The notes below the pieces were generated by a model, which ran no database searches, was not told where the DNA came from, and saw only the letters and a program-made list of their open reading frames with translations. The translations under genes were made by a program, and so were the position numbers. From positions 26,613 to 90,612 of the forward strand of contig CAZEAY010000002.1 in assembly GCA_964510655.1 (NCBI GenBank): a DNA stretch of 64,000 bases, given 5' to 3'. Shown one piece after another: positions 1 to 64,000 of this stretch (positions are counted from its first letter, which is position 1; every line of letters starts with the position of its first letter). This stretch comes from an uncultured Candidatus Saccharibacteria bacterium. Its GTDB lineage: Bacteria > Patescibacteriota > Minisyncoccia > Phycocordibacterales > XYD1-FULL-46-19.

Positions 1-1
1 T

Positions 2-1387
2 GAATTTGGTAAGTGGAGTGGTGGAGCTCTTCTTTACTCGGATTATCCTGGGGGAGTAGGGGTTGCTGGTACTGTGACAAGTGGTGCCCGTGATGGTAAT
101 CAAGCTCCTCCAACCGCTATTATGGGTATGGCTAATGCTCTTGGTGGTTACAGTGGTAGATTCCTTGGATATGATGGTGTCTATACACGAGGAGATAGAT
201 TTGGGCTTTATGCCACAAACCAGCTGGGTGGAGTAGAACCACCAACCGCTTGGCTTGCTACTGTGAATAAAACAGATGGCACTCAAAAAAGTTATGTCGG
301 TTATTTTGCCGATACCTTTAAAAATGCTAATAGTTATGCTGGATATTTTGATGGTAGGCTAGCGACCAATAATCATTTAGATGTTGGTGGTCATATTTAC
401 CTAGGTCTTCCTACGGCGACTGACGGGTCTGATCTTATTCTTCAAAATATGTCTGGAAATTATAATATTGATAATTATAATGGAACATTACGTTTCCACT
501 CAGCTGGACTAGTAAGATTTGCTTTTAGTCAAGATGGAAAAATCAAAATTAATGGTGGTGCCCCAGGTCTGAATAAGGTTTTAGCTTCCACTGATGCAGA
601 AGGTAATGCTGTATGGAAAACTATTCAAGAAATTTGTCCTGGCTGTAGTACTGCAACAAGCCCAAATTATTGGACTCTTAATGGTAGTAATTTATCTAAT
701 AACTCTGGAAATAGCCTGACTCTTAATATTGGAGGAGGTAATAATGCGGTAAATATTAATGCTTCAGCTGGTTATGCTTATCTAAGACTTTCTGATCCAT
801 CTGGTAACACCTCTATTTCTAATTCTGGTTCCAGTCTAAATATTGGAGGTGATAGTGGTGGAGGTTCTATTTACCTACGAACGAATGGCTATAATAATGC
901 TATGGTGATAGGAGCTAGTGGTAACGTTGGGATTGGAACAAACAATCCCCAAAGTAAACTTGAGATTAGTGGGGGTGTGATTGTCGGAAGATCTAGTGTT
1001 GACGATGGAGATAATTTGGTTATTCAATCTGGATCGGGACAATATATATTGGATAACGTTGGTGGAAGTCTAAGATTTTATAACCCAAATGTCTCTGCTT
1101 ATGGTAGACCGGCTGGATTTGTTCCTTTAGAAATTAAACCGAATGGCCAGCTACTAATTCGCGGCGGTAATACTGCTCCGGGAGAAGGAAAAATTCTAAC
1201 CTCAACTGACAATTCTGGGGGGGCTAGTTGGTGTCGGGTTTGTATCAGAACCTATGATACTGATGACTCCCAATATAGTCCTTGGTCCTGTACAAAAGGA
1301 ACTGGTGATGCTGGGGCCAGTGATTTGACCGGCTTTAATAATTCTGTCAGTATTGAAAAAATTCAAGTCAAGATGCAATGTGACTAG
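2..1387 (+). CDS. 5'-truncated secreted/surface repeat protein, tail-fibre-like (Gly/Asn-rich repeats such as GNVGIGTNNPQSKLEISGG and GKILTSTDNSGGASW). Paralog of 1600..3288.
   Basis: The frame is open from window base 2, and the first in-window start is GTG at 74. There are repeated G-x-VGIGTNNPQ-KL motifs. The N-terminal block PTAIMGMANALGGYSGRFLGYDGVYTRGDRFGLYATNQLGG is near-identical to an internal block of the next ORF. The C-terminal Cys module includes SQYS...W.C.KG. A terminator follows. Confidence 0.6.
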   Translation, partial: EFGKWSGGALLYSDYPGGVGVAGTVTSGARDGNQAPPTAIMGMANALGGYSGRFLGYDGVYTRGDRFGLYATNQLGGVEPPTAWLATVNKTDGTQKSYVGYFADTFKNANSYAGYFDGRLATNNHLDVGGHIYLGLPTATDGSDLILQNMSGNYNIDNYNGTLRFHSAGLVRFAFSQDGKIKINGGAPGLNKVLASTDAEGNAVWKTIQEICPGCSTATSPNYWTLNGSNLSNNSGNSLTLNIGGGNNAVNINASAGYAYLRLSDPSGNTSISNSGSSLNIGGDSGGGSIYLRTNGYNNAMVIGASGNVGIGTNNPQSKLEISGGVIVGRSSVDDGDNLVIQSGSGQYILDNVGGSLRFYNPNVSAYGRPAGFVPLEIKPNGQLLIRGGNTAPGEGKILTSTDNSGGASWCRVCIRTYDTDDSQYSPWSCTKGTGDAGASDLTGFNNSVSIEKIQVKMQCD

Positions 1388-1410
1388 TTTTTAGGATACA
1401 ATCACTAAAT

Positions 1411-1444
1411 AAAAATCCCCAATAATTTGGGGATTTTTATTTTA
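1411..1444 (+). terminator. Rho-independent terminator (aaaaatcccc aataattt ggggattttt)
   Basis: A perfect GGGGATT stem is followed by a T-tract immediately after the stop at 1387. Confidence 0.7.
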
Positions 1445-1599
1445 AATTTAATAAATTTATTTAATCTAGTTTTCATTTTTGAGAGTTCGTTATATCCTTG
1501 CGCTCTGAGGTGGATTGTGTTAGTAATGTAAGGATAAATTTTAGGGTTTGGAGACCAATTATTATGTGTGATTCTTTATTAGGATAATTTATTAATTTT

Positions 1600-3288
1600 A
1601 TGAAAAAAGCGTTATTTTTAGGGCTTTTGATCCTCGGATTGGTTAATGTTGCTCAGGCTGTAGCTATTGACGACAGTTTGACTCCTCAGAACTGTGACCG
1701 ATCCAATCCGGCTTGTGCTCAGTTTGTTGATACTACTTCCGTTGGTCAGGTAAAATGGGGTGGTTTTATTGCTGGTGGTTTGCGTTCATTAACCAACCTT
1801 TTTGTCGATGGCAAACTTGGTGTTGGTACTTTACGTCCATCCACCGGTGAACAAGTTTTAAAGTTAGATGTTGAGGGTGCTGTTGGTGCTAAGTTTTACT
1901 GTGATGAAAACGGCAACCATTGTGTGGCTGGTGGTAATTTGGGTGGTGGCAATACGACTAACATAAATTTGACTGGCAATGGTGGGGTTTTGGTTTATAA
2001 TCCAACTTCTAATACTTATATTCTTTCTATTTCTACTAGTACGATTCAATCTCGAATCACTGGCACTTGTCCTGCTGGGGAAGCGGTGCGAGTAGTAAAT
2101 CAAGACGGAACGGTAGTTTGTCAGAGTACTTCCGGTACTGGCAATGGTGATTCTTTCTGGACAGCCAATGGTAATAATATTTTCAACAATAATTCTGGAA
2201 ATGTTGGTTTGGGGACTAATAATCCTCAGCAGAAATTAGATATCAATGGCAACCTCTTTGCCAATGGAAAGTTTTTTATTGGTACTCCTGAGGCCGGTTG
2301 GAAGACTAGTTGGATTGGGATTGCCACTAATGTTACTAATGACAGTAAGCGTTGGTTGCATATTGGTGGTGAACAGGACAGTAATTGGAATGGTCAAACC
2401 AGTGATGGTGATCGCCGAATTGCTTTCTTTGCCGATCGTAATTATTTCACTGGCAAAATTGGTGTTGGTGTTCAAGGTCCTTCTGCTATGCTTGATATTA
2501 AACAAACTTCTGTTTCTGATGCTTTTGCTGGACAGCCTTCTCTTAAATTTAGCAATGCGGAAAATAAAGTTCGTGGTGAGTTTGGTCGCTACAGTAATGG
2601 AGCGGAACTTACCTCTGAATATGCTGGTGGTGTTGGTGTTGCTGCTACTGTCACTAATGGCGGACGGAATGTGGATCACAAAAATTCTCCTTCCACCGCT
2701 ATTATGGGTATGGCAACGGCTCCAGAGGCTTATACTGGACGTTTCATTGGTTATCAGGGTCTTTATACTCGGGGTGATAAGTTTGGTCTATACGCCACCA
2801 ATGAGCTCGGTGGGGAAGAGGCTCCAGATGCTTTCTTAAGTGATGTTCGCTCTGGTAAGAGCTATGCCGCTTATTTTGCTGATGCGGTCAATAGTGCTAA
2901 GAGTTTTGCTGCTTTCTTCAAGGGTAAGATTGCTATTGTGGATGGTACTCAGGGGGTTGGTAAGATTTTGGCTTCTGATGCTAGTGGTACAGCTAGTTGG
3001 AAAACTCCATCGGAGTTAGGTTTAGCCGGCGGCACAGCTAGTACTCCTGCCAACTTTACTTTCAGTGGTCCTTACAACATTTCTTCTGTTAATCAGGGGA
3101 CTCAAACTAAAGACTTAGGTGTTCACAAAATTTGTATGCTAACTGTTTCTCAGTATTCTATTACGGCTGGTGCTTGGGGTAATCCTGTTTGTAAGGTAGG
3201 AAGAAATGCTAATAATTCTTGGTATTTCCAAGCCATGTCTGATAGTAAGGGAATTGGTGCTCACTGTGAGGCCTTGTGTTTAGATTAA
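1600..3288 (+). CDS. Secreted tail-fibre-like repeat protein (signal peptide MKKALFLGLLILGLVNVAQA). Paralog of the upstream ORF.
   Basis: It has an N-terminal signal peptide, the motif GNVGLGTNNPQQKLDINGN, and the shared block SPSTAIMGMATAPEAYTGRFIGYQGLYTRGDKFGLYATNELGG. It also has GKILASDASGTASWKT and a C-terminal Cys module (SQYS...W..PVCKVG...HCEALCLD) matching the C-terminus of ORF 2..1387. Confidence 0.65.
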   Translation: MKKALFLGLLILGLVNVAQAVAIDDSLTPQNCDRSNPACAQFVDTTSVGQVKWGGFIAGGLRSLTNLFVDGKLGVGTLRPSTGEQVLKLDVEGAVGAKFYCDENGNHCVAGGNLGGGNTTNINLTGNGGVLVYNPTSNTYILSISTSTIQSRITGTCPAGEAVRVVNQDGTVVCQSTSGTGNGDSFWTANGNNIFNNNSGNVGLGTNNPQQKLDINGNLFANGKFFIGTPEAGWKTSWIGIATNVTNDSKRWLHIGGEQDSNWNGQTSDGDRRIAFFADRNYFTGKIGVGVQGPSAMLDIKQTSVSDAFAGQPSLKFSNAENKVRGEFGRYSNGAELTSEYAGGVGVAATVTNGGRNVDHKNSPSTAIMGMATAPEAYTGRFIGYQGLYTRGDKFGLYATNELGGEEAPDAFLSDVRSGKSYAAYFADAVNSAKSFAAFFKGKIAIVDGTQGVGKILASDASGTASWKTPSELGLAGGTASTPANFTFSGPYNISSVNQGTQTKDLGVHKICMLTVSQYSITAGAWGNPVCKVGRNANNSWYFQAMSDSKGIGAHCEALCLD

Positions 3289-3310
3289 AATATCTAAATT
3301 AAGATGGTTT

Positions 3311-3343
3311 AAAAAATCTCCACTGTTGGTGGAGATTTTTTTG
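3311..3343 (+). terminator. Rho-independent terminator (aaaaaatctccac tgtt ggtggagattttttt)
   Basis: An inverted repeat TCTCCAC/GTGGAGA is followed by a T-tract. Confidence 0.7.
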
Positions 3344-3386
3344 TTTAAGTTATTCACTCAAATTATATTTTTAGATTTGTTAATGA

Positions 3387-3395
3387 TGATATAAT
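3387..3395 (+). promoter_or_regulatory. Extended -10 promoter element (TGaTATAAT), 7 nt upstream of the pilB ATG. It implies a leaderless transcript.
   Basis: A TGnTATAAT consensus sits at 3387-3395 and the ATG is at 3403. There is no SD in between. Confidence 0.5.
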
Positions 3396-3402
3396 AAGAC
3401 TA

Positions 3403-5157
3403 ATGAATATTGATCAGGATCAATTAATCAGTTTTTTAACTGATACTAAACTTGTTTCGGCTGATGATATAAAAAAATCTCAAGCTTTAGCGGCTGAACA
3501 AAAAAAGACTTTGTCGGAAATTTTAATTAGTGATGGAAAAATTTCTGAAGATGATTATCGTCGAGTGAATGCTTATCTAATTGGTATTCCTTTTGTAGAC
3601 TTAAAGACCGAAAAAATTGATAAAAGTATTTTATCTCTTATCCCTGAACCAATTGCCAGAAAACACAATATTGTCGCTTTTGGTAAAAAGGACAATGATT
3701 TGGAGGTGGCCATGCTTGATCCTCAAGATCTGGAAGCGATTGAATTTATTAAAAAAAGCTCCGGCTTACGAATTCTTCCACGTCTCACAGACACCGAATC
3801 TATTAAAAAATCCCTCGTTCAATATCAAAAGAGTTTGAAGGCTGAATTTGGCGATATTATTCAAAAGGAATCTCTAAATGTGGGCCAAGATGGGGGTTTT
3901 GACGGAGTGTCTCTTGAAGGGGAAACTGATCTGAAAAAATTGGCTGAAGATTTGCCTATTGTGCGGATTGTTGAAACTCTGCTTACTCATGCCATCATGC
4001 AAAAAGCCTCAGATATTCATATTGAAATCTATGAGAAAGAGTTGGTGGTCCGCTATCGCATCGATGGTATTTTGCATGATGCTATGATTTTACCTCGGAA
4101 CATCGCCGCTGGTATTATTGCTCGGATCAAGGTTTTGGCTAATCTTCGCCTTGATGAAAAACGTTTACCGCAAGACGGGCGATTCAAAATGGAATTATCT
4201 GATCAAAATGTCGCTTTCCGGGTTTCTATTTTACCTACTTATTATGGAGAAAAAGTTGTTATGCGTTTGTTGCCAGAGACTGTCCATGGATTTACTTTGG
4301 AAACATTGGGCTTTCATGGAGCATCTTTGGAAAAAATACATGAGGCTACTAGAGCGGCGACCGGGATGATTTTGGTTACTGGTCCAACTGGTTCGGGAAA
4401 GTCCACCACCCTCTATACTTTGTTAGAAATTCTTAACACTCCCGATGTAAATATCTCTACTATTGAAGATCCAATTGAATATCAAATACCGCGAATTAGT
4501 CAAACTCAAGTTAAGCCAGATATCGGTCTAACTTTTGCTAATGGGTTAAGATCTTTAGTCCGTCAGGACCCCGACATTATTATGGTTGGGGAAATTCGAG
4601 ATAAAGAGACCGCTAATTTGGCGATCAATGCTGCCTTGACTGGACACTTGGTTTTGTCTACTTTGCATACTAATTCCGCCGCCGGAACTGTTCCTCGTAT
4701 GCTTGATATGGGGGCGGAAGCCTTTCTTCTTGTTTCTACGATTAAAGTTATTGTTGCTCAACGGCTGGTGAGAAAGCTCTGTCCATCAAAAGAAGAGTAC
4801 CACTTAACTAAAGACGAATTGGCTAAACTATCCCTTCATGTTGACATGGACCGTGTTTTACAAATTTTGAAAGAGGAAAATATTATCGAACCTAATGTCG
4901 GTTGGGATAAGGTGCCTTTTTATAAAAATATTCCATCAGCAGAATCAAAAGATGGTTTTGCTGGTCGGGTCGGAATTCATGAGGTGTTATCTCTAACTTC
5001 TTCGATTAAAGATATGATTATTAAGGGTTTAACGACCGAAGAGATAGAATCTCAAGCTAAGAAGGAGGGAATGATGACAATGATTGAAGATGGTGTCTTT
5101 AAGGCTGTTCAAGGTATTACTACGATTGAAGAAGTGTTACGTGTCGTTACGGAGTAA
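3403..5157 (+). CDS. pilB: Type IV pilus assembly ATPase PilB / GspE family
   Basis: It has a GspE N-terminal domain, the Walker A motif GPTGSGKST and the conserved motifs LSTLHTNSAAGTVPRMLDMG and MVGEIRD. Length is 584 aa. Confidence 0.9.
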   Translation: MNIDQDQLISFLTDTKLVSADDIKKSQALAAEQKKTLSEILISDGKISEDDYRRVNAYLIGIPFVDLKTEKIDKSILSLIPEPIARKHNIVAFGKKDNDLEVAMLDPQDLEAIEFIKKSSGLRILPRLTDTESIKKSLVQYQKSLKAEFGDIIQKESLNVGQDGGFDGVSLEGETDLKKLAEDLPIVRIVETLLTHAIMQKASDIHIEIYEKELVVRYRIDGILHDAMILPRNIAAGIIARIKVLANLRLDEKRLPQDGRFKMELSDQNVAFRVSILPTYYGEKVVMRLLPETVHGFTLETLGFHGASLEKIHEATRAATGMILVTGPTGSGKSTTLYTLLEILNTPDVNISTIEDPIEYQIPRISQTQVKPDIGLTFANGLRSLVRQDPDIIMVGEIRDKETANLAINAALTGHLVLSTLHTNSAAGTVPRMLDMGAEAFLLVSTIKVIVAQRLVRKLCPSKEEYHLTKDELAKLSLHVDMDRVLQILKEENIIEPNVGWDKVPFYKNIPSAESKDGFAGRVGIHEVLSLTSSIKDMIIKGLTTEEIESQAKKEGMMTMIEDGVFKAVQGITTIEEVLRVVTE

Positions 5158-5245
5158 CGGCACAATTTCGAATGTCAGATGTAAAATTAAAAATGAAATA
5201 CGATTTGGTGTATCTTATTTGACTTTTGACATTTGAAATTTGTAA

Positions 5246-6469
5246 TTGAAATTCATGTTATTTAAAATAAAAGCACAAAAATCTAATGGCGAAATTGTTG
5301 AGGGGGTAAGGGAATCCTCTGATAAATTGATGCTCTCTCGTGAAATGCGGGCCGAGGGTTTGGCTCTATTTTTTGCTGAAGCTCTGCATAAGACTGAACC
5401 CTCGGGCGGTTTTTTTCGAGGATTATTTAAAAAAGTTGGATTAAAAAATAAAATAGTCTTTGCTAGTAACTTAAGTTCGATGATTTCGGCCGGTCTGACT
5501 CTGTCTCGGTCTTTAGAAGTTTTGGAAAGGCAAACCTCGCAAAAGTATTTTAAAGGTGTAATCAAAGATTTACTGAGAAGAGTTACGACTGGAGAGAGTC
5601 TCAGTCAGGCACTTGAGGCTTATCCATCTGTGTTTCCTCCTGTTTTTTCGGCGATGGTGGGGGCAGGTGAAGAATCTGGTAATCTACCTAATTCTTTGTC
5701 AATCATCAAGGATCAAATGGGTAAAACCTATGAATTAAAAAGAAAAATTACTGGTGCCATGATTTATCCGACAATTATTGTCTTACTCATCATTGTTATC
5801 GGAATTTTGATGATGGTTTTTATGGTCCCAACTCTTTCAGCCACCTTTAAAGATTTAAATGTTGCCTTGCCTCTATCGACCAGGATGATTATTGGAGTGA
5901 GTGATTTTTTAAAGAACCATTATCTGGTTTTTGCCCTGGCTGTAATTTTGGTGGTGACTGTTTTCAGTTTTTGGCTCAAAACTCCAAAAGGTAAAAAAGC
6001 TCTAGATTTTGTTGTTCTGCGGCTGCCTATTTTTGGTAATTTGGTCAGAGAATATAATTCCGCGGTTATCATGAGGACGATTTCGTCTTTAATTACAGCT
6101 GGAGTAAGTATGACTAAATCAATTGAAATCACTGGTAACGTCATTCAAAATTCTTTTTATAAACCAGTCATGGTTGGAGCCGTTACTGATATCCAAAAAG
6201 GTATTTTACTCTCAGCTGTTTTTGAAAAACAAGAAAAACTTTTTCCCGTTTTTGTGTCTGAGTTGGCAGAGGTTGGTGAAGAGACTGGAAATTTGCCACA
6301 AATGCTTGAGAAGGGGGCGGTCTTTTATGAAAATGAGATTGATCAAGCGACAAAAAATCTTTCAACAATTATTGAGCCTCTTTTGATGATTGTTATTGGG
6401 GCGGCCGTTGGATTTTTTGTGGTGGCAATGATTGGTCCAATGTATAGTCTTACATCGGCAATAAAATAG
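5246..6469 (+). CDS. pilC: Type IV pilus inner-membrane platform protein PilC / GspF family
   Basis: Two GspF repeats and three TM segments give a PilC-like architecture (407 aa). It lies directly downstream of pilB. Confidence 0.85.
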   Translation: MKFMLFKIKAQKSNGEIVEGVRESSDKLMLSREMRAEGLALFFAEALHKTEPSGGFFRGLFKKVGLKNKIVFASNLSSMISAGLTLSRSLEVLERQTSQKYFKGVIKDLLRRVTTGESLSQALEAYPSVFPPVFSAMVGAGEESGNLPNSLSIIKDQMGKTYELKRKITGAMIYPTIIVLLIIVIGILMMVFMVPTLSATFKDLNVALPLSTRMIIGVSDFLKNHYLVFALAVILVVTVFSFWLKTPKGKKALDFVVLRLPIFGNLVREYNSAVIMRTISSLITAGVSMTKSIEITGNVIQNSFYKPVMVGAVTDIQKGILLSAVFEKQEKLFPVFVSELAEVGEETGNLPQMLEKGAVFYENEIDQATKNLSTIIEPLLMIVIGAAVGFFVVAMIGPMYSLTSAIK

Positions 6470-6485
6470 TTTTACGGTAAAGAAA

Positions 6486-8294
6486 ATGCTATACCACTCT
6501 GATATAAAATCTGACCGACTAAGTAAAGCTGGCTTTACTCTGGTGGAAGTTTTAGTGGGAGCATTTATTTTGTCGATTATTTGTATTGGGGTTTATGGCG
6601 GCTTTGTTTCTGTTATTAAAACGGTCCGGGCGGCTCGGGTTAAGACCGATGCCATGCTTTTAGCCAATGAACAAATAGAGATTGTCCGAAATTTACCTTA
6701 CCAGGATGTTGGAATTGTGGCTGGTATTCCAGTCGGGGTTATTCCTCGAGAACAAGTCTTAACTCGGGGAGGGGTGTCATTTAAACTAACTTCAAGTATC
6801 AGGAATATTGATGATCCTTTCGATGGAACTATTGGTAGTAGTACTAAAAATGACTTATCACCAGCTGACTACAAACAACTTCAGATTGACATAGAATGTC
6901 TGGCTTGTGCGAATGGAGAATTTTTACCACAAAAAATTTATACAACGATTGCTCCTAAAAACTTAGAAACAGCTAATGGCAACGGGGCTTTATTTGTTAA
7001 AGTGTTTAATTCTAATGGTGATCCGGTTTCGGCGGCTCGTGTTCGGATTGAGAAAAGTCCAACTTTGATTGATGAACTGACGGACAATAATGGAGTCTTC
7101 GCCCTGATTGATGCTCCGCCAGGCGCCCTGGCTTATAAAGTGACCGTCACTAAAGATGGTTATTCTTCGGAAGGGACTTCGGCTATTACTACCGGAAACC
7201 CTAACCCCCTGATTCCTCCGGCGACTATTTTAGGTGGACAGGCAACACAAATAAGTTTTGCGATTGATAAGCTTAGTAACTTGGGTATTCAAGTGGTTAA
7301 CGGGGTTTGTAATCCGATTGATGGTGTTTCAGTGAGGGTTGTTGGGCAAAAAAAGATTGGACAGAACCCCGATGTTTATAAGTATGATAATATTTTAACT
7401 TCGGACTCTCTGGGGTTGATTAATCTTTCTAATCTGGAGTGGGATACTTATAGGTTCTCTTTAGCCACCACTAGTTCTTGGTTTTTAGCTGGAACATCAG
7501 TTTTTGTACCGTTGTTTGTCGCTCCCGACACGTCTCCTCAAATTCTTTTGACGGCTCTGGCTAGAAAGCCGAATGGGCTTCTGGTTTCTGTTCATGATAG
7601 TGCGACAGGTCTTCCGTTGTCAGGGGCAGATGTTACGATCGAGACACAAACACTAGTTACTAGTCAGGGGTTTTTCAATCAAACGGATTGGTCGCTTGGC
7701 TCTGGTCAGATCATCTACACTAATAATAAAATGTTTGCTGATACCGATGGTAATATAGATTTCACTAATAATCCTGGAGAAATACGTTTGCGATCATCTT
7801 TGGGTAAATTTATTGTATCTGGTAATCTTATTTCTTCTATTTTTGATTCTGGTAGCACAAGTACGGAATATAAATCTCTCCGTTTTTCACCATCCGATCA
7901 AGCTACCACGACCGGCGTTGGGAGTATTCGCCTACAATTGGCTTCTGGTAATGATCCGGCGACCACCACTTGGAATTTTCTTGGTCCCGACGGGACGGCT
8001 TCTTCTTATTATACGACGTCCAACGAGGGAATTAATTCTGTCCACAATAATCATCGTTATATTCGCTATAAAGTATTTTTACAAACAGCTAACGATTTGG
8101 TTACTCCCAATATTTCAGACATCGGCCTTACTTACACGGCGGCTTGCACTCCGCCAGGTCAGGCTTATTTTGAGGGCTTGTCTGGTGGACCACAAACTAT
8201 TTCTGTTAATCGTGATGGTTATTTGCCCTACACTTCTGCTATTGATGTCAGCGATGTTTGGCAGGAATTAAATGTTTCATTAACTGAGATTTAA
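6486..8294 (+). CDS. Large prepilin-type (class III signal) pilin-like protein
   Basis: The N-terminus has KAG|FTLVEVLVGAFIL, a prepilin peptidase cleavage/methylation motif (G followed by FTLxE) with a hydrophobic helix. The 602-aa remainder is Thr/Ser/Gly-rich. Confidence 0.7.
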   Translation: MLYHSDIKSDRLSKAGFTLVEVLVGAFILSIICIGVYGGFVSVIKTVRAARVKTDAMLLANEQIEIVRNLPYQDVGIVAGIPVGVIPREQVLTRGGVSFKLTSSIRNIDDPFDGTIGSSTKNDLSPADYKQLQIDIECLACANGEFLPQKIYTTIAPKNLETANGNGALFVKVFNSNGDPVSAARVRIEKSPTLIDELTDNNGVFALIDAPPGALAYKVTVTKDGYSSEGTSAITTGNPNPLIPPATILGGQATQISFAIDKLSNLGIQVVNGVCNPIDGVSVRVVGQKKIGQNPDVYKYDNILTSDSLGLINLSNLEWDTYRFSLATTSSWFLAGTSVFVPLFVAPDTSPQILLTALARKPNGLLVSVHDSATGLPLSGADVTIETQTLVTSQGFFNQTDWSLGSGQIIYTNNKMFADTDGNIDFTNNPGEIRLRSSLGKFIVSGNLISSIFDSGSTSTEYKSLRFSPSDQATTTGVGSIRLQLASGNDPATTTWNFLGPDGTASSYYTTSNEGINSVHNNHRYIRYKVFLQTANDLVTPNISDIGLTYTAACTPPGQAYFEGLSGGPQTISVNRDGYLPYTSAIDVSDVWQELNVSLTEI

Positions 8295-8295
8295 T

Positions 8296-8898
8296 ATGTT
8301 TAAAAAAGGTTTTACATTAATTGAAATTTTGGTTGCCATCGGTATTTTTACTGGTATTACTTTGGTTTTGAGTAATTTTCAGAAGGATATTTTTGTTAAT
8401 AATACTTTTATTAAAAATAGTTTAGTGGCGGAAAGTGAAGCGCGGGGGGCACTAAAACGAGCTATTGCCGAGCTCCGTGCTGCTTCTTCCTCTAATAATG
8501 GTCTTTATCCTTTGGCCGTTGCTGATAAAAATACCATTACTTTTTTTTCCGATATTGATCGCGATGGTTTGCGTGAGCGGGTACGCTATTTTGTTGCGAC
8601 CTCTTCACTTTGGCGGGCCGTAACCAAACCAACAGGGGAACCCTATTCTTATTTAGATAGTAATGAAAAAATTACGATGGCCGTTCATGATATTGTTAAT
8701 CCAACATCGACACCGGTTTTTAACTTTTATGATAAAACTTACAATGGTACAACTTCTCCCATGTCTTGGCCGGTTGATATTGCCAACGTCCGTTTAGTCA
8801 GAATGACGATCTTGATTGATACCGACCCTGTTCGATCACCGAAGGTTATGACTTTTTCTAGTCAAGTAATGATTCGTAATCTGAAAGACAACCTTTAA
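8296..8898 (+). CDS. Pseudopilin / minor pilin (prepilin-type N-terminus KKG|FTLIEILVAIGIF)
   Basis: It has the prepilin N-terminal methylation motif, is 200 aa, and is translationally coupled to the upstream ORF by a 1-nt gap. Confidence 0.7.
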   Translation: MFKKGFTLIEILVAIGIFTGITLVLSNFQKDIFVNNTFIKNSLVAESEARGALKRAIAELRAASSSNNGLYPLAVADKNTITFFSDIDRDGLRERVRYFVATSSLWRAVTKPTGEPYSYLDSNEKITMAVHDIVNPTSTPVFNFYDKTYNGTTSPMSWPVDIANVRLVRMTILIDTDPVRSPKVMTFSSQVMIRNLKDNL

Positions 8899-8910
8899 AA
8901 TAAATTTCAA

Positions 8911-10389
8911 ATGTCAAAAGTAAAATTACAAATAAAGAATAAAAAAAATGGCGGATATGTGCTAATTAGTACCTTGGTTTTTGCCACTATTGCCGTAATT
9001 ATTTTGACTGGCGTGGCCTCTTGGTCCGCTACCAACTACCGTTTGGCCAACCAAACAGTAAATCGGGAAAAAGCCTTTCAAATCGCTGAAGCGGGTATTG
9101 ATTACTATCGTTGGCATTTAGCTCATTCACCTCAGGATTTTCAAGATGGCACTGGTCAGGCTGGCCCATACACACACCTGTATTACGATAAATTTGGTAA
9201 TGTAATTGGCAATTACCAATTGACCATTACCCCTCCTTTGGTCGGTTCAACGGTCGTTAAAATTGTTTCTAAGGGTACAGTTGCAAGCACTACTATTTCT
9301 CGTTCTATTGAGGTGATTTTAGCTATTCCCTCCCTGGCTAAATATGCTTTTGTGGCTAATTCTGTGATGCGTTTTGGTGAAGGAACAGAAGTTTTTGGGC
9401 CAATTCATTCTAATGACGGTATTCGGATGGACGGTTTGGCTCATAATATTGTTACTAGTGCTAAATCCACTTACGATGATCCTGATCATAATGGAGGTTT
9501 AGAATTTGGTGTGCATACCCATATTCAAGCGCCTCCCTCTAGTGGTCTGAGTAATGGAGGTTTATCAAGCGAAGCGCCTCCTTCTACTGTTCCTGTCCGG
9601 TCCGATGTTTTTATGTCTGGACGCCAGTTTCCCGTTCCTGCTATTGATTTTAATGGGTTAACTTCTAATTTGGCTAATTTGAAAACCTTAGCTCAGTCAG
9701 CCGGACGTTACTTTGCCTCTTCTGGAGCCCAAGGTTACAATATCGTCTTAAAGACTAATGGGACTTTTGATTTATATAAAGTTACAGCTTTAGTTTCGGC
9801 GGCTCATTCTTGCAATAAACAAAATTGGCCAGATCAGGAGGGTTGGGGAACATTTTCAGTTGGGACTCAAGTCTTCGTTGCTAATTATCCTTTTCCGACC
9901 AATGGAGTAGTTTTTGTCGAGGATAATGTTTGGGTGGAGGGTAAGATTAATAATGCTCGATTAACAATCGCTTCCGGCCGGTTTCCTGAGAGTGTTAACA
10001 CTAATACGAGTATTTCATTTACTAAAGATATTTTGTATACCAATTATGATGGTCGAGATGTCCTTGCTTTAATTGCCCAAAATAATGTTAATGCGGGAAT
10101 GACCAGCGCTGATACGATTGAAGTAGATGCTGCTCTTATTGCTAAAAATGGTCGAGTCGGGAGATATTATTACAATTCTAGTTGTCATCCTTATGATGAT
10201 CGGACTAAGATTAGATTGTACGGTATGATTGGGACTAACCAGCGTTATGGTTTTGCTTATACGGGAAGTCAGAGTGGGGGCTATGCAATAAGGGAAGTTG
10301 TTTATGATGGTAATCTGCTTTATGGTCCACCTCCTTCTTTTCCTTTGACTAGTGATCAATATGTAACGATTAGTTGGAGGGAAATTTAA
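8911..10389 (+). CDS. PilX-like type IV pilus minor pilin/assembly protein (N-terminal TM helix GGYVLISTLVFATIAVIILTG)
   Basis: A PilX-N-like hydrophobic N-terminus follows a short basic leader. It is 492 aa and is the last gene of the pilus operon. Confidence 0.55.
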   Translation: MSKVKLQIKNKKNGGYVLISTLVFATIAVIILTGVASWSATNYRLANQTVNREKAFQIAEAGIDYYRWHLAHSPQDFQDGTGQAGPYTHLYYDKFGNVIGNYQLTITPPLVGSTVVKIVSKGTVASTTISRSIEVILAIPSLAKYAFVANSVMRFGEGTEVFGPIHSNDGIRMDGLAHNIVTSAKSTYDDPDHNGGLEFGVHTHIQAPPSSGLSNGGLSSEAPPSTVPVRSDVFMSGRQFPVPAIDFNGLTSNLANLKTLAQSAGRYFASSGAQGYNIVLKTNGTFDLYKVTALVSAAHSCNKQNWPDQEGWGTFSVGTQVFVANYPFPTNGVVFVEDNVWVEGKINNARLTIASGRFPESVNTNTSISFTKDILYTNYDGRDVLALIAQNNVNAGMTSADTIEVDAALIAKNGRVGRYYYNSSCHPYDDRTKIRLYGMIGTNQRYGFAYTGSQSGGYAIREVVYDGNLLYGPPPSFPLTSDQYVTISWREI

Positions 10390-10445
10390 ACTAATTATTA
10401 ATTTCTTGCTTGATCGGGCAGACAAGTTGAAGTTTTAAACTTAAA

Positions 10446-10485
10446 CCCCTGAAAAACACCCCTTTGGTGTTTTTCAGGGGTTTTC
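10446..10485 (+). terminator. Strong rho-independent terminator (cccctgaaaaacacc ccttt ggtgtttttcagggg tttt)
   Basis: A perfect 15-bp inverted repeat is followed by a T-tract, ending the pilus operon. Confidence 0.85.
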
Positions 10486-10494
10486 TGTTATAAT
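10486..10494 (+). promoter_or_regulatory. Extended -10 (TGtTATAAT), 8 nt before the tpiA ATG. It implies a leaderless tpiA-pgk transcript.
   Basis: TGnTATAAT sits at 10486-10494 and the ATG is at 10503. Confidence 0.5.
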
Positions 10495-10502
10495 TATTTC
10501 AT

Positions 10503-11264
10503 ATGAAAAAAATTATTGTTGGTAATTGGAAGATGAATCCTACTGGTCCATCGGATGCCAAACATATTTTTACTAAGATTTCTTCTGGCCTGGTTAAATA
10601 TAAAAAGACCGAGGTTGTAGTTTGTCCACCGGCTATTTTTATGGGGATACTTGGAGCCCCAGCCTCCACTATTAAGCTTCGGCTGGGCGCGCAAGATGGA
10701 TTTTATGAAGTCTCTGGCGCTTTTACTGGTCTAATTTCTCTGTCGATGCTCAAAAGCATGGGGGTGGAGTATTGCTTGGTTGGACATTCGGAAATCCGAC
10801 AGGCTGGAGAGACAAATCAGGTTATTAATAAGAAAATAAAATCGGCTTTAAAAACGGGTTTGAAGGTTATTTTGTGTGTAGGTGAGAAAGTTCACGATGA
10901 AAATGGTGATTATCTAAAGACTCTCCAGTCTCAACTTTCTGAAGCTTTGGCCGGTGTACCCAAAAAATTTTTTAGCCAAATTTTGGTGGCTCATGAACCG
11001 GTTTGGGCGATCGGGGCTTCGGCTAAGGGAGCGGATACACCAGAAAGTTTTAACCATAATCGTCTTTTTATCAAAAAAGTTTTAGCCGATTTGGCTGGGA
11101 AGAAAGAAGGTCTCCAAGTTCCTATTCTTTATGGGGGTTCTGTTGGGGTAAAAAACGCTCAAGATTTTTTAGTGGCCGGAGGAGCTGATGGACTGTTGGT
11201 TGGGCGAGCTTCTTTGGTTCCGGTAGATTTTTTAAAAATTGTTCAAATTGCTGATCAGTTATGA
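10503..11264 (+). CDS. tpiA: Triosephosphate isomerase
   Basis: It has the TIM motifs VGHSE(I)R and AHEPVWAIG and the YGGSV loop. Length is 253 aa. Confidence 0.9.
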   Translation: MKKIIVGNWKMNPTGPSDAKHIFTKISSGLVKYKKTEVVVCPPAIFMGILGAPASTIKLRLGAQDGFYEVSGAFTGLISLSMLKSMGVEYCLVGHSEIRQAGETNQVINKKIKSALKTGLKVILCVGEKVHDENGDYLKTLQSQLSEALAGVPKKFFSQILVAHEPVWAIGASAKGADTPESFNHNRLFIKKVLADLAGKKEGLQVPILYGGSVGVKNAQDFLVAGGADGLLVGRASLVPVDFLKIVQIADQL

Positions 11265-12415
11265 TTGATTTAAAGTCAAAATTAATTACTCGGGTAAAAA
11301 ATCTAAAAGGTAAAAGAGTTTTACTCCGGCTTGATTTGAATGTGCCAATTAATGAGGGCGGTCAAATTGAGGATGCTTTTCGGGTGGATATGGTTATCCC
11401 AACGATTGAATTTTTGGTTAGTAAAAAGGCCAAGGTAATTATTGTTAGTCACCTTGGAGCTGATGGTAAACAAAGTCTGTCTCCAGTCGTGGCTTATTTA
11501 GGTAAACATTTTAATACAGCTTTTTTCCCAGATCTTGATAATTTATTTCACATCGAGGAACTTAAAGATGGTGAAGTAGCGATTTTAGAGAACATCAGGC
11601 GAGCAGAGGGGGAAATGACTAATAGCCTCAAGTTATCTAAAGAGCTGGCTTCACTTGCTGATATCTATGTTAACGATGCTTTTTCGGTGTCTCACCGCCC
11701 CCATGCTTCGGTTGTGGGAGTGGTGAAATATTTACCGTCTTATATTGGACCACTGTTTTTTAGAGAATACGAGAATCTGGTTAAAGCTTTTAAGCCCACT
11801 CATCCCTTTGTTTTTATTCTTGGTGGCTTAAAATTCCAGACCAAGATTCCTTTGTTAAAGAAATTTGTGACTAAGGCTGATTCAATTTTTATTGGTGGGG
11901 CCTTGGCTAATTCTTTTTTTAAGAAACTTGGTTACGAAATTGGAGAATCTGTTTTTGATTTGAATTCCGCTGGTATGACTGATTTTTTGAAAAACCAAAC
12001 TATTAAGCTTCCTCAAGATGTTGTGACCGAAAAACATGGTGATGTCTTTGTTCGATCAATTATGTCGGTAAAAACAAAGGAGTCGATTGTGGATATTGGT
12101 CCAGATTCCCTAGATTTGATTAAGGAGGAAATAAAACAAGCCCGTTTTATTCTTTGGAATGGTCCTCTGGGAAATTTTGAGAAAGGATTCAATAAGGGGA
12201 CACTGGAATTGGCACGAACAATTGCGAAGAGCAAAGCTTTTTCCTTGGTTGGAGGAGGTGATACTATTTCTGCTATTGCTGATCTAAAACTGGAAAAAGA
12301 ATTTGATTTTGTGTCTACGGCTGGGGGTGCTATGCTAGATTTTTTGGCAAATGGCACATTGCCGGGAATTGAAGCCATTAGTAAGTCAAAAAGCAAAAAG
12401 CAAAAAGCAAAATAA
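11261..12415 (+). CDS. pgk: Phosphoglycerate kinase
   Basis: A 4-nt ATGA overlap with tpiA. PGK N- and C-domain motifs are present (RxDLNVP, GGGDT-like GGGDTISA, GGGAMLDFL). Confidence 0.9.
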   Translation: MIDLKSKLITRVKNLKGKRVLLRLDLNVPINEGGQIEDAFRVDMVIPTIEFLVSKKAKVIIVSHLGADGKQSLSPVVAYLGKHFNTAFFPDLDNLFHIEELKDGEVAILENIRRAEGEMTNSLKLSKELASLADIYVNDAFSVSHRPHASVVGVVKYLPSYIGPLFFREYENLVKAFKPTHPFVFILGGLKFQTKIPLLKKFVTKADSIFIGGALANSFFKKLGYEIGESVFDLNSAGMTDFLKNQTIKLPQDVVTEKHGDVFVRSIMSVKTKESIVDIGPDSLDLIKEEIKQARFILWNGPLGNFEKGFNKGTLELARTIAKSKAFSLVGGGDTISAIADLKLEKEFDFVSTAGGAMLDFLANGTLPGIEAISKSKSKKQKAK

Positions 12416-12441
12416 AAAAACGGCCAACTGGCCGTTTTTTT
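12416..12441. terminator. Bidirectional rho-independent terminator (aaaaaaa cggccaactggccg ttttttt)
   Basis: A palindrome is flanked by an A-tract and a T-tract between the convergent pgk and HIT genes. Confidence 0.8.
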
Positions 12442-12802
12442 ATGATAAACAGTCTATTATTTTTTTGGCATTAGTTGGGAAATCTTTTTTGTTTCCAATT
12501 ACTTTATTGTCTGGATAGACCCAAATGTGGGCGTGGGGAACCTCTTCTCCAATAATTTTAGCTAAGACAAAGTCGGTGGAAAAGGCTTTTTTCTGAGCTA
12601 CGGCAATTTTTCGAGCCACCTCAAAATAGTCACCCGCGTTTGGTACATCCCAGACCCAAGGGTAATGAGTTTTTGGTATGACTAGAGTGTGTCCGGGAGA
12701 GAGAGGATTGATGTCAAGAAAGGCTAAAAAATCTTTGTCTTCATAGACCTTGTGAGAAGGTATTTCCCCTGCAATTATTTGGCAAAAAATGCAATTGTTC
12801 AT
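12440..12802 (-). CDS. HIT-family nucleotide hydrolase (histidine triad)
   Basis: C-terminal motif PHAHIWVYP (HxHxH-type), a CxxC-containing N-terminus typical of HIT/Hint proteins, 120 aa. Confidence 0.7.
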   Translation of the reverse strand: MNNCIFCQIIAGEIPSHKVYEDKDFLAFLDINPLSPGHTLVIPKTHYPWVWDVPNAGDYFEVARKIAVAQKKAFSTDFVLAKIIGEEVPHAHIWVYPDNKVIGNKKDFPTNAKKIIDCLS

Positions 12803-12824
12803 AAAAGGTGTTTATTGTTTATTA

Positions 12825-12833
12825 TGCTATAAT
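12825..12833 (+). promoter_or_regulatory. Extended -10 (TGcTATAAT) that would start transcription into the recJ leader element
   Basis: TGnTATAAT lies about 12 nt upstream of the conserved element beginning at 12845. Confidence 0.4.
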
Positions 12834-12844
12834 CATATATTAGC

Positions 12845-12987
12845 ATGAATCCCGTGGTAGAAAATCGGCCTCGTTGGGAATAAGTCTTCGGGAAACAGTA
12901 TGAAATTAATCAGTAATTACTAATTTAATAAAGATGGCATAAAAGAATCCCACCAGGATAATGCCATTTTTCACTAACGGGATGAAA
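12845..12987 (+). repeat. Conserved ~140-nt leader element, copy A (upstream of and overlapping the recJ start). It includes hairpin ATGGCAT-N20-ATGCCAT (12934..12967) and the motif CACTAACGGGATGAAA.
   Basis: It shows about 75% nucleotide identity over its whole length to 26188..26330, upstream of rplC. This includes a perfect 7-bp palindromic stem whose 3' arm contains an ATG. Confidence 0.6.
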
Positions 12988-14751
12988 AAGTGGCAAATTA
13001 GAAAACCTATTACAAAATCAGTATCTGACAGATTGGCGACTTATCCTCCTTTTTTGCGTGATTTATTGTTCGCCCGCGGAATCACCGATCCTCTTGTGGC
13101 GGAAAAATATTTACATCCATCTTACACTCGCGATCTTCATGATCCATTTTTAATGAAAGGTATGAAGAAGGCGGTGGAGCGGATAAATTTAGCAGTTGAG
13201 AGAAATGAGAGAATTGTTGTCTACGGTGATTATGATGCTGATGGAGTGCCGGGGACAGTGGTCATCACCTCTTTTTTTAAGGAAATTGGCTTTACCAATT
13301 TTGATATTTTTATTCCTGACAGACAACTAGATGGATATGGTCTGAAAGATGAAACAATTAAAGCTTTAGCTTTGGAGGGAACTAAACTTATTATTTCGGT
13401 TGATTGCGGAATTGTTGATGTTGAGCCGGCTAAAAAAGCCAAAAAACTTGGAATTGATATGATTATCACCGACCATCATCTTCCTCAGGATAAATTACCC
13501 CAAGCGGTAGCTATTTTGGATAATAAACAGGAGGGTGATGATTATCCTTACAAAATGCTTTGTGGGACTGGAGTCGCTTTTAAATTGGTCCAGGCTCTAA
13601 TGACGGTTAGTAAGCATGAATTTAAAGATGGGTGGGAGAAGTGGCTCCTAGATTTGGTGGCGATTGCGACTATTTCAGATATGGTTCCATTGGAAGATGA
13701 AAATCGTACTTTAGCCTACTTTGGACTTAAAGTTTTGCGGAAGACTAAACGTCCAGGATTACTTGAGCTTATTCGTTCAATGAAGATGAATAAAGAAAAT
13801 ATCTCGGAAGATGATATCGGTTTTATGTTGGCCCCTCGGTTGAATGCGGCCAGTCGGATGTCTCATGCTGTTCAGTCTTATTTTTTACTGACCACGGACG
13901 ATGTTGATCAAGCTCGTGATATCGCTAAACATCTAGAAGAAAAAAATAACGAACGCAAGGCAATGGTCGAACAAATTGTTTTGACTATTGAAGAGAGGAT
14001 AAAAGAGAAAAAAACGATTCCTGACATTTTAGTTTTTGGTGATGCTCTTTGGCCAGCTGGGGGATTAGGGCTAGTCGCCAATAAAATCAAAGATAAGTAT
14101 AATAAAAGCGTTTTTGTTTGGGGTGGAAATGGTCAGGAAGGTGATTATAAGGGTTCTTCTCGTTCTGATGGGCAAGTAAACCTAGTTAAGTTAATGGAGG
14201 CGGCTGGGGGTGATGATTTTTTTATTAATTTCGGGGGCCATTTTATGGCGGCGGGTTTTGCTGTTTCTTCCGCCCGTCAGCCAGAGTTAGAGTCTCGTTT
14301 AAATGAGGCATATAAGAAAATCGGTAAAGAAAAAGCAGTTGAACCAGTGCTGATTAATAAGGAGATTTCCCTGGATGAGATTACTTGGGATAACTATTAT
14401 TTTATTGAAGAGATGGGACCCTATGGAATAGGAAATCCTAAACCGATTTTTTTACTCAAGAGGGTCTTAATTGATAGTGTTAAGGCCTTTGGTAATGGAG
14501 GAATTCATCTCGAGCTTGGTTTCCGTAATACCAAAGATAAAAAAATTACGGCTATCGGCTTTTTTACTTGCGCGGCAGGAGACCTGCCTGCGCAGGCAGG
14601 GAAGTTTGATGCTATAAATGGCCATATTTTTAAGGGGGTAAATTTGGAAGTAGGGCAGAGGGTGGATATTTTAGTGACATTAGAGAAATCAACTTTCAAA
14701 AATTTCCCTGAACTTCGACTGAGGATTGTTGATTTAAGGAATAATGGTTAA
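12961..14751 (+). CDS. recJ: Single-stranded-DNA exonuclease RecJ (DHH/DHHA1). The real start may be the ATG at 12982 (MKKWQ...) rather than 12961.
   Basis: It has the DHH motifs VVYGDYDADGV, DCGI and ITDHH and a DHHA1-like C-terminal region (GGHxMAAG). The first 7 codons lie inside the conserved hairpin element. Confidence 0.85.
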   Translation: MPFFTNGMKKWQIRKPITKSVSDRLATYPPFLRDLLFARGITDPLVAEKYLHPSYTRDLHDPFLMKGMKKAVERINLAVERNERIVVYGDYDADGVPGTVVITSFFKEIGFTNFDIFIPDRQLDGYGLKDETIKALALEGTKLIISVDCGIVDVEPAKKAKKLGIDMIITDHHLPQDKLPQAVAILDNKQEGDDYPYKMLCGTGVAFKLVQALMTVSKHEFKDGWEKWLLDLVAIATISDMVPLEDENRTLAYFGLKVLRKTKRPGLLELIRSMKMNKENISEDDIGFMLAPRLNAASRMSHAVQSYFLLTTDDVDQARDIAKHLEEKNNERKAMVEQIVLTIEERIKEKKTIPDILVFGDALWPAGGLGLVANKIKDKYNKSVFVWGGNGQEGDYKGSSRSDGQVNLVKLMEAAGGDDFFINFGGHFMAAGFAVSSARQPELESRLNEAYKKIGKEKAVEPVLINKEISLDEITWDNYYFIEEMGPYGIGNPKPIFLLKRVLIDSVKAFGNGGIHLELGFRNTKDKKITAIGFFTCAAGDLPAQAGKFDAINGHIFKGVNLEVGQRVDILVTLEKSTFKNFPELRLRIVDLRNNG

Positions 14752-14760
14752 AATATATTT

Positions 14761-15204
14761 ATGATCAAATTGTATCTAAATACTGATGGTGGTTCGCGTG
14801 GTAATCCTGGGCCGGCAGGGTGTGGCGCAGTGATTTCTGATGAAGAGAATAAAGTGATAAAAAAGGTTTCTAAATTCTTGGGTGTGGCGACAAACAACGA
14901 AGCTGAATATCAGGCGGTTATTCTGGGTTTGGAAACTCTCAAGAAAATATATGGGTCCGAAAAAATGAAAGACATTGATGTCGTTGTTCGGATGGACAGT
15001 GAATTAGTGTGTAAACAGTTAAATGGTGAATATCAACTGAAAGAGGAAAAATTATTTTCGCCTTTTATTAAAATTTGGAATTTTCGGGTTAAGGAAATAC
15101 CGAATATTAAATTTACTTACGTTCCGCGTGAACAAAATAGTATTGCTGATGGTCTCGCTAATGAGGCAATGGATGGTGGTTTAAAACAGGACGGCCTGTT
15201 TTAA
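14761..15204 (+). CDS. rnhA: Ribonuclease HI
   Basis: DGGSRGNPGPAGCG, the catalytic E in NNEAEYQAVILGLE, and the D in VRMDSELV form an RNase H type 1 fold. Length is 147 aa. Confidence 0.8.
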   Translation: MIKLYLNTDGGSRGNPGPAGCGAVISDEENKVIKKVSKFLGVATNNEAEYQAVILGLETLKKIYGSEKMKDIDVVVRMDSELVCKQLNGEYQLKEEKLFSPFIKIWNFRVKEIPNIKFTYVPREQNSIADGLANEAMDGGLKQDGLF

Positions 15205-15240
15205 ATAATTTCAAATTTCAAATTAAAAATTACTAATTGA

Positions 15241-15265
15241 AAAACCGCCCAGTGGGCGGTTTTTG
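15241..15265. terminator. Bidirectional terminator (aaaaccgccc agt gggcggttttt)
   Basis: A GC-rich palindrome flanked by A- and T-tracts sits between convergent rnhA and speH. Confidence 0.8.
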
Positions 15266-15271
15266 CTTTGT

Positions 15272-15727
15272 CTAATTCTGACGGAAAGATTTTCCGCGAA
15301 CAACGACATTTATATCTTCTTTTTCAGCTTTAAATGTTTCGCGAATAAAGCCCAGTGTTTTTTCGACATCAAACGGTCGGCAGGAGAAGACGTCTAGGAA
15401 GAATGTTTTGTCATGAGGATAGGTGTGGATGGAGATATGTGATTCGGCAATTATTACTACTCCCGTGACTCCATAATCTTCGTTTATTCCGCCACCATCA
15501 TACGACAGGGTGTATGGTTGGGTGAGTTTGTGCATCCCTAGAATCTCTGGCATTTTTGATAAAAACTGGAAAACCACCTGCATATCATTGAGTGGTCCGG
15601 CTGGACAGTCATATCCGTCGTAAGTCAGGTGTGGGCCATAGCCTTTTTTAATCTCCTCGGAGGAGGGAATTACTCTTTCGGCTTCTTGTTTGACCTCGTT
15701 AGAGGTCATCTGTCTTAAGTTGCTCAT
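15272..15727 (-). CDS. speH: Pyruvoyl-dependent S-adenosylmethionine decarboxylase proenzyme (SpeH/SpeD class 1)
   Basis: It has the hallmark self-cleavage/active-site motif AESHISIHTYPH (E|S processing site). Length is 151 aa. Confidence 0.7.
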   Translation of the reverse strand: MSNLRQMTSNEVKQEAERVIPSSEEIKKGYGPHLTYDGYDCPAGPLNDMQVVFQFLSKMPEILGMHKLTQPYTLSYDGGGINEDYGVTGVVIIAESHISIHTYPHDKTFFLDVFSCRPFDVEKTLGFIRETFKAEKEDINVVVRGKSFRQN

Positions 15728-15777
15728 CTAATTTCATAAAATAAGTTATGTTTTAATAAACTCGACAAAAAACCACA

Positions 15778-17346
15778 ATGAATTACAGTATAAGTAAATC
15801 ACCTCAAAATACAATAGTGGATAAGTCAAAACAGGATAATTTTTTAAACGTATCTCCCGTGGGTCGTCATCGAGATTGGCATCTGGTTTTTATTTTGTCG
15901 AGTTTGAGTTTTTTGACCAGTATGTTTTTAAGTAGTTGGCTGTCCTTGTCTTGGGTGCAAGCTGGTTGGTTTTTATTGCTGGCGGCTATTTTGGGTTCTG
16001 TTTTTGCTTTTTATTTTAAGGTTTCTTGGTCGGTAGTTTATTTTTTTATTATTATCTTTGTTGGATCGGCTGGAGGTATTCTTCGCCCTTTGCTTGAACA
16101 AGATTATAGTCATGAGTTGGATAATTATCTGGCTCATAAAGTTCTTATCTCGGCCGAAGTCGTTTATTCTCCGGATGAACGGGAAACTTTGACCAAGCTT
16201 GTTGTACACCCTCTTAATTATCAGGCCAAGATTTTACTTACCACCGAACGTTACCCGCAATACTCCTTGGGAGATGTTATTGCTTTGAGTGGTAAAATTT
16301 CTCGACCAAAAAATACTTTTTCAACCAATGGAACGTTTTTTGATTACCAATCTTATCTCGCTAAGGATGGCATTTATTATGAAATGTATAAACCAAACGT
16401 TTCTCTTATTTCTCGGCCGACAACCGGGGTCTTTGTTTTTTTATCTAATTTAAAATCGTGGTTGATTAAAAAGATTAACGATATCTTACCAGAGCCAGAG
16501 TCTTCTCTTTTGGCGGGTATTTTATTGGGGGCAAAAAAGGGATTGGGGACGGAAGTTACTAATAATTTTAAGCTGGCCGGAGTGTCTCATATCTTAGTTT
16601 TATCGGGTTATAATATCACTTTTGTGGCCTTGATTTTATTGCGCTTGTTTTCTCTACTTCCACGATTGTTCGGGGGTATTTTGGGGTTTGCCAGCATTAT
16701 TATTTTTGGTCTTTTGGCTGGAGGTGGATCAGTGGTGTGGCGGGCGGTTCTAATGTCTCTGATTGCTCTCTACGCCAAACTGACTGGTCGGATTTTTGAT
16801 GTTACGGCTGCGATTATTTTTTCTGCGGTGGCTTTGGTGGCTTATAATCCTAAAACATTGACCAGCGATTTAGGTTTTCAATTGAGTGTCTTAGCGATGT
16901 TGGGACTCGTTTATTTATCTCCAGTCCTGAAAGATAAAATCTTTTATTGGCTTCCAACAAGATTTGGATTGCAAGAATTAATTTGCTCAACTTTTGGAGC
17001 TCAGTTAGCGGTCATTCCTCTTTTGTGGCAAACGGTGGGACAAGTTTCTCTTTGGGGTTTTGTTTCTAATTTAGTTGTCTTGCCCTTCGTCCCTTACTCG
17101 ATGATGATTGGAGCTTTGGCTGTTTTACTCAGTCAGTTGTCTTTTGTCGTGGCCCAACCAATAAGCTTTCTTGCTTATTTACTCCTTAAAATAATCTTAT
17201 CTTTGGTCGAGTTTTTTGCTCAGCTAAGTTTAGTTGCTTCAATTGGTGGCGAAGGTTTCTCTTTTTTGATTTGGCTTATTTATTTACCGCTGTGTTATCT
17301 AACAGGAAGATATTGGTATAAGATTTATAAAAAAATTACAGTATAA
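15778..17346 (+). CDS. comEC: ComEC/Rec2 DNA-uptake channel protein, competence (membrane) domain part
   Basis: It has N-terminal TM segments plus an OB-like region, and the competence-domain motif LAGVSHILVLSGYNITFVA followed by multiple TM helices. Confidence 0.8.
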   Translation: MNYSISKSPQNTIVDKSKQDNFLNVSPVGRHRDWHLVFILSSLSFLTSMFLSSWLSLSWVQAGWFLLLAAILGSVFAFYFKVSWSVVYFFIIIFVGSAGGILRPLLEQDYSHELDNYLAHKVLISAEVVYSPDERETLTKLVVHPLNYQAKILLTTERYPQYSLGDVIALSGKISRPKNTFSTNGTFFDYQSYLAKDGIYYEMYKPNVSLISRPTTGVFVFLSNLKSWLIKKINDILPEPESSLLAGILLGAKKGLGTEVTNNFKLAGVSHILVLSGYNITFVALILLRLFSLLPRLFGGILGFASIIIFGLLAGGGSVVWRAVLMSLIALYAKLTGRIFDVTAAIIFSAVALVAYNPKTLTSDLGFQLSVLAMLGLVYLSPVLKDKIFYWLPTRFGLQELICSTFGAQLAVIPLLWQTVGQVSLWGFVSNLVVLPFVPYSMMIGALAVLLSQLSFVVAQPISFLAYLLLKIILSLVEFFAQLSLVASIGGEGFSFLIWLIYLPLCYLTGRYWYKIYKKITV

Positions 17347-17353
17347 TTTAATT

Positions 17354-18196
17354 ATGTTATTAAAGTTACGGTGGTTCTTTATCTTTATTCTGGTTTTCGG
17401 TAATTTTTTTGTTTGGTATTCAATTTTTTATTTTTTCAATCAAAACTTGGAAGTTGCTTTTTTAGACGTTGGTCAGGGCGATGCTATTTTAGTCCGGGCC
17501 CCCTTAGGGCGGACAATTTTAATTGATGGTGGTCCGGGGCGAAATATTCTTAGCCGTTTAGCTAAAGAACTGCCTCTGTTTAGTGACCAGATTGATGTTT
17601 TGATGGAGACCCATCCTGATACTGATCACGTTGGCGGATTACCAGATGTTTTAGGGCGTTATGCCGTTAGGGCGGTTGTTAAACCGTGCATTGTCTCAAA
17701 TAATTCTTATGATCAGGCCTTGAACTCCTTGGCGAAAGATAAACAAGTAGCAGTTATTTGTGCTCAAGCCGGGCAAGTGATTGATTTGGGGGGAGGAGCT
17801 AAAATGGAAATTTTTTATGCTGGGCGGGATGAAGTTAAGGATACTAATACGGCCTCGATTGTCGCCCGTCTTGATTATCAAGAAAAAAGTTTTTTGTTTA
17901 CTGGTGATACTCCGATTAAAGTGGAGAAATATCTCGTTTATAATTTAGGAAATAAATTATCTTCAGATGTTTTAAAAGTGTCCCACCATGGTTCAAAATT
18001 ATCTAATGATGAAAAATTTTTAAAAACGATCAGTCCTCAGGTTTCTGTTATCTCTGTTGGGACAAAAAATACTTATGGACATCCCCACCAGGAAGTTTTA
18101 ACTTACCTCTCTAGCTTAAAGAGCGTGATCTTAAGAACTGATATCTTAGGGACAATAGTCTTAGAGAGCGATGGCCGCTCTATTTATCAAAAATAG
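17354..18196 (+). CDS. ComEC C-terminal metallo-beta-lactamase domain, encoded as a separate ORF
   Basis: It has FLDVGQGDAILV, ILIDGGPG, the MBL zinc motif HPDTDHVGG, and SHHGS. It begins 7 nt after the comEC stop. Confidence 0.75.
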   Translation: MLLKLRWFFIFILVFGNFFVWYSIFYFFNQNLEVAFLDVGQGDAILVRAPLGRTILIDGGPGRNILSRLAKELPLFSDQIDVLMETHPDTDHVGGLPDVLGRYAVRAVVKPCIVSNNSYDQALNSLAKDKQVAVICAQAGQVIDLGGGAKMEIFYAGRDEVKDTNTASIVARLDYQEKSFLFTGDTPIKVEKYLVYNLGNKLSSDVLKVSHHGSKLSNDEKFLKTISPQVSVISVGTKNTYGHPHQEVLTYLSSLKSVILRTDILGTIVLESDGRSIYQK

Positions 18197-18262
18197 TTTT
18201 TCTTGTGTAATTTTGGAAATCAGGTAATATTTTTTTAGGTCTAGAATAAAGGAGGTTTTTCC

Positions 18263-18496
18263 ATGAAGTTCTTTGTACTCGGATTGTTCTGTCTTTTGAT
18301 GGCCTTGGGAGTAAAGCAGCTCCAAAAACTGACTCAGGCGACATCTTTTCCCGGACAAATTCCCAAGGGGATGTTGGTCCAGACCCAGTCCTGTTTGCCG
18401 GCTTCACTGCGGACCTTTCGCCGTCGGCACAAGCTGACTAGAAAGGAAAGATGGAGAGGTCCCTTTGAAGAGACGTTCTTTGTTTGGATGTATTAA
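18263..18496 (+). CDS. Small secreted protein (77 aa, signal peptide). SD-led gene with higher GC.
   Basis: A strong SD AAAGGAGG sits at 18248-18255. It has the signal peptide MKFFVLGLFCLLMALG and a basic C-terminus, and is followed by a terminator. Confidence 0.45.
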   Translation: MKFFVLGLFCLLMALGVKQLQKLTQATSFPGQIPKGMLVQTQSCLPASLRTFRRRHKLTRKERWRGPFEETFFVWMY

Positions 18497-18511
18497 GCCT
18501 CATCTCAAAGC

Positions 18512-18550
18512 AAAACCCCAGTCCTGTTTAGGCTGGGGTTTTTATTTTTT
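18512..18550. terminator. Bidirectional terminator (aaaaccccagtcctgtttaggctggggttttt)
   Basis: A CCCCAG/CTGGGG stem with a T-tract lies between the small ORF and convergent rpmB. Confidence 0.75.
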
Positions 18551-18555
18551 TAAAT

Positions 18556-18762
18556 TTATTTTTCGATTCTAATTTCTAGTTGTTTGCCGGCTTTAAGACA
18601 TTTGGTGCAAACTTTTAGGCGGGAGCCGTCGGTCAATTTGGCCCATTGTAAATTAGGCTGTTTGCGCAGTTTTGGGATTGGATTGTATTTGGTGGCACGG
18701 ACGCGGTTGGAGTAGCCTCCGACCATCTGGCTGCCTTTGTTACAAATTGGACAAGATTTCAT
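18556..18762 (-). CDS. rpmB: 50S ribosomal protein L28, zinc-ribbon (C+) form
   Basis: CPICNKG...VCTKCLK form a CxxC...CxxC motif, and SNRVRATKYNP(I)PKL matches the L28 core. Length is 68 aa. Confidence 0.7.
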   Translation of the reverse strand: MKSCPICNKGSQMVGGYSNRVRATKYNPIPKLRKQPNLQWAKLTDGSRLKVCTKCLKAGKQLEIRIEK

Positions 18763-18821
18763 GATATTTATTGGTTATTTAACTCGCCCATGGTAACATA
18801 AAGACATAATTTTGCAAGTAT

Positions 18822-19427
18822 ATGATTGCTATCTTCTATATTTTAATTGTCTTATTTTCTGTTGTTATCCATGAGGTTTCCCATGGTTTTATGGCTAATC
18901 TCTTAGGTGATCCTACGGCTAAAATACAAGGTCGTCTGACCCTCAACCCCTTAAAACATCTTGATCCGGTTGGGTCCATTATTTTACCGGCAATGCTGTA
19001 TTTTTCTGGGGTTCCCGTCATTGGCTGGGCTAAACCAGTGCCCTTTAACCCTTATAATCTTAGGGCGGGTAAGTGGGGCCCCGCTCTGGTGGCGGTAGTC
19101 GGGCCGGTCTCTAACTTGATTGTGGCTAGTTTTTTTAGTCTATTAATTAGGTTAAATATAGCCTTTCTTCTTGTTGGTGCTCCTTTTAATGAGCTCTGCA
19201 TGGTTATTGTGGGACTGAACGTGGTTTTGGCGATCTTTAATCTTGTTCCTATCCCACCACTTGATGGCTCCAAAGTCCTTTTTGCTGTTTTGCCTTATAA
19301 AATGCGCTACATTGAAGCCTTTTTAGAGCGCTACGGTTTGTTGTTGATAATTCTTTTTCTCTTTTGGGGAGTCAGTCTCATCCTTCCTATTCAGCAGTGG
19401 CTAGTCGGTTTCCTTGTGGGGGTCTAA
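18822..19427 (+). CDS. Site-2 protease family zinc metalloprotease (peptidase M50-like) membrane protein
   Basis: HEVSHGF forms an HExxH motif in the first TM helix. The protein is multi-pass membrane with a downstream LDG motif (PPLDGSKV). Confidence 0.7.
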   Translation: MIAIFYILIVLFSVVIHEVSHGFMANLLGDPTAKIQGRLTLNPLKHLDPVGSIILPAMLYFSGVPVIGWAKPVPFNPYNLRAGKWGPALVAVVGPVSNLIVASFFSLLIRLNIAFLLVGAPFNELCMVIVGLNVVLAIFNLVPIPPLDGSKVLFAVLPYKMRYIEAFLERYGLLLIILFLFWGVSLILPIQQWLVGFLVGV

Positions 19428-19640
19428 AAGATTGCATTATTTGCTGATATATAGTACAGTATAGCCACTAGTCATTTGCTTCTGTAGCTGGAAACAAAGG
19501 CTTTTTTAAGAATTAGAGTTGTTACTTGATCTGGTTTTACACTTAACTTAATCAGACTAGTATCTTATTTATCGGGCCTGTCGGGCCTTACCGACGGTTC
19601 GTTTTTTTGTGTTAATTAATAATTTGTAATTGAATTCAAG

Positions 19641-20060
19641 ATGCCTACAATTAATCAGTTAGTAAAAAGAAGTCGTAAACCAGTTCGCCGCAAGTCCCAA
19701 ACGGTGGCTTTGTCGCGTGGTTTTGATGCCTTGGAGAACAAGCCGACTTTCTACCCAGCTCCTTTTAAACGTGGAGTTTGTACGGTAGTCAAAACAACCA
19801 CTCCTAAGAAACCAAACTCGGCGTTGCGTAAAATTGCGCGTGTTCGTTTGACTAATGGAATGGAAGTAACCGCTTATATTCCTGGAGAAGGTCATAATTT
19901 ACAAGAGCACTCGGTGGTAATGATCCGTGGTGGTCGGGTAAAAGACTTGCCTGGTGTTCGTTATCATATTGTTCGTGGTGTGCTTGATTGTGCTGGGGTA
20001 GAGAAACGCCGCCAGGGTCGCAGTTTGTATGGTAATAAAAAGCCAAAAGCTAAAAAATAA
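19641..20060 (+). CDS. rpsL: 30S ribosomal protein S12
   Basis: It has MPTINQL...KKPNSALRK and is highly conserved as S12. Confidence 0.95.
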
Positions 20061-20070
20061 TTAAACTCCT

Positions 20071-20550
20071 ATGCGAAGAAAAATAACAAACAAGCGACAA
20101 CTTAAACCAGATTTCCAGTACAATTCGGTAAAAGTGGAAAAGTTGATCAACTATATTATGGAGCGGGGCAAGAAAAATGCTGCGCGTAAAATTGTTTATG
20201 GTGCTTTTGAGATTATAAAAGAGGATGCCAAAAAAGATCCAATTGAGATCTACGAAGAAGCCTTGAAAAACGTTGGTCCTTTAACCGAGATTCGTTCTAA
20301 GCGAGTTGGAGGGGCAAACTATCAGGTTCCTCACGAAGTTCGTCCAGAACGCCGATTAGCTTTGGCTTTGCGTTGGATGATCGAGGCCGCTGGATCTAAA
20401 AAAGGAAAACCAATGGCGATTAAGTTGTCTGAGGAATTACTCGCGGCGGCTAAGAATGAAGGTGACGCTGTTAAAAAGCGTGAAATGGTTCATCGCATGG
20501 CTGAGGCGAATCGTGCCTTTGCTCACTTTGCTGTGGCAAGAAAGGGCTAA
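20071..20550 (+). CDS. rpsG: 30S ribosomal protein S7
   Basis: S7 family protein in the str operon position. Confidence 0.9.
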   Translation: MRRKITNKRQLKPDFQYNSVKVEKLINYIMERGKKNAARKIVYGAFEIIKEDAKKDPIEIYEEALKNVGPLTEIRSKRVGGANYQVPHEVRPERRLALALRWMIEAAGSKKGKPMAIKLSEELLAAAKNEGDAVKKREMVHRMAEANRAFAHFAVARKG

Positions 20551-20637
20551 AATTAAATTATAAATTAAAAATGTAAAGTTAAAAATTAAGATCTTAGATT
20601 TCATTTCTAATTTCTAATTTTTAATTTCTAATTAAAT

Positions 20638-22788
20638 ATGAGAGATTATCCATTAGAAAAAGTTCGTAATTTTGGAATTATTGCGCACATTGATGCCGGT
20701 AAAACTACCACTTCAGAACGCATTCTGTTTTACACGGGTGAAAGTCATAAAATTGGAGAAGTCCACGACGGAGCAACCGTTACTGACTGGATGGAACAGG
20801 AGCGTGAGCGTGGTATTACCATTACTTCAGCCGCCATTACCTGTTTTTGGAATCCGACTTATATGGGGACTGATGTTTCTAAAAAGGTTCGGTTCAATAT
20901 TATTGATACACCAGGGCACATCGACTTTACGGCTGAAGTAAAGCGTTCTTTGCGTGTTCTCGACGGGGCAGTGGTGGTGTTTGATGGGGTGGCGGGGGTA
21001 GAACCACAGTCCGAAACCAACTGGCGTTATGCTGATGATGGTAATGTTCCTCGAATCTGTTTAATTAATAAACTTGATCGAATGGGGGCATCATTTGAAA
21101 AGTCTTTTCAGTCAATCCTGGATCGTCTAAATAAAAATGCCGTTCGGATGCAGATTCCGATTGGTTTAGAAGAAAATTTTGAAGGAGTAATTGATTTACT
21201 TAAAATGAAGGCCTTCTATTTTGAAGGTAATATGGGTAGTCAAATCCGGGAAGCGGAAATTCCAGCTGAATACTTGGAAGAAGCAAAAAAATACCGTGCC
21301 GAATTGGTTGAAAAAATTGTTGAACAAGATGAGACTTTACTCAATGCTTATTTTGAAGGAAAAGAACCTTCCTTTGAGCAACTAAAGGAGACTCTTCGTC
21401 AAGCTGTTTTGTCGGTAAAAATTATTCCGGTTTTTGCTGGTTCCGCTTTGAAAAACAAAGGGGTGCAACTCGTTTTGGATGGTGTTGTTGATTATCTGCC
21501 GTCGCCCCTTGACATTCCTCCAGTTCATGGAATTGACCCTAATACCGGAGAAACAATTTATCGTAATGCTTCAGACGAAGAGCCTTTTTCTGCTCTCGCT
21601 TTTAAGTTACAAACAGATCCCTTTGTTGGTCAGTTAACTTTCTTCCGAGTCTATTCTGGATCAATTTCTTCGGGTACTTATATCTACAATTCTACTACTG
21701 GTGAAAAAGAACGCCTTGGTCGCATTGTTCGTATGCAGGCCGATAAGCGGGAAGAAGTTCAAACGGTATATGCTGGAGAGATTGCCGCGGCTGTTGGTTT
21801 GAAAAATGCTAAGACTTCTCATACTTTTTGTGATGAAGAAAAACCAATTATCCTTGATCAGATTAAATTCGTTGAACCCGTTATCTCGATGCGAATTGAG
21901 CCTAAGACTAAAGCCGATCAAGAAAAAATGGGTATTGCTCTTAAAAAATTATCTGATGAAGATCCTACCTTTAAAATTAATTCTGATTCGGAAACTGGTG
22001 AGACTTTAATTTCCGGTATGGGCGAACTTCACTTGGATATTATGGTGGATCGCATGAAACGCGAATTTAATGTGGAAGCTAATATTGGTAAACCACAGGT
22101 ATCGTATAAGGAGACTATTACCGGGACGGCTGAAGTGGAAAATAAGTATGTTAAACAGTCTGGGGGTAAGGGGCAATACGGTCATGTGAAAATTAAGATT
22201 AAGCCAATGGATACTTCTTTGACTGAGGAACAGATTAAAGACTTACCTAAGAATGTTAAGCGTTATGTCGATTTTGAATTTATTAACACAATTAAGGGCG
22301 GAGCTATTCCTGGGGAATATATTCCCGCCGTCGAAAAAGGTTTGAAAGAAGCCATGGAGCGTGGAGTTTTGGCTGGTTATAAATTGGTCAATGTTTCGGT
22401 TGAGCTTTATGATGGTTCTTTCCATGAGGTAGACTCTTCTGAACTCGCGTTTAAACTAGCTGCTTCTATGGCCCTTCAAGAGGGTATTAAGAAAGCTAAT
22501 CCGGTAATTATGGAGCCAATTATGAAGTTAGAGGTCATTGTTCCGGAAAAATTCATGGGTGATGTCACCGGTAACCTTTCTTCTAAGCGAGCCCAAATCG
22601 AAGGAATGTCTGATCGTGTTGGTGGCTTGAAAGTGGTAGATGCTAAAGTGCCTCTTTCGGAAATGTTTGGTTATGTCACCAACTTACGTTCGATGACCGA
22701 AGGACGGGGAACTTCGACAATGGAATTTTCCCACTATGCGATTGTGCCAAAGAATGTGGAAATGACAATTATGGAAGGAAGGAAATAA
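20638..22788 (+). CDS. fusA: Elongation factor G
   Basis: It has the G-domain motifs [14 protein letters not shown] and NKLD. Length is 716 aa. Confidence 0.95.
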
Positions 22789-22832
22789 ACTAATTAGAAA
22801 TTACCAATTCCAAATTAAAAATTAAATTCACA

Positions 22833-22859
22833 AAAAAGCGGGCGACACCCGCTTTTTTG
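22833..22859 (+). terminator. Rho-independent terminator after fusA (aaaaaagcgggcgacacccgctttttt)
   Basis: A GCGGG...CCCGC stem with a T-tract. Confidence 0.75.
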
Positions 22860-22913
22860 TTATTAGTTATCAACATATTTCTATATTGGACATGTCCTTG
22901 ACTTTTATTTCTG

Positions 22914-22922
22914 TGTTATACT
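22914..22922 (+). promoter_or_regulatory. Extended -10-like element (TGtTATACT), 7 nt before the ATG of ORF 22930
   Basis: It has the same promoter-abuts-ATG geometry as pilB and tpiA. A TTGACT also lies 13 nt upstream. Confidence 0.4.
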
Positions 22923-22929
22923 GCGAATA

Positions 22930-23643
22930 ATGGTACTAAGGAAGAACTATCGTCCACGAAAAGGGAACTCTCTTACGAGGCTAGTTGTTGCGCTAGCGGT
23001 GTTGTTGGTGCTCGGTTTGGGCGGGAAAGTTTGGTATGTTTATGCCCAAAATGATGATATAGAAACTAAAGGACAACTAACAGAGACTCATCCGTCCTCT
23101 TTAGTTAATTTTGATAAAACTACCTGGAGTATTTTAAGAGATCCAGATAATTCTTTCGAAATAAAATTTCCTAAAAGTATTCTTAAAAGAAATTCTAAAC
23201 AGGTCAATTCTCCTCTTGCTAATGAAGAAAAGTTGAAATCCGTCGGTCTGGCCCATATTATTCCGGCCTCTAATTGTGATGTTCCAAATTCGGTGCGCTG
23301 TGTTCCCACTACCACTGATATGGCGATAGATTTCTTTTCTGTCACTAGGAATTTTAATGATGTTTTTAAGGAATTACAAAAGATTTATGGTCCAAATATG
23401 TTGGTGGTGACTGTTGATGGCCATCAAGGTGTGAGGTTTAGTCTCGGTGATGCCAAAGAGGGGGTGGTCTATACAGCTCTGCCAATTAATAATACTAAAA
23501 CTCTGTTTATTAAGCGGTACTATCTAAAAGAACCCCCAAAGTCCTCTTTGGGGAGTAATTTGGCTGACTTTATTAGCCCTCCTGATCAGAAAGACCTTTT
23601 TGATCAAATTATGTCCAGCCTGACTTTTCGCCCAACCCTTTAG
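22930..23643 (+). CDS. Hypothetical membrane-anchored protein (N-terminal TM helix, 237 aa), inserted between fusA and tuf
   Basis: Basic N-terminus followed by LVVALAVLLVLGLGG. No recognisable catalytic motif. Confidence 0.5.
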   Translation: MVLRKNYRPRKGNSLTRLVVALAVLLVLGLGGKVWYVYAQNDDIETKGQLTETHPSSLVNFDKTTWSILRDPDNSFEIKFPKSILKRNSKQVNSPLANEEKLKSVGLAHIIPASNCDVPNSVRCVPTTTDMAIDFFSVTRNFNDVFKELQKIYGPNMLVVTVDGHQGVRFSLGDAKEGVVYTALPINNTKTLFIKRYYLKEPPKSSLGSNLADFISPPDQKDLFDQIMSSLTFRPTL

Positions 23644-23679
23644 GGGGGATAGTCTGTCTCTAAAGTATTAAACCCTCTC

Positions 23680-23707
23680 TTGACTTATCGAGTCCTTCTG
23701 TTAATAT
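23680..23707 (+). promoter_or_regulatory. Sigma70-like promoter TTGACT-16-TAATAT upstream of tuf
   Basis: Good -35/-10 hexamers with a 16-nt spacer about 190 nt before the tuf ATG. Confidence 0.45.
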
Positions 23708-23894
23708 GGAGGCTACGCTAATGTGCGTGCTTTTTATTGTTAACAGGGGAGAGCAAGATAAAAAAGTTGTTATTTTTTTATCTTCGAACCAAGGAAGACA
23801 ATATCTTATCTAGTTATATTGTGTTGTTGTCAACAACATCACGTTAAAAAAGACAAGAAATTATTAATAGTTTATTAAGTATTTAAATAAAAGT

Positions 23895-25097
23895 ATGGCA
23901 GAAAAATTTGACAGGTCTAAGCCACACGTAAACGTTGGTACAATTGGCCACGTTGACCACGGTAAGACAACTACGACAGCAGCTATTTTGCATGTCTTAA
24001 ACTTAGCAAAGGATCAAGGCTACAGCGCTCGCGTTGAGGGTGTTGATGGTATTGATAATGCTCCAGAAGAAAAAGCTCGTGGAATCACGATTGCTCTTCA
24101 CCACTCTGAATACCAGACACCTAGTCGTCACTATGCTCATATTGACGCCCCAGGTCACGCTGACTACATCAAGAACATGATTACTGGTGCTGCTCAGATG
24201 GATGGAGCGGTATTGGTAGTAGCCGCCACTGATGGTGCTATGCCTCAGACTCGTGAGCACGTTCTTTTGGCTCGCCAAGTAGGTGTACCAAAGATGATCG
24301 TTTACTTGAACAAGTGTGATATGGTTGATGACCCTGAAATGATTGACTTGGTAGAAGAAGAAATTCGTGAGCTTTTGACCAAGCAAGAATTTGATGGTGC
24401 CAATGTACCTATCATCCGTGGTTCTTCTTTGAAGGCTTTGGATGCTACCTCTTTGGATGATCCATGGGCTCAAAAAATTATGGAATTGGTAAAGGCTATG
24501 GATGAATACATTCCTGATCCTGTTCGTGAAAACGACAAACCTTTCCTTATGCCAATCGAAGACATCTTCTCAATCGAAGGCCGTGGTACTGTTGTTACTG
24601 GCCGTATCGAGCGCGGAGTTGTGAAAGTGGGTGAAGAAGTGGAAATTGTTGGTATTAAAGACACCGCTAAAACCACTATCACTGGAATTGAAATGTTCAA
24701 CAAGCAATTGGAAGAAGGTATGGCTGGTGATAATGCCGGTATTCTTCTTCGCGGCTTGAAGAAAGACGATGTTACTCGTGGTCAAGTTTTGTGTAAGACT
24801 GGTTCCGTAAAGCCTCATACAGATTTCGTGGCTGAGGTATACATCCTTACCAAAGAGGAGGGTGGCCGTCATACTCCATTCTTCACTGGCTACAAGCCAC
24901 AGTTTTATGTTCGGACTACCGACGTAACTGGAGAAGTAACTCTAAATGAAGATGTAAAAATGGTTATGCCTGGAGATACTGTAACTTTCAACGTAAAGTT
25001 GGTAGCCCCAGTTGCTTTGGAAGAAAAACAGCGCCTTGCTATCCGTGAAGGAGGTAAGACTGTCGGCGCCGGTGTGGTTACTAAGATCAACGCCTAG
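23895..25097 (+). CDS. tuf: Elongation factor Tu
   Basis: It has [17 protein letters not shown] and NKCD motifs and is near-universal in sequence. Confidence 0.97.
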
Positions 25098-25113
25098 CTA
25101 GCTTAAGAGTGTT

Positions 25114-25509
25114 TTGACCCTTAAAAAAATGCCCACAACCGCTACAACTAAAACCAAAAAAGTTACCGCTAAGGCGAAAGCTAAACCAGAGGTTGAAAAA
25201 GATCTCTCCCGCCTTCGTATTAAGGTATCGGCTTATGAAAACAAAATTCTTGATGCTTCCGTCAAGCAGATTGTAGACACAGCTATGCGGTACGATGGTA
25301 AAGTTAGGGGACCAATACCTCTTCCAACCGAGATTAAAAAATATACGGTTAATCGCTCTAGTTTCATTGATAAAAACTCTCGTGAGCAATTTGAAATGAG
25401 AATTCATAAGCGGGTAATCGATATTGTGAGTCCATCTCCAAAAATTATCGAAAATCTCACAAACTTAAATTTACCATCTGGTGTCAATATCGACGTTAAG
25501 ATGATGTAA
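25114..25509 (+). CDS. rpsJ: 30S ribosomal protein S10, with a Lys/Thr/Ala-rich N-terminal extension
   Basis: The S10 core RIKVSAYENKILD...VRGPIPLPT... is present. An approximately 30-aa basic N-terminal extension precedes it. Confidence 0.85.
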   Translation: MTLKKMPTTATTKTKKVTAKAKAKPEVEKDLSRLRIKVSAYENKILDASVKQIVDTAMRYDGKVRGPIPLPTEIKKYTVNRSSFIDKNSREQFEMRIHKRVIDIVSPSPKIIENLTNLNLPSGVNIDVKMM

Positions 25510-25513
25510 AACT

Positions 25514-25540
25514 AAAAAACCGCCTTCGGGCGGTTTTTTA
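25514..25540. terminator. Bidirectional terminator (aaaaaaccgccttcgggcggtttttta)
   Basis: A GCCGCC...GGCGG-type palindrome with a TTCG loop, flanked by A- and T-tracts. Confidence 0.85.
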
Positions 25541-25551
25541 GTTTCTTTCTA

Positions 25552-25995
25552 CTAATCACTGATATTAAATATCGCCATAATTAATCTAGCTAAAAGTCCA
25601 CGTTTTTTCTTTGGAGCTTCTTTTTTTTCTATTCCACCACCTCCTCCATTCATACTTTGGTTGAGAGAAATTTGATTATTTATATTAATACCACTAGAAT
25701 CAGAATTTTTGTCTTCAGGTTTAGATTCTGGTGTGATTCCTCTGATTTCACCTTTCAATTGTTCAATTCTTTCTCGCCTTTCTCCTTCTAGGTTTGTTTG
25801 TGGTATCTCCTCTGTCTCCATGTGTCCATCGGGGTTTTCTGGAGGGGTTAGATTATCATTTTCAGGATTTTCTTGTTCTGTTTCGGTCGCATTTTCAGGT
25901 TTGGCGAGACTGCTCATGTCAACTATCTCTGCCCCATCTTGCCCCTCTTCTTTTACTTCTTCTTGATGGGGTTTAAAATTTTCCGCTGAATTCAT
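25552..25995 (-). CDS. Acidic, low-complexity (Glu/Pro/Asn-rich) hypothetical protein with a basic-hydrophobic C-terminus
   Basis: It is a 147-aa ORF with a strongly biased acidic composition. It sits on the opposite strand, wedged between rpsJ and rplC. Confidence 0.4.
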   Translation of the reverse strand: MNSAENFKPHQEEVKEEGQDGAEIVDMSSLAKPENATETEQENPENDNLTPPENPDGHMETEEIPQTNLEGERRERIEQLKGEIRGITPESKPEDKNSDSSGININNQISLNQSMNGGGGGIEKKEAPKKKRGLLARLIMAIFNISD

Positions 25996-26187
25996 ATTGA
26001 TTGTGGTTAGCTAATTCATTAAATTATAGCATGATAGTCCTTCTTGTCATCAAGGAAGGGGATATAAAGATATCGTAAGAGTTTGGTGTTTGACTTTTTT
26101 CGGTTATTTGATAGTATTATCCCAAGCTCGCTTAGGGCTCTTGTTTTTTGTACGGAGCACCTAATACCATTTAAATAAAGCATTTCT

Positions 26188-26330
26188 ATGAATCCCGTGG
26201 TATTAAATGGCATCGTTGGGGACATAGGAAAGGGTGGAGCTGAATCAATTAAGTAAATTAACAAATTTTAATATAGATGGCATAGGAGAGTCCCAACCGG
26301 ACAATGCCATTTTCCACTAACGGGATGAAA
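26188..26330 (+). repeat. Conserved ~140-nt leader element, copy B (upstream of and overlapping the rplC start). Hairpin ATGGCAT-N20-ATGCCAT at 26277..26310.
   Basis: Collinear ~75% identity to 12845..12987, ending in the identical ...AATGCCATTTTyCACTAACGGGATGAAA. Confidence 0.6.
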
Positions 26331-26948
26331 TTCATTCTTGGCACAAAAGTAAATATGACTCAGGTTTTTGAGGATAATGGACGGGTAACTACCGGTACCC
26401 TTATTTCTGCGTTGCCAATGAAGGTTACTCAGGTTAAAAGCTTGGCTAAGGATAAATATGAATCTGTCCAAGTTGGCTCCGGAGAGAAGAAAGCTAAAAA
26501 TGCCTCAAAGGCGGTGTTAGGTCACTTGAAAACCAATACTCCTGCTGAAGGAAAGGCTTTTCGTCATATTCAAGAATTCCGTCTCTCCAGTCCAGCTGTC
26601 AATGTTGGCGACACTATCGACGTCTCAGTTTTTGCTGAAGGGGATGTCGTGACAGTCTCTGGGCTTTCGAAATCCAAGGGTTTCCAGGGGGTAGTAAAGC
26701 GTCATGGTTTTCATGGAGGACGTCGTTCTCATGGACAGAAACATTCCGAGCGTGAGCCAGGTTCTATTGGTGCCACCAGTCCTCAACGCGTTTTTCGCGG
26801 TACTCGAATGGCGGGACGAATGGGAGGAGAAAGAATTGCTGTTAGAAATTTAAAGGTGGTAAAAATTGATAAAGAAAACAATCAAATTTTGGTTAGTGGG
26901 GCCATTCCTGGTCGCCGTGGGACTTTGGTTGAAATCGTAAGTAAGTAG
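26325..26948 (+). CDS. rplC: 50S ribosomal protein L3. The start is placed at the second ATG, MKFILG...
   Basis: MKFILGTKVNMTQVF matches the canonical L3 N-terminus. The upstream ATG at 26304 lies inside the conserved hairpin. Confidence 0.9.
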   Translation: MKFILGTKVNMTQVFEDNGRVTTGTLISALPMKVTQVKSLAKDKYESVQVGSGEKKAKNASKAVLGHLKTNTPAEGKAFRHIQEFRLSSPAVNVGDTIDVSVFAEGDVVTVSGLSKSKGFQGVVKRHGFHGGRRSHGQKHSEREPGSIGATSPQRVFRGTRMAGRMGGERIAVRNLKVVKIDKENNQILVSGAIPGRRGTLVEIVSK

Positions 26949-26967
26949 AAACAATTTAAATACAAAT

Positions 26968-27642
26968 ATGACAAACGCCAAATTACAAACTAAAATATTC
27001 AGTCAGACTGGTAAGGAAGCCGGCAATATTGAATTACCTGCCAATGTTTTTGGTGTAAAATGGAATGCTAATCTTGTTCATCAAGTGGCTACTTCCATGA
27101 TGTCTAATGCTCGCAATACGGTGGCTGATACTAAAGGCCGAGGAGAAGTTTCTGGTGGCGGTAAGAAACCTTGGCGTCAAAAAGGTACTGGCCGGGCTCG
27201 TCATGGTTCTTCTCGTTCTCCTATTTGGAAAGGGGGAGGAGTTACTCATGGTCCAACTTCAGAAATAAACTTCAAACGAAAGATCAACAAAAAGATGAAG
27301 GCTAAGGCTTTATTCGCTATTCTTTCGGCTAAACTAAAAGATGGTGAAGTAATCATGCTGGAAGACTTAAAATTGTCTGCCCCTAAGGTTAAGTTGGCTC
27401 AAGATACTCTCGCTAATTTGGCGAAAAGTGGTTTTGAGAAGATAAACTACAAGGTGGGCAAGCGCGTTATTATTGCCACTCCAGAGCTTGATGAAAATAT
27501 GCAAAAGAGTTTCCGCAACATTAAGAGCGCTACCGTTGAGGAAGTGCGCAATCTAAATCCATTGTCTTTGTTGAATTACAAATATGTCGTTTTTGTTCGA
27601 CCAGAGGATAGTCTTAAACAAGTAATTGCTCGCGTAAAATAA
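26968..27642 (+). CDS. rplD: 50S ribosomal protein L4
   Basis: L4 family by motif and by order after L3. Confidence 0.9.
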   Translation: MTNAKLQTKIFSQTGKEAGNIELPANVFGVKWNANLVHQVATSMMSNARNTVADTKGRGEVSGGGKKPWRQKGTGRARHGSSRSPIWKGGGVTHGPTSEINFKRKINKKMKAKALFAILSAKLKDGEVIMLEDLKLSAPKVKLAQDTLANLAKSGFEKINYKVGKRVIIATPELDENMQKSFRNIKSATVEEVRNLNPLSLLNYKYVVFVRPEDSLKQVIARVK

Positions 27643-27647
27643 ATACC

Positions 27648-27953
27648 ATGTCCGTTATCAGTAAATCAATTAAAGCTGCTACTCTTACCCTTTCTCGTCC
27701 ACGCGTGACCGAAAAGGCTACTTTCTTGTCGGGAGCTAAAAACCCTGTTTACACCTTTGAGGTGGTTAAAGAGGCGACTAAGGCGGAAATAATTAAAGTA
27801 TTTAAGAGTAAGTATAAGTTAGAGCCAGTGAAGGTGAATATTGTAAATTTACCTCGCAAATCTACTTTCAAGCGTGGTCACTTGGGTTTTAAAACTGGTG
27901 TCAAAAAAGCGTTAGTTTTTTTGAAGCCGGGAGAAAAACTAGAATTGATCTAA
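27648..27953 (+). CDS. rplW: 50S ribosomal protein L23
   Basis: L23 family by size (101 aa) and position. Confidence 0.85.
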   Translation: MSVISKSIKAATLTLSRPRVTEKATFLSGAKNPVYTFEVVKEATKAEIIKVFKSKYKLEPVKVNIVNLPRKSTFKRGHLGFKTGVKKALVFLKPGEKLELI

Positions 27954-27978
27954 CTAATTAAGTTTTACGAATAATAAG

Positions 27979-28818
27979 ATGAAATCCTACAAACCAACAA
28001 CCGCTTCTCGTCGTCACACCGTTACGATTGACTATCGTAAGCTTTTGAGTGGTGACAAACCAACTAAGTCTTTGACTAAGGGGGCCAAACGTCATGTTGG
28101 CCGCAACAATGTTGGCCGCATCACCGTTCGTCATAAGGGGGGTGGACATAAGCGAACTTTCCGCACCGTAGATTTTATTTATAATAAATTTAATATTCCC
28201 GCCAAGATTGAGACTATTGAATACGACCCAAATCGCTCCGCGTTTATTGCCCTAGTATGTTACAACGACGGCGAACGACGCTATCACGTTGTTCCTAGGG
28301 GGATGAAAGTAAACGATCGTTTCATTGTTTCTGAGGCCGCTGACCTAAAAACCGGCAACCGTTTGAAATTAAAAAATATTCCCGTTGGTACTTTTATCTA
28401 TAACTTAGAGATCAAACCTTTGGCTGGTGCTAAAATGATCCGCTCTGCCGGAAACTACGCCGAAGTTATGTCCAACGATGCTGGCTATACGATGGTTAAA
28501 ATGCCATCGACTGAAGTGCGCAAATTTGATGAAAATGCTTGGGCCTCAGTTGGAGAAATTTCCAACGAAGACCATCATCTAGAAAACTATGGTAAGGCGG
28601 GTAAATCTCGCTGGAAGGGTATTCGTCCAACTGTTCGCGGTACCGCTATGAACCCAGTTGATCACCCATACGGAGGAGGAGAAGGCGTCCAGGGTCGTGG
28701 TCTACGCCGAGCCAAGAGTATGTGGGGTAAGCCAACTGGCGGAGAGAAGACACGTACACCTAAGAAATACTCCAACTATCTTATCGTTTCTCGTCGGAAA
28801 GTAGGAAAAAAGAAATAA
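27979..28818 (+). CDS. rplB: 50S ribosomal protein L2
   Basis: It has the motif GRNNVGRITVRHKGGGHKR and is highly conserved as L2. Confidence 0.95.
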   Translation: MKSYKPTTASRRHTVTIDYRKLLSGDKPTKSLTKGAKRHVGRNNVGRITVRHKGGGHKRTFRTVDFIYNKFNIPAKIETIEYDPNRSAFIALVCYNDGERRYHVVPRGMKVNDRFIVSEAADLKTGNRLKLKNIPVGTFIYNLEIKPLAGAKMIRSAGNYAEVMSNDAGYTMVKMPSTEVRKFDENAWASVGEISNEDHHLENYGKAGKSRWKGIRPTVRGTAMNPVDHPYGGGEGVQGRGLRRAKSMWGKPTGGEKTRTPKKYSNYLIVSRRKVGKKK

Positions 28819-28830
28819 TTAACTCAACTA

Positions 28831-28860
28831 AAAATACCCCTAAAAATAGGGGTATTTTTG
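28831..28860 (+). terminator. Terminator after rplB (aaaatacccctaaaaataggggtattttt)
   Basis: A TACCCCTA/TAGGGGTA stem with a T-tract. It interrupts the normally contiguous rplB-rpsS junction. Confidence 0.75.
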
Positions 28861-28933
28861 ACATATACTCCCACCACTTGCTTTTTATATCTATATATGG
28901 TATAATATAAGAAGGTAAAAAAGGAGTAGTTCC

Positions 28934-29212
28934 ATGAAAAAGTATCTAGGTTTGGTTTTTCTGATGTGTCTGGTGGTATTGACCACCACGGGCTGTGCTT
29001 TCTTTACTCAGGATCACAGTGCCTACCTTCGAGAAAAACAGAAGATTCGTCAGGATCAAGGTGTTGGTCAAGTTGCCTCCTACGAATCAAATCGGTTGGC
29101 AGATCGAGAGCCTGTGACTTCAGGACTCATTGATCTGTGTATCGATATCGTGGCTTATCAGCGGGTAGTGAGGGATTGTTCTTCTTCCTCCACCACTTTG
29201 CAGGGTGAATAA
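28934..29212 (+). CDS. Small lipoprotein (signal peptide with lipobox LTTTG|C). SD-led gene with higher GC.
   Basis: An SD AAGGAG sits at 28921-28926, 7 nt before the ATG. It has MKKYLGLVFLMCLVVLTTTGC and is 92 aa. Confidence 0.5.
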   Translation: MKKYLGLVFLMCLVVLTTTGCAFFTQDHSAYLREKQKIRQDQGVGQVASYESNRLADREPVTSGLIDLCIDIVAYQRVVRDCSSSSTTLQGE

Positions 29213-29226
29213 CTTGACGACATGTA

Positions 29227-29262
29227 GCCCCCCTCAACCCTTTGGGTTGGGGGGATTTTTTA
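29227..29262 (+). terminator. GC-rich hairpin terminator (cccccctcaaccctttgggttggggggatttttt)
   Basis: An imperfect C6AACCC/GGGTTG6 stem followed by T-tracts. Confidence 0.6.
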
Positions 29263-29339
29263 TCCCCCCTTTTTTTATTGAGATAATTCTTCTCCGTGTT
29301 AAAATAAAAGGAATTTTACTAATCTATTAATTTTATTTT

Positions 29340-29807
29340 ATGTTGTTGGAAGCTTCACCCGTCATGATGGAGAATAAACCAAATATTTTTCGTCGCTGGG
29401 CGAGTCTCATCACTCTTTTTATTTTTATTTCGATTTTTAGTTTTGCCGCCTTTAATTATTTTTCTGGTTCTTCTCTAACAGCTGGTTTGTTTAATACCTC
29501 GGCTTATTGTAGTGATGATAAAGGAAATTCGGCGGTTATTCTGTATAACGGTATGCCGGTTGTGAATGTTGTCACTAAGCTAGTTGGAGAATCATCTACT
29601 ATCAAAAAAATTACTTACACTGATTATTTGGGAGAACTAAAAATTGTAATGGATCCCGTAGCGGCTGATCCTATTTTGGTTACTAATATAAAATCTGCCA
29701 TGACTAAAGCGGTCCAAAATTTAACAAAAGAGCAGTCTCTTAAGATAATTGAATTTTCGGCTACTAAATTTGTGACTGCTCCCTTTAAGTGCAAGTACAC
29801 TAAATAA
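29340..29807 (+). CDS. Hypothetical membrane-anchored protein (155 aa), upstream partner of the giant secreted protein
   Basis: An N-terminal TM helix (ITLFIFISIFSFAAFNYF), then a soluble domain. A 3-nt gap separates it from the next ORF, which suggests coupling. Confidence 0.45.
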   Translation: MLLEASPVMMENKPNIFRRWASLITLFIFISIFSFAAFNYFSGSSLTAGLFNTSAYCSDDKGNSAVILYNGMPVVNVVTKLVGESSTIKKITYTDYLGELKIVMDPVAADPILVTNIKSAMTKAVQNLTKEQSLKIIEFSATKFVTAPFKCKYTK

Positions 29808-29810
29808 TTT

Positions 29811-32800
29811 ATGACTAAAATTAAGTATTTTTTATTGAGTTTCCTGCTATTGTTTCCGTTTTTTGTTTCTGCCGTTGATGTTTTTACCACTAGTTACTTA
29901 AAGGAAAAATATCGACAGACTTATGCCACTTGTGGAGTTAAAGCTGTGCCTGGGAGCGATACTGTCCATGATTTGGGTCCCGTTGACAGTTATGGTCAAT
30001 GTTCTGGCTCCTATCCCGACGGATTGGCCGCCGACGCTTATTTGCCTGGTTGCAACCCAATAGCAGGAGAAACCTGGGGGCCTTGGGAGGGTCAGCTATT
30101 CCATGAAAAATCCGGGGCCACTTATCGTCCAGAAGAAATACATCAAGGTTCTACTGCTTATTGTGGTGTGGGCGTAATTAAGTGTGGGGAAGGCTTTAAT
30201 TTCAATGGGGTCACTATGACTGGTGATTATTGTAAGGCTCCGTACATCAAAGATGGTTTTTTTAGTAAGGATGGACAATATGTTGATGAATACTGTATTG
30301 ACTATCAAGCTCCGACTTTTTTAGGTAAATATATTACAGATGGAACAAAAATGGTTCAGTCTTGTTGCACTTCTTTAGCTCACCATGAGACTCACACTTT
30401 TCCTATTATCGGAGATGTAGCCAATGTATTGAGCCAGTGGAACTTGCCGCTGGCTGGAAATTTGGCCGCCGGGGTAAACAGTGCTTCACCGGTAGATTTG
30501 GTTAATAAGGCTAGTTACGATGAATGCTGTAAGGCTCCTGACCAATGTTATGAATTTGGTTTTAATGTGATTAACGCTAGCTTCGCCTTAATAAATCCTC
30601 CATCCACAGGGGCGGCCATCTTAATGACAATGGCTAATAGCATCTTAAATTCGGCGACGGGAGAAATTGGTAAGTATAAAAATCAAGTCTGTCGTTCAGC
30701 TGAACAATCTCAAAATGATCAAACTGCCGCCTCTTATATTGATGATGCTGCCACAATTACCAAACTAGTTAACACTTCTGGGGTAACAGATGTTTTAGCT
30801 AATATAACTTTCTATTTAAGAATTTTACCTACTTATAATAAATGTGGTGGTGGTTCTGCAAAAAATAATTCACCCAAGACTGGTCTCCTAGCCACAACGC
30901 TTGCTTCTAGTGATACTGTCTCAGGTTTCTCATTTACTCCCGAGGCTGCGGCTGGGGGTAAGAGCTGTTCCTTTAAGGTGGTAAAAGGTGGAGTGGATAC
31001 AAACCAACGTGTTTATGTTGCCAATAATTATGTTTTTTTGGATAGTCCAACTTTGAGTTTGAATTCTTCAAAACTCTTTAACAATCAGCCTGGTTACTCC
31101 ACCTCAATGTTAGAAAGAGCTAGGCAGATGGTTAGTCCAGCCATTTACACCCCTAATAAAACTTCTTGGTATTGGAATGGAATTAAGTTTGTTCAAGTAG
31201 ATGATCCTCTGACAGCCTTAAATTTGAATGTTATTTATGCTGGTGTCTCTGCGACTTCACCCGATTTCTTTAATTGTAATGTCAATGATATTCCGAATGT
31301 CGGTCATAGTAATTTGTTTAAAACATTTTTAGCCACTGCTCCAAGTTTATCAATGTGTCCAGTCATTAATTATGGTGATGCTAATAATGACAATCTTAAT
31401 AATTGGACGGACGTTCAGTGTTATCTAAATTTGTTAGGGGATAAGAGTTCCCCCGCCTGTAATCCAGATAAAAAATTAATGGCCTTTAATGACAATAGCG
31501 GGACTGTTATTACTGTCAATGACCTTATGAGAGAGTTGCATGTTATGTCTGACCCCAATCAGCTTATTTATTACAGTTCTGTTAAAAAATATTTAGCTGA
31601 GTCACCTTATAATACAAACTTGCAGTCATGCTTGTTTGGTCGCAATCCAAAAAATAATACATCTTTATTTTCTCCAGCCTTGCCAGATGTTGTGTATAAG
31701 GCGGTCTGCGGAAATAAACTAATTGAAGCTGGTGAGTCGTATGAAACCTGTCCCGCTGATGTGCCGGCACCGGTTGTTAATCCTACCCTCACCTTGATTC
31801 CCTCATCTGGCCTCACTCTTTCTCGGGGTGGAGTGCAGGTTTCAGCAACCACTACTCAATCTCTAGCAAATAATTCCGCAATCTCTTTAACTGCCACTAT
31901 ACCAGCTTCAACTTATTCATCTCGAGCTAGTTCGGTCTCTAAAAAAATCACCTGGACAGGAGTTGATCAAACTATTTGTCCACCTAAGACTGTTGATTGC
32001 AAAATAACCAGTGGAACAGTTTCTTGTTTAGCTCTTACTTCCACTTGTAACTTTACCCTTACTAAAAACACAACAATCCAGCCCAAGTTAGTTCAAATGG
32101 TTGGTATTCAGATTCCTGATACTCCTGCAGTTACTAATTTCACCGCCCCCACTTTTGACTATGGTGCTGGTCAACCATCTCATCGTCTCTGGTTAACCTT
32201 CAATGCCACCGGCTCAGTCAGTTCAATCACCAAGGTCCCTGGTTATGATAAATGCTTTAGCTTCACTGCTTCAACTGATACTGCCTCAGCCGCTTGTCCT
32301 CTTAACCAGCCTATTAAACCTGGTACTAAGTGTGGTATCTACTTACAGGCTAGTAGTGATCGTTGTGTCGTAGCAGTTAAATATCTAACTGGTACTAACA
32401 CGACTAATACTCGTTACTTTGAACAAATCTTCTACAATTCCACCCCTACCACTACGGGGAAAGATACGATTAAGGATCGGGGGACTCGAGCTCCGTCGCC
32501 AGATGATTTTATTCCAGTGGTCCTAACTTCTCCTGTGCCAACGCCAACACCGATTCCTGCGCCAGCTCCTGCTACAAGTCCAACTCCAGTCGTTAATTAC
32601 GCCCTCTCCCTCATTCGTCCTACTACTGGATCTCTAGCTTTCTACTCTTCTCTCAAACTTGTTGCCGCTGATATTACCACCTCTCTGCCAGCTGGCACTA
32701 AGGTTGATCTAAAAGTGAAACGCTCTCCAACTACTCAATCGGGAAGTTCCAGAGCCACTGGTTACAAACTTCGCGTGAACTGGGCTGGCACTTCTTGTCC

Positions 32801-33368
32801 AGAATCAATCACAGACTGCAGTGTTTCACCAGCGGCCATCACTTGTCCCGCGATTGAAACTACTTGTCTCTTTGACTTAACTAAAGATACTCGTGTAGCT
32901 CCTTCATTTACAGCAACACCCGAGTATCCCATCGATACCACCCCTAAAACCCTAACCCTCTCCGTTAACAACCAATCTACTGGCTACATTATCGGTAGCA
33001 AAGACATGGCTGCTAATCCCGTAGAATTCAACTGCGGTCAGGTGGAAGAAATTGGTAATGCTAAGATCTGGCCTGGCACAGCTTGTTCCCAAACCTATCC
33101 TCATGGAACAATTATCACTTTAGTGGCTTCTGTCCCCGGTAATCTCTCTGATGGTAAATCACTCACTCGTGGCACCTTCTCTGGCTGGGGGAGTAATTGT
33201 ACCTCGATGACCACTTGGACTGATATTACTGGTAAATCCTATCAAGCCTGTCAAATCAAACTTGAGGCTAACAAAACCATTTCTGCTTCTTTTACGGGAC
33301 CGACTTCGTGGTTGCTCCGGCCGTTTATCCAGCTCGGGAATATTTGGAACTCATTGTGGTCACGGTAG
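29811..33368 (+). CDS. Giant (1185 aa) Cys-rich secreted protein with internal 4-Cys repeat modules, a Pro/Thr linker, and a C-terminal domain shared with ORF 49365..52550
   Basis: It has the signal peptide MTKIKYFLLSFLLLFPFFVSA and many paired Cys. It has two internal repeats (CPPKTVDCKITSGTVSCLALTSTCNFTLTKNT and CPESITDCSVSPAAITCPAIETTCLFDLTKDT). A linker PVPTPTPIPAPAPATSPTPV follows. The C-terminal ~120 aa (NQSTGYIIGSK...FNCGQVEEIGNAKIWPGTACSQTYPHGTIITLVAS...) is homologous to the C-terminus of the 1061-aa protein. Confidence 0.7.
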   Translation: MTKIKYFLLSFLLLFPFFVSAVDVFTTSYLKEKYRQTYATCGVKAVPGSDTVHDLGPVDSYGQCSGSYPDGLAADAYLPGCNPIAGETWGPWEGQLFHEKSGATYRPEEIHQGSTAYCGVGVIKCGEGFNFNGVTMTGDYCKAPYIKDGFFSKDGQYVDEYCIDYQAPTFLGKYITDGTKMVQSCCTSLAHHETHTFPIIGDVANVLSQWNLPLAGNLAAGVNSASPVDLVNKASYDECCKAPDQCYEFGFNVINASFALINPPSTGAAILMTMANSILNSATGEIGKYKNQVCRSAEQSQNDQTAASYIDDAATITKLVNTSGVTDVLANITFYLRILPTYNKCGGGSAKNNSPKTGLLATTLASSDTVSGFSFTPEAAAGGKSCSFKVVKGGVDTNQRVYVANNYVFLDSPTLSLNSSKLFNNQPGYSTSMLERARQMVSPAIYTPNKTSWYWNGIKFVQVDDPLTALNLNVIYAGVSATSPDFFNCNVNDIPNVGHSNLFKTFLATAPSLSMCPVINYGDANNDNLNNWTDVQCYLNLLGDKSSPACNPDKKLMAFNDNSGTVITVNDLMRELHVMSDPNQLIYYSSVKKYLAESPYNTNLQSCLFGRNPKNNTSLFSPALPDVVYKAVCGNKLIEAGESYETCPADVPAPVVNPTLTLIPSSGLTLSRGGVQVSATTTQSLANNSAISLTATIPASTYSSRASSVSKKITWTGVDQTICPPKTVDCKITSGTVSCLALTSTCNFTLTKNTTIQPKLVQMVGIQIPDTPAVTNFTAPTFDYGAGQPSHRLWLTFNATGSVSSITKVPGYDKCFSFTASTDTASAACPLNQPIKPGTKCGIYLQASSDRCVVAVKYLTGTNTTNTRYFEQIFYNSTPTTTGKDTIKDRGTRAPSPDDFIPVVLTSPVPTPTPIPAPAPATSPTPVVNYALSLIRPTTGSLAFYSSLKLVAADITTSLPAGTKVDLKVKRSPTTQSGSSRATGYKLRVNWAGTSCPESITDCSVSPAAITCPAIETTCLFDLTKDTRVAPSFTATPEYPIDTTPKTLTLSVNNQSTGYIIGSKDMAANPVEFNCGQVEEIGNAKIWPGTACSQTYPHGTIITLVASVPGNLSDGKSLTRGTFSGWGSNCTSMTTWTDITGKSYQACQIKLEANKTISASFTGPTSWLLRPFIQLGNIWNSLWSR

Positions 33369-33438
33369 TTTGAATAAAAATTTTAAGTTAAAAAAAGAAC
33401 CCCAGGTGGTAATCCTGGGGTTTTGTTTATCCTTTGGT

Positions 33439-33945
33439 TTATGGCCAGCTAACCTCTTGGAAGATCTCGGTTTTCTTGATTAGAGTCTCTTCCTCAATTT
33501 CTTTTAGTACTCCGTCTGTTGTGGGCTGTTGCTTACCTTGGGTGGTTTGGGAAATGGCGCAGGTCGGTGCCCCATTTTCATCGAGACTCCCGTAGTCGAT
33601 TATGTGCCAACCTTCTTTCTTTAGGGCTACAATCTCGGTAGGAGTGAGGTAGGCTCCGAGGATAATGTTAGTTCGGTTATTTTGAATGTTCATTACCCAC
33701 CAGAAGGTGTTTTTGCGGTGTTTGGCCCTACCCCAAGCGGTGACATGTCCTTTTTCCAGGTGAGCATTGGCTCGGCTGTAACTGGTGTGGACTTGTCCCC
33801 AGTTTAGCCTAATAAAGTCAGGCAAAGGGTTCGTTATGGGGCTAAGATTTTTTGTCTGTATTTCGTTGGTATCCACCAACGGCTTAGCACAACTGCACCA
33901 CAGCATAATGCCTAGAAATAAGGCTAAAATGCCTAACTTGCTCAT
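33439..33945 (-). CDS. Hypothetical lipoprotein/secreted protein (168 aa), function unknown. It may be cell-wall related.
   Basis: It has the signal peptide MSKLGILALFLGIMLWCSC (lipobox-like) and a His/Trp-rich core (HVTAWGRAKHRKNTFWW). Confidence 0.4.
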   Translation of the reverse strand: MSKLGILALFLGIMLWCSCAKPLVDTNEIQTKNLSPITNPLPDFIRLNWGQVHTSYSRANAHLEKGHVTAWGRAKHRKNTFWWVMNIQNNRTNIILGAYLTPTEIVALKKEGWHIIDYGSLDENGAPTCAISQTTQGKQQPTTDGVLKEIEEETLIKKTEIFQEVSWP

Positions 33946-34394
33946 TGGCGGGCTCCTTATTTGTGAAATGAGACCTAATTATTTAGGATCTTCTTTAATT
34001 ATACCACAATTTGTTAAAAAGTACAATAGAAAGGTGGTTCTAATCCCTTTTTTACTTACAATCTTTCCACCTAAAAGAGGTGCCTTCTGGTGAATTGTTC
34101 AAGATATTGCTTTGTTTGACATTATTATTTTTTTTGCTATGATTAGGTTCGAGTTAGTTTAGTGTTATTTACTATTAACTCGATTTGCAAAAGTCTTGTT
34201 TTTCTGGGACCCCTATCGAGGTTCGATATCCGTGTGCTCAGTCGGGAGGCGGATGGACCGTGGTATAGGATTTTTATTTTGCGATTTTTATTCGTAAAAA
34301 TCGCGTCCGAATCAGCAGATTCGCGGCTTGGCCGCAGGATGGTTGTTTCGATGCAAGGATATAGATAAATATTAAAGAAAAATAGTTTAATTCA

Positions 34395-34748
34395 ATGCCA
34401 AGATCACTTAAAAAAGGACCATATATCGAAGAACGGTTAATGAAGAAAATTACCGGCAAGAAACCACAGGAAACTGGGGTAATTAAAACGTGGTCACGTC
34501 GTAGTCAGATTAGTCCAGAAATGGTAGGTTTTACTTTTGGTGTTCATAACGGCAAGAGCCATATTGAAGTTTTTGCCACTGAGGATATGGTTGGACATCG
34601 TTTGGGGGAATTTTCTCCAACTAAGAAGTTCTTACGCCACGGAGGTAAGATGCAGAAAGAGTTAGAACAGAAGAAGAAAGAGTCAGAAATTGCGGCGGCT
34701 AAATCTGCCAAAGAAACCACCGCGGCGGGAGCTGGTAAGAAAAAATAA
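34395..34748 (+). CDS. rpsS: 30S ribosomal protein S19, with a Lys-rich C-terminal tail
   Basis: The S19 core is present (SLKKGPY, WSRRS, HNGK). Confidence 0.9.
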
Positions 34749-34754
34749 TAAAAC

Positions 34755-35204
34755 ATGAAAGCATACCTCTCAAACTATCATCAATCTCCTCGCAAGGTTC
34801 GCTTAGTAGCCTCTTTAATTAAAGGCAAGAAAGTGAATGAAGCGATGGTAGAACTAGACTTCGTTCTCAAGCGGGCGTCTTTGCCGATTAAACAACTTAT
34901 TGCTTCGGCCGTCGCTAACGCTAAAAATAATTTCGACACAGAGAAAAACGATTTATATATCAAAGAATTAAGGGTTGATAAGGGAATTGTTATGCGCCGA
35001 ATGATTCCAGGTGCTCGGGGACGAGGCTATCCTTTGAAGCGTCGCTCTAGTCATATTTCCGTTCTTTTGGATATCAAAGGAGAAGAGAAAAAGAAATCAA
35101 AAGGTAAGAACCAAAAGGTAAAAACCGAAGAGGTTAAGGTTGAAAAAACAAAGAAGACTGTTGTTAAAAAACCAGCCGTTAAAAAAGCTGTCACTAAAAA
35201 ATAA
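34755..35204 (+). CDS. rplV: 50S ribosomal protein L22, with a long Lys-rich C-terminal tail
   Basis: An L22 core is followed by KGEEKKKSKGKNQKVKTEEVK...KK. Confidence 0.85.
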   Translation: MKAYLSNYHQSPRKVRLVASLIKGKKVNEAMVELDFVLKRASLPIKQLIASAVANAKNNFDTEKNDLYIKELRVDKGIVMRRMIPGARGRGYPLKRRSSHISVLLDIKGEEKKKSKGKNQKVKTEEVKVEKTKKTVVKKPAVKKAVTKK

Positions 35205-35206
35205 TC

Positions 35207-35869
35207 ATGACTCATAGCGTTCACCCATATTCACATAGATTAGGCGTTATCCGAGATTGGAAATCTCGCTGGTTTGGTACTCAGGGTAAATACCAAGAGT
35301 TTCTAAAGACCGATGTTTTGTTGCGCGAATTTTTAGAGAAGCGTTTCCGTGGTTTTTATGTTGATTCGATTGAAATGGAACGCAGTGAAAATGCTTATAA
35401 AGTGATCATCAAGACATCTCGCCCAGGTATGATTATTGGCCGTAGTGGCGAAGGGGCAGTGAAGCTTAAGAACGATATTATGAAGCAATTACACCGCTTA
35501 AATGTCACTATCCCTAAAGAAGTTAAAATTGATATTGAAGAAGTGAAAGATCCTGATTCCCATGCTGCAATTGTTGCTTATGGTATTGCCGAAGCTTTGG
35601 AAAAGCGTTTGCCTTTCCGTCGCGTCATGAAACAAGCAGTTGAGCGCGTAATGGCTGACAAAAATGTTCTCGGAGTAAAAGTGACTTTGTCCGGTCGTTT
35701 GGGTGGAGCGGAAATGGGTCGCATTGAAAGTCTTAGAAACGGTCAAGTGCCTCTACAGACTTTGCGTGCCGATATCGATTTTGCTCGTGAGAAGGCCTAT
35801 CTCTCTTATGGCGTTATTGGGGTTAAGGTCTGGATTAACCGGGGGGAAATTTTTGAGGCTAAGAAATAA
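35207..35869 (+). CDS. rpsC: 30S ribosomal protein S3
   Basis: S3 KH-domain motifs are present and the gene order fits. Confidence 0.9.
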   Translation: MTHSVHPYSHRLGVIRDWKSRWFGTQGKYQEFLKTDVLLREFLEKRFRGFYVDSIEMERSENAYKVIIKTSRPGMIIGRSGEGAVKLKNDIMKQLHRLNVTIPKEVKIDIEEVKDPDSHAAIVAYGIAEALEKRLPFRRVMKQAVERVMADKNVLGVKVTLSGRLGGAEMGRIESLRNGQVPLQTLRADIDFAREKAYLSYGVIGVKVWINRGEIFEAKK

Positions 35870-35874
35870 ATACC

Positions 35875-36294
35875 ATGTTGTTACCTAAAAAAGTAAAATT
35901 TCGTAAATGGCAAACTGGTCGGATTAATCCGAACAAAGTTCGCGTTGAGACTAGAGGTACAGAGTTATCTTTCGGTTCTTTTGGTCTCAAAGCAGAAACA
36001 ACCGGGCGAGTAAAGTCTAACCAAATTGAAGCTGCTCGAAAAACCATTGCTCGTAATATGGGTAAGACTGGTAAGTTGTGGATCCGTATTTTTCCTGACC
36101 GTCCTTTTACTCGTAAGGGGGCCGAAGTGGGTATGGGTAAAGGTAAGGGAGATCCTCAGGGTTATGAGGTTGAGATTTTTCCTGGTCGGGTTTTATTTGA
36201 AGTCGATGGTTTGGAGGAAACCTTGGCAAGAGAGTCTCTTCGCAAGGCTGGCGCCAAATTACCGCTTAAATCGAAAGTAGTTTCCCGTAACTAA
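35875..36294 (+). CDS. rplP: 50S ribosomal protein L16
   Basis: It has an L16/L10e fold and the motif MLLPKKVKFRK. Confidence 0.9.
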   Translation: MLLPKKVKFRKWQTGRINPNKVRVETRGTELSFGSFGLKAETTGRVKSNQIEAARKTIARNMGKTGKLWIRIFPDRPFTRKGAEVGMGKGKGDPQGYEVEIFPGRVLFEVDGLEETLARESLRKAGAKLPLKSKVVSRN

Positions 36295-36295
36295 T

Positions 36296-36493
36296 ATGAA
36301 AACAAAAATTACTGAAACAAATGAAAAAGAATTAGTAAGTATGTTGGCCGCCAAGCGAACAGAATTGTCCAATTTTAGATTTGGTATCGCTGGTACTAAG
36401 GTTAAGAACGTTAAAACTATCCGTAATTTGCGTCGTCAGATTGCTCAGATTTTGACCAAATTAAATGTGTTTGCTAAGACAACTGCGAAATAA
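36296..36493 (+). CDS. rpmC: 50S ribosomal protein L29
   Basis: A 65-aa helical protein at the L29 position. Confidence 0.8.
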
Positions 36494-36498
36494 TTTAT

Positions 36499-36756
36499 AT
36501 GGAAAAGATTACCCCACAAATAAATAAAGAAACTGGTAAGACTCTAACGGGAGTTGTTGTTTCTGATAAGATGGACAAGACTGTTGTTGTTTCGGTTAGT
36601 CGCTTTATCAAAGTTCCAAAATACAACAAATATATTTCGCGTGATAAAAAATTCAAAGCCCACGATCCAGAGAACAAGTGTAAAGTGGGTGATCGTGTAA
36701 CAATCCGCGAAACCAGGCCGATTTCTAAAGATAAGCATTTTGAAGTAATCTTCTAA
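36499..36756 (+). CDS. rpsQ: 30S ribosomal protein S17
   Basis: S17 OB-fold ([14 protein letters not shown]). Confidence 0.85.
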
Positions 36757-36766
36757 TACCACTACC

Positions 36767-37138
36767 ATGATACAAGACCGTTCTCTAGTAAAAATAGCTG
36801 ACAACACTGGCGCCAAAATTGGTCGCGTGTTTAAAGTACTTGGTCATTCTAAAAAGCGCTATGCGGGCATTGGTGATTTGGTAGTTATTTCTATCCAGAC
36901 TGCTGAGCCTCGTAAGGCGATTAAGAAGAAAGATGTTGTTCAGGCGGTTGTGGTTCGGACTAAAAATTCTTTCCGCCGTAAGGATGGCTCCTATGTTCGT
37001 TTTGATGAAAACGCCGTAGTTATTTTGGAAAAAGATAAAAAAGATCCAAAGGGCGGACGTATCTTTGGTCCTATTCCACGTGAAATGGCCGAATTAGGTT
37101 ATCAGAAAATTATTTCTTTGGCCCCCGAAGTTGTCTAG
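36767..37138 (+). CDS. rplN: 50S ribosomal protein L14
   Basis: It has MIQDRSLVKIADNTGAK and is highly conserved as L14. Confidence 0.95.
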   Translation: MIQDRSLVKIADNTGAKIGRVFKVLGHSKKRYAGIGDLVVISIQTAEPRKAIKKKDVVQAVVVRTKNSFRRKDGSYVRFDENAVVILEKDKKDPKGGRIFGPIPREMAELGYQKIISLAPEVV

Positions 37139-37155
37139 ACAATAGAATAAATATT

Positions 37156-37461
37156 TTGAATATCAAAAAAGGCGACATTGTAATAATTAAAACTGGTAAG
37201 GACCTTGGTAAAAAGGGGAAGGTTTTGCATACTTTTCCAGCTTTAGAAAAAATTGTGGTAGAAGGGGTAAATCTTCGCAAAAAACACAAGCGGGCTCGCA
37301 AGTCTAATGAAAAAGGTCAGGTAGTTGAAATTTCTTCACCAATTGCTGTCTCTAACGCCGCTGTCTTTTGTTCTAGTTGTGAAAAAGGGGTACGTTTGGG
37401 GAGTAAAGAGATCAAAGGTAAGAAAACTCGAGTTTGTGTAAAGTGCGGTAAGGAAATGTAA
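37156..37461 (+). CDS. rplX: 50S ribosomal protein L24 with a C-terminal 4-Cys (CxxC...CxxC) zinc-ribbon-like tail
   Basis: It has the KOW motif IKKGDIVIIKTGKDLGKKGKV. The C-terminus is CSSCEKG...CVKCGKEM. Confidence 0.85.
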   Translation: MNIKKGDIVIIKTGKDLGKKGKVLHTFPALEKIVVEGVNLRKKHKRARKSNEKGQVVEISSPIAVSNAAVFCSSCEKGVRLGSKEIKGKKTRVCVKCGKEM

Positions 37462-37481
37462 TCAGTAAGGCAATAAATATT

Positions 37482-38015
37482 ATGAAAACTACAGCCGAAA
37501 AAATTCAAGAAAGTTACAAGACCCTAAAAACAGAGTTAGGAGTCAAAAATGTCATGGCTCTACCTCGTATTACTAAGGTGGTAATTAACTCTGGTACTGG
37601 AAAAGCTAAAGATAAGAAACGCAATGAGCTAATAGCGGATCGTTTAGCCAAAATTACTGGTCAAAAACCATCTCCTCGGGGAGCTAAGCAGTCAATTGCT
37701 ACTTTCAAACTTCGTCAGGGTGAGGTCATCGGAATGACTGTAACTTTGCGCGGGAAAAGGATGTACGGCTTTTTGGATAAACTAATTAATGTGGCTTTTC
37801 CTCGAACTCGCGACTTTAAAGGTTTTGACGAGAAGGGGGTAGATGAGCTTGGTAATATGACCATTGGCCTTCGGGAGAATATTATTTTCCCAGAGACGAC
37901 TGATGAAGAACTTAAGGATGTTTTTGGCTTTGCTATTACTATTGTCACTACCGCTAAAGACCGCAAGTCAGCCCTCGCTTTCTTTAAGGCTATTGGTTTT
38001 CCTTTTAAGAAATAG
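37482..38015 (+). CDS. rplE: 50S ribosomal protein L5
   Basis: L5 family by position and motifs. Confidence 0.9.
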   Translation: MKTTAEKIQESYKTLKTELGVKNVMALPRITKVVINSGTGKAKDKKRNELIADRLAKITGQKPSPRGAKQSIATFKLRQGEVIGMTVTLRGKRMYGFLDKLINVAFPRTRDFKGFDEKGVDELGNMTIGLRENIIFPETTDEELKDVFGFAITIVTTAKDRKSALAFFKAIGFPFKK

Positions 38016-38199
38016 ATCGTCCAGAAAAACTAAATTAACCTATATAAAGCTGTCCAATTGTCTGGGCAGTTTTTGTTTGACTTTTTGAGTATTTCTTGAT
38101 AGACTCTAGATTAGTGTAAATTAGAGATTTTTAACTGAAACCCCCTCGATTTTCCTCTTTTTTGAGGAAGTATAGGAAGGGTCATTTATTTTAATAAAA

Positions 38200-38385
38200 A
38201 TGGCAAAAACATCGGTAATCGCAAGATCTAAAAAGACACCTAAATTCAAGTCTCGTGTCGTGAGACGTTGTTTTCGTTGTGGTCGCAAACATGGTTTTAT
38301 TAGAGATTTCGGTTTATGCCGTATTTGTTTCCGAGAATTGGCTAACGAAGGTAAAATTCCAGGCGTTAAGAAATCTTCCTGGTAA
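38200..38385 (+). CDS. rpsZ: 30S ribosomal protein S14, type Z (zinc-binding, 61 aa)
   Basis: It has [23 protein letters not shown]. Confidence 0.9.
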
Positions 38386-38405
38386 AATAATTCAAATTCA
38401 AAATC

Positions 38406-38801
38406 ATGACAACCGATCCAATTTCAGACATGTTAATTCAACTAAAGAATGCTACTCTGGTACGCAAACCAGCGGTAACTATTCCTTTTTCTAATGTAAA
38501 GATGGAAATCGCCAAAGTTCTTTTGCGCGAAGGCTATTTAAAGTCTGCGGTCAAAAAAGGTAAAAAAGTCAAAAAAGTTTTGGCTTGTGATTTGGTGTAT
38601 GGGGAAGACAACGAACCTAAGATTCACGATGTGACTCGCGTTTCCAAACTTTCTTGCCGGGTATATATCGGTGTGAAAGAACTGAAGCCGGTCAGACAAG
38701 GTACTGGTCTCATGGTTTTGTCTACACCAAAGGGAATTATGACCAGTCAGGAAGCCAAAGAAGCCAATGTCGGTGGCGAGGTGTTATTTAAGATTTGGTA
38801 A
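38406..38801 (+). CDS. rpsH: 30S ribosomal protein S8
   Basis: It has MTTDPISDMLIQLKNA and is S8 family. Confidence 0.9.
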   Translation: MTTDPISDMLIQLKNATLVRKPAVTIPFSNVKMEIAKVLLREGYLKSAVKKGKKVKKVLACDLVYGEDNEPKIHDVTRVSKLSCRVYIGVKELKPVRQGTGLMVLSTPKGIMTSQEAKEANVGGEVLFKIW

Positions 38802-38811
38802 AAATAAACAT

Positions 38812-39348
38812 ATGTCACGTATCGGCAAAAAAATAATTAATATTCCGGAAAAAGTTGAAGTCTCTTTGAACAAGGACTTGTTAACTGTGAAGGGTCCTTT
38901 GGGAACTTTGTCTCGTTCTTTTAAACCAGTGATTGAGATAAAGATTGATGGCAAAGAAATTACTTTAAACCCTACTAAAAACGATGTTGAAGCTCGTTCC
39001 CTTTGGGGCACTTATGGTTCCCATATTTTAAATATGATCGAGGGAGTAACTAAGGGTTTTGAAAAGAAACTGACAATCGAAGGAGTTGGTTATAAGGTAA
39101 ATGTGGTTGGTGATAAAGTAGTAATGAGCTTGGGTCTTTCTCATGGAGTAGAGGTAAAAATTCCTGAGGGGATAAAAGCTGTTTCAGAAAAAAATGCCTT
39201 TGCTTTTTCTGGAATTGATAAGGAGTTGGTTGGACAGTTTTCCGCTAAGATCCGTGCTTTTAAGAAGACTGAACCGTATAAAGGTAAAGGTATTCGCTAT
39301 GTTGGTGAATTTATTCGTCGCAAGCAGGGTAAAAAGAGTACAGCCTAA
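38812..39348 (+). CDS. rplF: 50S ribosomal protein L6. The start is placed at MSRIGKK rather than at the ORF-track start 38767.
   Basis: MSRIGKKIINIP is the canonical L6 N-terminus. Confidence 0.9.
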   Translation: MSRIGKKIINIPEKVEVSLNKDLLTVKGPLGTLSRSFKPVIEIKIDGKEITLNPTKNDVEARSLWGTYGSHILNMIEGVTKGFEKKLTIEGVGYKVNVVGDKVVMSLGLSHGVEVKIPEGIKAVSEKNAFAFSGIDKELVGQFSAKIRAFKKTEPYKGKGIRYVGEFIRRKQGKKSTA

Positions 39349-39368
39349 CCGGTAAATAAATCACAATC

Positions 39369-39731
39369 ATGAAAAAAGGAAACACAAAACAACAAAGAAT
39401 CAAACGTCATCACAAAGTTCGGATGAATGTTTCAGGGACAGCGGAAAAGCCACGCTTGTGTGTTTTTCGATCTGGTGGACATATCTATGCTCAATTGATT
39501 AATGATACAATTGGTAAAACAATTGCCTCCTCTTCTGATATGGTTATTAAGTCTGAGAAAAAAGGGGATTTTGTAAAAGTTGAGAATGCTAGAGCTGTTG
39601 GTTTTGATCTTGCCCAAAAAGCTAAAGATTTGAAAATTACCAAGATTGTCTTTGACCGAGGCGGTTATATTTATACTGGTCGGGTTAAAGCTTTAGCCGA
39701 TGGAGCCCGTGAAGGCGGATTGGAATTTTAA
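39369..39731 (+). CDS. rplR: 50S ribosomal protein L18
   Basis: L18 family, 120 aa. Confidence 0.85.
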   Translation: MKKGNTKQQRIKRHHKVRMNVSGTAEKPRLCVFRSGGHIYAQLINDTIGKTIASSSDMVIKSEKKGDFVKVENARAVGFDLAQKAKDLKITKIVFDRGGYIYTGRVKALADGAREGGLEF

Positions 39732-39743
39732 ATAAAAAATAAA

Positions 39744-40334
39744 ATGGAAACACCTAACAACAAGCCAAATACAAATACCACACCAAATAGCCGACCAGGT
39801 GGTTTTGGTGGGCGTGCTACCGGAGGGACGGGTGGCCGACCTTCTCGTGGGGGAGCGGCTGGCGGTCGTCGCCCGGGTGGCCGACCTGCTCGTGCTGAAC
39901 GACCAAAACCAGAATTTGATTCTAAGATGGTTGATATTCGTCGTGTCGCCCGTGTTATGGCTGGCGGTCGTCGTTTTAACTTCTCTGTGACTCTAGTCGC
40001 TGGAGATAAAAAAGGCCGGGTTGGAGTAGGAATCGGCAAAGCCGGTGATACTACTTTGGCCATCGATAAGGCGATGAACAATGCAAAGAAGAATATGATT
40101 AAGGTTCCAATGACTAAGGAGGGTAGTATCGCTCACGAAGTTTCTGCCAAATTTGGTAGTTCTAAAATTGTCATTAAGCCGGCTAAGGGACGTGGTTTGG
40201 TAGCTGGTAGTGCTGTCCGTAACGTTCTATTTTTTGCCGGTATTCATAATGTAAATGCTAAAATTATTTCTCGAAGTAAAAATAAGTTAAATATTGCCCG
40301 CGCCGCGATATTAGCTTTAAAGCAATTGATTTAA
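39744..40334 (+). CDS. rpsE: 30S ribosomal protein S5 with a Gly/Arg-rich N-terminal extension
   Basis: The S5 dsRBD plus C-domain are present. An N-terminal GGFGGRATGGTGGRPSRGGAAGGRRPGGRP low-complexity segment precedes them. Confidence 0.9.
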   Translation: METPNNKPNTNTTPNSRPGGFGGRATGGTGGRPSRGGAAGGRRPGGRPARAERPKPEFDSKMVDIRRVARVMAGGRRFNFSVTLVAGDKKGRVGVGIGKAGDTTLAIDKAMNNAKKNMIKVPMTKEGSIAHEVSAKFGSSKIVIKPAKGRGLVAGSAVRNVLFFAGIHNVNAKIISRSKNKLNIARAAILALKQLI

Positions 40335-40344
40335 GATTACGACC

Positions 40345-40776
40345 ATGCAAATACATCAATTAAAAAGAACAAGTAAGTTAAAGAAGGGTAAGTATATTGG
40401 CCGTGGAGGTAAACGCGGAACAACCGCTGGCCGTGGTACAAAAGGCCAGATGGCTCGTACTGGACACAAATTACGCCCAGAAATTCGTGATGTGATTAAG
40501 AAGTTACCAAAACTTCGTGGTTATCGTTTTAAATCTCGTCAGGAGAAAATGTCTCCAGTAAATTTGCGTGATATTGAAAAAATGTTTGATGCTGGCGCTG
40601 TTGTTACTCCAGATGAATTACATGCTAAGAAATTGGTTAGTCTAAAGGGAGGCTTCATTCCGGTGATTAAAATTTTGGGTACCGGGAATCTAACCAAGAA
40701 AATTTCTTTCTCGGGAGTAGCTGTCTCGGCTACCGCCAAAGAGAAGATCGAAAAAGCAGGTGGTTCAGTTAGTTAA
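40345..40776 (+). CDS. rplO: 50S ribosomal protein L15. It follows S5 directly, so L30 is absent.
   Basis: It has the Gly/Arg-rich L15 N-terminus (GRGGKRGTTAGRGTKGQ). Confidence 0.85.
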   Translation: MQIHQLKRTSKLKKGKYIGRGGKRGTTAGRGTKGQMARTGHKLRPEIRDVIKKLPKLRGYRFKSRQEKMSPVNLRDIEKMFDAGAVVTPDELHAKKLVSLKGGFIPVIKILGTGNLTKKISFSGVAVSATAKEKIEKAGGSVS

Positions 40777-40888
40777 AAAATTGTGAGTCCAGTTTGAAAT
40801 AATAGGAAAAAGTAAATGAGAAGTTGTATTATGAAAGTAGCTAATGGTCGAGGGGTAAGTTTCTATCAGCAAATAAATTTCTAACGGG

Positions 40889-42160
40889 ATGAACAAATTT
40901 TTTGATAAGTTAAATATAATCTTCCGTGATAGTAATCTCCGCCGAAGAATTTTGGTGGTTTTAGGCGCTTTGGCTGTTTTTCGTTTTGCCGCTTCGGTGC
41001 CAATTCCCGGGGTAGATATTTTACGATTAGAAAATTACCTGTCAGGAAATAATTTCTTAGGTATTTTTGATATTTTGTCTGGAGGTGGTCTGTCTAAGTT
41101 GTCTGTCATGATGCTTGGAGTCGGTCCATATATTACCGCTTCGATTATTATGCAACTTTTGACTCTAATTTTCCCTTCTTTGAAAGAGCTTTATCATGAA
41201 GAGGGCGAGGCTGGTCGTCGCAAAGTGGCTCAATATTCTCGTTTGATTGCCATTCCTTTGGCGGCTTTTCAGGGTTATGCTTTTCTTACTCTTTTGGCCC
41301 GTAATGGTGTTCTTGGACAGTTGACCACTGGCGGGATGCTTTTGAATATTTGTTTGGTGGTGGCTGGTTCAATGCTTTTGATGTGGATTGGTGAATTAAT
41401 TTCTGAATATGGTTTGGGCAATGGTGTTTCCTTGATTATTTTTGCTGGAATTGTGGCTCGAGTACCATCGGCTGTTCAAGAACTATATCTCGGTTTTGAT
41501 CCATCTCAATTACCGTTATACGTCGCCTTTATTGTTGTAATGGCGGTGGTTATTGCGGGAGTGGTAGTTATTACTGAAGGAGAAAGGCCAATTCCGGTTA
41601 CTTATGCTAAGCGGGTACGGGGGATGAAGGTCTATGGGGGAGTTTCCACTTATTTACCTATTCGGGTTAACAACGCTGGGGTGATGCCAATTATTTTTGC
41701 TCTCTCAATTTTAATGTTTCCTCAAATGCTGGCCACTTTTCTTGGAGCCAGTTCCAACGCTATTTTAGTTGGAATTTCCAAGTTTTTTGCGCTAATTGTC
41801 GGTAATATGTGGGTCTATGGTTTTATTTATTTTATTCTTGTCTTTGTCTTCACTTATTTCTATTCGGCCGTTACTTTTGACCCAGAAGCTGTTTCAGAAA
41901 ACTTGCAGAAGTCCGGTGCTTTTATCCCGGGGGTTCGTCCTGGTCGCCCAACAGCTGAATTTATTGCTAATATTCTTTATCGTCTAACCCTTATCGGAGC
42001 TCTATTTTTGGGAGCCATCGCGGTTCTTCCTCTCGTCTTACAAGGAGTGACAAAAATAAGTGCCCTAGCTATTGGTGGTACCTCTCTCTTGATTGTAGTG
42101 TCAGTGGCGATTGAATTTATTAAACAGATCGAGGCGCAGATCTCGATGCGAGAATACTAA
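40889..42160 (+). CDS. secY: Preprotein translocase subunit SecY
   Basis: A 10-TM SecY architecture. The ATG is preceded by CTAACGGG as in recJ and rplC. Confidence 0.92.
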   Translation: MNKFFDKLNIIFRDSNLRRRILVVLGALAVFRFAASVPIPGVDILRLENYLSGNNFLGIFDILSGGGLSKLSVMMLGVGPYITASIIMQLLTLIFPSLKELYHEEGEAGRRKVAQYSRLIAIPLAAFQGYAFLTLLARNGVLGQLTTGGMLLNICLVVAGSMLLMWIGELISEYGLGNGVSLIIFAGIVARVPSAVQELYLGFDPSQLPLYVAFIVVMAVVIAGVVVITEGERPIPVTYAKRVRGMKVYGGVSTYLPIRVNNAGVMPIIFALSILMFPQMLATFLGASSNAILVGISKFFALIVGNMWVYGFIYFILVFVFTYFYSAVTFDPEAVSENLQKSGAFIPGVRPGRPTAEFIANILYRLTLIGALFLGAIAVLPLVLQGVTKISALAIGGTSLLIVVSVAIEFIKQIEAQISMREY

Positions 42161-42183
42161 AATTTTAGTTTATCCACTTTAAT

Positions 42184-42212
42184 CAAAAAAGGCTCTAACA
42201 GAGCCTTTTTTG
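42184..42212 (+). terminator. Terminator after secY (aaaaaaggctctaacagagccttttttg)
   Basis: A GGCTCT/AGAGCC stem with a T-tract. Confidence 0.8.
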
Positions 42213-42299
42213 ATTCTATTGAAGAAACCTAGGTCGGGTATATACTTATCTTTAGATGCCCTGGGGTATCTATCAAAAAACACAAAAGGAGTCTGATCT

Positions 42300-42467
42300 A
42301 TGTGTCAGAGATGTCTCCAGAAACCGGTTAAACCTGGTAATAAGCTCTGTCAATCGTGCCTCCAGAAGATTGTGGAAGAGCGGAAGCAGAGAGACCAGAA
42401 GCGTAAAGCTTTTAGGCACCAGAAGGTTGATCATCACGGCATTCGTTTGCCCGATGATGATAGATGA
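42300..42467 (+). CDS. Small (55 aa) zinc-ribbon protein (CxxC-N11-CxxC) with a basic tail. SD-led gene with higher GC, not in the ORF track.
   Basis: An SD AAGGAG sits at 42286-42291, 8 nt before the ATG. The ORF MCQRCLQKPVKPGNKLCQSCLQK... lies between two terminators. It is shorter than the track's 60-aa cutoff. Confidence 0.45.
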   Translation: MCQRCLQKPVKPGNKLCQSCLQKIVEERKQRDQKRKAFRHQKVDHHGIRLPDDDR

Positions 42468-42543
42468 GGGGGCCCGGAATGATTTGAACAAATCTATTTC
42501 GGGTCTTTTTCTTTGTCCTGTTTGGGTGCTATAATCGCTGTAT

Positions 42544-43146
42544 ATGACTAAACAAACTCTAATCTTTATTGGTCGCTCGGGTTGTGGTAAGGGGACTCAG
42601 GCTGATTTATTGATCGAGACCTTAAAACAAAAAGAATTGGTTTCTGATAAAGACCCCATGTTTTATATTGAGACTGGTGATAAGTTTCGTGATTTTATCT
42701 CTAAAACCAGCCATTCTAGTCGGCTCGCTAAAGCGATTATGGATAAATCAGAAAGACAACCCGATTTTTTGGCGATTTGGATGTGGTCGGATCTATTAGT
42801 GACAAATTTGATGGGTGATGAACATATTATTTTTGATGGCACCCCGCGTTCGCTCAATGAGGCGATGGCCTTAGAGACAGCTTTGAATTTCTTCCAAAGA
42901 GATGAGGTTAAGGTAATTTATTTAGATGTTTCTGCTGCTTGTTCTAAAGAACGAATGATTGCTCGCGGACGAGCTGATGACAAAACTAATGGTGATATTG
43001 ATAAACGTTTGGCCTGGTTTGAGGCTGATGTTTTGCCCGCCGTAAAATATTATGAGTCTAATCCCAATTATAAATTTATTCGGGTAAATGGTGAACAGAC
43101 AATTGAAGAAGTCCAAGCTGAATTAATCAGTAAATTGGGATTGTAA
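42544..43146 (+). CDS. adk: Adenylate kinase-family NMP kinase
   Basis: The P-loop GRSGCGKGTQ matches the adenylate kinase GxPGxGKGTQ loop. It sits in the canonical position after secY. Confidence 0.6.
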   Translation: MTKQTLIFIGRSGCGKGTQADLLIETLKQKELVSDKDPMFYIETGDKFRDFISKTSHSSRLAKAIMDKSERQPDFLAIWMWSDLLVTNLMGDEHIIFDGTPRSLNEAMALETALNFFQRDEVKVIYLDVSAACSKERMIARGRADDKTNGDIDKRLAWFEADVLPAVKYYESNPNYKFIRVNGEQTIEEVQAELISKLGL

Positions 43147-43150
43147 GATT

Positions 43151-43912
43151 ATGATTAAGCTCAAATCAGAAAAAGAAATAGAAATCCTACGTGAAGGAGG
43201 AAAACGCCTGGCTAGTATTCTTCAGGCGGTAAAAGCTAAGGCTTTGCCGGGTGTTACGACTAGTGATTTAGATGATTTTGCTGTTCAAATGATTAAAGAT
43301 TTAGGAGATAAGCCCGCCTTTAAGGGTTATCGCCCAGAGGGCTCATATTTGGCTTATCCAGCCACCCTTTGTGTTTCAGTTAATGAAGAAATTGTCCATG
43401 GTATTCCTAGTAATCGAGTCTTAAAAGAGGGAGATATTGTTAGTCTAGACTGCGGGATTATTCATGAAGGTTTGTATACTGATTCGGCGATTACCGTAGG
43501 GGTTGGAAAAATTACTCCTGAATTAAAAAAACTGCTAGCTGTAACAGAAGAAGCTCTTTATCGGGGGATTAAGTTAGCTAAGCCAGGCAATCGTTTGGGT
43601 GACATTGGAGCGGCGATCGGAGATTTTATTAAAGAAAATGGCTATGGTTTAGTGGAGGAATTGTCTGGTCATGGAGTGGGTTATAAACCCCACGAAGAAC
43701 CCTATGTGCCAAATTTTGGTAAACCAGGAACGGGTTTAGAATTGAAATCTGGTTTGGTGATTGCGATTGAGCCGATGGCGGCGATGGGGACGAGTAAAAT
43801 AAAATTGGAAAAAGATGGTTTTACCTTTTCTACTAAAGATGGAAAGCCCGCTGCCCACTTTGAACATACAATTGTCATTACCGAAACCGGTCACGAGATT
43901 TTAACAAAATAA
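43151..43912 (+). CDS. map: Methionine aminopeptidase type I
   Basis: Pita-bread fold motifs are present (metal ligands D, D, H, E, E in VSLDCG, ITHEGL... contexts). Length is 253 aa. Confidence 0.85.
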   Translation: MIKLKSEKEIEILREGGKRLASILQAVKAKALPGVTTSDLDDFAVQMIKDLGDKPAFKGYRPEGSYLAYPATLCVSVNEEIVHGIPSNRVLKEGDIVSLDCGIIHEGLYTDSAITVGVGKITPELKKLLAVTEEALYRGIKLAKPGNRLGDIGAAIGDFIKENGYGLVEELSGHGVGYKPHEEPYVPNFGKPGTGLELKSGLVIAIEPMAAMGTSKIKLEKDGFTFSTKDGKPAAHFEHTIVITETGHEILTK

Positions 43913-43937
43913 AAGTTATTAGGTTAATTATATTTTT

Positions 43938-44522
43938 ATGAAAGATCCGAAGGAAGAAATTACTTACGTCATGATTAAACCCGATGGTGTGCGAAAAGGT
44001 TTGATCGGGGAGATCATTCGCCGATTTGAACAACGTGACCTAAAGATTGTGGCTCTGGAAATGTTTCAACCTACTAAAGAAAAAATGAATGACCATTATC
44101 CAAAAGATGAAGCTTGGATTACCAGACTGGGAGGTAAGACGCTTTCTACTTACGAAAAATATGGTTACAGTGCTAAAGAAGAATATGGTACTGATGATCC
44201 AAATACTATCGGTCAGATGGTTCGTGGGTGGCTCATTGATTATATGATTTCAGCTCCGCTGGTTAAAATGGTGGTAAAAGGTACTCATGCCGTTGACATG
44301 GTGCGTAAAATTGTTGGCCCAACTTTGCCTTATGCAGCTGAGATGGGCACTATTCGTGGCGATTACTCTGTTGACTCTCCTTTGGTGGCAAACAAGGAAC
44401 GTCGGGCGGTTATGAACCTAATTCATGCCTCAGAGACTCCGGAAGAAGCAAAACACGAAATCGAACACTGGTTTGGTGACTTTAAATTGCATGATTATCG
44501 GAGGTTTGGTGTTGATGTATAG
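43938..44522 (+). CDS. ndk: Nucleoside diphosphate kinase (with an internal insertion)
   Basis: It has YVMIKPDGV.GLIGEII.RFE and the active-site region NLIHASETPEEAKHEIEHWF. Confidence 0.8.
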   Translation: MKDPKEEITYVMIKPDGVRKGLIGEIIRRFEQRDLKIVALEMFQPTKEKMNDHYPKDEAWITRLGGKTLSTYEKYGYSAKEEYGTDDPNTIGQMVRGWLIDYMISAPLVKMVVKGTHAVDMVRKIVGPTLPYAAEMGTIRGDYSVDSPLVANKERRAVMNLIHASETPEEAKHEIEHWFGDFKLHDYRRFGVDV

Positions 44523-44542
44523 TATAAGAGTTAATCTGACAG

Positions 44543-44568
44543 AAAAAGCCCTTAAATAAGGGCTTTTT
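44543..44568 (+). terminator. Terminator after ndk (aaaaagcccttaaataagggcttttt)
   Basis: An AGCCCTTA/TAAGGGCT stem with a T-tract. Confidence 0.8.
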
Positions 44569-44695
44569 CTGTGGTTATGTCTTTTCAGCATTGACTTATT
44601 GATAAAAATATGATACACTAAATAAAGTAAACAATTATGCTCTTATCGGGCATTTTTAATTTTTAAAGACCTGGTCTTTGAAAAGGAGCACAGGT

Positions 44696-45031
44696 ATGAA
44701 TCTCACACGGGTTGAATTGTTGTGTATTTTGATTTTGATTACCGCCTCTTTGTTGCTGGTGGGCAGAATCAATTCACCAAAGAAACCAGTAGTACTCGGC
44801 GGTCTTGAACCGTCAGCTGAGATGCTGATTGTTCACCCTCCTCCACCTAAGGTGAAGGATTTTCATGAGACGGCCATGCCGCGGAACACCTCCGCCTCTC
44901 TTCCTGAGATCGACCCGACCGAGGAGAAGCTGAACAAGCTGGGACTTAGTCTGGTTGGAGGTTCCACTATGAATCTGTCTGGGTTGAGTACTAATACTTC
45001 TGCCACGACAGCGTCGTTACCCGTCCACTGA
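44696..45031 (+). CDS. Small secreted/membrane-anchored Pro/Ser/Thr-rich protein (111 aa), on a high-GC islet
   Basis: An SD AAAGGAG sits 7 nt before the ATG at 44696, and an inverted repeat AAGACC/GGTCTT lies just upstream. It has an N-terminal TM helix. G+C is clearly above the window background. Confidence 0.5.
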   Translation: MNLTRVELLCILILITASLLLVGRINSPKKPVVLGGLEPSAEMLIVHPPPPKVKDFHETAMPRNTSASLPEIDPTEEKLNKLGLSLVGGSTMNLSGLSTNTSATTASLPVH

Positions 45032-45087
45032 CCCGATGATTATCATTTGGTCATAAATTTCACCCCGTTGAAGATAAGGAGCTCACG

Positions 45088-46245
45088 ATGAAGCGGAGTT
45101 TGTTGGGATTGCTTTTCCTGGCCCTGTTTTTGGGACAGATGTCCTGGGCGGTGGAGCTTACGGCTCCCAAGCCCATGACCACTGATACGATTGACGTGCG
45201 CAACATTGCGCGCGCCATCCTGTCTCATCAGGATACTGTTGCCTACAGTGGTAACTTCGGCTACGAAGTGACCCATCTGGATGGTAATGTGGTTTCGACA
45301 CAGGGCACGTTTGAGGGGCGTTATTTCCCCAAAGACGGTCGGGAAATCTTTATGTTTACCGCATTGTCGGTATCATACGACGGGAAGAACCCCATCATTT
45401 ACACCGGTGATCCGTTTGAGGTTTTTCCCTATCCGATGAAGGGGACGGCGAAAAATCTCTGGATCGGAATCAATGGTTTCGACCAGAACGGCCAACCGAC
45501 TCGCTATGGCTCTTTCGCCACCTCAGTGTGGGAGAAAGGTCAACCAATCATCTTTGGAATGAGGCCTGGCTATCTGCCGGTGATCATTCCTTTCAGTTTG
45601 AATGGTCGAGACCCAGCCGGTGTGGGTTTGATCATTGATGGTTGGGGTGGAGTGCCCTTTGGCTATAGCTCAGACCGTGGAGGTTTTGTGGCCTGGCTCG
45701 ACCCATCCACGTTGTACGGCGGTCGAGTTGTCGACTTGTTCAATGGACAGGCGACAATTTTGACTATCCCCAGTTTCAGTTACGGTGATCTGCCATCTTC
45801 AACTGAACCACGTGGTAGCATCGCAAACTTTCAGTGGGAAAGTGGCGTGAACTCGATTAAGTTCGAGAAAGGCTTCTACGACCCTCGTGGCGATGGACAT
45901 TACAATACGTCCATTGTTGAGGAGGGGAAACTTGTCCCGGCCGCAGTGTATATTGTGGAGCCGGGAGATCTGCAGACTTCAGCTCTGTACGGTGCCTTGT
46001 TGGACTTCGCTGGGCGGCTTCAAATTGAAGTTTTTACCGCTCCCGGCCAACGTCTGGTACTGTTGGATAAGTCGTGGAGTAGTCCTTCCCAGGTTCTCAA
46101 CTTTGAGGTGCCGGCCGGCTATCATTCGGTTATGATTACCGTGACCAAATCGAACGGTCCGGTGGCTATTCCCGAATGGTATGTCTGGGACCCGAACAGG
46201 TTTTACCTGATGGTGGGACGCAGTGGCCAGGGTGGAAAGGGCTAG
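45088..46245 (+). CDS. Secreted protein of unknown function (385 aa, signal peptide), on a high-GC islet
   Basis: An SD TAAGGAG sits 6 nt before the ATG. It has the signal peptide MKRSLLGLLFLALFLGQMSWA. G+C is about 50-55% by eye, versus roughly 38-40% for flanking genes. Confidence 0.6.
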   Translation: MKRSLLGLLFLALFLGQMSWAVELTAPKPMTTDTIDVRNIARAILSHQDTVAYSGNFGYEVTHLDGNVVSTQGTFEGRYFPKDGREIFMFTALSVSYDGKNPIIYTGDPFEVFPYPMKGTAKNLWIGINGFDQNGQPTRYGSFATSVWEKGQPIIFGMRPGYLPVIIPFSLNGRDPAGVGLIIDGWGGVPFGYSSDRGGFVAWLDPSTLYGGRVVDLFNGQATILTIPSFSYGDLPSSTEPRGSIANFQWESGVNSIKFEKGFYDPRGDGHYNTSIVEEGKLVPAAVYIVEPGDLQTSALYGALLDFAGRLQIEVFTAPGQRLVLLDKSWSSPSQVLNFEVPAGYHSVMITVTKSNGPVAIPEWYVWDPNRFYLMVGRSGQGGKG

Positions 46246-46295
46246 TGTCTGAGCCATTGTTCTTTGTTCTAATTAATCGGCCGATATGTTCGTTT

Positions 46296-46330
46296 GCCCG
46301 ACCAAGCTTTGCTCTGGTCGGGCTTTTTTT
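46296..46330 (+). terminator. Terminator (gcccgaccaagctttgctctggtcgggcttttttt)
   Basis: A GCCCGACCA...TGGTCGGGC stem with a T-tract. Confidence 0.75.
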
Positions 46331-46634
46331 ATCGGAGTGCGGTGTTTGAAAATCCCGACGGCTTGGCTGCGGAGATAGGACACAAAATCTGTTTTTATTA
46401 AATATGTTTTCTGCGGGCGGTAATAATTTGTTTATTTTTTTAATTGGTTTTTCACTGCTGTCGTTATATAATTGAACTAAGGTTGCTTGGGGTATTATCT
46501 AGACTATTTGTTCTTTTAGGGAGATTTATATTGCCGTTGGATGATGACGAAAGCATTTATGTAATTGTCTGACTCCACTTCGGTTGCGGTCACCCACCTA
46601 GCAAGAGCTAGGGTAAGCTCCAAGTAACCTTAAG

Positions 46635-46666
46635 AAAAAACCGTTTATTTAATAAGCGGTTTTTTC
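46635..46666 (+). terminator. Hairpin with T-tract (aaaaaaccgtttatttaataagcggtttttt)
   Basis: A CCGTTTATT/AATAAGCGG stem flanked by A- and T-runs. It closes the 46340-46630 noncoding block. Confidence 0.6.
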
Positions 46667-46711
46667 TTGGGAATTTTGATTTTACCTGGTTTATTGTTAC
46701 AATTTAAGACA

Positions 46712-47143
46712 ATGTACCGAAAATGGCTTTTATTGGCTGGGGTGATGGATCTTTTTATCCTAAGTATTTTGGATAAAATTGCTTATCAATATTATCTGTA
46801 TTGGCGTTATCCGCAGTTTGATATTCTGATGCATTTGGTAGGTGGCATCGCCATTGGCTTAGTGTCAGCCTATGTGTATTGGTTATGGCACAGAGAAAAG
46901 GAACCAGAAAAAACGCGGAGTGAAATTGCCGTGGTTAGTTGGAGGTTATTTTTCTTGCTTAACTTCGGCTTTATTTTAACGATTGGTCTTGGTTGGGAAG
47001 TCTTTGAATTATTCGTTGACCGAATTGTTGCTTTTAGCCCTTTAAATATTTTACGAGATTTGTTTTTCGGAATCATTGGTAGTTTATCAGTTGGATTATT
47101 TGTCTTATGGATTCACAATCACAAACTAAAGAAGTTAAAATAA
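46712..47143 (+). CDS. Hypothetical integral membrane protein (about 4 TM). The start is placed at ATG 46712, because the ORF-track start 46667 is a TTG.
   Basis: Hydrophobic segments are present. Its 3' end overlaps the next gene by 37 nt. Confidence 0.45.
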   Translation: MYRKWLLLAGVMDLFILSILDKIAYQYYLYWRYPQFDILMHLVGGIAIGLVSAYVYWLWHREKEPEKTRSEIAVVSWRLFFLLNFGFILTIGLGWEVFELFVDRIVAFSPLNILRDLFFGIIGSLSVGLFVLWIHNHKLKKLK

Positions 47144-48537
47144 CTTTTTGTGGCGGTACCGAAAGTGTGACCGGTGCTAATTTTTTATTGGAAACGGAAA
47201 TGGGCGGTAAGACCCTGCGAATTTTGATAGACTGTGGTCTTTTTCAGGGTTCTAACAAGGATGAAAAGATGAACCTGGAGCCTTTGCCTTATGATCCTAA
47301 GACCATCGATGCGGTTTTTATTACTCATGCCCATATGGATCACATTGGCCGTTTACCTCTTCTGGTTAAACAAGGTTTTACTGGTCCAGTTTATTCCACC
47401 CCACCAACAAAGGAAATTTCTGATGTTTCTTTTGCTGATACTATTGGCCTAATGGAACGGGATGTGCGCAATAGCCAGACTGATAAAAATCATAAAGACA
47501 ACAAGCATGTTGAGGTGACAGAGGCACTTTATGGAGCAAAAGATGTCACTGTTTTAATGAATCAGTGGGAGACTGTTGGCTATCATCAGCCGATTAAAAT
47601 TGGTGATTTTACGGTTATTTTACGAGATTCCGGTCATATTTTAGGTTCGGCGATGGTGGAATTTAATTATAACGGTAAGAAAATTTTGTTTACGGGCGAC
47701 TTGGGTAACTCGCCAGCTCCACTGTTGAAAGATACTGAGGTAGTAACCGATGCCGATTATTTGATTATGGAAAGTGTGTATGGCGATCGCAATCATGAGG
47801 ATCGGGGAGAGCGCCGGGATAAACTTGAGGATGTCATTGAAGAAACCATGCGTAAGGGTGGAGTCTTGCTCATTCCCGCTTTTTCTATTGAGCGGACGCA
47901 GGAGCTTCTTTATGAGATAGAAAATATGATGGAAAACTCGCGTATTCCGCTGGTGCCCGTTTTCCTCGATTCTCCGATGGCGATAAAAGTGACGGAGATC
48001 TATAAAAAATATAGCGATTATTTAAACAAAGAAACTAATTCCGTGATTAAGGGGGGTGATGGTATTTTCCATTTCGCCCAGTTTCGTGAGACAATGTCGA
48101 CTAACGATTCTAAGGCGATAGATGAATCGAATAGTAAAAAAATTATTTTAGCTGGTTCCGGCATGTCTAATGGTGGACGAATTATTCACCACGAGAGAAA
48201 ATATTTGCCCGATGCTAAAAATACGATTCTCTTGGCAGGCTATCAGAGTGTGGGCAGTTTGGGTCGCTTGATTCAGGACGGAACCCGAGTGGTGAAAATT
48301 TTAGGAGAAGATATTCCTGTCAACGCTAAGGTAACTAGTATTAGTGGTTATTCGGCTCATAAAGATTCCGACGGCTTATTTGAATTTGTTCATAATACTG
48401 TCGATAAGGTTAAAAAAGTTTTTGTCGTGATGGGCGAGCCTAAGTCCTCACTGTTTTTAGTCCAGCGTTTGCGTGATTACTTGGGAATTGATGCGGTGGC
48501 ACCTAAGTATCAAGAAACTTTCAAGATCGAGCTTTAA
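47107..48537 (+). CDS. MBL-fold beta-CASP family ribonuclease (RNase J / CPSF73-like RNA-metabolising metallo-beta-lactamase)
   Basis: The MBL motifs are ILIDCGLFQG and HAHMDHIGRLP. A beta-CASP region (LFTGD..., ESVYGDR) and a C-terminal RMMBL-like segment (SGYSAHKDSDGL) follow. Confidence 0.7.
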   Translation: MDSQSQTKEVKITFCGGTESVTGANFLLETEMGGKTLRILIDCGLFQGSNKDEKMNLEPLPYDPKTIDAVFITHAHMDHIGRLPLLVKQGFTGPVYSTPPTKEISDVSFADTIGLMERDVRNSQTDKNHKDNKHVEVTEALYGAKDVTVLMNQWETVGYHQPIKIGDFTVILRDSGHILGSAMVEFNYNGKKILFTGDLGNSPAPLLKDTEVVTDADYLIMESVYGDRNHEDRGERRDKLEDVIEETMRKGGVLLIPAFSIERTQELLYEIENMMENSRIPLVPVFLDSPMAIKVTEIYKKYSDYLNKETNSVIKGGDGIFHFAQFRETMSTNDSKAIDESNSKKIILAGSGMSNGGRIIHHERKYLPDAKNTILLAGYQSVGSLGRLIQDGTRVVKILGEDIPVNAKVTSISGYSAHKDSDGLFEFVHNTVDKVKKVFVVMGEPKSSLFLVQRLRDYLGIDAVAPKYQETFKIEL

Positions 48538-48583
48538 TTCTTTGTGATGGTTTGGATTTTAAAAATTAGAAATTTAAAAAAAG

Positions 48584-49201
48584 ATGGATAAAGAAACTTT
48601 AGATAAATTATTGTCTGATAAAAAAGATGCTCGTAGCCCACATTTAAGAGTAAAAATTTGTGTTTCGGGAGCGGCGGAGACTAGCCATTGTGGTGACGGT
48701 TCTTTAGATATGGCTTTGGCTGTAGGGCAAGAAATTGCCCGCCAAGGGGCAGTGATTGTTACTGGAGCGACAACAGGTTTTCCGCTGTGGTCGGCTAAGG
48801 GGGCAAAAGAGGCGGGAGGTTTTTCTCTTGGATTATCACCCGCGGCGACCGAAAAAGAGCATGTGGAAAGCTATGGTCTTCCTTTAGACTATATGGATTT
48901 TATTGTTTATACCGGACAAGGTTTTCCGGGTCGCGATATTTTGTTGACACGCACTACTGACGCTGTGATTTTGGGCTGTGGCCGGATTGGCACCATTCAC
49001 GAATTCACCGTCGCTTTTGAGGATCATAAGCCTTTGGGGGTTCTCGAAGGACCGTGGATGACCGATGAAGTGATAAAAATGATTATGGACAACAGTTTTC
49101 GGGAGAATAAGATGGTGGTTTTTGAAAAAGACCCCAAGATTTTGGTGGAAAAAATGATTGCCATGGTCACTAAGGCTAAAGAGGAGTTGGCTAGTATCTA
49201 A
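48584..49201 (+). CDS. SLOG/LOG-like Rossmann-fold nucleotide-binding protein (TIGR00725-like)
   Basis: It has ICVSGAA......G..L....A.G..IA..G..IVTGATTG, then a GRD motif (GQGFPGRD) and a GxG ending, as in LOG/TIGR00725 proteins. Confidence 0.45.
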   Translation: MDKETLDKLLSDKKDARSPHLRVKICVSGAAETSHCGDGSLDMALAVGQEIARQGAVIVTGATTGFPLWSAKGAKEAGGFSLGLSPAATEKEHVESYGLPLDYMDFIVYTGQGFPGRDILLTRTTDAVILGCGRIGTIHEFTVAFEDHKPLGVLEGPWMTDEVIKMIMDNSFRENKMVVFEKDPKILVEKMIAMVTKAKEELASI

Positions 49202-49211
49202 ATAAAATAAT

Positions 49212-49238
49212 AAAAACCGCCTTATGGCGGTTTTTTTG
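49212..49238 (+). terminator. Terminator (aaaaaccgccttatggcggttttttt)
   Basis: A CCGCC/GGCGG stem with a T-tract. Confidence 0.8.
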
Positions 49239-49364
49239 GTTATCATTTTGGTTATCCACCCCCCACTTTTTTTGTCTATCTGTTAAACGGGTGTATACTT
49301 GGGTTGTCGATAAAATTCGACAACTCATTTTAATAATTTTTAATTTTTAGTTTAATTTAATAAT

Positions 49365-52300
49365 ATGAAAAAAGTTATTTTGGCACTGCTGTTCGTCTTT
49401 ATGATGATCGTTGTGCCTTTTTCAGTTCAAGCTCAGACTGTTGCTGAGCTTCAAGCTATAATTGCTAGTTTGCAGGCTCAGATTGCAGCTCTGGTTGGTG
49501 GGGGCGGAGGAACAGTTGACATTCCACCAGTCACCCCTACTCCGTCCTGTTACACCTTTACCCGTGATTTATGGGTGGGAAGTGTGGGCGACGATGTCAG
49601 GGACTTACAATTATTTTTAAACAGAGAAGTTGGTTCTAGTCTTCCGACGACCCCTTACTTCGGTAATGAAACCAAGCTGGCTCTTATTAAGTTTCAGAGA
49701 GCAAATGGTATTCCATTAACTGGATACTTCGGTCCTCTTACGAGGGCAGCAGTATCAGCAAAAAATGCGGGGTGTGTTGTTGTTCCACCATCAACGACAA
49801 TGAGTTTTATTGATCCAAAAGCCGGAGAGGTGGTTAAAGCGGGAACTGCCTATATGGTTAATTGGGGTGGTTCATGGAGTGGAAATGATTCCTTCAATAT
49901 AACCGAATTCTTAGATAGCGGGAAAGATTTTATTGTTTCTGGACTTACTCAAGAACAGGCGGGATGTCCTGGTTATGGCAAAGGGGTATGCAGTTTTTCA
50001 TGGACCCCTAAGGAGGCTTCGTCTAGAGCTCAATTAGCCATTCAGCGACAATATAACGGGGGAGGCAAAGGTGGGGGAGATATAGCATATTCCGAATTTT
50101 TTTCTGTAGCAGCGGGAAATCAACAAAATAGTGGCGGAGAAGCTTATATTCAGGGAATACCAACACTATCTATCAGTCAAAATTATCGGGATGGGTACAC
50201 TTCGCGCTCAGCGCTAACTATTACGGCGAGAGGAGTTCTGAATTCTAGAGGTGGAGATTCCTATGTTTACCAACAGTCCGGCAGTTTAGGCTTTTACGCT
50301 AAAAGTATGTCTGGCAAGAATTTACCAACACAGGGTACTGCGATCTCTTTTACTATGAACGCTCCAGTTGTCACTGATAGGCTTGGTAATTCTTACTATA
50401 AACTCAGTGAGGGCACTCCTTACTCCTTTACGCAGACAGTTTCTTATGACACCGGATTAATGTTTGGGGGAGTTTATAAGGGAATGTTGTCTCATCTTTC
50501 TTACTTCCGTGACGTAAACGATGTTGCTAATAATATTAATCCAGTGGGAGTTGAAGTGGGTCCTTACAGTAGTCCATCAGCTTATGTCGTTGGAGAAAAG
50601 GGTCCATATCTTACTTCTGCTATTGAAATGGGTAAAAATGAAGTTGGGATGCTTTATCGGGTAAATGGTGAAAGACTAGACGGTAATTCCGTAGTCTACG
50701 TTGACGGTTCTGTCTATGCAAAACAGCCAGATATTGCTTTACCTGCCAGCAGAGATAGTTTATTGTTTGGCTCTCAACCGCTTTCTCCTGGAAATCATTA
50801 TGTTTATGTTGTAAACCCAACAACGGGTCGCAGTAATACTGTTTATTTGCAGGTAGGAAATACGACAAATGAGCCCTCTCTAACTGTTACGACTCCAAAC
50901 GGTGGTGAAATTTATTATTCGAATGATCTACAAGTTTCTTGGCAGTCAAATTATAATTCTCAGTCAGTAAAAGTTCATTTATATAGTCCGATTGATGGAG
51001 ATAAGTATGTTTCTCCAAACCTTAATAGTACGATTGGTGGGAATTCCTTTATTATCCCAGCTGGGACAATAAGAGCTATGAATTCCGGGCAATACAAGAT
51101 AAATGTTTGTGATGATAATCAATCTCCTTCTGGAGATGGCCTGTCAGGAAAGTCCCTTTGTGATTTAAGTGATGATTATTTTACCCTTAAGGGAAGTACA
51201 TCTAATATTTTCCCTGTCGCTAACCCGGTCATCAGTTCCTTTACTGGACCAAACGTTATCACCGCTGGTCAGACAGGAACTTGGACTGCCAGTTTAGCCT
51301 CTTCTTCTGGTCCTGGCTATACTTACTCTATTGATTGGGGAGATGGTTCTGGTTTCCAAAATATTACTAACCCAGCTGTCGCTACCTCAAATATTCGCGG
51401 AACCCATTCTTATGCCAGAGCTGGATCATACGATGTCACTTTTAGAATTTCTTATTATGCGAGTGTTACTTGTGTGAGAGCTCCTTGTAATCCGGTGGCA
51501 CGGACGGTAGAGGCTAAGAATGTTGTCACGGTGGCGGCTGCGACTACTCCTACTAACGGCTGGTGTGGTTCAGCTAATGGTCAGTCATATCCTACTCAGC
51601 CAGACTCAAGTCTCACTTGCTCCAGAGGGACCAGTGCGGATATGAGAACAACAACTACTGGGTGGGCGTGGAATTGTTTGGGTACTAATGGAGGAATTCC
51701 TGTCTCTTGTTGGGCGACTAAGTCAGTAGTGGCTCCGCCAACATCTGTAGATTTGTCGGTTTCTCAGACGATTAGTTCCAATCCATCTCTTGAGAATATC
51801 TATGAAGATAGTCAGGTTACTTTTACGGTAGAAGTTAACAATCCAAGTCAGACATCCTTAGCTGATGTTACTGGTTATTGGATTGTTAATGGAGTAACTT
51901 TCAGTATAAACAAAATGACTGGTAATACCTCCGCTATTACGGTCCCTGCCAATAAAATTTTCCCTGGGCGAAACAATGTAAACTTCAAGATTTATCCACC
52001 GGCTTCAATGAACGAACAAAACACTTGGAATAATACCGTTGATACTTATTTCAATGTTAAAACTCGTACTGTTGAGTCTGATGTACCTCGTACTTTGACA
52101 ATTAATATCGATAACCAATCTACTGGTTATGTAATTGGTGGAAAAAATAATGCTCAGGGTATAAGTGCAATTGAGTTCAATTGTGGACAGCAGGAAGAGG
52201 TTGCTAATGCTAAGATTTGGACCGGTACCGCCTGTTCCCAGACTTATCCAAATGGCACAATTATCACTCTAGTTGCTTCCCATACAGGACTCTTGAAACC

Positions 52301-52550
52301 AGATAATAAAGCGATTGTTCGGGGAACTTTTGGTGGTTGGGGTAATAGTTGTAACTCAAAATCTACTTGGACTTCTATTTACGGTGAAACCTTTGAATCG
52401 TGTTTAGTCAATCTTAATCAGGATAAAGTGATTAATGTTAGTTTTACGGCTCCAGCCTCGGGTTCTACAGGGTTGAACATTTCCTCTGTGAATCAGATGG
52501 CTAATCTTTTGCAATCACTTCAGACTATCCTTAATGGTCTGAAACGCTAG
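49365..52550 (+). CDS. Giant (1061 aa) secreted protein with an N-terminal coiled/Gly segment, a peptidoglycan-binding (PG_binding_1-like) domain, a long beta-rich region, and a C-terminal domain shared with ORF 29811..33368
   Basis: It has the signal peptide MKKVILALLFVFMMIVVPFSVQA. A PGBD-like segment follows (DLWVGSVGDDVRDLQLFLN...GYFGPLTRAAV). The C-terminus is NQSTGYVIGGKNNAQGISAIEFNCGQQEEVANAKIWTGTACSQTYPNGTIITLVAS...SFTAP and the tail is NQMANLLQSLQTILNGLKR. Confidence 0.7.
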   Translation: MKKVILALLFVFMMIVVPFSVQAQTVAELQAIIASLQAQIAALVGGGGGTVDIPPVTPTPSCYTFTRDLWVGSVGDDVRDLQLFLNREVGSSLPTTPYFGNETKLALIKFQRANGIPLTGYFGPLTRAAVSAKNAGCVVVPPSTTMSFIDPKAGEVVKAGTAYMVNWGGSWSGNDSFNITEFLDSGKDFIVSGLTQEQAGCPGYGKGVCSFSWTPKEASSRAQLAIQRQYNGGGKGGGDIAYSEFFSVAAGNQQNSGGEAYIQGIPTLSISQNYRDGYTSRSALTITARGVLNSRGGDSYVYQQSGSLGFYAKSMSGKNLPTQGTAISFTMNAPVVTDRLGNSYYKLSEGTPYSFTQTVSYDTGLMFGGVYKGMLSHLSYFRDVNDVANNINPVGVEVGPYSSPSAYVVGEKGPYLTSAIEMGKNEVGMLYRVNGERLDGNSVVYVDGSVYAKQPDIALPASRDSLLFGSQPLSPGNHYVYVVNPTTGRSNTVYLQVGNTTNEPSLTVTTPNGGEIYYSNDLQVSWQSNYNSQSVKVHLYSPIDGDKYVSPNLNSTIGGNSFIIPAGTIRAMNSGQYKINVCDDNQSPSGDGLSGKSLCDLSDDYFTLKGSTSNIFPVANPVISSFTGPNVITAGQTGTWTASLASSSGPGYTYSIDWGDGSGFQNITNPAVATSNIRGTHSYARAGSYDVTFRISYYASVTCVRAPCNPVARTVEAKNVVTVAAATTPTNGWCGSANGQSYPTQPDSSLTCSRGTSADMRTTTTGWAWNCLGTNGGIPVSCWATKSVVAPPTSVDLSVSQTISSNPSLENIYEDSQVTFTVEVNNPSQTSLADVTGYWIVNGVTFSINKMTGNTSAITVPANKIFPGRNNVNFKIYPPASMNEQNTWNNTVDTYFNVKTRTVESDVPRTLTINIDNQSTGYVIGGKNNAQGISAIEFNCGQQEEVANAKIWTGTACSQTYPNGTIITLVASHTGLLKPDNKAIVRGTFGGWGNSCNSKSTWTSIYGETFESCLVNLNQDKVINVSFTAPASGSTGLNISSVNQMANLLQSLQTILNGLKR

Positions 52551-52572
52551 ATTTTGGATTAAGGTTATTTTA

Positions 52573-52604
52573 AAAACCCCAAGCTCTAAAGCTTGGGGTT
52601 TTTG
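52573..52604 (+). terminator. Terminator (aaaaaccccaagctctaaagcttggggttttt)
   Basis: A CCCCAAGCT/AGCTTGGGG stem with a T-tract. Confidence 0.85.
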
Positions 52605-52734
52605 GTAAAGGGGAGATAAATTTTCTTATTTTATATGTTATAATGTTATTAATCACCGTATTTTTTAAGCAAGTGTTCTTTTTTTTGTTATCATTCTAAG
52701 TTTATAGTTTTTAATATTAATTTTTTACTAAATC

Positions 52735-55014
52735 ATGTTTAAGAAAATTGTAGCTTCGCTCGTATTGGTGTTTATTCTTGTTCCAATTTTAACAAAAAAT
52801 ATTTCTTTTTTTGGCTTAGAGAAAATACTAGCACGGATTCAGAACCAAATGACCGCTGGACTTTTTGTTAGCTGTCTCGATTCGTCAGATAACAGTTCAA
52901 CAAGCAATGTGAGTTGTACAGAAATATCAGGTTTGTTTGTGGAACAGCCAAATTCTAATGAGCACGCTAATTCTTTTTCTAACGCGGTAAAGAGGGAAAA
53001 AACTTTTAAAATTAACAACTCCTTACTCGATGGGACTAAATTAAAAAAAGGCGTCCAGATAGATATTCCTCTTTTTTCTGATGCTAAATTTAAAGGACGG
53101 GTTGAAGAAATTATTTTCCGGTTACCAACTAGTTTCACTTTGATTGGTACTATTAATCGTGATCGGGCGGGAAAATTTTATTGGACTAGAGAGGGAGATG
53201 CCTCCTCAATAGATATTTCTTCGTCTGATGGTTTGTATGAGGTTAGACCCGTTTCCAACGGTAAACATGTTGTTAGTGAGATCAATGAAGATAAACTGCC
53301 TCCGTACGATGATACCTTGTTGGTTGATAACGATATTGTTAGTACTGGAACTTTAGATACTTCTTCGTCTTCAGTTGACTCTAGTGGAAATACAATAGTG
53401 GATGTCTTGGTCGTTTACACTCCAGCCGCCAGAATAGCCGCCGGGGGAGTTTCTGGGATAACATCTAACATTCGTTTGGCTGTAGATAAGGCTAATCAAG
53501 CTTACTTGAATAGTGGGGTAAAAATAAAACTAAATCTCGTCGGTCCTAATGGTGACCCCTATGAAGTTGCTGGTTATACCGAGACAGGTGATTCCCATGT
53601 TGATTTATCACGTTTGGCTGGAACTTCAGATGGCTATATGGATGAAGTCCACAATCTAAGAAATACATATGGAGCAGATCTGGTAAATTTAATTGGGCAA
53701 AATATTGGGTCTGTCTGTGGGACAGCTTATCTAATGCGTTCAGTTTCTTTGTCCTTTGCTTCCTCAGCTTTTTCTGTGGTGGCTCGTGGTTGTATTAGTA
53801 ATCATAGTTTTGCTCATGAACTCGGACACAATATGGGTGCCGCTCATGATGTGGCGAATGCTTCAAGCGCTGGAGCCTATCCTTATTCGTACGGTTGGCG
53901 TTGGGCGGGATCTAGCGGGGCTGTTTTTCGCAGTATAATGTCTTATTCACCAGGGACGAGGATTAATTATTTTTCTAATCCTGCTGTTTTGTATGATGGC
54001 ATACCAACTGGTGTAAATGAGGCTAATAATTCTCTTACTTTAAATAACACCGCCCCCACAGTTTCTCAGTTTCGTAATTCTCCCGATCTTATTTCGCCCT
54101 TAGTCTCAATTACTAATCCTGTTTCTGGATCTACCTATATTTCATCTCAGATTCTACCAATTTCTGTTTTAGCCAGTGATAATGTAGGGATTGCGCGAGT
54201 AGAATTCTATGACAATGATACGATAAAAGGAACTATAAATAGTGCTCCTTATTCCTATAATTGGAACATTAATTCTACTAATAATGGTGCTCACCGCTGG
54301 ACAGCTAAGGTCTACGATACCTCTGGTAATAATGCTATCTCTGACCCAGTGGGAATAAATGTCGATATTCCTAATCTGGATGATGTTGCTCCGGTTGTGA
54401 CTATTGTCAGTCCAGCAGCTAGTTCGACAGTCTCTGGTGTTGTAAATGTTTCGGTAAATGCAACCGACAATCTTGGAGTTTCTAGTGTGGAATTTTATTT
54501 AGATAATGTCTTAAAAACAACTAAATCAGTGACCCCTTACGTTTTTGCTTGGGATACTAAGACTGTAGTTGATGGAGTTTACTCACTTAAGTCTAAAGCT
54601 TATGACATAGTGGGAAATGTTGGAATAGCTGGACCACTTAATGTAATTGTTAAAAATGCTAGTCTTGTAGATACTATTCCACCATTGGTAACAATAAAGG
54701 GACCGTCGGTAATAAGTAACAAGAATAAAACTTTTACGGCTTCTTCGTCGGATAATGTTGGGGTGGCAAAGGTTGAATTTTATCTAGATAGTGCAACTGC
54801 TCCATTTATCACTGACACTAGTATGCCTTACAGCGCCACCATAAACACCAAAAAACTTTCTGTTGGTTCTCATATTATTTTCGCTAAAGCCTATGACTTG
54901 TCTGGTAATACTGCTTCCTCGAGTATGTCCTTTTCTTATGGATTGGCTTATAACTTATTTAATCAATTGGCCAATATTTTGGTCTCCGTTGGGACAATCC
55001 TTGGTCTTAGGTAG
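52735..55014 (+). CDS. Secreted zinc metalloprotease (HExxHxxGxxH, reprolysin/metzincin-like) followed by about 4 tandem Ig-like domains and a conserved C-terminal tail
   Basis: An N-terminal anchor or signal (LVLVFILVPIL) is present. The catalytic motif is FAHELGHNMGAAHD. Tandem ~90-aa repeats each carry ...DN(V/L)GV(A/S)(R/K)VEFY(L)D.... The tail NQLANILVSVGTILGLR matches the tail of the preceding giant protein. Confidence 0.7.
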   Translation: MFKKIVASLVLVFILVPILTKNISFFGLEKILARIQNQMTAGLFVSCLDSSDNSSTSNVSCTEISGLFVEQPNSNEHANSFSNAVKREKTFKINNSLLDGTKLKKGVQIDIPLFSDAKFKGRVEEIIFRLPTSFTLIGTINRDRAGKFYWTREGDASSIDISSSDGLYEVRPVSNGKHVVSEINEDKLPPYDDTLLVDNDIVSTGTLDTSSSSVDSSGNTIVDVLVVYTPAARIAAGGVSGITSNIRLAVDKANQAYLNSGVKIKLNLVGPNGDPYEVAGYTETGDSHVDLSRLAGTSDGYMDEVHNLRNTYGADLVNLIGQNIGSVCGTAYLMRSVSLSFASSAFSVVARGCISNHSFAHELGHNMGAAHDVANASSAGAYPYSYGWRWAGSSGAVFRSIMSYSPGTRINYFSNPAVLYDGIPTGVNEANNSLTLNNTAPTVSQFRNSPDLISPLVSITNPVSGSTYISSQILPISVLASDNVGIARVEFYDNDTIKGTINSAPYSYNWNINSTNNGAHRWTAKVYDTSGNNAISDPVGINVDIPNLDDVAPVVTIVSPAASSTVSGVVNVSVNATDNLGVSSVEFYLDNVLKTTKSVTPYVFAWDTKTVVDGVYSLKSKAYDIVGNVGIAGPLNVIVKNASLVDTIPPLVTIKGPSVISNKNKTFTASSSDNVGVAKVEFYLDSATAPFITDTSMPYSATINTKKLSVGSHIIFAKAYDLSGNTASSSMSFSYGLAYNLFNQLANILVSVGTILGLR

Positions 55015-55024
55015 TGTCGTTCCT

Positions 55025-55063
55025 AAAAAATAACCCCTCGATTTAGTCGAGGGGTTATTTTTT
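55025..55063. terminator. Bidirectional terminator (aaaaaataacccctcgatttagtcgaggggttatttttt)
   Basis: A 12-bp palindrome AACCCCTCGA/TCGAGGGGTT flanked by A- and T-tracts, between convergent genes. Confidence 0.85.
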
Positions 55064-55070
55064 AGGAATC

Positions 55071-55415
55071 TTATTTAACTGAGGCTACAAGCTTAGAAAA
55101 AGTCTCGGGATTGTTTTGCACTAGGTCGGCCATTACTTTGCGGTCCAGTTCAATATTTTTTACTTTCAATAGATTGATGAACTTACTGTACGATAATCCC
55201 TCCTTTTTGACGGCTCCACTAATTTTTACCGTCCAGAGACGGCGGAAGTCATTCTTTTTGTCGCGGCGATGAGCAAAGGCATTTACTCCAGCTTTTACGA
55301 TGGCGACTTTAGCCTCGCGCTCTTTGGTGCTGCGTCCAAAACGATAACCCTTAGTACGTTTTAGGGTATTCTTTCGAGTCTTATTAGCAATTGTTCCTCT
55401 TTTTACTCTTGGCAT
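55071..55415 (-). CDS. rplT: 50S ribosomal protein L20
   Basis: It has MPRVKRG and is L20 family. Confidence 0.9.
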   Translation of the reverse strand: MPRVKRGTIANKTRKNTLKRTKGYRFGRSTKEREAKVAIVKAGVNAFAHRRDKKNDFRRLWTVKISGAVKKEGLSYSKFINLLKVKNIELDRKVMADLVQNNPETFSKLVASVK

Positions 55416-55424
55416 GGTATTAAA

Positions 55425-55610
55425 TTAAGCGTTTGGCAAAAATCTACTAATCTGCTTGTTAGTCATGGAAAAATCAGCTGTTCCTTTGTGGTTCAGTTGG
55501 GTCGAGCGTTTGGCTCGGGCATTGAAATGGTTTTGTCCCGCAATGCGTCCTAAAATCTTACCCTTCTTGGTTACTTTTAGGCGTTTGGAGAATGACTTGT
55601 TTGTTTTCAT
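55425..55610 (-). CDS. rpmI: 50S ribosomal protein L35
   Basis: A 61-aa basic protein placed between infC and rplT. Confidence 0.8.
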   Translation of the reverse strand: MKTNKSFSKRLKVTKKGKILGRIAGQNHFNARAKRSTQLNHKGTADFSMTNKQISRFLPNA

Positions 55611-55614
55611 ATTA

Positions 55615-56193
55615 TTAAATTTGTTCTGACTTTTCTTCTATTTCTACTGTATCGTTTGGTTTGTCCAGGGTGACTTTTTTTACTAACTGTCTTTCGATGA
55701 CAGTAGTTAGTCCCTTAGGGCTTTTTTTAGCAGGATCGGCGATTTTGTAGTCTTCAGTAATTAGCTTAAGAATACGATCTAAACGTTCCTGCAAAAATTG
55801 AAAGTTAAAGTACTTGGAACGTCCAGGGAGGAAGAGGTCAATTTTAACGCGGTGACCATCTTTTAGAAATTCAGAGGCTTTTTTGGCTTTAATCTCCAAA
55901 TCTTTATCACCAGTACCAATTTTCACCTGCAGAGATTTTGTCTCGGTCGTGTGACTCTTGGCTCGGGCTTCTTTCTCCTTTTTTTGTTGGATATACTGAT
56001 ATTTTCCGTAATCCATGATCTTCGCGACCGGTGGAACGGCATTAGGAGATATTTCAATTAAATCTAATCCCAGCTCCTCGGCTTTACTTAAAGCCTCGGC
56101 AAGAGAGATGACCCCAAGATTTTCACCATCATCGGTGAGAACACGTAACTCTTTGGATCTTATTTGATGATTTATATGAATTATGTCTTTCAA
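55615..56193 (-). CDS. infC: Translation initiation factor IF-3
   Basis: It has the IF3 N- and C-domain motifs (LDLIEISPNAVPPVAKIMDYGKY). Operon order is infC-rpmI-rplT. Confidence 0.9.
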   Translation of the reverse strand: MKDIIHINHQIRSKELRVLTDDGENLGVISLAEALSKAEELGLDLIEISPNAVPPVAKIMDYGKYQYIQQKKEKEARAKSHTTETKSLQVKIGTGDKDLEIKAKKASEFLKDGHRVKIDLFLPGRSKYFNFQFLQERLDRILKLITEDYKIADPAKKSPKGLTTVIERQLVKKVTLDKPNDTVEIEEKSEQI

Positions 56194-56393
56194 GTATATG
56201 CTAGATAAAACCCCCTAAAACAAATTTTTACTAAAATTTGTTCGGGCGAACACTTCTTAAAGAGAAGTGTTTTAGCCACTAAAACCAGGGAATAGGGTAA
56301 TACTAAGCTATTTAAGGTCTATTGTCAATATCGTTTGAGTCTAAAACCCCTTTATTTTTTGCCATTTTTCGGCTTGACTGTTAAGATTAATCT

Positions 56394-56840
56394 ATGTCAC
56401 TAGTAGACAATAAAAAGGCTGGTTTCAACTATGAAATAGGCGACAAATACGAGGCCGGGATTGAGCTTTTGGGTTCGGAGTCCAAGTCTATCCGTGCTAA
56501 AAGGGGGTCTTTAGAGGGCTCCTATGTCAAAATTCGTGGTAACGAGGCTTTTTTGGTGGGGGCGACTATTCCCGCTTTTCAAGCTACTAATGTCCCTAAA
56601 AGCTATGATCCAGAGCGAGTAAGGCGTCTTTTGCTGACTAAAGCTGAGCTAAGGTATTTGACTGGCCGAGAAAGCGAGAAGGGATTGACTTTAATCCCTT
56701 TATCGTTGTATAATAAAGGAAGGTTTATTAAGCTGTCTTTTGGAATAGCCAAAAATAAGAAGAAGTTTGATAAGCGTGAAGATATTAAGAAGAGAGAAAC
56801 CGATCGCGAGATTCATCGTGATTTGAAGAGTTTTAGATAG
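56394..56840 (+). CDS. smpB: SsrA-binding protein SmpB
   Basis: SmpB family, 148 aa, immediately upstream of tmRNA. Confidence 0.85.
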   Translation: MSLVDNKKAGFNYEIGDKYEAGIELLGSESKSIRAKRGSLEGSYVKIRGNEAFLVGATIPAFQATNVPKSYDPERVRRLLLTKAELRYLTGRESEKGLTLIPLSLYNKGRFIKLSFGIAKNKKKFDKREDIKKRETDREIHRDLKSFR

Positions 56841-56858
56841 AACGTTGAAAAAAGAATT

Positions 56859-57241
56859 GGGGATGATTGGCCTAGACAATTAATTTCCCTTTTGTGTGCA
56901 TGTCGAAGATTCTAACAAGATTCGTAATATATGTTAGGAAAAAGAAGTGCAAAAACTTCAAAGGGGATAGCATCCCCTTATATGCCAGCTTTCGCTTTAG
57001 CCTAAGCTGACCGTCCGTTCATTTGGATGCTCGATAGATTTGAACGGGTGTCATAAACTGCGAGCTAGGATTTGAGAATGTTTCGACTCAACCCCAAAGC
57101 CACTTCGGTGGAATAGAAACTCGACTAGTTAGTATTTTGGCGGCTTAGAGCTAGCTAGTTTAAAACCCCTAAACCTCCTACACATGTAGATTCACAAAAG
57201 ATTATTATTTGCACGTGGGTTCGATTCCCACCATCTCCACA
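56859..57241 (+). ncRNA. ssrA: Transfer-messenger RNA (tmRNA, ssrA)
   Basis: The 5' GGGGAUG pairs with the 3' CAUCUCC to form an acceptor stem with a G3-U70 wobble, followed by discriminator A. A T-arm GUGGGUUCGAUUCCCAC is present. An internal reading frame ends ...PAFALA-TAA at 57003-57005 (tag-like). It lies directly downstream of smpB and is about 383 nt long. Confidence 0.85.
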
Positions 57242-57282
57242 AAAAAAGTCCGCGAAATGTATTCGCGGACTGTGAGTTTTTG
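57241..57282. terminator. Terminator after ssrA (aaaaaaagtccgcgaaatgtattcgcggactgtgagttttt)
   Basis: A GTCCGCGAA/TTCGCGGAC stem with a T-tract. It also serves the convergent response-regulator gene. Confidence 0.8.
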
Positions 57283-57288
57283 GTCTCC

Positions 57289-57669
57289 CTATGGGGAGTT
57301 TTTTTTGATCATCTCGATGATGAAGTAAGGCACCTCGTCTTTACACACGGCTTGATTGCAACCACCCACATTGATGAGTTCGGTTCTCTTGCACTCATCA
57401 CAAGAGGCGGCGATCATAAAGCAGTGAGGGTTTTGCTGGCGAATGTCTTTGGCCAGCTCGGTTGTCGTGCGTCCCCCAGGGACATTTCCGTCGAGGATAG
57501 CGAAATCGATTGGTTCATTGTTCCTGATGATTGTTTCAGCCTCCATTATGTTGGAAGCTTCGAGGACATCGATGGGCTTTCCTGAGCTCTTCAGAATCAT
57601 CCGACACAAGTCTCGGATGCACTGATCGTCCTCAACAATCAAGATGACGGACCTTTTTGCCAGACCCAT
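57289..57669 (-). CDS. Orphan response-regulator receiver (CheY-like REC) domain protein with a Cys-rich C-terminal region
   Basis: ILIVEDDQ carries the phospho-acceptor-site context (D in FAILDGNVPGG). A 4-Cys tail follows (CFMIAASCDECK...GGCNQAVC). An SD AAAGGAA is present, and GC is higher. Confidence 0.6.
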   Translation of the reverse strand: MGLAKRSVILIVEDDQCIRDLCRMILKSSGKPIDVLEASNIMEAETIIRNNEPIDFAILDGNVPGGRTTTELAKDIRQQNPHCFMIAASCDECKRTELINVGGCNQAVCKDEVPYFIIEMIKKNSP

Positions 57670-57866
57670 AACAATTCCTTTCTGTGTCTCATGATCAGAG
57701 ACCGACCAGGCTGTATATAGGTTACTTGTCTATTTTTTATGGTATACCTTTTGAAGGTAAAGTAAAGATTTATGAAGATATTTTTTCTGGTCAGTTTTGC
57801 GTGACTTATGTTTTTTCATGATATATTTAAGACAGGCTAAGTACATTACATAAGGAGAATCTCAAA

Positions 57867-58721
57867 ATGATTGGTTCAAATGAACGGTCCCTGGAACTAG
57901 GAGAAAAGCCAAATTGGCTAGCAGCGATTCCTTTTATGATTGTTAATCTGTTAGGGATTTATGGCCTGCGTTATGTTTTTACGAGTTGGTCGGTCGCGGT
58001 GGTAATGATCTCTCTTTATTTTGTCCGGATGTTTTTTATCACCGGATTTCAGCATCGGTATTTTTCTCATCGGTCATTTGTCATCACTCCGCGTTGGGGA
58101 GAAAAATTTGTTCGCGGGGTGCAGTTTCTCATGGCTCTGCTGGTTACTTCTTCAGCACAAAAGGGTGTCTTGTGGTGGGCGTCACATCACCGTCATCATC
58201 ATAAACATTCTGACACGGAAGAAGATGTCCACTCTCGTTTCTTGCGCGGATTTTACTGGTCGCATCTGGGTTGGATTTTGTGTCGTCGTTTTGATAAAAC
58301 CGATTCTCGTCTAATTCCCGATTTGGTTCGTTTCCCTGAATTGGTTTTCTTGGATCGACGACTGGGCTATCTAATCATGCCTGTTGTTTTGAGTCTTGTC
58401 TGTCTGTGGTTCGGTGGCTGGCCCATGTTGTGTGGAGGGTTTTTTACCAGCACCTTCTTTCTCTACCACGGGACATTCTCGATAAATTCTCTGGCCCACA
58501 TGTGGGGGACGCAACGTTATCAAACGGGAGATCAGAGTCGTAACTCACTTTTGTTGGCGATTATAACTATGGGGGAAGGTTGGCATAACAACCATCACTT
58601 TTCTCCTGGTTATGAACCACAAGCTCTGACTCGTTTCGAAAAATGCTTTGATTGGACCCACCAGATTTTGTATCTCATTAGTTTGACTGGGCTGATTAGT
58701 CTTCGGACAAAAAAAGCTTAG
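57867..58721 (+). CDS. Membrane acyl-CoA/acyl-lipid fatty-acid desaturase (delta-9-like, three His-box family)
   Basis: The His boxes are HRYFSHRSF, HHRHHHKHSD and HNNHHFSP. There are 4 TM helices. An SD TAAGGAG sits 10 nt before the ATG. Confidence 0.8.
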   Translation: MIGSNERSLELGEKPNWLAAIPFMIVNLLGIYGLRYVFTSWSVAVVMISLYFVRMFFITGFQHRYFSHRSFVITPRWGEKFVRGVQFLMALLVTSSAQKGVLWWASHHRHHHKHSDTEEDVHSRFLRGFYWSHLGWILCRRFDKTDSRLIPDLVRFPELVFLDRRLGYLIMPVVLSLVCLWFGGWPMLCGGFFTSTFFLYHGTFSINSLAHMWGTQRYQTGDQSRNSLLLAIITMGEGWHNNHHFSPGYEPQALTRFEKCFDWTHQILYLISLTGLISLRTKKA

Positions 58722-58741
58722 TCCTATTGGTCGTTTGACCG

Positions 58742-58776
58742 CCCCTTACCCACCGCCGGGTGAGGGGTTTTTATTT
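58742..58776 (+). terminator. GC-rich terminator (ccccttacccaccgccgggtgaggggtttttattt)
   Basis: An imperfect CCCCTTACC/GGTGAGGGG stem with a T-tract. Confidence 0.6.
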
Positions 58777-58886
58777 GACATTCTATCTCATTTCTGCTAT
58801 ACTTAAATTACAAAAGAGTGTGGTGAGAAAAAAAGAGTGTCGATTTTCATAGACTATTTTTGTATTTAGTAGAGTAAAAAAAATCA

Positions 58887-59084
58887 ATGACTGGAACAAT
58901 CAAGAAATTGACTGACAAAGGTTATGGTTTCATCTCTGGCGAAGGCTTGGCGAAGGACTTGTTCTTCCACAGCAATTCGTTGGTAGGTGTAAACTTTGAT
59001 GAACTTCGCGAAGGTGATGCTGTTTCTTTCGAAACAGAGGAATCTCCAAAGGGTTTGAATGCTGTAAACGTACAGCGCGCCTAA
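58887..59084 (+). CDS. csp: Cold-shock protein (CspA family)
   Basis: It has GTIKKLTDKGYGFI (an RNP1-like KGFGFI variant) and is 65 aa. Confidence 0.85.
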   Translation: MTGTIKKLTDKGYGFISGEGLAKDLFFHSNSLVGVNFDELREGDAVSFETEESPKGLNAVNVQRA

Positions 59085-59094
59085 TCAAGAAAAA

Positions 59095-59122
59095 CAAAAA
59101 ACCGCCCGAGGGCGGTTTTTTG
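59095..59122 (+). terminator. Terminator (aaaaaaccgcccgagggcggttttttg)
   Basis: A CCGCCC/GGGCGG stem with a T-tract. Confidence 0.85.
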
Positions 59123-59165
59123 TTTTTCTGTAAAATCCCCACCATTTTTTTGGTCAGAAGAGTGC

Positions 59166-59194
59166 TTTCAATTGATGTCCATTTATTGTATAAT
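59166..59194 (+). promoter_or_regulatory. Promoter TTTCAA-17-TATAAT (extended TGtTATAAT) for ftsH
   Basis: The -10 is at 59189-59194, so the ORF-track start at 59172 lies upstream of the promoter. ftsH therefore most likely starts at ATG 59238. Confidence 0.45.
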
Positions 59195-59237
59195 CAAAGC
59201 TCATTTGAGAGGACTTTTAACTTTAACTGATAAAAAT

Positions 59238-61196
59238 ATGGCTAAACATAAAGATAATTTAAATATGAAAAGCGAACGCCCAGGCCGGTTGGCTGGTAAG
59301 TTTGCCCAACAAATTATCACCGGTCTTTTGATTTTGATGTTGGTAGTTAGCGCTTTTACTCTTTTTTCTGGTAAAGATAAGACAGCTACGGAAGTTATCC
59401 CTATTTCTCAGGTTGCTCGAGATATTTCCGCTGGTCAGGTGTCTAAGCTAATTGTTAAAGGAGACGAGGTTAATATTACTTATACTGATAAAACTCAAAA
59501 AAATTCTAAGAAAGAAGTAGAATCTAGTATTTCTGATACTTTAAAAAATTATGGTGTGACAGTGGAAGCGATGGATAAGGTGGCGATTGAAGTTAAAGAT
59601 CAGTCCAGTTTCAGTTTTTGGTTGGCTACTCTTACCCCCTTTCTCTTATCTTTTTTGATGATTGGTTTTATTATTTGGCTTCTGTCTCGTCAAGTGAAGG
59701 GGGCGAGTATGCAAGCTTTTACTTTTGGTCAGTCTCGAGCCCGCTTAGTTGATCCAAACGATCTCAGTCAAAAAGTTACTTTTAAAGATGTGGCCGGAGT
59801 TAAAGAAGCAAAAGAAGAATTGAAAGAGATTGTTGATTTTCTTAAAAACCCCAAAAAATTCTTGGAGATTGGCGCTCGTATTCCTAAGGGTGTTTTGTTG
59901 ATGGGTGGACCCGGAACAGGCAAGACTTTACTGGCCCGAGCTGTTGCCGGTGAAGCAGCCGTACCATTTTTATATTTGTCTGGTTCGGAATTCGTGGAAA
60001 TGTTTGTGGGAGTGGGAGCTTCTCGCGTCCGTGACTTATTTAAGATGGCAAAGAATATTGCTCCAGCTATTATTTTTATCGATGAAATTGATGCAATTGG
60101 CCGTCATCGTGGCAGTGGTATGGGGGGAGGTAATGATGAGCGTGAACAAACTCTAAATCAAATTTTGGTGGAGATGGATGGTTTTGAGCCTAATGAGAAA
60201 TTGATTGTTATGGCGGCTACTAACCGTCCCGATGTTTTGGATCCGGCTTTGTTGCGCCCTGGTCGTTTTGACCGACGAGTGACTTTGGATGCTCCAGATA
60301 TTAAAGATCGGCAAGAAATTTTAGCTATTCATGCCAAGAAAAAACCATTAGGTGAGGATGTGAATTTGCAGGTTATTTCGGAACGAACCCCTGGTTTTTC
60401 TGGAGCTGATTTAGCTAATCTAATGAACGAAGCGGCTATTCTGGCCGCACGTGAAGATCGTAAGAAAATTAGTCAGTATGATCTTATTCGTTCGGTGGAA
60501 AAAGTTATGTTGGGTCCAGAACGTAAAAGTCATATTCTTTCCAAACAAGAAAAGAAAATTACCGCTTATCATGAGATGGGACATGCTTTAGTGGCTTCTG
60601 TCTTACCTAATTCTGATCCTGTCCATAAAGTTTCTATTGTTTCTCGTGGTTATGCCGCTGGGTATACTTTGAAACTGCCATTTGAAGATCGCAAATTACA
60701 ATCGCGCAAAGAATTTCTAGATGACATCGCTGTTTCTTTGGCTGGTTATGCGGCTGAAACAATGATTTTTGGTGATATGACCACTGGAGCCTCTAACGAT
60801 ATTCAAGTATCCTCAGCTTTAGCTCGTGATATGGTTGCTCGTTATGGGATGAGTGATAAAATTGGACCCGTTGCTTTTGAGGCTGGTTCAAAAATGTCCA
60901 TGTCCCCGGTGGCGATGGGAGATCGTTATTCTTCGGAGTCGGTTGGTTCGGCGATTGATGCAGAAGTCTCACGAATTATGAAGGAGGGCTTGGACCGCGC
61001 CACAGAGGTTTTGTCGACACAAAAGAAAGCTTTGGATATGATGTCTCTTGAACTGATTAAGGTGGAAACATTAGAACGGGAGGAATTTGAAAAACTTCTA
61101 ATCTTAAATGGAATTAAACCCAAAACTTCTCGTAAAGATGAGCCACAAGAAGAACTAGTGATTACCCAAGATGGCGTTGAAACCGAAATCATTTAA
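59238..61196 (+). CDS. ftsH: ATP-dependent zinc metalloprotease FtsH
   Basis: It has two TM helices, the AAA+ Walker A GPPGTGKT-like GGPGTGKT, the second region of homology, and the zinc motif HEMGHAL. Confidence 0.9.
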
Positions 61197-61896
61197 TATT
61201 TATAAGCGAGTCGGGGAAACTCCTCTGGAAGTGATTGAACGAATCCGGGTTAAGTTCCCGGATTTTTCAACTGAAAAAATGACTTATGCTGGGCGGTTAG
61301 ATCCAATGGCTGAAGGAGTGCTAGTCGTGTTGGTAGGGGAAGAATGTAAGAATAAGGAGAAGTATCTTGGTTTGGATAAAGAATATGAAGTGGAATTTTT
61401 GCTAGGAGTAGGGGCGGACACAGGAGATGTGATGGGTTTGGCACAATTATCTGAGGTAAAAAAAGAATTTACCTCATCAGAACTTGTCTCAGTTTTAGAT
61501 TCTTTGATTGGTAAAAAGAAACAAGTTTATCCAAAATATTCTTCCCCTATATTGGCTGGTCAGTCTGGAAGTTTTAAAGAAGTAGAAATAAAAAGTCTTA
61601 AATTTTTGAATCAGCAAAAAATTTCATCTAGCGATCTTTTAAACGAAATAAAGAGAAAAATAGAAATGGTAAATGGAGAATTTCGTCAGGCGGAGATTGT
61701 TGAACGATGGATAAAACTTTTAACCAAGGAACATTTTTTTACCTTGGTTAAATGTCGAGTATTTTGTACGAGCGGTACTTATATTCGCGTTCTAGCTGAA
61801 GATTTGGGTAATAAACTGGGAACAACTGCTTGCGTCTATTCTCTAAAAAGGATAAGGGTGGGTGATATTAAAGATGGTGATTGTTTGAGATTTTAG
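61171..61896 (+). CDS. truB: tRNA pseudouridine(55) synthase TruB
   Basis: It has the catalytic-Asp context GRLDPMAEGVL. It overlaps the ftsH 3' end, so the true start may be slightly downstream. Confidence 0.7.
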   Translation: MALKPKSFNIYKRVGETPLEVIERIRVKFPDFSTEKMTYAGRLDPMAEGVLVVLVGEECKNKEKYLGLDKEYEVEFLLGVGADTGDVMGLAQLSEVKKEFTSSELVSVLDSLIGKKKQVYPKYSSPILAGQSGSFKEVEIKSLKFLNQQKISSSDLLNEIKRKIEMVNGEFRQAEIVERWIKLLTKEHFFTLVKCRVFCTSGTYIRVLAEDLGNKLGTTACVYSLKRIRVGDIKDGDCLRF

Positions 61897-61969
61897 TGCA
61901 TGCGCCTGGACTCGAACCAGGGACCAGTCGTGTATAAGACGACGGCTCTACCAACTGAGCTACGCATGC
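61897..61969 (-). tRNA. tRNA-Ile with anticodon UAU (decodes AUA). CCA is not encoded.
   Basis: The reverse complement folds as a canonical cloverleaf: acceptor GCATGCG/CGCATGC, D-arm GCTC-AGTTGGTA-GAGC, anticodon stem GTCGT/ACGAC with loop C-U-UAU-A-C, and T-arm CCTGG-TTCGAGT-CCAGG. Confidence 0.8.
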
Positions 61970-62023
61970 ATTTTCTTGCTAAAATATACGCTAAAATGAG
62001 CCTTTTCGCAATCTAAGGTCAAA

Positions 62024-62052
62024 CAAAAAACTCGCCAATTGGCGAGTTTTTT
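62024..62052. terminator. Bidirectional terminator (aaaaaactcgccaattggcgagtttttt)
   Basis: A perfect palindrome CTCGCCAATTGGCGAG flanked by A- and T-tracts. Confidence 0.85.
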
Positions 62053-62055
62053 GAA

Positions 62056-62469
62056 TTAACTTTGGAATTCTATTTCAAATGGATACATGCCCATGCCACA
62101 AGTTCCTGCTAAAGTACCAACTGCACTGGTTCCGATTTCTATGTCGGTGATTCCAGAAGAGGGTAAAATTTTACTTATATTTAGACTGGGAATTCGAACT
62201 GACGAAGAACAGTCAAATGTGCCATTAGTATTAAATCTGATAATAGTTGGAAGACCCGCCTTAGCTACACTTTTTCTTGGTTGATAGCCACCTCTGGCTG
62301 TAATTTCTACCACCTGTTTGCCATCTACTAGACTAACATTGTTGGCAGGCAAAGAATATTCGGTTTCGTTTTTCGATTTTTCTACTGTTGGTGGATTTTT
62401 TAGAACAAAAGTCAAGGTTCCGCCGATTAGGATGATCGCAATAATAAGGGCTATGGTGGTTTGTTTCAT
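62056..62469 (-). CDS. Secreted hypothetical protein (137 aa, signal peptide or anchor)
   Basis: It has MKQTTIALIIAIILIGGTLTFVL and is the last gene of the metal-ATPase operon. Confidence 0.45.
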   Translation of the reverse strand: MKQTTIALIIAIILIGGTLTFVLKNPPTVEKSKNETEYSLPANNVSLVDGKQVVEITARGGYQPRKSVAKAGLPTIIRFNTNGTFDCSSSVRIPSLNISKILPSSGITDIEIGTSAVGTLAGTCGMGMYPFEIEFQS

Positions 62470-62482
62470 ATCGTTGATTATA

Positions 62483-63514
62483 TTAGAAATTGAAAACGGG
62501 CGATAGTACTCCGATGATGACTAAACTGTTGATGATATTAAAGAGAGCAAACATAATAACAATTAAGCCAGCCGTTTTGAAGAAAATTCTCTTTTTGGGA
62601 CTTTTTTCAAAACGGAAAGAACTAAAGCTAATTAGAGCTAGAGCGGGTAGAGTGCCAAGAGCAAAGGTTAACATTGTTAAACCTCCTTGAAGAAAGTTGC
62701 CAGTGGTCAGGGTATAAAGTTGCATTGACTGAGTAAATCCACAAGGTAGAAAGAAAGTCGCTATCCCCACCAACAAAGGGGTTAGAGAATGATTTAATTT
62801 TGAGACACGGTGGGCGCGCTTAGCTAAGAATTTCGGCATCGAGGGTGTGAGTTTTTTTGCCCAATGAAAGGTCTCTAGTAAATTAATGCCAAGAATAAGC
62901 ATCACTAGACCAATAACTAGATTCAAGATAAAAGTTACCGTGGAATTGAGAGTGAAAGCTGATCCAATGATGCCAATTACTCCACCTAAAATAAAGAACG
63001 ATACCAATCTTCCCAGATGGAATATTAGTTGAGGCTTTATTTTAGCTCCTTCTTTAGCAAAGGTGGCGGACATGGAAAGGAGTAAGCCTCCAACGACAGC
63101 CATACAGCTAGAAAGAGAGGCAATGAGACCAATTACAAAAGCCGTTCCATAAGTCACCGTTCTGGCATTAATCAGGTTCACAATTCCCATCTTTTGTAGG
63201 GCGACAAAAATAATAACAAATCCTAAAGCAATCGGAATAGCCACTTTAAATTCTTTCCAGTTTAGTTCGTGTTTTTGTTTGTCTATGGAGACGGTGTAGC
63301 CATGTGGTTTGAGGGGGATAGTAAGCTCCTCAGCAATTTGCTCTAGAGTTTTGTCACCAAAATTTCCCACTATTTCTATCGAATGGTTTTTTAAGCTTGA
63401 TTTGACTTGAGTGATATTTGGTAGATCTCCCAGTTCGTTTTCTGTTAGCAAGACACAGGCGTTACAGTGCATCCCGTGAACATGAAAGGTATATTTTTGG
63501 TTTAAGTTTGTCAT
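62483..63514 (-). CDS. Heavy-metal-associated (HMA) domain fused to a multi-pass membrane protein with TM cysteines (putative metal-ion permease/chaperone, CcdA/DsbD-like topology)
   Basis: The N-terminal HMA motif is HGMHCNAC, followed by about 8 TM helices with conserved Cys (SLSSCMAV, FFLPCGF). Confidence 0.55.
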   Translation of the reverse strand: MTNLNQKYTFHVHGMHCNACVLLTENELGDLPNITQVKSSLKNHSIEIVGNFGDKTLEQIAEELTIPLKPHGYTVSIDKQKHELNWKEFKVAIPIALGFVIIFVALQKMGIVNLINARTVTYGTAFVIGLIASLSSCMAVVGGLLLSMSATFAKEGAKIKPQLIFHLGRLVSFFILGGVIGIIGSAFTLNSTVTFILNLVIGLVMLILGINLLETFHWAKKLTPSMPKFLAKRAHRVSKLNHSLTPLLVGIATFFLPCGFTQSMQLYTLTTGNFLQGGLTMLTFALGTLPALALISFSSFRFEKSPKKRIFFKTAGLIVIMFALFNIINSLVIIGVLSPVFNF

Positions 63515-63517
63515 TGT

Positions 63518-64000
63518 TTATATTTTTTTAGTTTTGATTCTAAGAGAGTTGGAGACTACTGAAACCGAAGATAGGGCCATGGCTAGGCCAGCAAAAATCG
63601 GATTTAATAACCAGCCGAATACTGGGTATAAGACTCCGGCTGCCAAAGGAATGCCGACAATATTATAAATAAAGGCCCAAAATAGATTTTGTTTGATTCC
63701 CCGCATGGTTATTTTGGATAGTTTTATCGCTTTGACTAACTTAGAGATGTCACCACCAAGTAGGGTAATACCAGCCGATTCAATTGCGACATCTGTTCCT
63801 GTCCCCATTGCAATGCCAACATCCGCCTGGGCAAGAGCTGGAGCATCGTTGACTCCGTCACCAGCCATGGCCACCACCTCTCCTTTTGATTGTAGTTCTT
63901 TTATTTTTTTGAGCTTGTCTGCCGGGAGAACATTGGCCACTACATTATCAATGCCAACTAGTGAGCCAATATACTTAGCTGTCCGTTCATCGTCGCCGGT
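63518..64000 (-). CDS. Heavy-metal (Cu+/CopA-like) P1B-type ATPase, 3'-terminal part. The gene continues beyond the window end.
   Basis: It has the P-type hinge motif [36 protein letters not shown] followed by the last two TM helices. The reading frame is open to base 64000. Confidence 0.8.

Follow-up and report, generated by a model that had tools for sequence, protein, structure and literature searches.

Two neighbouring phage-tail-fibre-like genes beside a type IV pilus operon of Patescibacteria probably encode secreted fibre adhesins with exchangeable tips

The mosaic adhesive trimers (MATs) of Bdellovibrio are surface fibres that recognize prey (Caulton et al. 2024, PMC10769870). They were described as phage-tail-fibre-like trimers, in which a conserved N-terminal domain, some 130 aa long, comes directly after a signal peptide and precedes a trimeric shaft, and they fall into S74 and non-S74 subfamilies with swapping of the tips; a possible interplay with type IV pili was also suggested by the same authors (PMC10769870). 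In CPR bacteria, a "tail fibre-like protein" has been reported to co-localize with the pam pilus operon (Troman et al., bioRxiv 10.64898/2026.03.03.709456).

Within the window, the whole stretch of 64,000 nucleotides that was analysed, a sequence-only reading had pointed out two ORFs of tail-fibre-like character (hereafter genes A and B) directly upstream of a type IV pilus operon. Both were confirmed on the plus strand, A being open at the window edge. The features of the locus, with positions in the window, are as follows.

2..1387, plus strand: fibre gene A, 3' part, 461 codons (ORF open to the window edge)
2..364, plus strand: shared "knob" block of A, aa 1-121, EFGKWSGGALLYSDYPGGVGV...PTAIMGMA...YTRGDRFGLYATN...YAGYFDG (matches B 327-445)
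368..631, plus strand: beta unit 1 of A, aa 123-210, ending in NKVLASTDAEGNAVW (internal duplication, motif scan)
920..967, plus strand: fibre repeat motif of A, GNVGIGTNNPQSKLEI (regex; aligns to GNVGIGATAPTAKLEV of Bd2133)
950..1240, plus strand: beta unit 2 of A, aa 317-413, ending in GKILTSTDNSGGASW (motif scan, internal duplication)
1229..1384, plus strand: C-terminal tip of A, type T1, WCRVCIRTYDTDDSQYSPWSC...KIQVKMQCD, 4 Cys (tip identities in relatives)
1411..1440, plus strand: terminator-like hairpin 3' of A, AAAAATCCCC-AATAATT-TGGGGATTTTT, then a T-rich tail (found by direct reading of the sequence; not in the list of the consensus terminator scan)
1600..3288, plus strand: fibre gene B, complete, 562 aa (ORF; 33 homologues)
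1600..1659, plus strand: Sec-type signal peptide of B, MKKALFLGLLILGLVNVAQA, predicted cleavage before VAIDD (inspection; position kept in 14 homologues)
1660..1989, plus strand: B-type N-terminal head, aa 21-130, VAIDDS.TPQNCDRSNPAC...GQ.KWGG...RSLTNLFVDG...YCDENGNHC (nearly invariant across the family)
2017..2127, plus strand: small two-Cys domain of B, ..Q.RI.G.C..G.A.....QDG.V.C (0-3 copies in homologues)
2197..2244, plus strand: fibre repeat motif of B, GNVGLGTNNPQQKLDI (motif scan, profile alignment)
2452..2499, plus strand: degenerate fibre repeat of B, GKIGVGVQGPSAMLDI (motif scan)
2578..2934, plus strand: shared "knob" block of B, aa 327-445 (BLASTP against A)
2959..3000, plus strand: GKILASDASGTASW motif of B, the last fibre element before the tip (motif scan)
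3052..3285, plus strand: C-terminal tip of B, type T2, 4 Cys, ..HKICMLTVSQ...CKVGRN...W.FQA...AHCEALCLD (AlphaFold2, tip comparison)
3311..3341, plus strand: strong terminator-like hairpin between B and pilB, 14-bp stem, T-run (terminator scan)
3403..10389, plus strand: type IV pilus operon (ORFs, Pfam families of orthologues), with a terminator at its end (10443-10483)
3403-5157, plus strand: pilB
5246-6469, plus strand: pilC
6486-8294, plus strand: 602-aa pilin-like protein with a CarboxypepD_reg domain
8296-8898, plus strand: 200-aa pilin-like protein
8911-10389, plus strand: 492-aa protein

A and B are paralogues. Residues 1-121 of A and 327-445 of B are 57% identical (BLASTP, E = 8e-39), and a 45-aa block that had been noted as common to both proteins is the core of this larger block of 123 aa. 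At the DNA level the shared block shows an identity of only 65-72%, and the duplication is therefore old. The repeat motifs described earlier were also found, VGIGTNNPQ.KL.I at residue 307 of A and residue 200 of B with a degenerate copy at residue 285 of B, and GK(I/V)L.S.D..G.ASW in three copies, at residues 191 and 396 of A and residue 454 of B; neither motif was detected elsewhere in the 64-kb window by regex scan. A small Cys module (SQYS...) had been claimed for both C-termini, but the two tips, which are of different domain types, show no significant similarity (BLAST, E = 12) and belong to separate tip families in a wider set of proteins. The claimed difference in module order is largely an artefact within this pair, because the N-terminus of A is missing by 5' truncation. 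By comparison with L002_A, the full-length orthologue of A (860 aa), about 420 upstream codons of A are located outside the window (A 1-326 and L002_A 422-743, 64% identity), and B 284-548 is collinear with L002_A 379-628 (45% identity, E = 2e-63). A differs from B in having one extra internally duplicated segment, a beta unit plus GK.L motif, before the tip (A 123-210 against A 317-413, 35% identity, E = 7e-13); genuine shuffling of modules is visible only upon comparison across genomes. Thus the earlier observation holds for the ORFs, the paralogy and the motifs, and is not supported for the common Cys tip and, within this pair, largely not for the module order. No family for A or B was found in Pfam, PHROGs or NCBIfam, the PHROGs search giving no match below E = 0.24. 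The Cys residues of the fibre proteins occur in even numbers and close pairs, which fits an extracellular protein.

Profiles of the B-type proteins were searched against 177,635 PDB sequences, and those of the A-type proteins likewise against all sequences in PDB. The sole real matches of the B-type profile were Bd2133 (E = 1.2e-8), Bd1334 (1.4e-5 and 0.018) and Bd3182 (0.012), while the A-type profile matched Bd2133 (4.9e-9), Bd1334 (4.4e-6 and 1.5e-5), Bd3182 (0.0019) and Bd2439 (0.04), and no others. The alignments to the MAT structures fall on GNVGIGT..PTAKL.V repeats, and the capping-loop motif VG.G...P...L was found together with homology to solved MAT shafts; at the level of sequence, the homology of A and B to MATs is established for the shaft repeats only. 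The description as tail-fibre-like is well taken, since the profile searches matched only phage-tail-fibre-like MAT trimers, and A-position proteins of relatives end in a Peptidase_S74 domain, a fibre chaperone, that matches the phage long-tail-fibre chain 6F45 (E = 2e-6). S74 tips are present on L001_A and L009_A, and A and B of the window are of the non-S74 form; these S74 trimerization chaperones on A-position orthologues give indirect support for a trimeric fibre. Among the distant relatives sampled, 4 of 10 end in Peptidase_S74. A signal peptide is present on B, which has neither a lipobox nor a prepilin motif at the N-terminus, and for A, whose own N-terminus lies outside the window, it was seen in orthologues only (L002_A and L012_A).

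The head of B, of approximately 110 aa, is conserved between loci (66-85% identity) to about the same degree as PilB (73-85%), whereas the rest of B is only 19-51% identical. Two head types were identified, and every locus of the clade that holds both fibre genes has one gene of each. Tandem copies of the small two-Cys domain of B are also seen in numerous unrelated giant proteins. The C-terminal tips, in contrast to the heads, are variable and exchangeable, with S74 and non-S74 forms and with at least nine types among about 35 proteins, five of which occur on both head types. The tip type of A is borne by B-position proteins in other genomes, with 77% identity to the tip of L002_B/P0002; its identity to the tips on P0006, P0009, P0012, P0013 and P0020 is 45-50%. 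Tips homologous to that of B were found on P0003, P0004, P0007 and, by sequence reading, on the first fibre gene of locus L021. The AlphaFold2 monomer model of full-length B was poor (pLDDT 41), with low confidence for the head, but the tip was modelled with confidence as a six-strand beta sandwich (pLDDT 85-91). Foldseek with this tip model gave no significant structural match; the matches of best probability, all non-significant, were H-type lectins (4Q56 and 3WMP) and a phage H-type lectin protein, and CofB is also among the sub-threshold matches. The proposal of a diversifying pair therefore stands in the modular sense of tip exchange and not in the sense of elevated dN/dS: the measured dN/dS is low (0.03-0.10), and the diversification is thus modular. 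The tip regions take part in no repeat pair anywhere in the 64-kb window, against the paired variable and template repeats expected of a target of a diversity-generating retroelement.

These observations altogether suggest that A and B are probably chromosomal, Sec-secreted fibre adhesins of MAT type, which would serve for recognition of and attachment to host cells alongside the neighbouring pilus; the adhesin role, already put forward in the sequence-only reading, appears well founded. The signal peptide would be cleaved from the fibre chain, and three chains may intertwine to form a beta-helix or prism shaft made of GNVGIGT..P..KL.V and GK.L.S.D..G.A.W units. The conserved N-terminal head would anchor the fibre to a conserved partner in the cell envelope, and the small disulfide-bonded C-terminal tip may bind a ligand, probably a surface glycan, on another cell, although the ligand class is a guess because the tip fold lacks a significant structural match. 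Recombination would exchange the tips both between the two genes and between genomes, altering the specificity and leaving the anchoring head constant. In ultrasmall, obligately symbiotic bacteria of this lineage (Patescibacteria, Vogelbacteria-like), the fibres would likely serve to recognize the host cell and attach to it. That they are trimers, sit on the cell surface, act as adhesins, recognize a host and cooperate in any way with the pilus is inferred.

Among the alternatives, the one that survives best, though we regard it as unlikely, is that the fibres belong physically to the type IV pilus system, their conserved heads being docked to it, for example through the large pilin-like proteins encoded downstream; this would make a pilus with exchangeable phage-like receptor-binding tips, or a pilus machinery exporting the fibres. 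In every locus that was found by way of the fibres and reaches pilB, the fibre genes directly precede pilB and share its strand, and in L021, with rearranged and different upstream neighbours, four fibre genes directly abut pilB with a gap of 52 nt and no terminator. The conservation of the heads at the level of PilB, the unusually large pilin-like proteins of the operon (602 and 492 aa) and the interplay proposed by the MAT authors (PMC10769870) are all in line with such an arrangement. However, a prepilin (class III) signal G|F-T-L-x-E was detected only for the ORFs at 6486 and 8296 of the operon and in neither A nor B, terminator-like hairpins lie between A and B and between B and the pilus operon, and a hairpin plus T-tail is present between the last fibre gene and pilB in 10 of the 11 related loci. 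Given the Sec-type signals and the strong hairpin before pilB, the earlier idea of tip-associated pilus proteins was not demonstrated. The adjacency to pilB is weak evidence because the whole region is syntenic in relatives: the flanks nusA, tpiA and pgk are equally syntenic, and adjacency in a narrow clade may reflect an inherited gene order. Heads of similar type are, in addition, carried by thousands of proteins. Co-occurrence of fibres and pilus received a mixed answer from a tiny unbiased sample (n = 3 pilus operons found via the 602-aa pilin), one operon being with fibres, one without and one cut off. The lack of fibre genes at this position in a Giovannonibacteria locus that has the same pilus operon also counts against the adhesin reading. 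A functional link between fibres and pilus is plausible. Rather improbable is the far-reaching form of this idea, in which the conserved heads would fasten the fibres to the pilus or to large pilin-like subunits of it and so give a retractable pilus with two interchangeable phage-style receptor-binding fibres, a modular host-range device for which the fixed gap between nusA and pilB would be the cassette site; tips and whole fibre genes would then be swapped at this site between lineages.

It is also quite doubtful that A and B form surface fibres that serve some purpose besides host recognition in its place, such as a component of the S-layer or matrix, cohesion between kin cells, or a decoy or shield against phages, the variety of tips then reflecting phage or immune pressure and not host range. 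The repeat modules have a very large number of relatives (7,281 clusters at E <= 1e-3, including proteins of up to 5,875 aa), which bear diverse additional domains, dockerin and LVIVD among them, indicating that the fibre scaffold serves many purposes, and the organism has no known host. Against this stand the prey-surface recognition by the only relatives studied experimentally (PMC10769870), the combination of conserved head and swapped tips, which is the architecture of receptor-binding proteins, and the retention of a two-gene set in a very small genome, which argues for an essential function in interaction.

The view that the genes are not part of a prophage was upheld by the genomic context. 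Among 10 related loci with upstream flank, 9 of which extend to pilB, the order nusA (minus strand), fibre genes, pilB was found in L001, L002, L003/L004, L005/L006, L009, L010, L011, L012 and L015, and in L008 nusA (minus strand) is followed by A and B, the contig stopping before pilB. No gene for capsid, terminase, portal, sheath or integrase was present upstream in these ten loci, and the neighbours are nusA and the genes for H+-PPase, trigger factor, ClpP and RNase Y. The window is otherwise chromosomal, with recJ, comEC, fusA, ftsH and tmRNA. Phage tail fibres typically have fibre repeats and S74 chaperones, and the tip has several sub-threshold Foldseek matches to phage tail-fibre proteins and to an R-type pyocin fibre, but a prophage with a structural module upstream of the window, which would have left A and B as its ordinary tail or tailocin fibres, is extremely improbable in view of these housekeeping neighbours, the fixed chromosomal position across genomes with PilB only 73-85% identical, a GC content equal to that of the rest of the window, the absence of any match of B in 50,697 phage records by tblastn and the absence of a confirmed relative in a pattern scan of IMG/VR. 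On the whole, the sequence-only interpretation was partly supported: it was right in placing tail-fibre-like proteins outside a prophage, and its pilus-tip part was not demonstrated.

As fibres of MAT type, A and B would be concrete candidates for the determinants of specificity in host recognition and attachment by Patescibacteria (CPR), with a conserved anchoring head, a small exchangeable tip and kinship to the prey-recognition fibres of a predator, and by virtue of their interchangeable ends they are good candidates for the means by which the symbiont chooses the cells to attach to. If so, host ranges could be grouped or predicted from metagenomes by tip type, recombinant tips could serve as bait for hosts, and the parallel between predator, phage and episymbiont, one fibre toolkit for targeting from cell to cell, would reach a major uncultivated radiation. 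Because of the fixed position beside the pilus operon, the suggested interplay of MATs and pili becomes directly testable.

Compared by description, the protein beside the pam operon is similar in that a tail-fibre-like gene is consistently located next to a pilus operon in CPR genomes, but it concerns Pam pili of the donor-strand-exchange type in Saccharimonadia and Microgenomatia and is mentioned only briefly in that paper. The tip adhesins of type IV pili, PilY1/PilC and the minor pilins CofB and TcpB, of which CofB has a trimeric H-type lectin domain, are likewise encoded beside pilus genes and share the presumed adhesive function, and the tip model of B weakly, though non-significantly, resembles H-type lectins as in CofB; the fibres herein described differ in having no prepilin signal, no pilin N-terminal helix and no PilY1 beta-propeller, and in being transcriptionally separated from the pilus operon. 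The S74 phage fibres and tailspikes (K1F endosialidase, the L-shaped fibre pb1 of T5 and the long tail fibre of S16, 6F45) follow the same logic of a trimeric beta-helical fibre with a conserved N-terminal attachment part and a variable receptor-binding end, and S74 is present on A-position orthologues, but virion genes are lacking nearby, A and B of the window have no S74, and B has no BLAST-level similarity to any of the 50,697 phage records. The MATs of Bdellovibrio bacteriovorus are similar in being chromosomal and not phage-borne, in the signal peptide followed by a conserved N-terminal domain, in the GNVGIGT..P..KL.V-type shaft repeats that align at sequence level, in the occurrence of S74 and non-S74 forms with small, independently folding and swappable C-terminal tips, in the several paralogues per genome, and in belonging to an organism that lives by attaching to other bacteria. 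The fibres differ from MATs in belonging to Patescibacteria and not Oligoflexia, in size (334-996 aa against about 1,000 aa), in number and location (2-4 genes per genome at one fixed locus beside the pilus operon, against 21 in Bdellovibrio), and in possessing two distinct Cys-loop N-terminal heads and tip types other than those solved for Bdellovibrio.

Two tail-fibre-like genes, A and B, lie immediately 5' of the type IV pilus operon and are genuine chromosomal paralogues, in a Vogelbacteria-like Patescibacterium, of the class that includes the mosaic adhesive trimer (MAT) fibres of Bdellovibrio bacteriovorus. The features of the window are as follows.

Open at window start, stop at 1387, +: fibre gene A, 461 codons present
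1411-1440: terminator-like hairpin after A
1600-3288, +: fibre gene B, complete ORF of 562 aa
3311-3341: terminator-like hairpin after B, 14-bp stem
3403-5157: pilB, downstream of B
5246-6469: pilC, downstream of pilB
3' of pilC: gene for a 602-aa protein with prepilin N-terminus and CarboxypepD_reg domain
After the 602-aa protein: 200-aa prepilin-like protein, then 492-aa protein
10443-10483: very strong 18-bp terminator-like hairpin, end of the pilus operon, before tpiA
3' of the pilin-like genes: tpiA, pgk, recJ, comEC
29811-33368: large ORF, 1185 aa, no Pfam family
49365-52550: large ORF, 1061 aa, PG_binding_1 and PKD
52735-55014: reprolysin-like (M12B) metalloprotease, 759 aa, three Big_7 Ig-like domains, adjoining the PKD protein
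61896-61969, -: tRNA-Ile, anticodon TAT, called by ARAGORN

The hairpins after B and before tpiA bound the pilus operon on both sides. Elsewhere in the window, fusA, ftsH, tmRNA and one tRNA are ordinary chromosomal genes, and GC is even, at about 0.40, along the whole window, A and B included. The missing 5' part of gene A is expected to measure about 1.26 kb and to encode a signal peptide and a W-S-D-V-P...CP.SVPGCNTP head, and nusA would lie beyond it on the opposite strand.

The sequence-only reading described A and B as paralogues sharing three kinds of module in different order. The paralogy was confirmed by BLAST (57% identity and E 8e-39 between A 1-121 and B 327-445), and the 45-aa motif of that reading is the core of this common block of 123 aa. 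The motifs GNVG(I/L)GTNNPQ.KL.I (one copy each in A and B, and a second, degenerate one in B) and GK(I/V)L.S.D..G.A.W (two copies in A, one in B) were also recovered, and both were absent from the rest of the 64-kb window on motif scan. The different order, however, is mostly an effect of the missing N-terminus of A: A 1-326 is 64% identical to the full-length orthologue of 860 aa at a related locus (L002_A), residues 379-628 of which are collinear with B 284-548 (45% identity, E 2e-63). Beyond this stretch, A has one more copy of a unit that is duplicated within the protein (A 123-210 versus 317-413, E 7e-13). The C-terminal SQYS...Cys module thought to be common to both proteins proved to be two unrelated tips (BLAST E = 12), belonging to separate tip families in the wider set. 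The DNA identity of the common block is 65-72%, indicating that the duplication is old, and on the same value a recent conversion of one gene by the other was rejected.

The genomic context was read from 11 related loci, which come from separate assemblies or samples but represent fewer lineages, several locus pairs carrying identical fibre proteins. The order nusA (-), A-type fibre, B-type fibre and pilB was found in L001, L002, L003/L004, L005/L006, L009, L010, L011, L012 and L015, and the longer loci go on with pilC, three pilin-like genes, tpiA and pgk; in L008, a Candidatus Vogelbacteria MAG, nusA (-), A and B are followed by the contig end before pilB. Farther upstream of nusA, the relatives carry H+-PPase, trigger factor, ClpP and RNase Y. 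A metagenome scan with the A-head alignment gave five loci. No phage genes were detected at any related locus examined, B had no match by tblastn among 50,697 phage records, and a pattern scan of IMG/VR with head motifs confirmed no relative. A prophage upstream, which would make A and B ordinary phage tail fibres, was thus absent from every relative that could be examined; prophage origin is rejected on genomic context, and A and B are chromosomal genes. In L009 the A and B genes are separated by additional fragment ORFs (two short overlapping ORFs of 205 and 122 aa at 6132-7062), which have fibre repeats and a Cys-rich end but neither signal peptide nor head; they probably represent a third fibre gene, in decay or with a frameshift, or else a cassette that lacks a head. 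In L005, a further ORF of 202 aa after B is unrelated.

Across seven loci, identity with the window orthologues was 73-85% for PilB, 57-79% for PilC, 48-80% for the pilin-like proteins and 66-85% for the head of B (aa 21-130, following the signal peptide), and fell to 19-51% for B outside the head; A as a whole showed 24-50%. By BLAST clustering of the C-terminal regions, with two merged types split by eye, at least nine tip types were distinguished among about 35 proteins, and five of these types occur with either kind of head. The type carried by window A (aa 410-461, WC.VCI..YD...KMQC) is borne by the B-position protein in L002, L005, L009 and L012, and L002_A has a different type again. 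The occurrence of the same tips on differing heads and positions indicates real domain shuffling, between paralogues and between genomes, and the proposal of a diversifying pair holds in the form of tip exchange. The elevated dN/dS looked for in the fibre genes was not observed: between L002 and L012, closer relatives with dS of about 0.7-1.4, dN/dS was 0.03 for B and about 0.01 for nusA, pilB and H+-PPase, and A had 0.10, its highest value being 0.43 in a single N-terminal segment. Positive selection by point mutation was rejected on these values. A repeat search of the 64 kb found neither template/variable (DGR-like) nor inverted repeats at the tips, and DGR or shufflon-type variation was rejected accordingly. 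By these sequence comparisons, A and B have conserved heads, presumably anchoring, and tips exchanged by recombination. One A-head and one B-head gene are present in each locus of the clade holding both fibre genes, and this constant pairing suggests that the two head types differ in anchoring site or role.

In many distant relatives (P0052, P0120, P0129, P0142, P0148, P0158, P0170 and others), the signal peptide is followed by a common motif, W-x-E/x-P-T-x-x-P-P-x-x-N-x-x-A-P-I/L-N-V-G/S-x3-Q-x-K-x-G, marking a widespread kind of N-terminal head of which those of A and B type appear to be Cys-loop variants. A two-Cys domain of about 35 aa at window positions 2017-2127 (B aa 140-176; Q.R[IV].G.C..G.[AS][IV]R.[IV]..DG.V.C), matched by no Pfam model, is present in 0-3 copies per fibre, also in P0049, P0060 and P0155, and forms long tandem arrays in other proteins.

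That the fibres act together with the neighbouring pilus in attachment is plausible. The adjacency and common strand of fibre genes and pilB are invariant, and at L021, reached independently via a homologue of the 602-aa pilin (47% identity), pilB still has four fibre genes in tandem beside it, across a gap of 52 nt, although the upstream neighbours are others and nusA is absent. In this narrow clade, however, the unrelated flanking genes nusA, tpiA and pgk are equally syntenic. Physical docking of the fibres on the type IV pilus is a less probable reading. The sequence-only reading placed A and B among possible tip-associated proteins of the pilus; the conserved position next to pilB agrees with it, but the fibres have Sec signals and no prepilin signals, terminator-like hairpins follow both genes, and in 10 of the 11 loci pilB is set off from the last fibre gene by a hairpin with T-tail. 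Type IV pilus genes adjoin the fibre genes at all loci found through the fibres that reach pilB. Of three pilus loci chosen independently, one had fibres (L021), the second, from Giovannonibacteria and with this pilus operon, carried a two-component system where the fibre genes would be, and the third was cut at the contig end; the pilB-pilC-602-aa-pilin operon has more than 2,000 homologues. Possible interplay of MAT fibres with type IV pili has been raised (PMC10769870), and a 2026 preprint on Pam pili briefly mentions "a tail fibre-like protein" located alongside the Pam operon across CPR genomes (bioRxiv 10.64898/2026.03.03.709456), the Pam pilus being a different system from the type IV pilus herein described. 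The fibres probably work alongside the adjoining pilus. The L021 fibre genes (1146-6966, GCA_964648765.1, 553-kb contig) begin with one containing a collagen-like run (GPQGPQGPVGPQGPPGQDG) and a tip related, by reading of the sequences, to that of window B; the remaining three have another Cys-rich tip in common.

Other elements were noted in the window. A 64-nt element, TTTAATA.AGATGGCATA...TCCCA.C.GGA.AATGCCATTTT.CACTAACGGGATGAAA, is present in two copies of 88% identity (12924-12987 and 26267-26330), its hairpin covering the start codon (ATG) of recJ at 12961 and that of the ORF at 26304; L009 has a related copy just upstream of pilB (9275-9320), and the core pattern had zero occurrences in shuffled sequence. 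It may be a common 5' regulatory or translational-control element. The 1185-aa and 1061-aa ORFs have a common C-terminal module (32970-33130 and 52113-52279, 74-79% nucleotide identity), and are probably a second paralogous pair of surface proteins. The M12B metalloprotease is possibly a secreted or host-directed protease.

The tip of B alone had no match in homology search. AlphaFold2 modelling of B 436-562 with a four-sequence alignment gave a six-strand beta sandwich (pLDDT 85-91 over the tip, B 485-562), for which Foldseek found no significant match in PDB and BFVD. The best-probability hits, all below threshold, comprised the H-type lectins Helix agglutinin 4Q56 (prob 0.75), SLL-2 3WMP (0.66) and discoidin II, a phage protein with an "H-type lectin domain" (E 0.018), several tail-fibre proteins of phages, and an R-pyocin fibre. 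H-type lectins are trimeric six-strand sandwiches, and the apparent resemblance of the modelled tip to them may serve as a lead. Full-length B was modelled with pLDDT of 41, too low for use.

A and B had no match in Pfam, PHROGs, NCBIfam or single-sequence PDB search. Profiles from 14 B-type and 10 A-type proteins were then compared with 177,635 distinct PDB sequences. The B-type profile matched Bd2133 (E 1.2e-8), Bd1334 (1.4e-5 and 0.018) and Bd3182 (0.012), with no other match of note in this set, and the A-type profile matched Bd2133 (4.9e-9), Bd1334 (4.4e-6 and 1.5e-5), Bd3182 (0.0019) and Bd2439 (0.04) and nothing else therein. All four proteins belong to the six MAT fibres of B. bacteriovorus whose structures have been characterised, and the alignments sit on GNVGIGT..PTAKL.V repeats. 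In an exhaustive HMMER search the repeat modules turned up very widely, with 7,281 clusters at E <= 1e-3 and proteins as long as 5,875 aa among them, and full-length relatives of B form only about 20 clusters. Cys residues of A, B and L002_A are even in number and closely paired, which fits putative extracellular disulfides. A full-text literature search found no description of these proteins or of their placement beside the type IV pilus operon, and MAT homologues have been given for other predators and some non-predators, none in Patescibacteria (PMC10769870).

MAT fibres have a signal peptide followed at once by a conserved domain of about 130 aa, an intertwined trimeric beta-helix/prism, and diverse, swappable tips that fold independently, and are divided into S74 and non-S74 subfamilies (PMC10769870). 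The overall plan appears alike here: a typical Sec signal peptide opens B, and the head that comes next, about 110 aa long, is nearly invariant; as in the S74 subfamily, the A-position proteins of two relatives end in Peptidase_S74, which matches a phage long-tail-fibre chain (E 2e-6) and is also C-terminal in 4 of 10 distant relatives sampled. The tail-fibre-like nature proposed for A and B is thus supported, and most likely they serve to recognise the surface of the host cell and to adhere to it. For this kind of fibre the setting is new and biologically apt.

Follow-up and report, generated by a model that had tools for sequence, protein, structure and literature searches.

The window, the whole 64,000-nucleotide stretch of DNA that we analyzed, comprises a set of 70 genes, 8 led by a Shine-Dalgarno (SD) sequence and 62 others; 37 are promoter-proximal and 31 operon-internal. 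Gene identities are supported by Pfam, including those of pilB (a T2SSE ATPase) and tpiA, and comEC and genes of the type IV pilus are also present (Pfam). The source chromosome is that of a member of the Paceibacteria (Parcubacteria, CPR), an ultra-small bacterium. All orthologues of the window's pilB, at 60–69% identity, were Patescibacteria/Paceibacteria MAGs, and L30 is missing from the rpsE-rplO interval. The CPR/Patescibacteria make up a large slice of bacterial diversity and are nearly all uncultured, so that knowledge of their gene expression is derived from sequence. For comparison we fetched 174 loci in all, using 80 related Paceibacteria loci (L001-L080) for most counts and about 165 in a regression. 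The features of the window are collected in Table 1.

Table 1. Promoter, ribosome-binding and repeat features of the window, with the genes that they precede.
Feature	Position	Strand	Details
Extended −10 TGATATAAT	3387–3395	+	No −35; 7-nt gap to pilB ATG 3403; candidate leaderless promoter
pilB (T2SSE ATPase), candidate leaderless gene	3403–5157	+	Pfam
Heptamer array at pilC start	5217–5253	+	ATTTGAA, 5.4 copies
Extended −10 TGTTATAAT	10486–10494	+	8-nt gap to tpiA ATG 10503
SD and 77-aa signal-peptide ORF	18249–18496	+	AAGGAGG 18249–18255; ORF 18263–18496; GC3 0.58
Two heptamer tandem arrays, rpsG-fusA spacer	20555–20633	+	ATTTCTA, 4.4 copies, ends 4 nt before fusA ATG 20638
Extended −10 TGTTATACT	22914–22922	+	7-nt gap to ATG 22930 (237-aa protein)
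Insertion between rplB and rpsS	28819–34394	.	5.6 kb, four accessory genes
SD cassette, 92-aa lipoprotein-like ORF	28898–29212	+	Extended −10 TGGTATAAT 28898–28906; AAGGAG 28921–28926; ORF 28934–29212; GC3 0.44
SD cassette, 168-aa lipoprotein-like ORF	33439–34014	−	Extended −10 TGGTATAAT ~33998–34006; AAGGAG 33953–33958; ORF 33439–33945; GC3 0.53
SD cassette between secY and adk, 55-aa CxxC...CxxC ORF	42230–42467	+	TATACT −10; AAGGAG 42286–42291; ORF 42300–42467; GC3 0.50
Extended −10 TGCTATAAT	42527–42535	+	8-nt gap to adk ATG 42544; absent from the initial annotation
Two-gene SD unit	44611–46245	+	Extended −10 TGATACACT 44611–44619
Unit gene 1, 111-aa ORF	44696–45031	+	AAGGAG 44683–44688; GC3 0.55
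Unit gene 2, 385-aa secreted protein	45088–46245	+	AAGGAG 45076–45081; GC3 0.59
Extended −10 TGTTACAAT	46695–46703	+	8-nt gap to ATG 46712, DUF2238-like gene
Response-regulator gene with weak SD	57289–57680	−	AAGGA 57676–57680; gene 57289–57669; GC3 0.61
SD and acyl-CoA delta-9 desaturase gene	57852–58721	+	AAGGAG 57852–57857; gene 57867–58721; GC3 0.44

Extended −10 elements abutting start codons

A classical −35/−10 scan missed the promoters described here because they have no −35, and sites were anchored on the extended −10 instead. The window held 14 matches to TGnTA[TC]A[AC]T, 5 of which were followed, at a gap of 7–8 nt, by the ATG of an open reading frame of at least 60 codons. At gaps of 0–6 or 9–26 nt, no ATG opening such a frame was found for any of the 14. 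As a chance control, a −10-like hexamer stood 6–9 nt before just 0.9% of 1028 internal ATGs. The initial annotation had placed boxes of this kind 7–8 nt before the ATGs of pilB, tpiA and ORF 22930; all three held up, and adk (ATG 42544) and the DUF2238-like gene at 46712 completed the five. The 237-aa product of ORF 22930 had no Pfam match. For the DUF2238-like gene, TTG 46667 was considered as the start and rejected, ATG 46712 being taken. No SD motif was present within the 7–8 nt that separate the −10 from the ATG. The two strongest terminator hairpins of the region (3311–3341 and 10443–10483) immediately precede the −10 boxes of pilB and tpiA.

Among the 80 related loci, 30 of 113 extended −10 sites had an ATG-initiated frame at gaps of 6–9 nt, compared with about one per gap elsewhere. 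Start codons at these gaps were ATG in 30 cases, GTG in 1 and TTG in 2. The N-terminus of pilB is conserved (80 orthologues), and about 40% of the pilB orthologue loci share the layout. It was also kept before the 46712 gene in relatives L089 and L086 and recurred in orthologues of DUF2238, LDcluster4, NUDIX and pgi. The −10 of adk in L089 and L086 lies 26–30 nt upstream, giving a leader without an SD, and orthologues in general alternate between leaderless, leadered and SD-led forms.

The architecture is real and conserved in the lineage, which makes leaderless transcription the best reading of it on the DNA evidence. With the −10 placed 7–8 nt before the ATG, the transcript would begin at the AUG or within 1–2 nt of it; any single candidate gene may have a 1–2-nt leader or a promoter farther away. 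Five or six of the 37 promoter-proximal genes in the window have this architecture (about 15%), and the earlier description of leaderless mRNAs as widespread was too strong.

Core genes without a Shine-Dalgarno sequence

No SD was found before tuf, fusA, rpsG, rpsL, secY, smpB or pilC, nor before the genes for large secreted proteins at 1600, 29811, 49365 and 52735, whose GC3 is host-like. For all of these other than rpsL, this agrees with the initial annotation. The 31 operon-internal genes of the window likewise had none, and 55 of the 70 genes were neither leaderless nor SD-led, so that the two "dialects" of initiation proposed at first give way to more than two modes. Upstream regions of these 55 genes were depleted in G, with A at −3 in 62% and A at −6 in 67%.

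The absence of SDs extended to the relatives. We anchored 285 r-protein and tuf starts by alignment, from about 70 loci spanning a GC3 of 0.2–0.86, and an SD-like pentamer stood 4–11 nt upstream of a single one, compared with 11 at a control spacing.

Some core starts are preceded by tandem heptamers, as in the rpsG-fusA spacer. Arrays of period 7 numbered 104, against 11 in a shuffled control, and 33 of the 65 intergenic ones ended no more than 10 nt from a start codon. Such arrays accompanied 13 of the 285 anchored starts; arrays of other periods accompanied 0–1. The repeat unit varied by genome and by gene (ATTTCTA, GTCAATT, CTAGAAG, TAACTAC, AACTAAA and others), with CTAA, ACTA and TAACT as recurring cores and a modal size of 4.4 copies.

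SD-led genes and their base composition

Eight genes in the window have an SD at a spacing of 6–9 nt, where shuffling led us to expect about 1.1; the motif is AAGGAG(G) in seven and AAGGA in the eighth, 57669(−). Duplex energies ranged from −5.6 to −12.3 kcal/mol against a canonical 16S tail. The starts listed in the initial annotation (18263, 28934, 42300, 44696, 45088, 57669(−) and 57867) were all recovered, 57669(−) with only its shorter motif, and 33945(−) was added. A longer overlapping frame, 42256–42534, was rejected as the SD gene of its cassette; ATG 42300 opens the 55-aa CxxC frame instead. All 8 SD genes are promoter-proximal, and their promoters carry the host-type extended −10. 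Most of the products are signal-peptide or lipoprotein-like, the others being a desaturase, a response regulator and a zinc-ribbon peptide. A tie between the SD and secretion was ruled out by the four large signal-peptide proteins without an SD.

The SD genes had also been described as higher in GC, and this was borne out at the third codon position. GC3 was 0.528 in the SD genes versus 0.347 in the other 62 (Mann-Whitney p=6e-9), and the six genes of highest GC3 in the window were all SD genes; GC1 and GC2 barely differed. In loci L001-L080, an SD preceded 4 of 10 high-GC3 frames versus 9 of 282 others (Fisher p=4e-4). When gene GC3 was regressed on host GC3 (1720 frames, about 165 loci), non-SD genes gave a slope of 0.94 and an intercept of 0.02, while the 52 "strong SD" frames, about half of which could be chance matches, gave a slope of 0.60 and an intercept of 0.26. 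The SD-gene offset ran from +0.10 to +0.17 where the host was low in GC and was −0.07 in the hosts of highest GC. High-GC Paceibacteria that use SDs generally were rejected as the donor because SD use among core frames did not track genome GC3 (Spearman 0.17, p=0.14) and because r-protein genes were SD-free at every GC level.

No 16S rRNA, whether its 3' end or other 16S signatures, was found in the window or in the 174 fetched loci; a 13-mer 16S-like match in L003 is not rRNA according to Rfam. Rfam likewise returned no family for a repeated leader element. The AAGGAG of the small ORF was kept at a fixed spacing in 4 of 4 genomes whose proteins are just 45–60% identical, and the SD of the ~400-aa gene was kept in 3 of 4, with a weaker AGAAAGGG in the fourth. 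Such conservation among diverged orthologues suggests that the ribosome probably still reads SDs, and we infer that a usable anti-SD on the host ribosome is most likely.

Presence and absence of the SD cassettes in relatives

The 42300 cassette is lacking, as an indel, in the close relative L089, whose core proteins are 85–98% identical to those of the window. The insertion between rplB and rpsS is missing in the closest rplB relatives, L095 and L096, where the gap measures 201 nt, and insertions recur at the rplB-rpsS junction throughout the lineage. An exact match to rpsS was seen only on a 2.5-kb contig that stops at the insertion boundary. Exact look-ups of pilB, rplB and the P0001 copy of the 385-aa protein gave no match. 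In L093 the desaturase gene combines an SD with high GC3; in L090 it lacks an SD and its GC3 is close to that of the host, a contrast resembling an amelioration series.

In L089 and L086 the 44696/45088 pair is found in synteny (ndk ... DUF2238-RNase J-like), at the same site as in the window. Its orthologues are 47–51% identical and retain the SD in L089, L086 and L081, and in each of the four genomes (core GC3 0.28–0.55) the GC3 of the pair exceeds that of the local core. Between genomes that share 85–98% identity in the neighboring core proteins, the 385-aa protein shows only 51%, and its divergence from a far more remote relative is about the same (47%). Among 5.8 billion proteins it had only 4 homologues, and the three with readable contigs lie among Paceibacteria-type genes.

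Neither integrase nor transposase Pfam domains were found in or beside the cassettes, which also had no flanking repeats and no adjoining tRNA target; the one tRNA in the window, at 61896, lies apart from them. A phage origin of the SD genes was set aside, as two SD proteins had no relatives in IMG/VR viral contigs.

Discussion

We favor, at a probability of roughly 0.6, a reading in which three classes of start coexist on this chromosome, leaderless, SD-free leadered and imported SD-led, and in which the core does without Shine-Dalgarno pairing. The first class would comprise about 15% of promoter-proximal genes, with a −35-less extended −10 (TGnTATAAT) 7–8 nt before the ATG, and its transcripts would presumably be bound via their 5'-terminal AUG, in the manner of Actinobacteria and Deinococcus. 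The second, of operon-internal and other leadered core genes, would start on G-depleted, A-rich regions (A at −3 and −6), some preceded by heptamer arrays of about 31 nt, through what may be a Bacteroidia-like, structure-poor, SD-independent initiation. The third would consist of fast-evolving accessory genes, most of them for small secreted or lipoprotein-like proteins, in self-contained units, each with its own promoter, a 20–70-nt leader and AAGGAG 6–9 nt before the ATG, drawn from a horizontally exchanged, higher-GC pool, arriving with their own ribosome-binding site (RBS) and losing it slowly.

The initial annotation had left the choice between gene import and a built-in regulatory partition. 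Import is the most likely source of the SD genes, favored by their location at insertion hot spots or indels, the accessory status of the genes, their own promoters and the slope of 0.6 versus 0.94. This falls short of proof, since three relatives carry one SD gene pair in synteny, with its SD and high GC3, and such synteny with sustained high GC3 is not what simple recent import predicts. The same pair, at one site in the window, L089 and L086 and with its SD and raised GC3 in four genomes, fits a partition in which the SD-led, GC3-rich genes form a regulon native to the host and inherited vertically, such as one of conditionally expressed surface proteins, and in which selection keeps both the SD and the GC-rich codons, as through leader-based control or separately tuned translation. 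Host-type promoters and the majority of signal-peptide or lipoprotein-like products also suit a partition of this kind, but we consider it unlikely, given a GC3 that drops below the core in the highest-GC hosts and rises with a slope of just 0.6, the presence of some cassettes in one genome and their absence from a nearly identical relative, a functionally mixed class, secreted proteins (1600, 29811, 49365 and 52735) that have neither an SD nor a raised GC3, and a desaturase orthologue in L090 that has lost both.

The divergence of the 385-aa protein beside well-conserved neighbors, about as great as that from a distant relative, could instead reflect resident, hyper-variable genes whose alleles are often swapped through natural transformation, with GC-biased gene conversion lifting their GC3 and the SD an unrelated ancestral feature. 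The comEC and type IV pilus genes and the restriction of the compositional shift to third codon positions are consistent with such recombination; it explains neither the co-occurrence of SD and high GC3 nor the fall of SD-gene GC3 under the core in high-GC hosts, and we give it little credence. It is scarcely credible that the −10-like boxes are chance matches or the SD genes chimeras of assembly or binning: the spacers are AT-rich, loose TAnnnT matches are expected by chance at about 3.8 genes (5/6 hexamer, gaps 6–9) and the window is from a metagenome-type contig, but the positional peak of the consensus extended −10 sites is sharp, with near-exclusive ATG, both here and across 80 independent loci, the SD cassettes span only 0.2–1.7 kb between syntenic core genes, and the pattern is repeated in independent NCBI, ENA, JGI and Logan assemblies.

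Genomes that combine leaderless and SD-led genes are a known kind. Frequent leaderless transcription alongside RBS-led genes defines group C of GeneMarkS-2, in Actinobacteria and Deinococcus-Thermus (Lomsadze 2018, PMC6028130; Cortes 2013, for M. tuberculosis). Shared with group C are a Pribnow box 6–8 nt before the start codon of operon-first genes, a second class with an RBS at the same 6–8-nt distance, and leaderless starts that are strongly AUG. Non-leaderless genes of group C are generally SD-led, however, whereas here the SD is missing from all 31 internal genes of the window and from all but 1 of the 285 r-protein and tuf starts anchored in relatives; the SD is limited to GC-rich accessory genes; and the leaderless fraction is about 15% versus the 25–50% quoted for group C.

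Initiation independent of the SD, on G-poor upstream regions that have an A at −3 and another at −6, has been described in Bacteroidia (Baez 2019, PMC6847099; Jha 2021, PMC7797042; McNutt 2023, PMC9976891). The core genes of the window resemble these in lacking SDs and in their upstream composition, and in both a few genes still have a strong SD. Bacteroidia differ in that most of their mRNAs are leadered and that their rare SD genes (rpsU, prfB) are autoregulated core genes, not GC-rich accessory cassettes. The Bacteroidia anti-SD is present and sequestered by bS21/bS18/bS6, and the window has no gene for any of these three r-proteins.

Atypical, horizontally acquired genes are familiar as the "atypical" class of GeneMark and as phage "morons". 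The SD cassettes are like such islets in their deviant GC3, in having their own promoter, RBS and terminator, and, for some of them, in insertion between conserved genes and patchiness among close relatives. They differ in being without mobility genes, tRNA targets or flanking repeats, and in the syntenic stability of one pair. Atypical genes are also usually GC-poorer than their host (Lomsadze 2018, PMC6028130), whereas those described here are GC-richer. Confinement of the SD to GC-rich accessory genes appears to be unreported in the CPR.

The heptamer arrays have a parallel in the TAACTGA direct repeats found just before start codons in Beggiatoaceae, Cyanobacteria and Bacteroidetes (MacGregor 2015, PMC4679880). 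Both have a period of 7 and few copies, end a few nucleotides before starts, including those of r-protein operons, and occur without a canonical RBS. The unit here is not TAACTGA and is not fixed, the modal number of copies is 4.4, and the lineage belongs to the CPR.

A broader proposal, which we advance tentatively and regard as doubtful at present, is that Paceibacteria read SDs almost only for a horizontally circulating, GC-richer accessory pool, largely of secreted and surface proteins, with the vertically inherited core starting on leaderless AUGs, A-rich regions and previously undescribed heptamer-array regions of about 31 nt. If this were true, the initiation signal would mark gene provenance throughout the lineage, and the arrays would be a new kind of ribosome landing site. 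If the core never uses SDs and about 15% or more of operons are leaderless, gene callers that assume an RBS would misplace many starts. Confinement of the SD to GC3-rich cassettes would provide a cheap marker of recent exchange from sequence alone, and many of the cassettes encode candidate surface proteins relevant to an episymbiotic lifestyle. This raises the question of how long an imported RBS lasts when its new host has no need of it.

The partial loss of the anti-SD reported in Parcubacteria would also gain a functional context. The CCTCCT anti-SD motif is present in only 48% of Parcubacteria, and its loss overlaps a subgroup lacking uL1 (Tsurumaki 2022); the candidate phyla included under "OD1-L1" are not specified in the literature. 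One relative with a homologue of the 45088 gene carries a dCMP deaminase gene after rplK, in the place of rplA.

Gene starts with an abutting -10 box

The extended -10 boxes that the initial annotation had placed against the starts of pilB, tpiA and ORF 22930 matched the sequence exactly. We anchored our search on the promoter motif TGnTA[TC]A[AC]T rather than on gene calls, with an ORF cut-off of at least 60 codons. Five of the 14 motif sites in the window were followed by the ATG of such an ORF at a gap of 7-8 nt (Table), and none of the 14 was followed by one at gaps of 0-6 or 9-26. Across 80 pilB-anchored loci of other Paceibacteria, 113 sites yielded 30 ATG-ORFs at gaps of 6-9 nt, versus about one per gap elsewhere; the start codons at those gaps were 30 ATG, 1 GTG and 2 TTG. 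About 40% of pilB orthologues had the abutting geometry and others had a -10 farther upstream; in four, a GGAGG Shine-Dalgarno (SD) motif replaced the abutting box. The layout also occurred at orthologues of DUF2238, LDcluster4, NUDIX and pgi. In the window, pilB and tpiA directly follow the two strongest terminator hairpins of their region. These extended -10 promoters lack a -35 element, so that a classical two-hexamer scan misses them.

A Pribnow box 6-8 nt from the start defines leaderless transcription in group C bacteria, the GeneMarkS-2 class that combines it with RBS-led genes (Lomsadze 2018, PMC6028130), and from the same geometry we infer leaderless starts here. The GeneMarkS-2 operon rule classes 37 genes of the window as promoter-proximal; 5 of them have an abutting -10, or 6 if TGTTAAGAT of smpB is counted. 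The layout is real, but at about 15% of promoter-proximal genes it does not merit the earlier description of leaderless starts as widespread.

An SD-led minority and an SD-free majority

The SD-bearing, GC-richer minority described initially holds up. Eight window genes carry an AAGGAG-type motif 6-9 nt before the ATG, where shuffling predicts about 1.1. Mean GC3 (third-codon-position GC) is 0.528 in these eight and 0.347 in the remaining 62 (Mann-Whitney p=6e-9). The top six window genes by GC3 are all SD genes, and the shift sits at third codon positions (about 0.53 vs 0.34) rather than at GC1 or GC2. Each of the eight is promoter-proximal and has its own promoter, in most cases an extended -10, followed by a 20-70-nt leader; SD motifs were found at 0 of 31 operon-internal genes. 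Besides small proteins with a signal peptide or lipobox, the set encodes a 385-aa secreted protein, a 55-aa CxxC peptide, a response regulator and an acyl-CoA delta-9 desaturase.

These two sets do not amount to two coexisting "dialects", as had been proposed, since a third class holds the majority: 55 genes are neither leaderless-type nor SD-led, including rpsL, all other ribosomal-protein genes and the core genes already noted as lacking an SD (tuf, fusA, rpsG, secY and the large secreted proteins). The 14 nt preceding these genes are G-depleted (2-16% G), with A at -3 (62%), -6 (67%), -9 and -14, a pattern resembling the Kozak-like determinants of SD-less Bacteroidia (Baez 2019, PMC6847099). 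We aligned 285 ribosomal-protein and tuf starts from 80 rplB-anchored metagenome loci with host GC3 of 0.2 to 0.86. An SD-like pentamer lay 4-11 nt before only one of them, compared with 11 at control spacing, and this scarcity held over the whole GC3 range. Judged from these alignments, SD-free core translation is therefore a trait of the lineage and not a peculiarity of the window genome.

The lineage has about ten times as many period-7 tandem arrays as a locally shuffled control (104 vs 11 in 1.52 Mb). They are mostly intergenic, with a modal size of 4.4 copies (~31 nt), A-rich and G-poor on the sense strand, and their unit sequences vary from genome to genome. Half of the intergenic arrays end no more than 10 nt from a start codon, including those of ribosomal-protein genes; in the window, arrays precede fusA and pilC. 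Such an array may be an SD-independent initiation element, the nearest precedent being the TAACTGA repeats of Beggiatoaceae, Cyanobacteria and Bacteroidetes (MacGregor 2015, PMC4679880).

No rRNA was present in the window or in any fetched relative locus. Anti-SD status matters because CCTCCT occurs in only 48% of Parcubacteria, its loss overlapping the uL1-lacking subgroup (Tsurumaki et al. 2022), and because one relative with a 45088 homologue has a dCMP deaminase gene, rather than rplA, after nusG-rplK. In four genomes with diverged flanks and 45-60% identity between the encoded proteins, AAGGAG stays at a fixed spacing of 6-9 nt, and GGAGG precedes the core gene pilB in some relatives; both observations indirectly favour functional SDs.

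Genomes mixing leaderless and RBS-led genes are well known (group C, PMC6028130), as are SD-poor lineages such as Bacteroidia (Baez 2019, PMC6847099). Unlike in group C, non-leaderless core genes here have no SD. Unlike in Bacteroidia, a leaderless-type class is present, and the SD is limited to a few GC-rich accessory cassettes, where Bacteroidia have it on autoregulated core genes. Full-text literature searches found no paper on CPR that ties the provenance of genes to leaderless mRNAs or to SD usage.

Origin of the SD-led genes

The initial annotation had left gene import and a built-in partition as alternatives. In favour of import or exchange, some SD genes lie in segments absent from relatives. 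The 42300 cassette (promoter, SD and ORF, ~290 nt) is missing from the secY-adk interval of L089, a relative with core proteins 85-98% identical to the window's, and the closest rplB relatives lack the 5.6-kb rplB-rpsS block with its two SD genes, having a 201-nt gap there. Among independent loci, 4 of 10 high-GC3 outlier ORFs carry an SD versus 9 of 282 other ORFs (Fisher p=4e-4), with no excess at control spacing. Regressed on host GC3 (1720 ORFs, ~165 loci), SD-gene GC3 had a slope of 0.60 and an intercept of 0.26, compared with 0.94 and 0.02 for other genes; SD genes exceed low-GC hosts in GC and fall slightly below the highest-GC hosts. This trend fits the expectation for partly ameliorated genes out of a common pool near GC3 0.65, from which the SD genes would have been drawn.

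Also on the side of import, the desaturase, an O2-dependent enzyme, has its best matches (58-62% identity) in CPR-type contigs, followed by Myxococcota and Acidobacteriota enzymes at ~50%. It has a strong SD and high GC3 in locus L093 and neither in locus L090. The divergent pairing of response regulator and desaturase is kept in L090, a CPR-type contig.

A simple import story meets counter-evidence. L089 and L086 have the 44696/45088 pair in synteny and L081 has it in another context; in all four genomes, the window included, the pair retains the SD and a GC3 above the local core. Neither mobility genes nor flanking repeats were found at the SD cassettes, and we found no viral relatives of the two SD proteins searched in IMG/VR and no donor lineage. 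Among the rivals, a selected native class of SD genes is less likely, and a GC3 raised by recombination is unlikely. Taking the import evidence together with the points against simple import, we therefore favour exchange from a GC-richer flexible pool, with a probability of about 0.6.

The 385-aa protein also speaks against simple import: its identity to the syntenic L089 orthologue is only 51%, compared with 85-98% for the core proteins that flank it, suggesting allele replacement or very fast evolution. It is a candidate hyper-divergent surface protein; Pfam gave no match, and a set of 5.8 billion proteins contained only 4 homologues.

Insertions in the S10 operon and a shared putative leader element

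The S10 ribosomal-protein operon is broken at two fixed junctions, rpsJ|rplC and rplB|rpsS. Gaps across the rplB-anchored relatives range from 7 nt to 8 kb overall (rplB|rpsS, 28 nt to 4.4 kb; rpsJ|rplC, up to 8 kb) and hold unrelated accessory genes, often SD-led ones among them. On this comparison, the junctions are a lineage-wide insertion hot spot within an operon that is universally conserved elsewhere, and these recurrent insertions count in favour of import or exchange of the SD-led genes. Often the inserted DNA encodes, on the opposite strand, a ~270-aa membrane protein whose gene has a leaderless-type promoter.

An element of ~143 nt precedes both recJ and rplC. Copies span ~90-145 nt and have terminal inverted repeats, ATCCCGT(T/G).. 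and ..ACGGGAT, that close a long-range helix; a short ORF (MNPVV...) begins the 5' arm and the 3' arm ends at the downstream ATG. Identity between the window copies is 81% overall and 88% within a 64-nt core. The element is sporadic, occurring at two other loci, one with a compensatory change (L170), and was not found in the nearest relatives L095, L098 and L099; Rfam has no matching family. Possible identities are a MITE-like insertion and a structured, mobile leader that masks the start codon.

Gene content and other observations

Pfam bore out the gene names assigned initially (pilB, pilC, pseudopilins, tpiA, pgk, recJ, rnhA, comEC, rpsL, rpsG, fusA, tuf, the S10/spc ribosomal cluster, secY, adk, map, ndk, smpB, infC, ftsH and truB). 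The window has ~40% GC and the standard genetic code. All pilB orthologues at 60-69% identity come from Patescibacteria/Paceibacteria MAGs (Nomura-, Taylor-, Vogel-, Zambryskibacteria, "Paceibacterota"), and the S5-L15 interval has no L30, a CPR hallmark (Tsurumaki et al. 2022). Proteins of the 116,858-bp NCBI contig that contains the window are singletons in a 15-billion-protein collection. The RNA genes are tmRNA and a tRNA-Ile whose UAU anticodon would read AUA directly; the usual AUA reader is a lysidine-modified CAU tRNA.

Features in the window and in relative loci (L-numbers)
Feature	Position (nt)	Remarks
SD genes	18263; 28934; 33945(-); 42300; 44696; 45088; 57669(-); 57867	57669(-) weaker, AAGGA
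Genes with -10 at 7-8 nt	pilB; tpiA; ORF 22930; adk 42544; DUF2238-like 46712	
Heptamer arrays, window	5217-5253; 15207-15224; 20555-20589; 20603-20633; 22792-22824; 49334-49353	
Heptamer arrays, relatives	L063 2963-2993; L143 9968-9998; L095 11811-11842	examples
Putative leader element, window	12845-12987; 26188-26330	before recJ; before rplC
Putative leader element, relatives	L067 6101-6248; L170 8150-8243	
Hairpin family	12409-12445; 15233-15269; 25508-25544; 49205-49241; 59090-59126; 62020-62056	bidirectional
rpsJ|rplC junction	25510-26324	
rplB|rpsS junction	28819-34394	
Partner ORF; surface-protein candidate	44696-45031; 45088-46245	
Regulator/desaturase pair	57289-58721	divergent
Region upstream of ftsH	58795-59171	
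C-terminal paralogous regions	32970-33130; 52113-52279	
tRNA-Ile(UAU)	61896-61969	(-)

Very similar bidirectional terminator hairpins (AAAAACCGCC-loop-GGCGGTTTTT) recur as one family at the ends of many genes. The 1185-aa and 1061-aa secreted proteins share paralogous C-terminal stretches of ~300 nt (74-79% DNA identity), which suggests a common anchoring or sorting domain. Upstream of ftsH, the ~370 nt behind a near-consensus promoter (TTGACA, 15 nt, TGCTATACT) contain no convincing + strand ORF and might represent a small RNA or a long leader.

Follow-up and report, generated by a model that had tools for sequence, protein, structure and literature searches.

Two insertions at the recJ and rplC start codons point to a Patescibacteria family of small, palindromic mobile elements

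The Correia or NEMIS elements of Neisseria, together with ERIC, RUP and BOX, are MITE-type elements of 100-155 nt that do not code for protein and carry inverted repeats of ~20-26 bp. They make a short target duplication, occur in many copies beside unrelated genes, and are transcribed into mRNA, where their paired ends form a long hairpin. Correia hairpins are substrates of RNase III, and this alters mRNA stability. The family described here, first seen as two copies in a 64-kb window (the whole stretch of DNA analysed), appears to be similar in size, ends, duplication, distribution and transcription. However, Correia elements duplicate TA, face either way, and vary in their distance from genes, whereas every copy of the present family is in one orientation, stops at position -1 of the start codon and duplicates the ATG itself. 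A GIY-YIG nuclease gene, rather than a DDE transposase, is the candidate for its autonomous partner.

GIY-YIG homing genes (I-TevI, and seg and mob of T4-like phages) are small selfish units whose only gene is the nuclease, sited next to or in essential genes and expressed from host signals, and the full-length members of the present family are alike in these respects. Homing enzymes have an extra DNA-binding domain, act on one cognate allele through homologous repair, and move without inverted repeats or target duplication, whereas the full-length elements encode a bare 91-aa catalytic domain, and the family has inverted and direct repeats and stands before many unrelated genes. The 91-aa protein scores 22.7 bits against the group I intron endonuclease model, the cut-off of which is 56. 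The sections of Tsurumaki et al. 2024 (PMC11270868) drawn on here describe insertion sequences in CPR rRNA genes that encode GIY-YIG ORFs, are unlike group I and II introns, and are scattered rather than homing. These come from the same phylum and encode the same kind of small GIY-YIG ORF, but they lie in rRNA genes, and those sections give no account of ends, target duplication, association with start codons or short derivatives. One of our loci (L059) has a GIY-YIG element inside its 16S gene with inverted repeats of its own; the encoded protein is only 51% identical to the nuclease of the start-codon elements, and the ends are different. The closest solved relatives of the element nuclease are the single-domain proteins of UPF0213/COG2827 (PDB 1ywl and 1zg2, ~95-107 aa), a weak match with an E value of about 4e-4. 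We know of no mobility, inverted repeats or start-codon context for UPF0213/COG2827.

Two further groups of systems resemble the family in part. In ermC-type and trp-type attenuation, a short upstream ORF overlaps one strand of two helices that cannot form together, and the region beside the start of the gene is hidden in one of the two folds, as predicted here. Unlike those systems, the present family shows no evidence of a sensing codon or a stalling peptide, the start of its leader ORF is the duplicated start codon of the host gene, and it is mobile and placed before unrelated genes. The palindromic elements of Rickettsia (RPE), like those derived from IS200/IS605, are also small palindromes tolerated at or in genes. 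RPE are inserted in frame and translated within the protein. We considered such a translated insert for the present family and rejected it: the ATG-to-ATG lengths cover all three residues modulo 3 (28 of 38 are not multiples of 3), and the upstream ORF stops early. IS200/IS605 derivatives make no target duplication, use a fixed target of 4-5 nt at the left flank only, and have similar subterminal hairpins at their two ends, whereas the pentamer of the present family varies and is found on both sides, and no left-end hairpin was found.

The two collinear copies in the window occupy 12845-12987, before recJ, and 26188-26330, before rplC, and each runs to the start codon of its gene. The earlier note had claimed a duplicated element of ~140 nt before these genes, and this is what we find, with ~75-80% identity between the copies. 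In a global alignment, 111 of 150 columns are identical, and the mean column identity is 80% in a MAFFT alignment that includes some flank. The likeness ends at the element borders, with 26 of 70 columns identical for the upstream 60 nt and 36 of 68 for the downstream 60 nt, as in AT-rich background, and the only coding sequence common to both copies is ATGAAA. Conservation is at the nucleotide level and non-coding, as had been proposed. Within the window, a 15-mer of the left end and a 16-mer of the right end occur exactly twice each, and the 39-nt hairpin pattern had no match in 100 shuffles. Each copy consists of a 132-nt insertion and a duplicated ATGAA, 137 nt in all (Table 1). An in-frame ATG 7 codons upstream of the true start, also noticed earlier, is present in both copies and is taken as the start by gene callers, giving RecJ of 596 instead of 589 aa and L3 of 214 instead of 207 aa. 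Homologues of L3 begin with MKFILGTK, which supports the true rplC start at 26325. In this way the element leads to a systematic error of annotation: proteins in public sets are given a false N-terminal extension, MPFFTNG.

Table 1 Features of the recJ, rplC and secY elements in the window.
Feature	Position	Strand	Remark
-10 box with TG extension, native promoter of recJ, TGCTATAAT	12825..12833	+	Sequence read; 11 nt upstream of left ATG, outside element
Left direct repeat ATGAA, recJ	12845..12849	+	Original start codon + 2 nt; now opens 12-codon upstream ORF MNPVVENRPRWE
Left terminal inverted repeat, recJ copy, TCCCGTGGTAGAAAATCGGCCT	12850..12871	+	5' strand of closing helix; partly degenerate relative to family consensus CCCGTAGTAGAAAATGGCAT
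Variable AT-rich interior, recJ copy	12872..12931	+	Structure not above shuffled controls
Inner hairpin, recJ copy	12932..12968	+	dG -12.1 kcal/mol, z -3.65
Inner-hairpin arms ATGGCAT / ATGCCAT, recJ	12934..12940 / 12961..12967	+
Distal stem ATCC / GGAT, recJ	12947..12950 / 12956..12959	+	Loop CACCA
Right terminal inverted repeat, recJ copy, ATGCCATTTTTCACTAACGGG	12961..12981	+	3' strand of closing helix; holds spurious in-frame ATG at 12961
Right direct repeat ATGAA, recJ	12982..12986	+	True start codon 12982..12984 + 2 nt
Left direct repeat ATGAA, rplC	26188..26192	+	Opens upstream ORF MNPVVLNGIVGDIGKGGAESIK
Left terminal inverted repeat, rplC copy, TCCCGTGGTATTAAATGGCAT	26193..26213	+
Inner hairpin, rplC copy	26275..26311	+	z -2.87
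Inner-hairpin arms ATGGCAT / ATGCCAT, rplC	26277..26283 / 26304..26310	+
Distal stem GTCC / GGAC, rplC	26290..26293 / 26299..26302	+	Loop CAACC
Right terminal inverted repeat, rplC copy, ATGCCATTTTCCACTAACGGG	26304..26324	+
Right direct repeat ATGAA, rplC	26325..26329	+	True start codon + 2 nt; homologue starts, L038 empty site
Probable degenerate sister-subfamily member, CCCGTTAGAAAT...ATTTCTAACGGG	40783..40888	+	Adjoins secY ATG at 40889
Ends of secY element: left GTGAGT-CCAGTTTGAAAT, right AAATTTCTAACGGG	within 40783..40888	+

Close relatives carry the same sites in the empty state. At recJ (L002, L003, L005 and L006) and at rplC (L038-L042), the element is missing to the nucleotide, and the flanking promoter and coding sequence align. 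For example, L006 has TTATTATGCTATAAT and, 12 nt later, ATGAAAAAATGG, without the element, and the empty rplC site of L038 reads ...GCATTTTCATGAAATTCATTCTTGG. Such presence/absence polymorphism with precise empty sites is characteristic of MITEs. Because these relatives keep promoters and start codons without the element, the comparison shows that the window copies are not ancestral leaders and that each is a clean insertion flanked by duplicated ATGAA. The earlier note had seen in the element a shared cis-regulatory 5' leader or small structured RNA, with a translational operator for an unknown common regulator among its possible roles. An ancestral leader through which recJ and rplC answer to one regulator is not supported, given the empty orthologous sites and a family that precedes dozens of unrelated genes and has terminal inverted repeats and copy-specific direct repeats. 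The same empty sites and repeats bear out a mobile cassette, which had been listed as one option.

Further copies, for which the earlier note had proposed a wider search, were found at 50 metagenomic loci by an exact scan with a 20-mer of the right end, a pattern that does not contain the ATG. At all 50 the right end lies directly before the ATG of a real, unrelated gene; Pfam domains of the downstream ORFs begin at residues 1-17, and the genes include PilM, HPF, GreA, TrpRS, an M50 protease, transketolase, XseA and an S41 protease. The element is always oriented with the gene, with its right end adjoining the gene's ATG and its left end preceded by ATGNN of that same gene, and nearly all 50 loci carry a left end of the form ATG-N-N-T-CCCGTAGTAGAAAATGGCAT. 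There are 38 distinct copies with a left end 126-145 nt upstream. Left and right ATGNN are identical in 30 of these, and positions 4-5 of the repeat agree in 31, compared with 16.6 on average and 27 at most over 10,000 permutations (p < 1e-4), as for a copy-specific target-site duplication. The flanking pentamers observed are ATGAA, ATGGA, ATGAG and ATGAC; a single subfamily has three of them (ATGAA, ATGAG and ATGGA) at three different genes, and the length of the direct repeat is apparently 4-6 nt rather than fixed, which is unusual for a classical transposase. The terminal inverted repeats, with the consensus CCCGTAGTAGAAAATGGCAT ... ATGCCATTTTTCACTAACGGG, are imperfect and ~20 bp long; 19 pairs form within 20-21 nt, and a single bulge and a single mismatch interrupt them. 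At 126-145 nt the body is as short as that of MITEs (under ~300 bp) and, like theirs, has no coding capacity; upstream ORFs, which vary in length and stop within the AT-rich interior, are the only ones present. Sister subfamilies with the ends CCCGTTAGA...TCTAACGGG likewise adjoin ATG, and at 40 further sites of the motif TAACGGG, ATG comes next at 13. Taken together, these sequence comparisons show that the window copies are members of a family of small, palindromic, mobile elements that is widespread in the ultra-small Patescibacteria.

A probable member of a sister subfamily lies before secY in the window. The terminal octamer was said to recur there, and CTAACGGG-ATG is present. The left arm CCAGTTTGAAAT (40789-40800) and the right arm ATTTCTAACGGG (40877-40888) pair at 10 of 12 positions, and the predicted fold of the whole element is no better than that of shuffles. 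With moderate confidence, we take CTAACGGG as the right end of a degenerate element related to a sister subfamily.

Identity between copies at orthologous genes is 83-87%, compared with only 34-41% at 4-fold sites of the host genes. Since these orthologous copies are no more similar than copies at different genes, the high identity could reflect recent repeated insertion and not selection. Specific targeting of leaderless genes was considered and rejected: a -10-like box was found close upstream of 11 of 34 insertion sites and of 64 of 285 ordinary ORF starts, and because ordinary starts on the same contigs have such boxes, they are a property of the genomes and not of the element. A contig scan with the left-end variant of the window, ATCCCGTGGT...CTAACGGGAT (GTGGT, where the family consensus has GTAGT), returned four chance matches in unrelated phyla, and four scans of viral contigs gave nothing or chance matches only.

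Some loci contain longer elements, of 315-318 nt, with the same ends, ATGA(A) direct repeats and abutment to the host ATG. Their sole content is a gene for a 91-aa GIY-YIG nuclease (E value of 4e-15 against Pfam PF01541). The layout ATGA(A)-TIR-GIY-YIG ORF-TIR-ATG(host) is seen in L067, L093 and L100, and in L067 the full-length element is in tandem with a MITE copy. In the fourth full-length element (L106), 13 nt separate its end from the host ATG, and a clear direct repeat is missing. The four precede four different host genes. The ends of full-length and short elements are identical at 12 of 12 nt on the left and 13 of 14 on the right. There are 514 homologues of the ORF, most of them named from Parcubacteria/Paceibacterota. 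In L067 we considered an ORF frameshifted and fused to the captured ATG and rejected this, as the ORF is intact and begins with a separate ATG, 25 nt into the element. The encoded protein has the GIY-YIG catalytic domain of homing endonucleases; the elements do not reside in an intron, an intein or one cognate allele, and have inverted and direct repeats at four host genes. No nuclease gene was found within the 64-kb window. Similarity between the interiors of short and full-length forms does not exceed that of shuffled controls; for the short interior, descent from the nuclease gene's 3' end (GTCGAA..TTTAAC) looked suggestive in ~8 copies and was likewise not above shuffles.

Because the nuclease elements share ends and geometry with the short copies, the window copies are best read as non-autonomous, MITE-type derivatives of them. 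The nuclease is a candidate for the mobilising enzyme, and the protein could also be cargo. We consider the best explanation as a whole to be a start-codon mobile element of MITE type, mobilised in trans by the nuclease and coupled to translation of the host gene, with a probability of roughly 0.7. The short copies would be moved in trans by the nuclease-encoding element. Insertion at a start codon would let the element be transcribed, and its full-length form also translated, from the host gene's own signals, and the duplication would return an intact ATG to the host gene. In the mRNA, the two ends are predicted to form a ~20-bp helix that reaches up to position -1 of the AUG and would block initiation. 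The retained original ATG would open an ORF of at least 9 codons running over the 5' strand of this helix, and its translation would melt the helix. The freed 3' strand could then fold into the inner hairpin, leaving the last ~14 nt and the AUG unpaired. Through this melting and refolding, translation of the host gene would stay coupled to the native initiation signals, and we infer translational coupling of the host gene on the basis of the sequence and these modelled folds.

A more far-reaching version, which we hold as possible and only tentatively, is that the bare 91-aa GIY-YIG nuclease mobilises an unrecognised class of ~317-nt inverted-repeat transposon. The transposon and its short derivatives would integrate specifically at start codons, duplicate the ATG and be expressed from host initiation signals, and the host gene would be re-expressed through an RNA switch or through termination and reinitiation at the regenerated ATG.

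The RNA folds bear on both the proposed coupling and its main rival. The stem ATGGCAT/ATGCCAT of 7 bp with a 20-nt loop, described in the earlier note, is real in the recJ and rplC copies. The start codon that it sequesters is only the spurious upstream ATG; the real AUG adjoins the different helix of ~20 bp formed by the element ends. Over 36 copies, 97.1% of cells in the 19 pairs of this closing helix are paired, though the invariance of the right end and the lack of two-sided covariation are uninformative because the search pattern fixed the right end. The inner hairpin has a mean z of -2.24 relative to shuffles, with z < -2 in 19 of 36 copies, and a loop of 7-25 nt across copies. Between the two window copies, its distal 4-bp stem shows one compensatory change (AUCC/GGAU versus GUCC/GGAC), and the sequence of this stem differs between subfamilies. 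The 5' arm varies mostly by one-sided wobble changes that preserve pairing on the sense strand: A or G opposite U (25/11), C or U opposite G (17/17) and, at a further position, A or G opposite U (18/10), with G to A seen only 5 times. The idea of a leader peptide holds in altered form: it is the duplicated original ATG that opens a short ORF, which covers the 5' strand of the closing helix in every copy and in most copies ends ~100 nt before the gene.

One alternative is that the element is a host-owned cis-regulatory leader RNA (a riboswitch, a protein operator or a leader-peptide attenuator) with a two-state fold at many genes, mobility being only its historical route. Inner hairpin and closing helix do compete for one 3' strand, with both pairings available in nearly every copy, and the constant cover of the 5' strand by the upstream ORF would suit such a switch. 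The wobble-compatible changes, the stability above shuffles and the conservation far beyond host synonymous sites point the same way, as does the terminator-like form of the hairpin in the GGCAT subfamily, where it averages -11.9 kcal/mol and is followed by UUUUU. This hairpin and U5 could instead serve as a terminator; its stem base is A-U rich, scans of the window did not flag it, and the U-run is missing from the sister subfamilies, a point against a host-owned RNA. Also against such an RNA are the empty orthologous sites of close relatives, the ends shared with nuclease-encoding elements, and downstream genes of no common function, whereas an RNA family would be expected at functionally related genes with orthologous conservation. 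No conserved unpaired core or universal interior motif of the kind a ribozyme or riboswitch would have was found in the copies, and the fold of the whole element does not improve on folds in which the interior is shuffled. A proposed extension of the closing helix, between the segment 3' of the left arm and the hairpin loop, was rejected: the geometry recurs in many copies, yet self-pairs (mean 6.3) are not clearly better than cross-pairs (mean 5.4), and only 3 of 36 exceed the 95th percentile. Rfam 15 matched neither the window copies, whether judged by gathering score or with E values up to 10, nor five related loci, and we found no Rfam family or paper describing the element. We consider a host-owned leader unlikely.

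Another alternative keeps mobility and assigns it to a DDE-type insertion sequence absent from our sample, with the GIY-YIG genes as passengers or unrelated occupants of a conventional MITE family. Terminal inverted repeats with a short duplication are the classical DDE signature, and UPF0213-type proteins have no known role in mobility. IS1380-like elements have ends beginning with CC and a 4-5-bp duplication, and the 4-6-nt repeat and CC ends seen here appear to fit that family. On the other hand, the complete units of 315-318 nt hold the nuclease ORF alone, with no protein of a recognised transposase class (DDE, HUH, or serine/tyrosine recombinase). In ~460 kb of loci, no other ORF or larger element was found between such ends, and a search for a larger autonomous element gave only combinations of separate copies. 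Start-codon specificity is known for no DDE family. We give this alternative little credence.

A mobile promoter cassette, with an outward-facing promoter driving the downstream gene, had also been suggested earlier. It finds weak support in the window copies alone: both contain ATGGCA-17 nt-GATAAT or GACAAT with a predicted transcription start ~12 nt before the ATG, and a promoter scan flags the recJ copy. It is not a feature of the family. The spacing of the hexamers equals the hairpin loop length minus 3, and because loops range from 7 to 25 nt, most copies cannot have functional promoter spacing; moreover, the -10-like hexamer frequently lacks T at position 1 or A at position 2, and native promoters are kept directly upstream of the left ATG. 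This makes a promoter cassette very improbable. Segmental duplication or gene conversion inside one genome, without broader meaning, could be suggested by the mere two good copies in the window at 75-80% identity, but it is refuted by the 50 exact right-end matches before unrelated genes in unrelated metagenomes and by flanks that share nothing past ATGAAA, and we practically dismiss it.

If the preferred reading of a start-codon mobile element is true, the insertion site of this element would be set by a translational landmark, the start codon, and not by a DNA motif alone. Integration might find start codons through a nuclease preference for ATGRR combined with strong selection, or alternatively through targeting of promoter-proximal DNA where many genes appear leaderless. 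Few classes of enzyme move inverted-repeat elements, and a GIY-YIG nuclease would be added to them, here in a unit that scarcely exceeds the 91-codon gene it carries. In some Patescibacteria, several per cent of the genes, among them essential ones such as those of the rplC operon, trpS, dnaX, pgk and infC, would have a 20-bp helix lying ahead of the point where translation starts. The family would then offer a natural test case for translation initiation in bacteria where Shine-Dalgarno sequences seem few.

The two ~140-nt leader segments that the earlier note had described before recJ and rplC are present and collinear over their full length, with 111 identical bases in 150 alignment columns (80% mean column identity with some flanking sequence included). 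The first 15 nt, the last 16 nt, and both arms of the noted hairpin are perfectly conserved between the two copies. The left-end and right-end strings each occur twice in the window, both times at these copies, and the 39-nt hairpin pattern is absent from shuffled sequences. A segmental duplication carrying coding sequence was not seen, as the flanks (60 nt upstream and 60 nt downstream) show background similarity. Rfam gave no match to either segment, at the gathering score or at E values up to 10.

RecJ homologues place the genome within Patescibacteria, close to Paceibacteria, Vogelbacteria, and Nomurabacteria. We compared recJ with related loci L002, L003, L005, and L006 (RecJ identity 70-79%) and rplC with L038-L042 (L3 identity 79-91%), and the element is missing at all of these sites. 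An ancestral regulatory RNA is therefore not borne out. The recJ gene of L006 has the same promoter TTATTATGCTATAAT as the window, followed by 12 nt and then ATGAAAAAATGG, without the element. Upstream of rplC, L038 matches the window base for base up to ...GCATTTTC-ATGAA-ATTCATTCTTGG. Relative to these empty sites, the window contains exactly 137 extra bases at each gene, consisting of TCCCGTGG...CTAACGGG and a second ATGAA. ATGAA stands at both ends of both copies; from the empty-site comparison, it is therefore the host start codon with its next two bases, directly repeated. Insertion has occurred at both sites, and we put the probability that the window copies are mobile insertions of a wider family at about 90%.

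Homologue N-termini agree with the true start codons of both genes. The in-frame upstream ATG pointed out in the note is real, and gene callers start element-bearing genes at this codon within the right arm, giving 596 instead of 589 aa for RecJ, 214 instead of 207 aa for L3, and 128 instead of 121 aa for an HPF homologue (P0001, L001, P0243). The resulting MPFFTNG N-terminal extension is false and probably recurs systematically in public protein sets.

Coordinates and ends of features in the window and in fetched DNA loci (L numbers)
Feature	Locus	Coordinates	Strand	Remarks
Element before recJ	window	12845-12987		right arm with called start 12961-12981; true start 12982
Element before rplC	window	26188-26330		right arm with called start 26304-26324; true start 26325
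Octamer before secY	window	40881-40888		
Promoter-like block	window	26090-26150		upstream of rplC
147-aa gene	window	25552-25995	minus	between rpsJ and rplC; no Pfam match; counterpart differs in relatives
ORFs of 155 aa and 1185 aa	window	29340-33368		between rpsS and next ribosomal-protein genes; same arrangement in L038
tmRNA	window	56859-57242		tag AKTSKGIASPYMPAFALA
tRNA-Ile	window	61896-61969	minus	anticodon UAU
Nuclease element	L093			aaacATGA-CCCTGTAGTGAAATTTTAGC...GCTAAAATTCTACTACCGGG-ATGATAATC; abuts true start of family-11 glycosyltransferase
Nuclease element	L100			TGGTAGAAT-N9-ATGA-CCCAGTAGTGAAATTTTAG...CTAAAATTCTACTACTGGG-ATGAAAATT; host PBP1A gene
Nuclease element	L106			end 13 nt short of host ATG; exception among four
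Four type IV pilus genes	L090	4808-10768		minus-strand view
GIY-YIG ORF	L086	1082-1350		
GIY-YIG ORF in 16S rRNA gene	L059	2540-2850		
Perfect palindrome	L092	775-850		
Perfect palindrome	L073	3963-4028		
Perfect palindrome	L070	10698-10777		

Further copies, for which the note had advised a search, were absent from the rest of the window and from ~70 kb of close relatives when scanned with a family covariance model, but were found in metagenomes. The right-end 20-mer ATGCCATTTTNCACTAACGGG alone, without ATG in the pattern, matched 50 loci (samples from groundwater, lakes, and elsewhere), and ATG directly follows the right end in all 50. The downstream genes are ordinary and mutually unrelated, and their Pfam domains start at residues 1-17 of the ORF from that ATG. 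Hosts include PilM, HPF, GreA, TrpRS, M50 protease, transketolase, XseA, and S41 protease by Pfam, and pgk, dnaX, priA, rplX, and atpH by N-terminal sequence. A left end, ATG-N-N-T-CCCGTAGTAGAAAATGGCAT, lies 126-145 nt upstream in 38 distinct copies, 30 of which have the host gene's own ATGNN at this end. Positions 4-5 of the left and right repeats agree in 31/38 copies (expected 16.6; maximum 27 in 10,000 permutations). Since a single sequence subfamily carries three different repeats (ATGAA, ATGAG, and ATGGA) at three different genes, the repeat is copied from the target, in the manner of a target-site duplication. The copies thus form one family with inverted repeats and a target-derived direct repeat, and among those found the start-codon position and sense orientation are exclusive.

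The target sequence alone is insufficient for this exclusivity, because a single strand of 150 kb contains ~592 ATGRR sites, most of them not starts. Either gene starts are what integration targets, or insertions elsewhere are quickly lost. In the window and loci L043-L092, Shine-Dalgarno-like motifs are not enriched at ORF starts (32/285, compared with 85/592 random ATGRR), and a -10 box lies 4-12 nt before the ATG at 64/285 ORF starts and 27/592 random ATGRR. Many host genes are therefore probably leaderless, and these sequence counts suggest that leaderless genes are widespread in these lineages. Insertion sites have the -10 box in 11/34 cases, with no significant difference from ordinary starts.

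In L090, a run of four type IV pilus genes (pilM, two pilB/pilT-like genes, and one other) has a family member on every start codon, and pilus genes are again hosts in contigs L045, L050, L056, and L088. The GIY-YIG ORF of L086 has no recognisable inverted repeats; 13 nt after its end comes the left ATGGAT of a short element preceding a transketolase gene. Repeated hits on the start-codon site are apparent both here and in L067, where a short element stands in tandem with a full-length one.

The element ends are imperfect inverted repeats. Folded as RNA, they form 19 pairs within 20-21 nt, leaving a bulged A, which is conserved, and a single A-C mismatch. This closing helix has 97% of cells paired across 36 copies and terminates at position -1 of the AUG; the mean minimum free energy over the whole length of a short copy is -38 kcal/mol. 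The inner hairpin competes for the same 3' strand, so the two folds are mutually exclusive. Its arm is an inner copy of the left arm, with the consensus AAAA(A/G)UGG(C/U)(A/G), pairing with (U)GCCAUUUU around a distal stem that varies by subfamily (AUCC/GGAU, GUCC/GGAC, CUUC/GAAG, GCCCA/UGGGC, GCUCU/AGAGC, CGCUCUUU/AAAGAGCG, and others). Against dinucleotide shuffles of the upstream part with the 3' strand fixed, the inner hairpin has a mean z of -2.24 (19/36 below -2), and the remaining interior adds no stability (mean z -0.35). Where the note suggested looking for compensatory changes, inner-arm changes mostly keep sense-strand pairing (A/G opposite U 25/11, C/U opposite G 17/17, A/G opposite U 18/10), with five disruptive G-to-A transitions despite the AT-rich genomes. 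This variation points to selection on the sense-strand fold, as RNA or single-stranded DNA. The ORF from the left ATG, M-(N/D/S)-P-V-V-E-N-G-I..., has at least 9 codons and always covers the 5' strand, with its stop usually in the AT-rich interior. An in-frame insert is ruled out, as ATG-to-ATG lengths span all residues mod 3 (10/12/16).

Weak covariance-model hits and a TAACGGG scan revealed sister subfamilies with ends CCCGTTAGA...TCTAACGGG. These elements of 100-200 nt also end on start codons, with aspS, an epimerase gene, ndk, metG, and three pilus genes of one cluster as hosts; ATG comes next at 13/40 further TAACGGG sites. The terminal octamer does recur before secY, where AAATTTCTAACGGG-ATG pairs at 10/12 positions with CCAGTTTGAAAT 77 nt upstream, itself preceded by GTGAGT, and we regard it as probably part of a degenerate sister-subfamily copy. 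Perfect palindromes of 65-80 nt (CCCCGTAGTAGATTTTGGCAT...ATGCCAAAATCTACTACGGGG) with a common terminal CCCGTAGTAGA were also observed, away from start codons and with flanking repeats of 3-6 nt and varied sequence. The same type is nested twice in L077, and one of the palindromes is inserted within a larger element.

In L067, a short copy is directly followed by a 318-nt element, ATGAAT-CCCGTAGTAGAATTTCAG ... CTGAAATTTCACTACGGG-ATGAAA(infC), whose interior is a 92-codon ORF matching the Pfam GIY-YIG domain (E 4e-15). This ORF has 514 homologues of ~90 aa each, the named ones mostly from the Parcubacteria group, Paceibacterota, Zambryskibacteria, Magasanikbacteria, Nomurabacteria, and Minisyncoccia; a few are called with N-terminal extensions through the left repeat (MNPVVEFWPI-MFYTYVL, ..DPVVKFQLI-MFYNYIL). 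Among proteins of solved structure, the nearest relatives belong to UPF0213, whose function is unknown. All four nuclease elements (L067, L093, L100, and L106) are 315-318 nt long and share the ends of the short elements (left CCCGTAGTAGAA, right TTTCACTA(A)CGGG), and three of the four have the ATGA(A) repeat and abut the host ATG. Nuclease-only elements with the same ends and insertion geometry as the short elements therefore exist; the window itself contains no such ORF. We infer that the nuclease-encoding form moves the short elements, as its non-autonomous derivatives, and the GIY-YIG elements are probably their partners. For rRNA genes of CPR bacteria, Tsurumaki et al. 2024 (PMC11270868) report insertions with GIY-YIG ORFs that fit neither group I nor group II introns and do not resemble homing. 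The GIY-YIG ORF of L059, a different one with 51% identity, lies within a 16S rRNA gene close to the gene's 5' end. It is bordered by inverted repeats CCACACCTC/GAGGTGTGG that differ from the family's and by ..TATG / CATG.., and it matches the insertions reported there.

The promoter-like TTGACT-16-TAGTAT with a TG extension, with a small hairpin and then a U-run directly behind it (AGCTCGCTTAGGGCT CTTGTTTTTT), is conserved upstream of rplC in L038, L039, L040, and L042, all without the mobile element, and could serve the ribosomal-protein operon as a leader or attenuator. The cluster of ribosomal-protein genes is interrupted at two places (table).

For host-gene expression, we tentatively favor translational coupling. 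The closing helix is predicted to hide the 20 nt that precede the AUG. Ribosomes translating the upstream ORF from its retained native start would melt the 5' strand, and the freed 3' strand would be captured by the inner hairpin, leaving UCACUAACGGG-AUG single-stranded, so that host gene translation would track the original initiation signals. Alternatively, the closing helix may be cut by RNase III, as happens in Correia elements. Attenuation of transcription at the inner hairpin and U5 is a further alternative, against which the U-run is missing in sister subfamilies. A weak outward promoter would be limited to the two window copies.

Between orthologous genes of diverged genomes, element identity is 83-87% and that of host 4-fold sites only 34-41%, which is consistent with selection on the element; because copies at different genes are equally similar, recent insertion may also have taken place repeatedly. 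The start-codon site would benefit the element, as host signals would supply transcription and translation, and the duplicated ATG would leave the host gene intact. In the literature, we found no description of a GIY-YIG inverted-repeat element, a short derivative thereof, or start-codon insertion. The family is an undescribed group of start-codon-resident miniature mobile elements of Patescibacteria, with the GIY-YIG element as a plausible, unusual autonomous partner.
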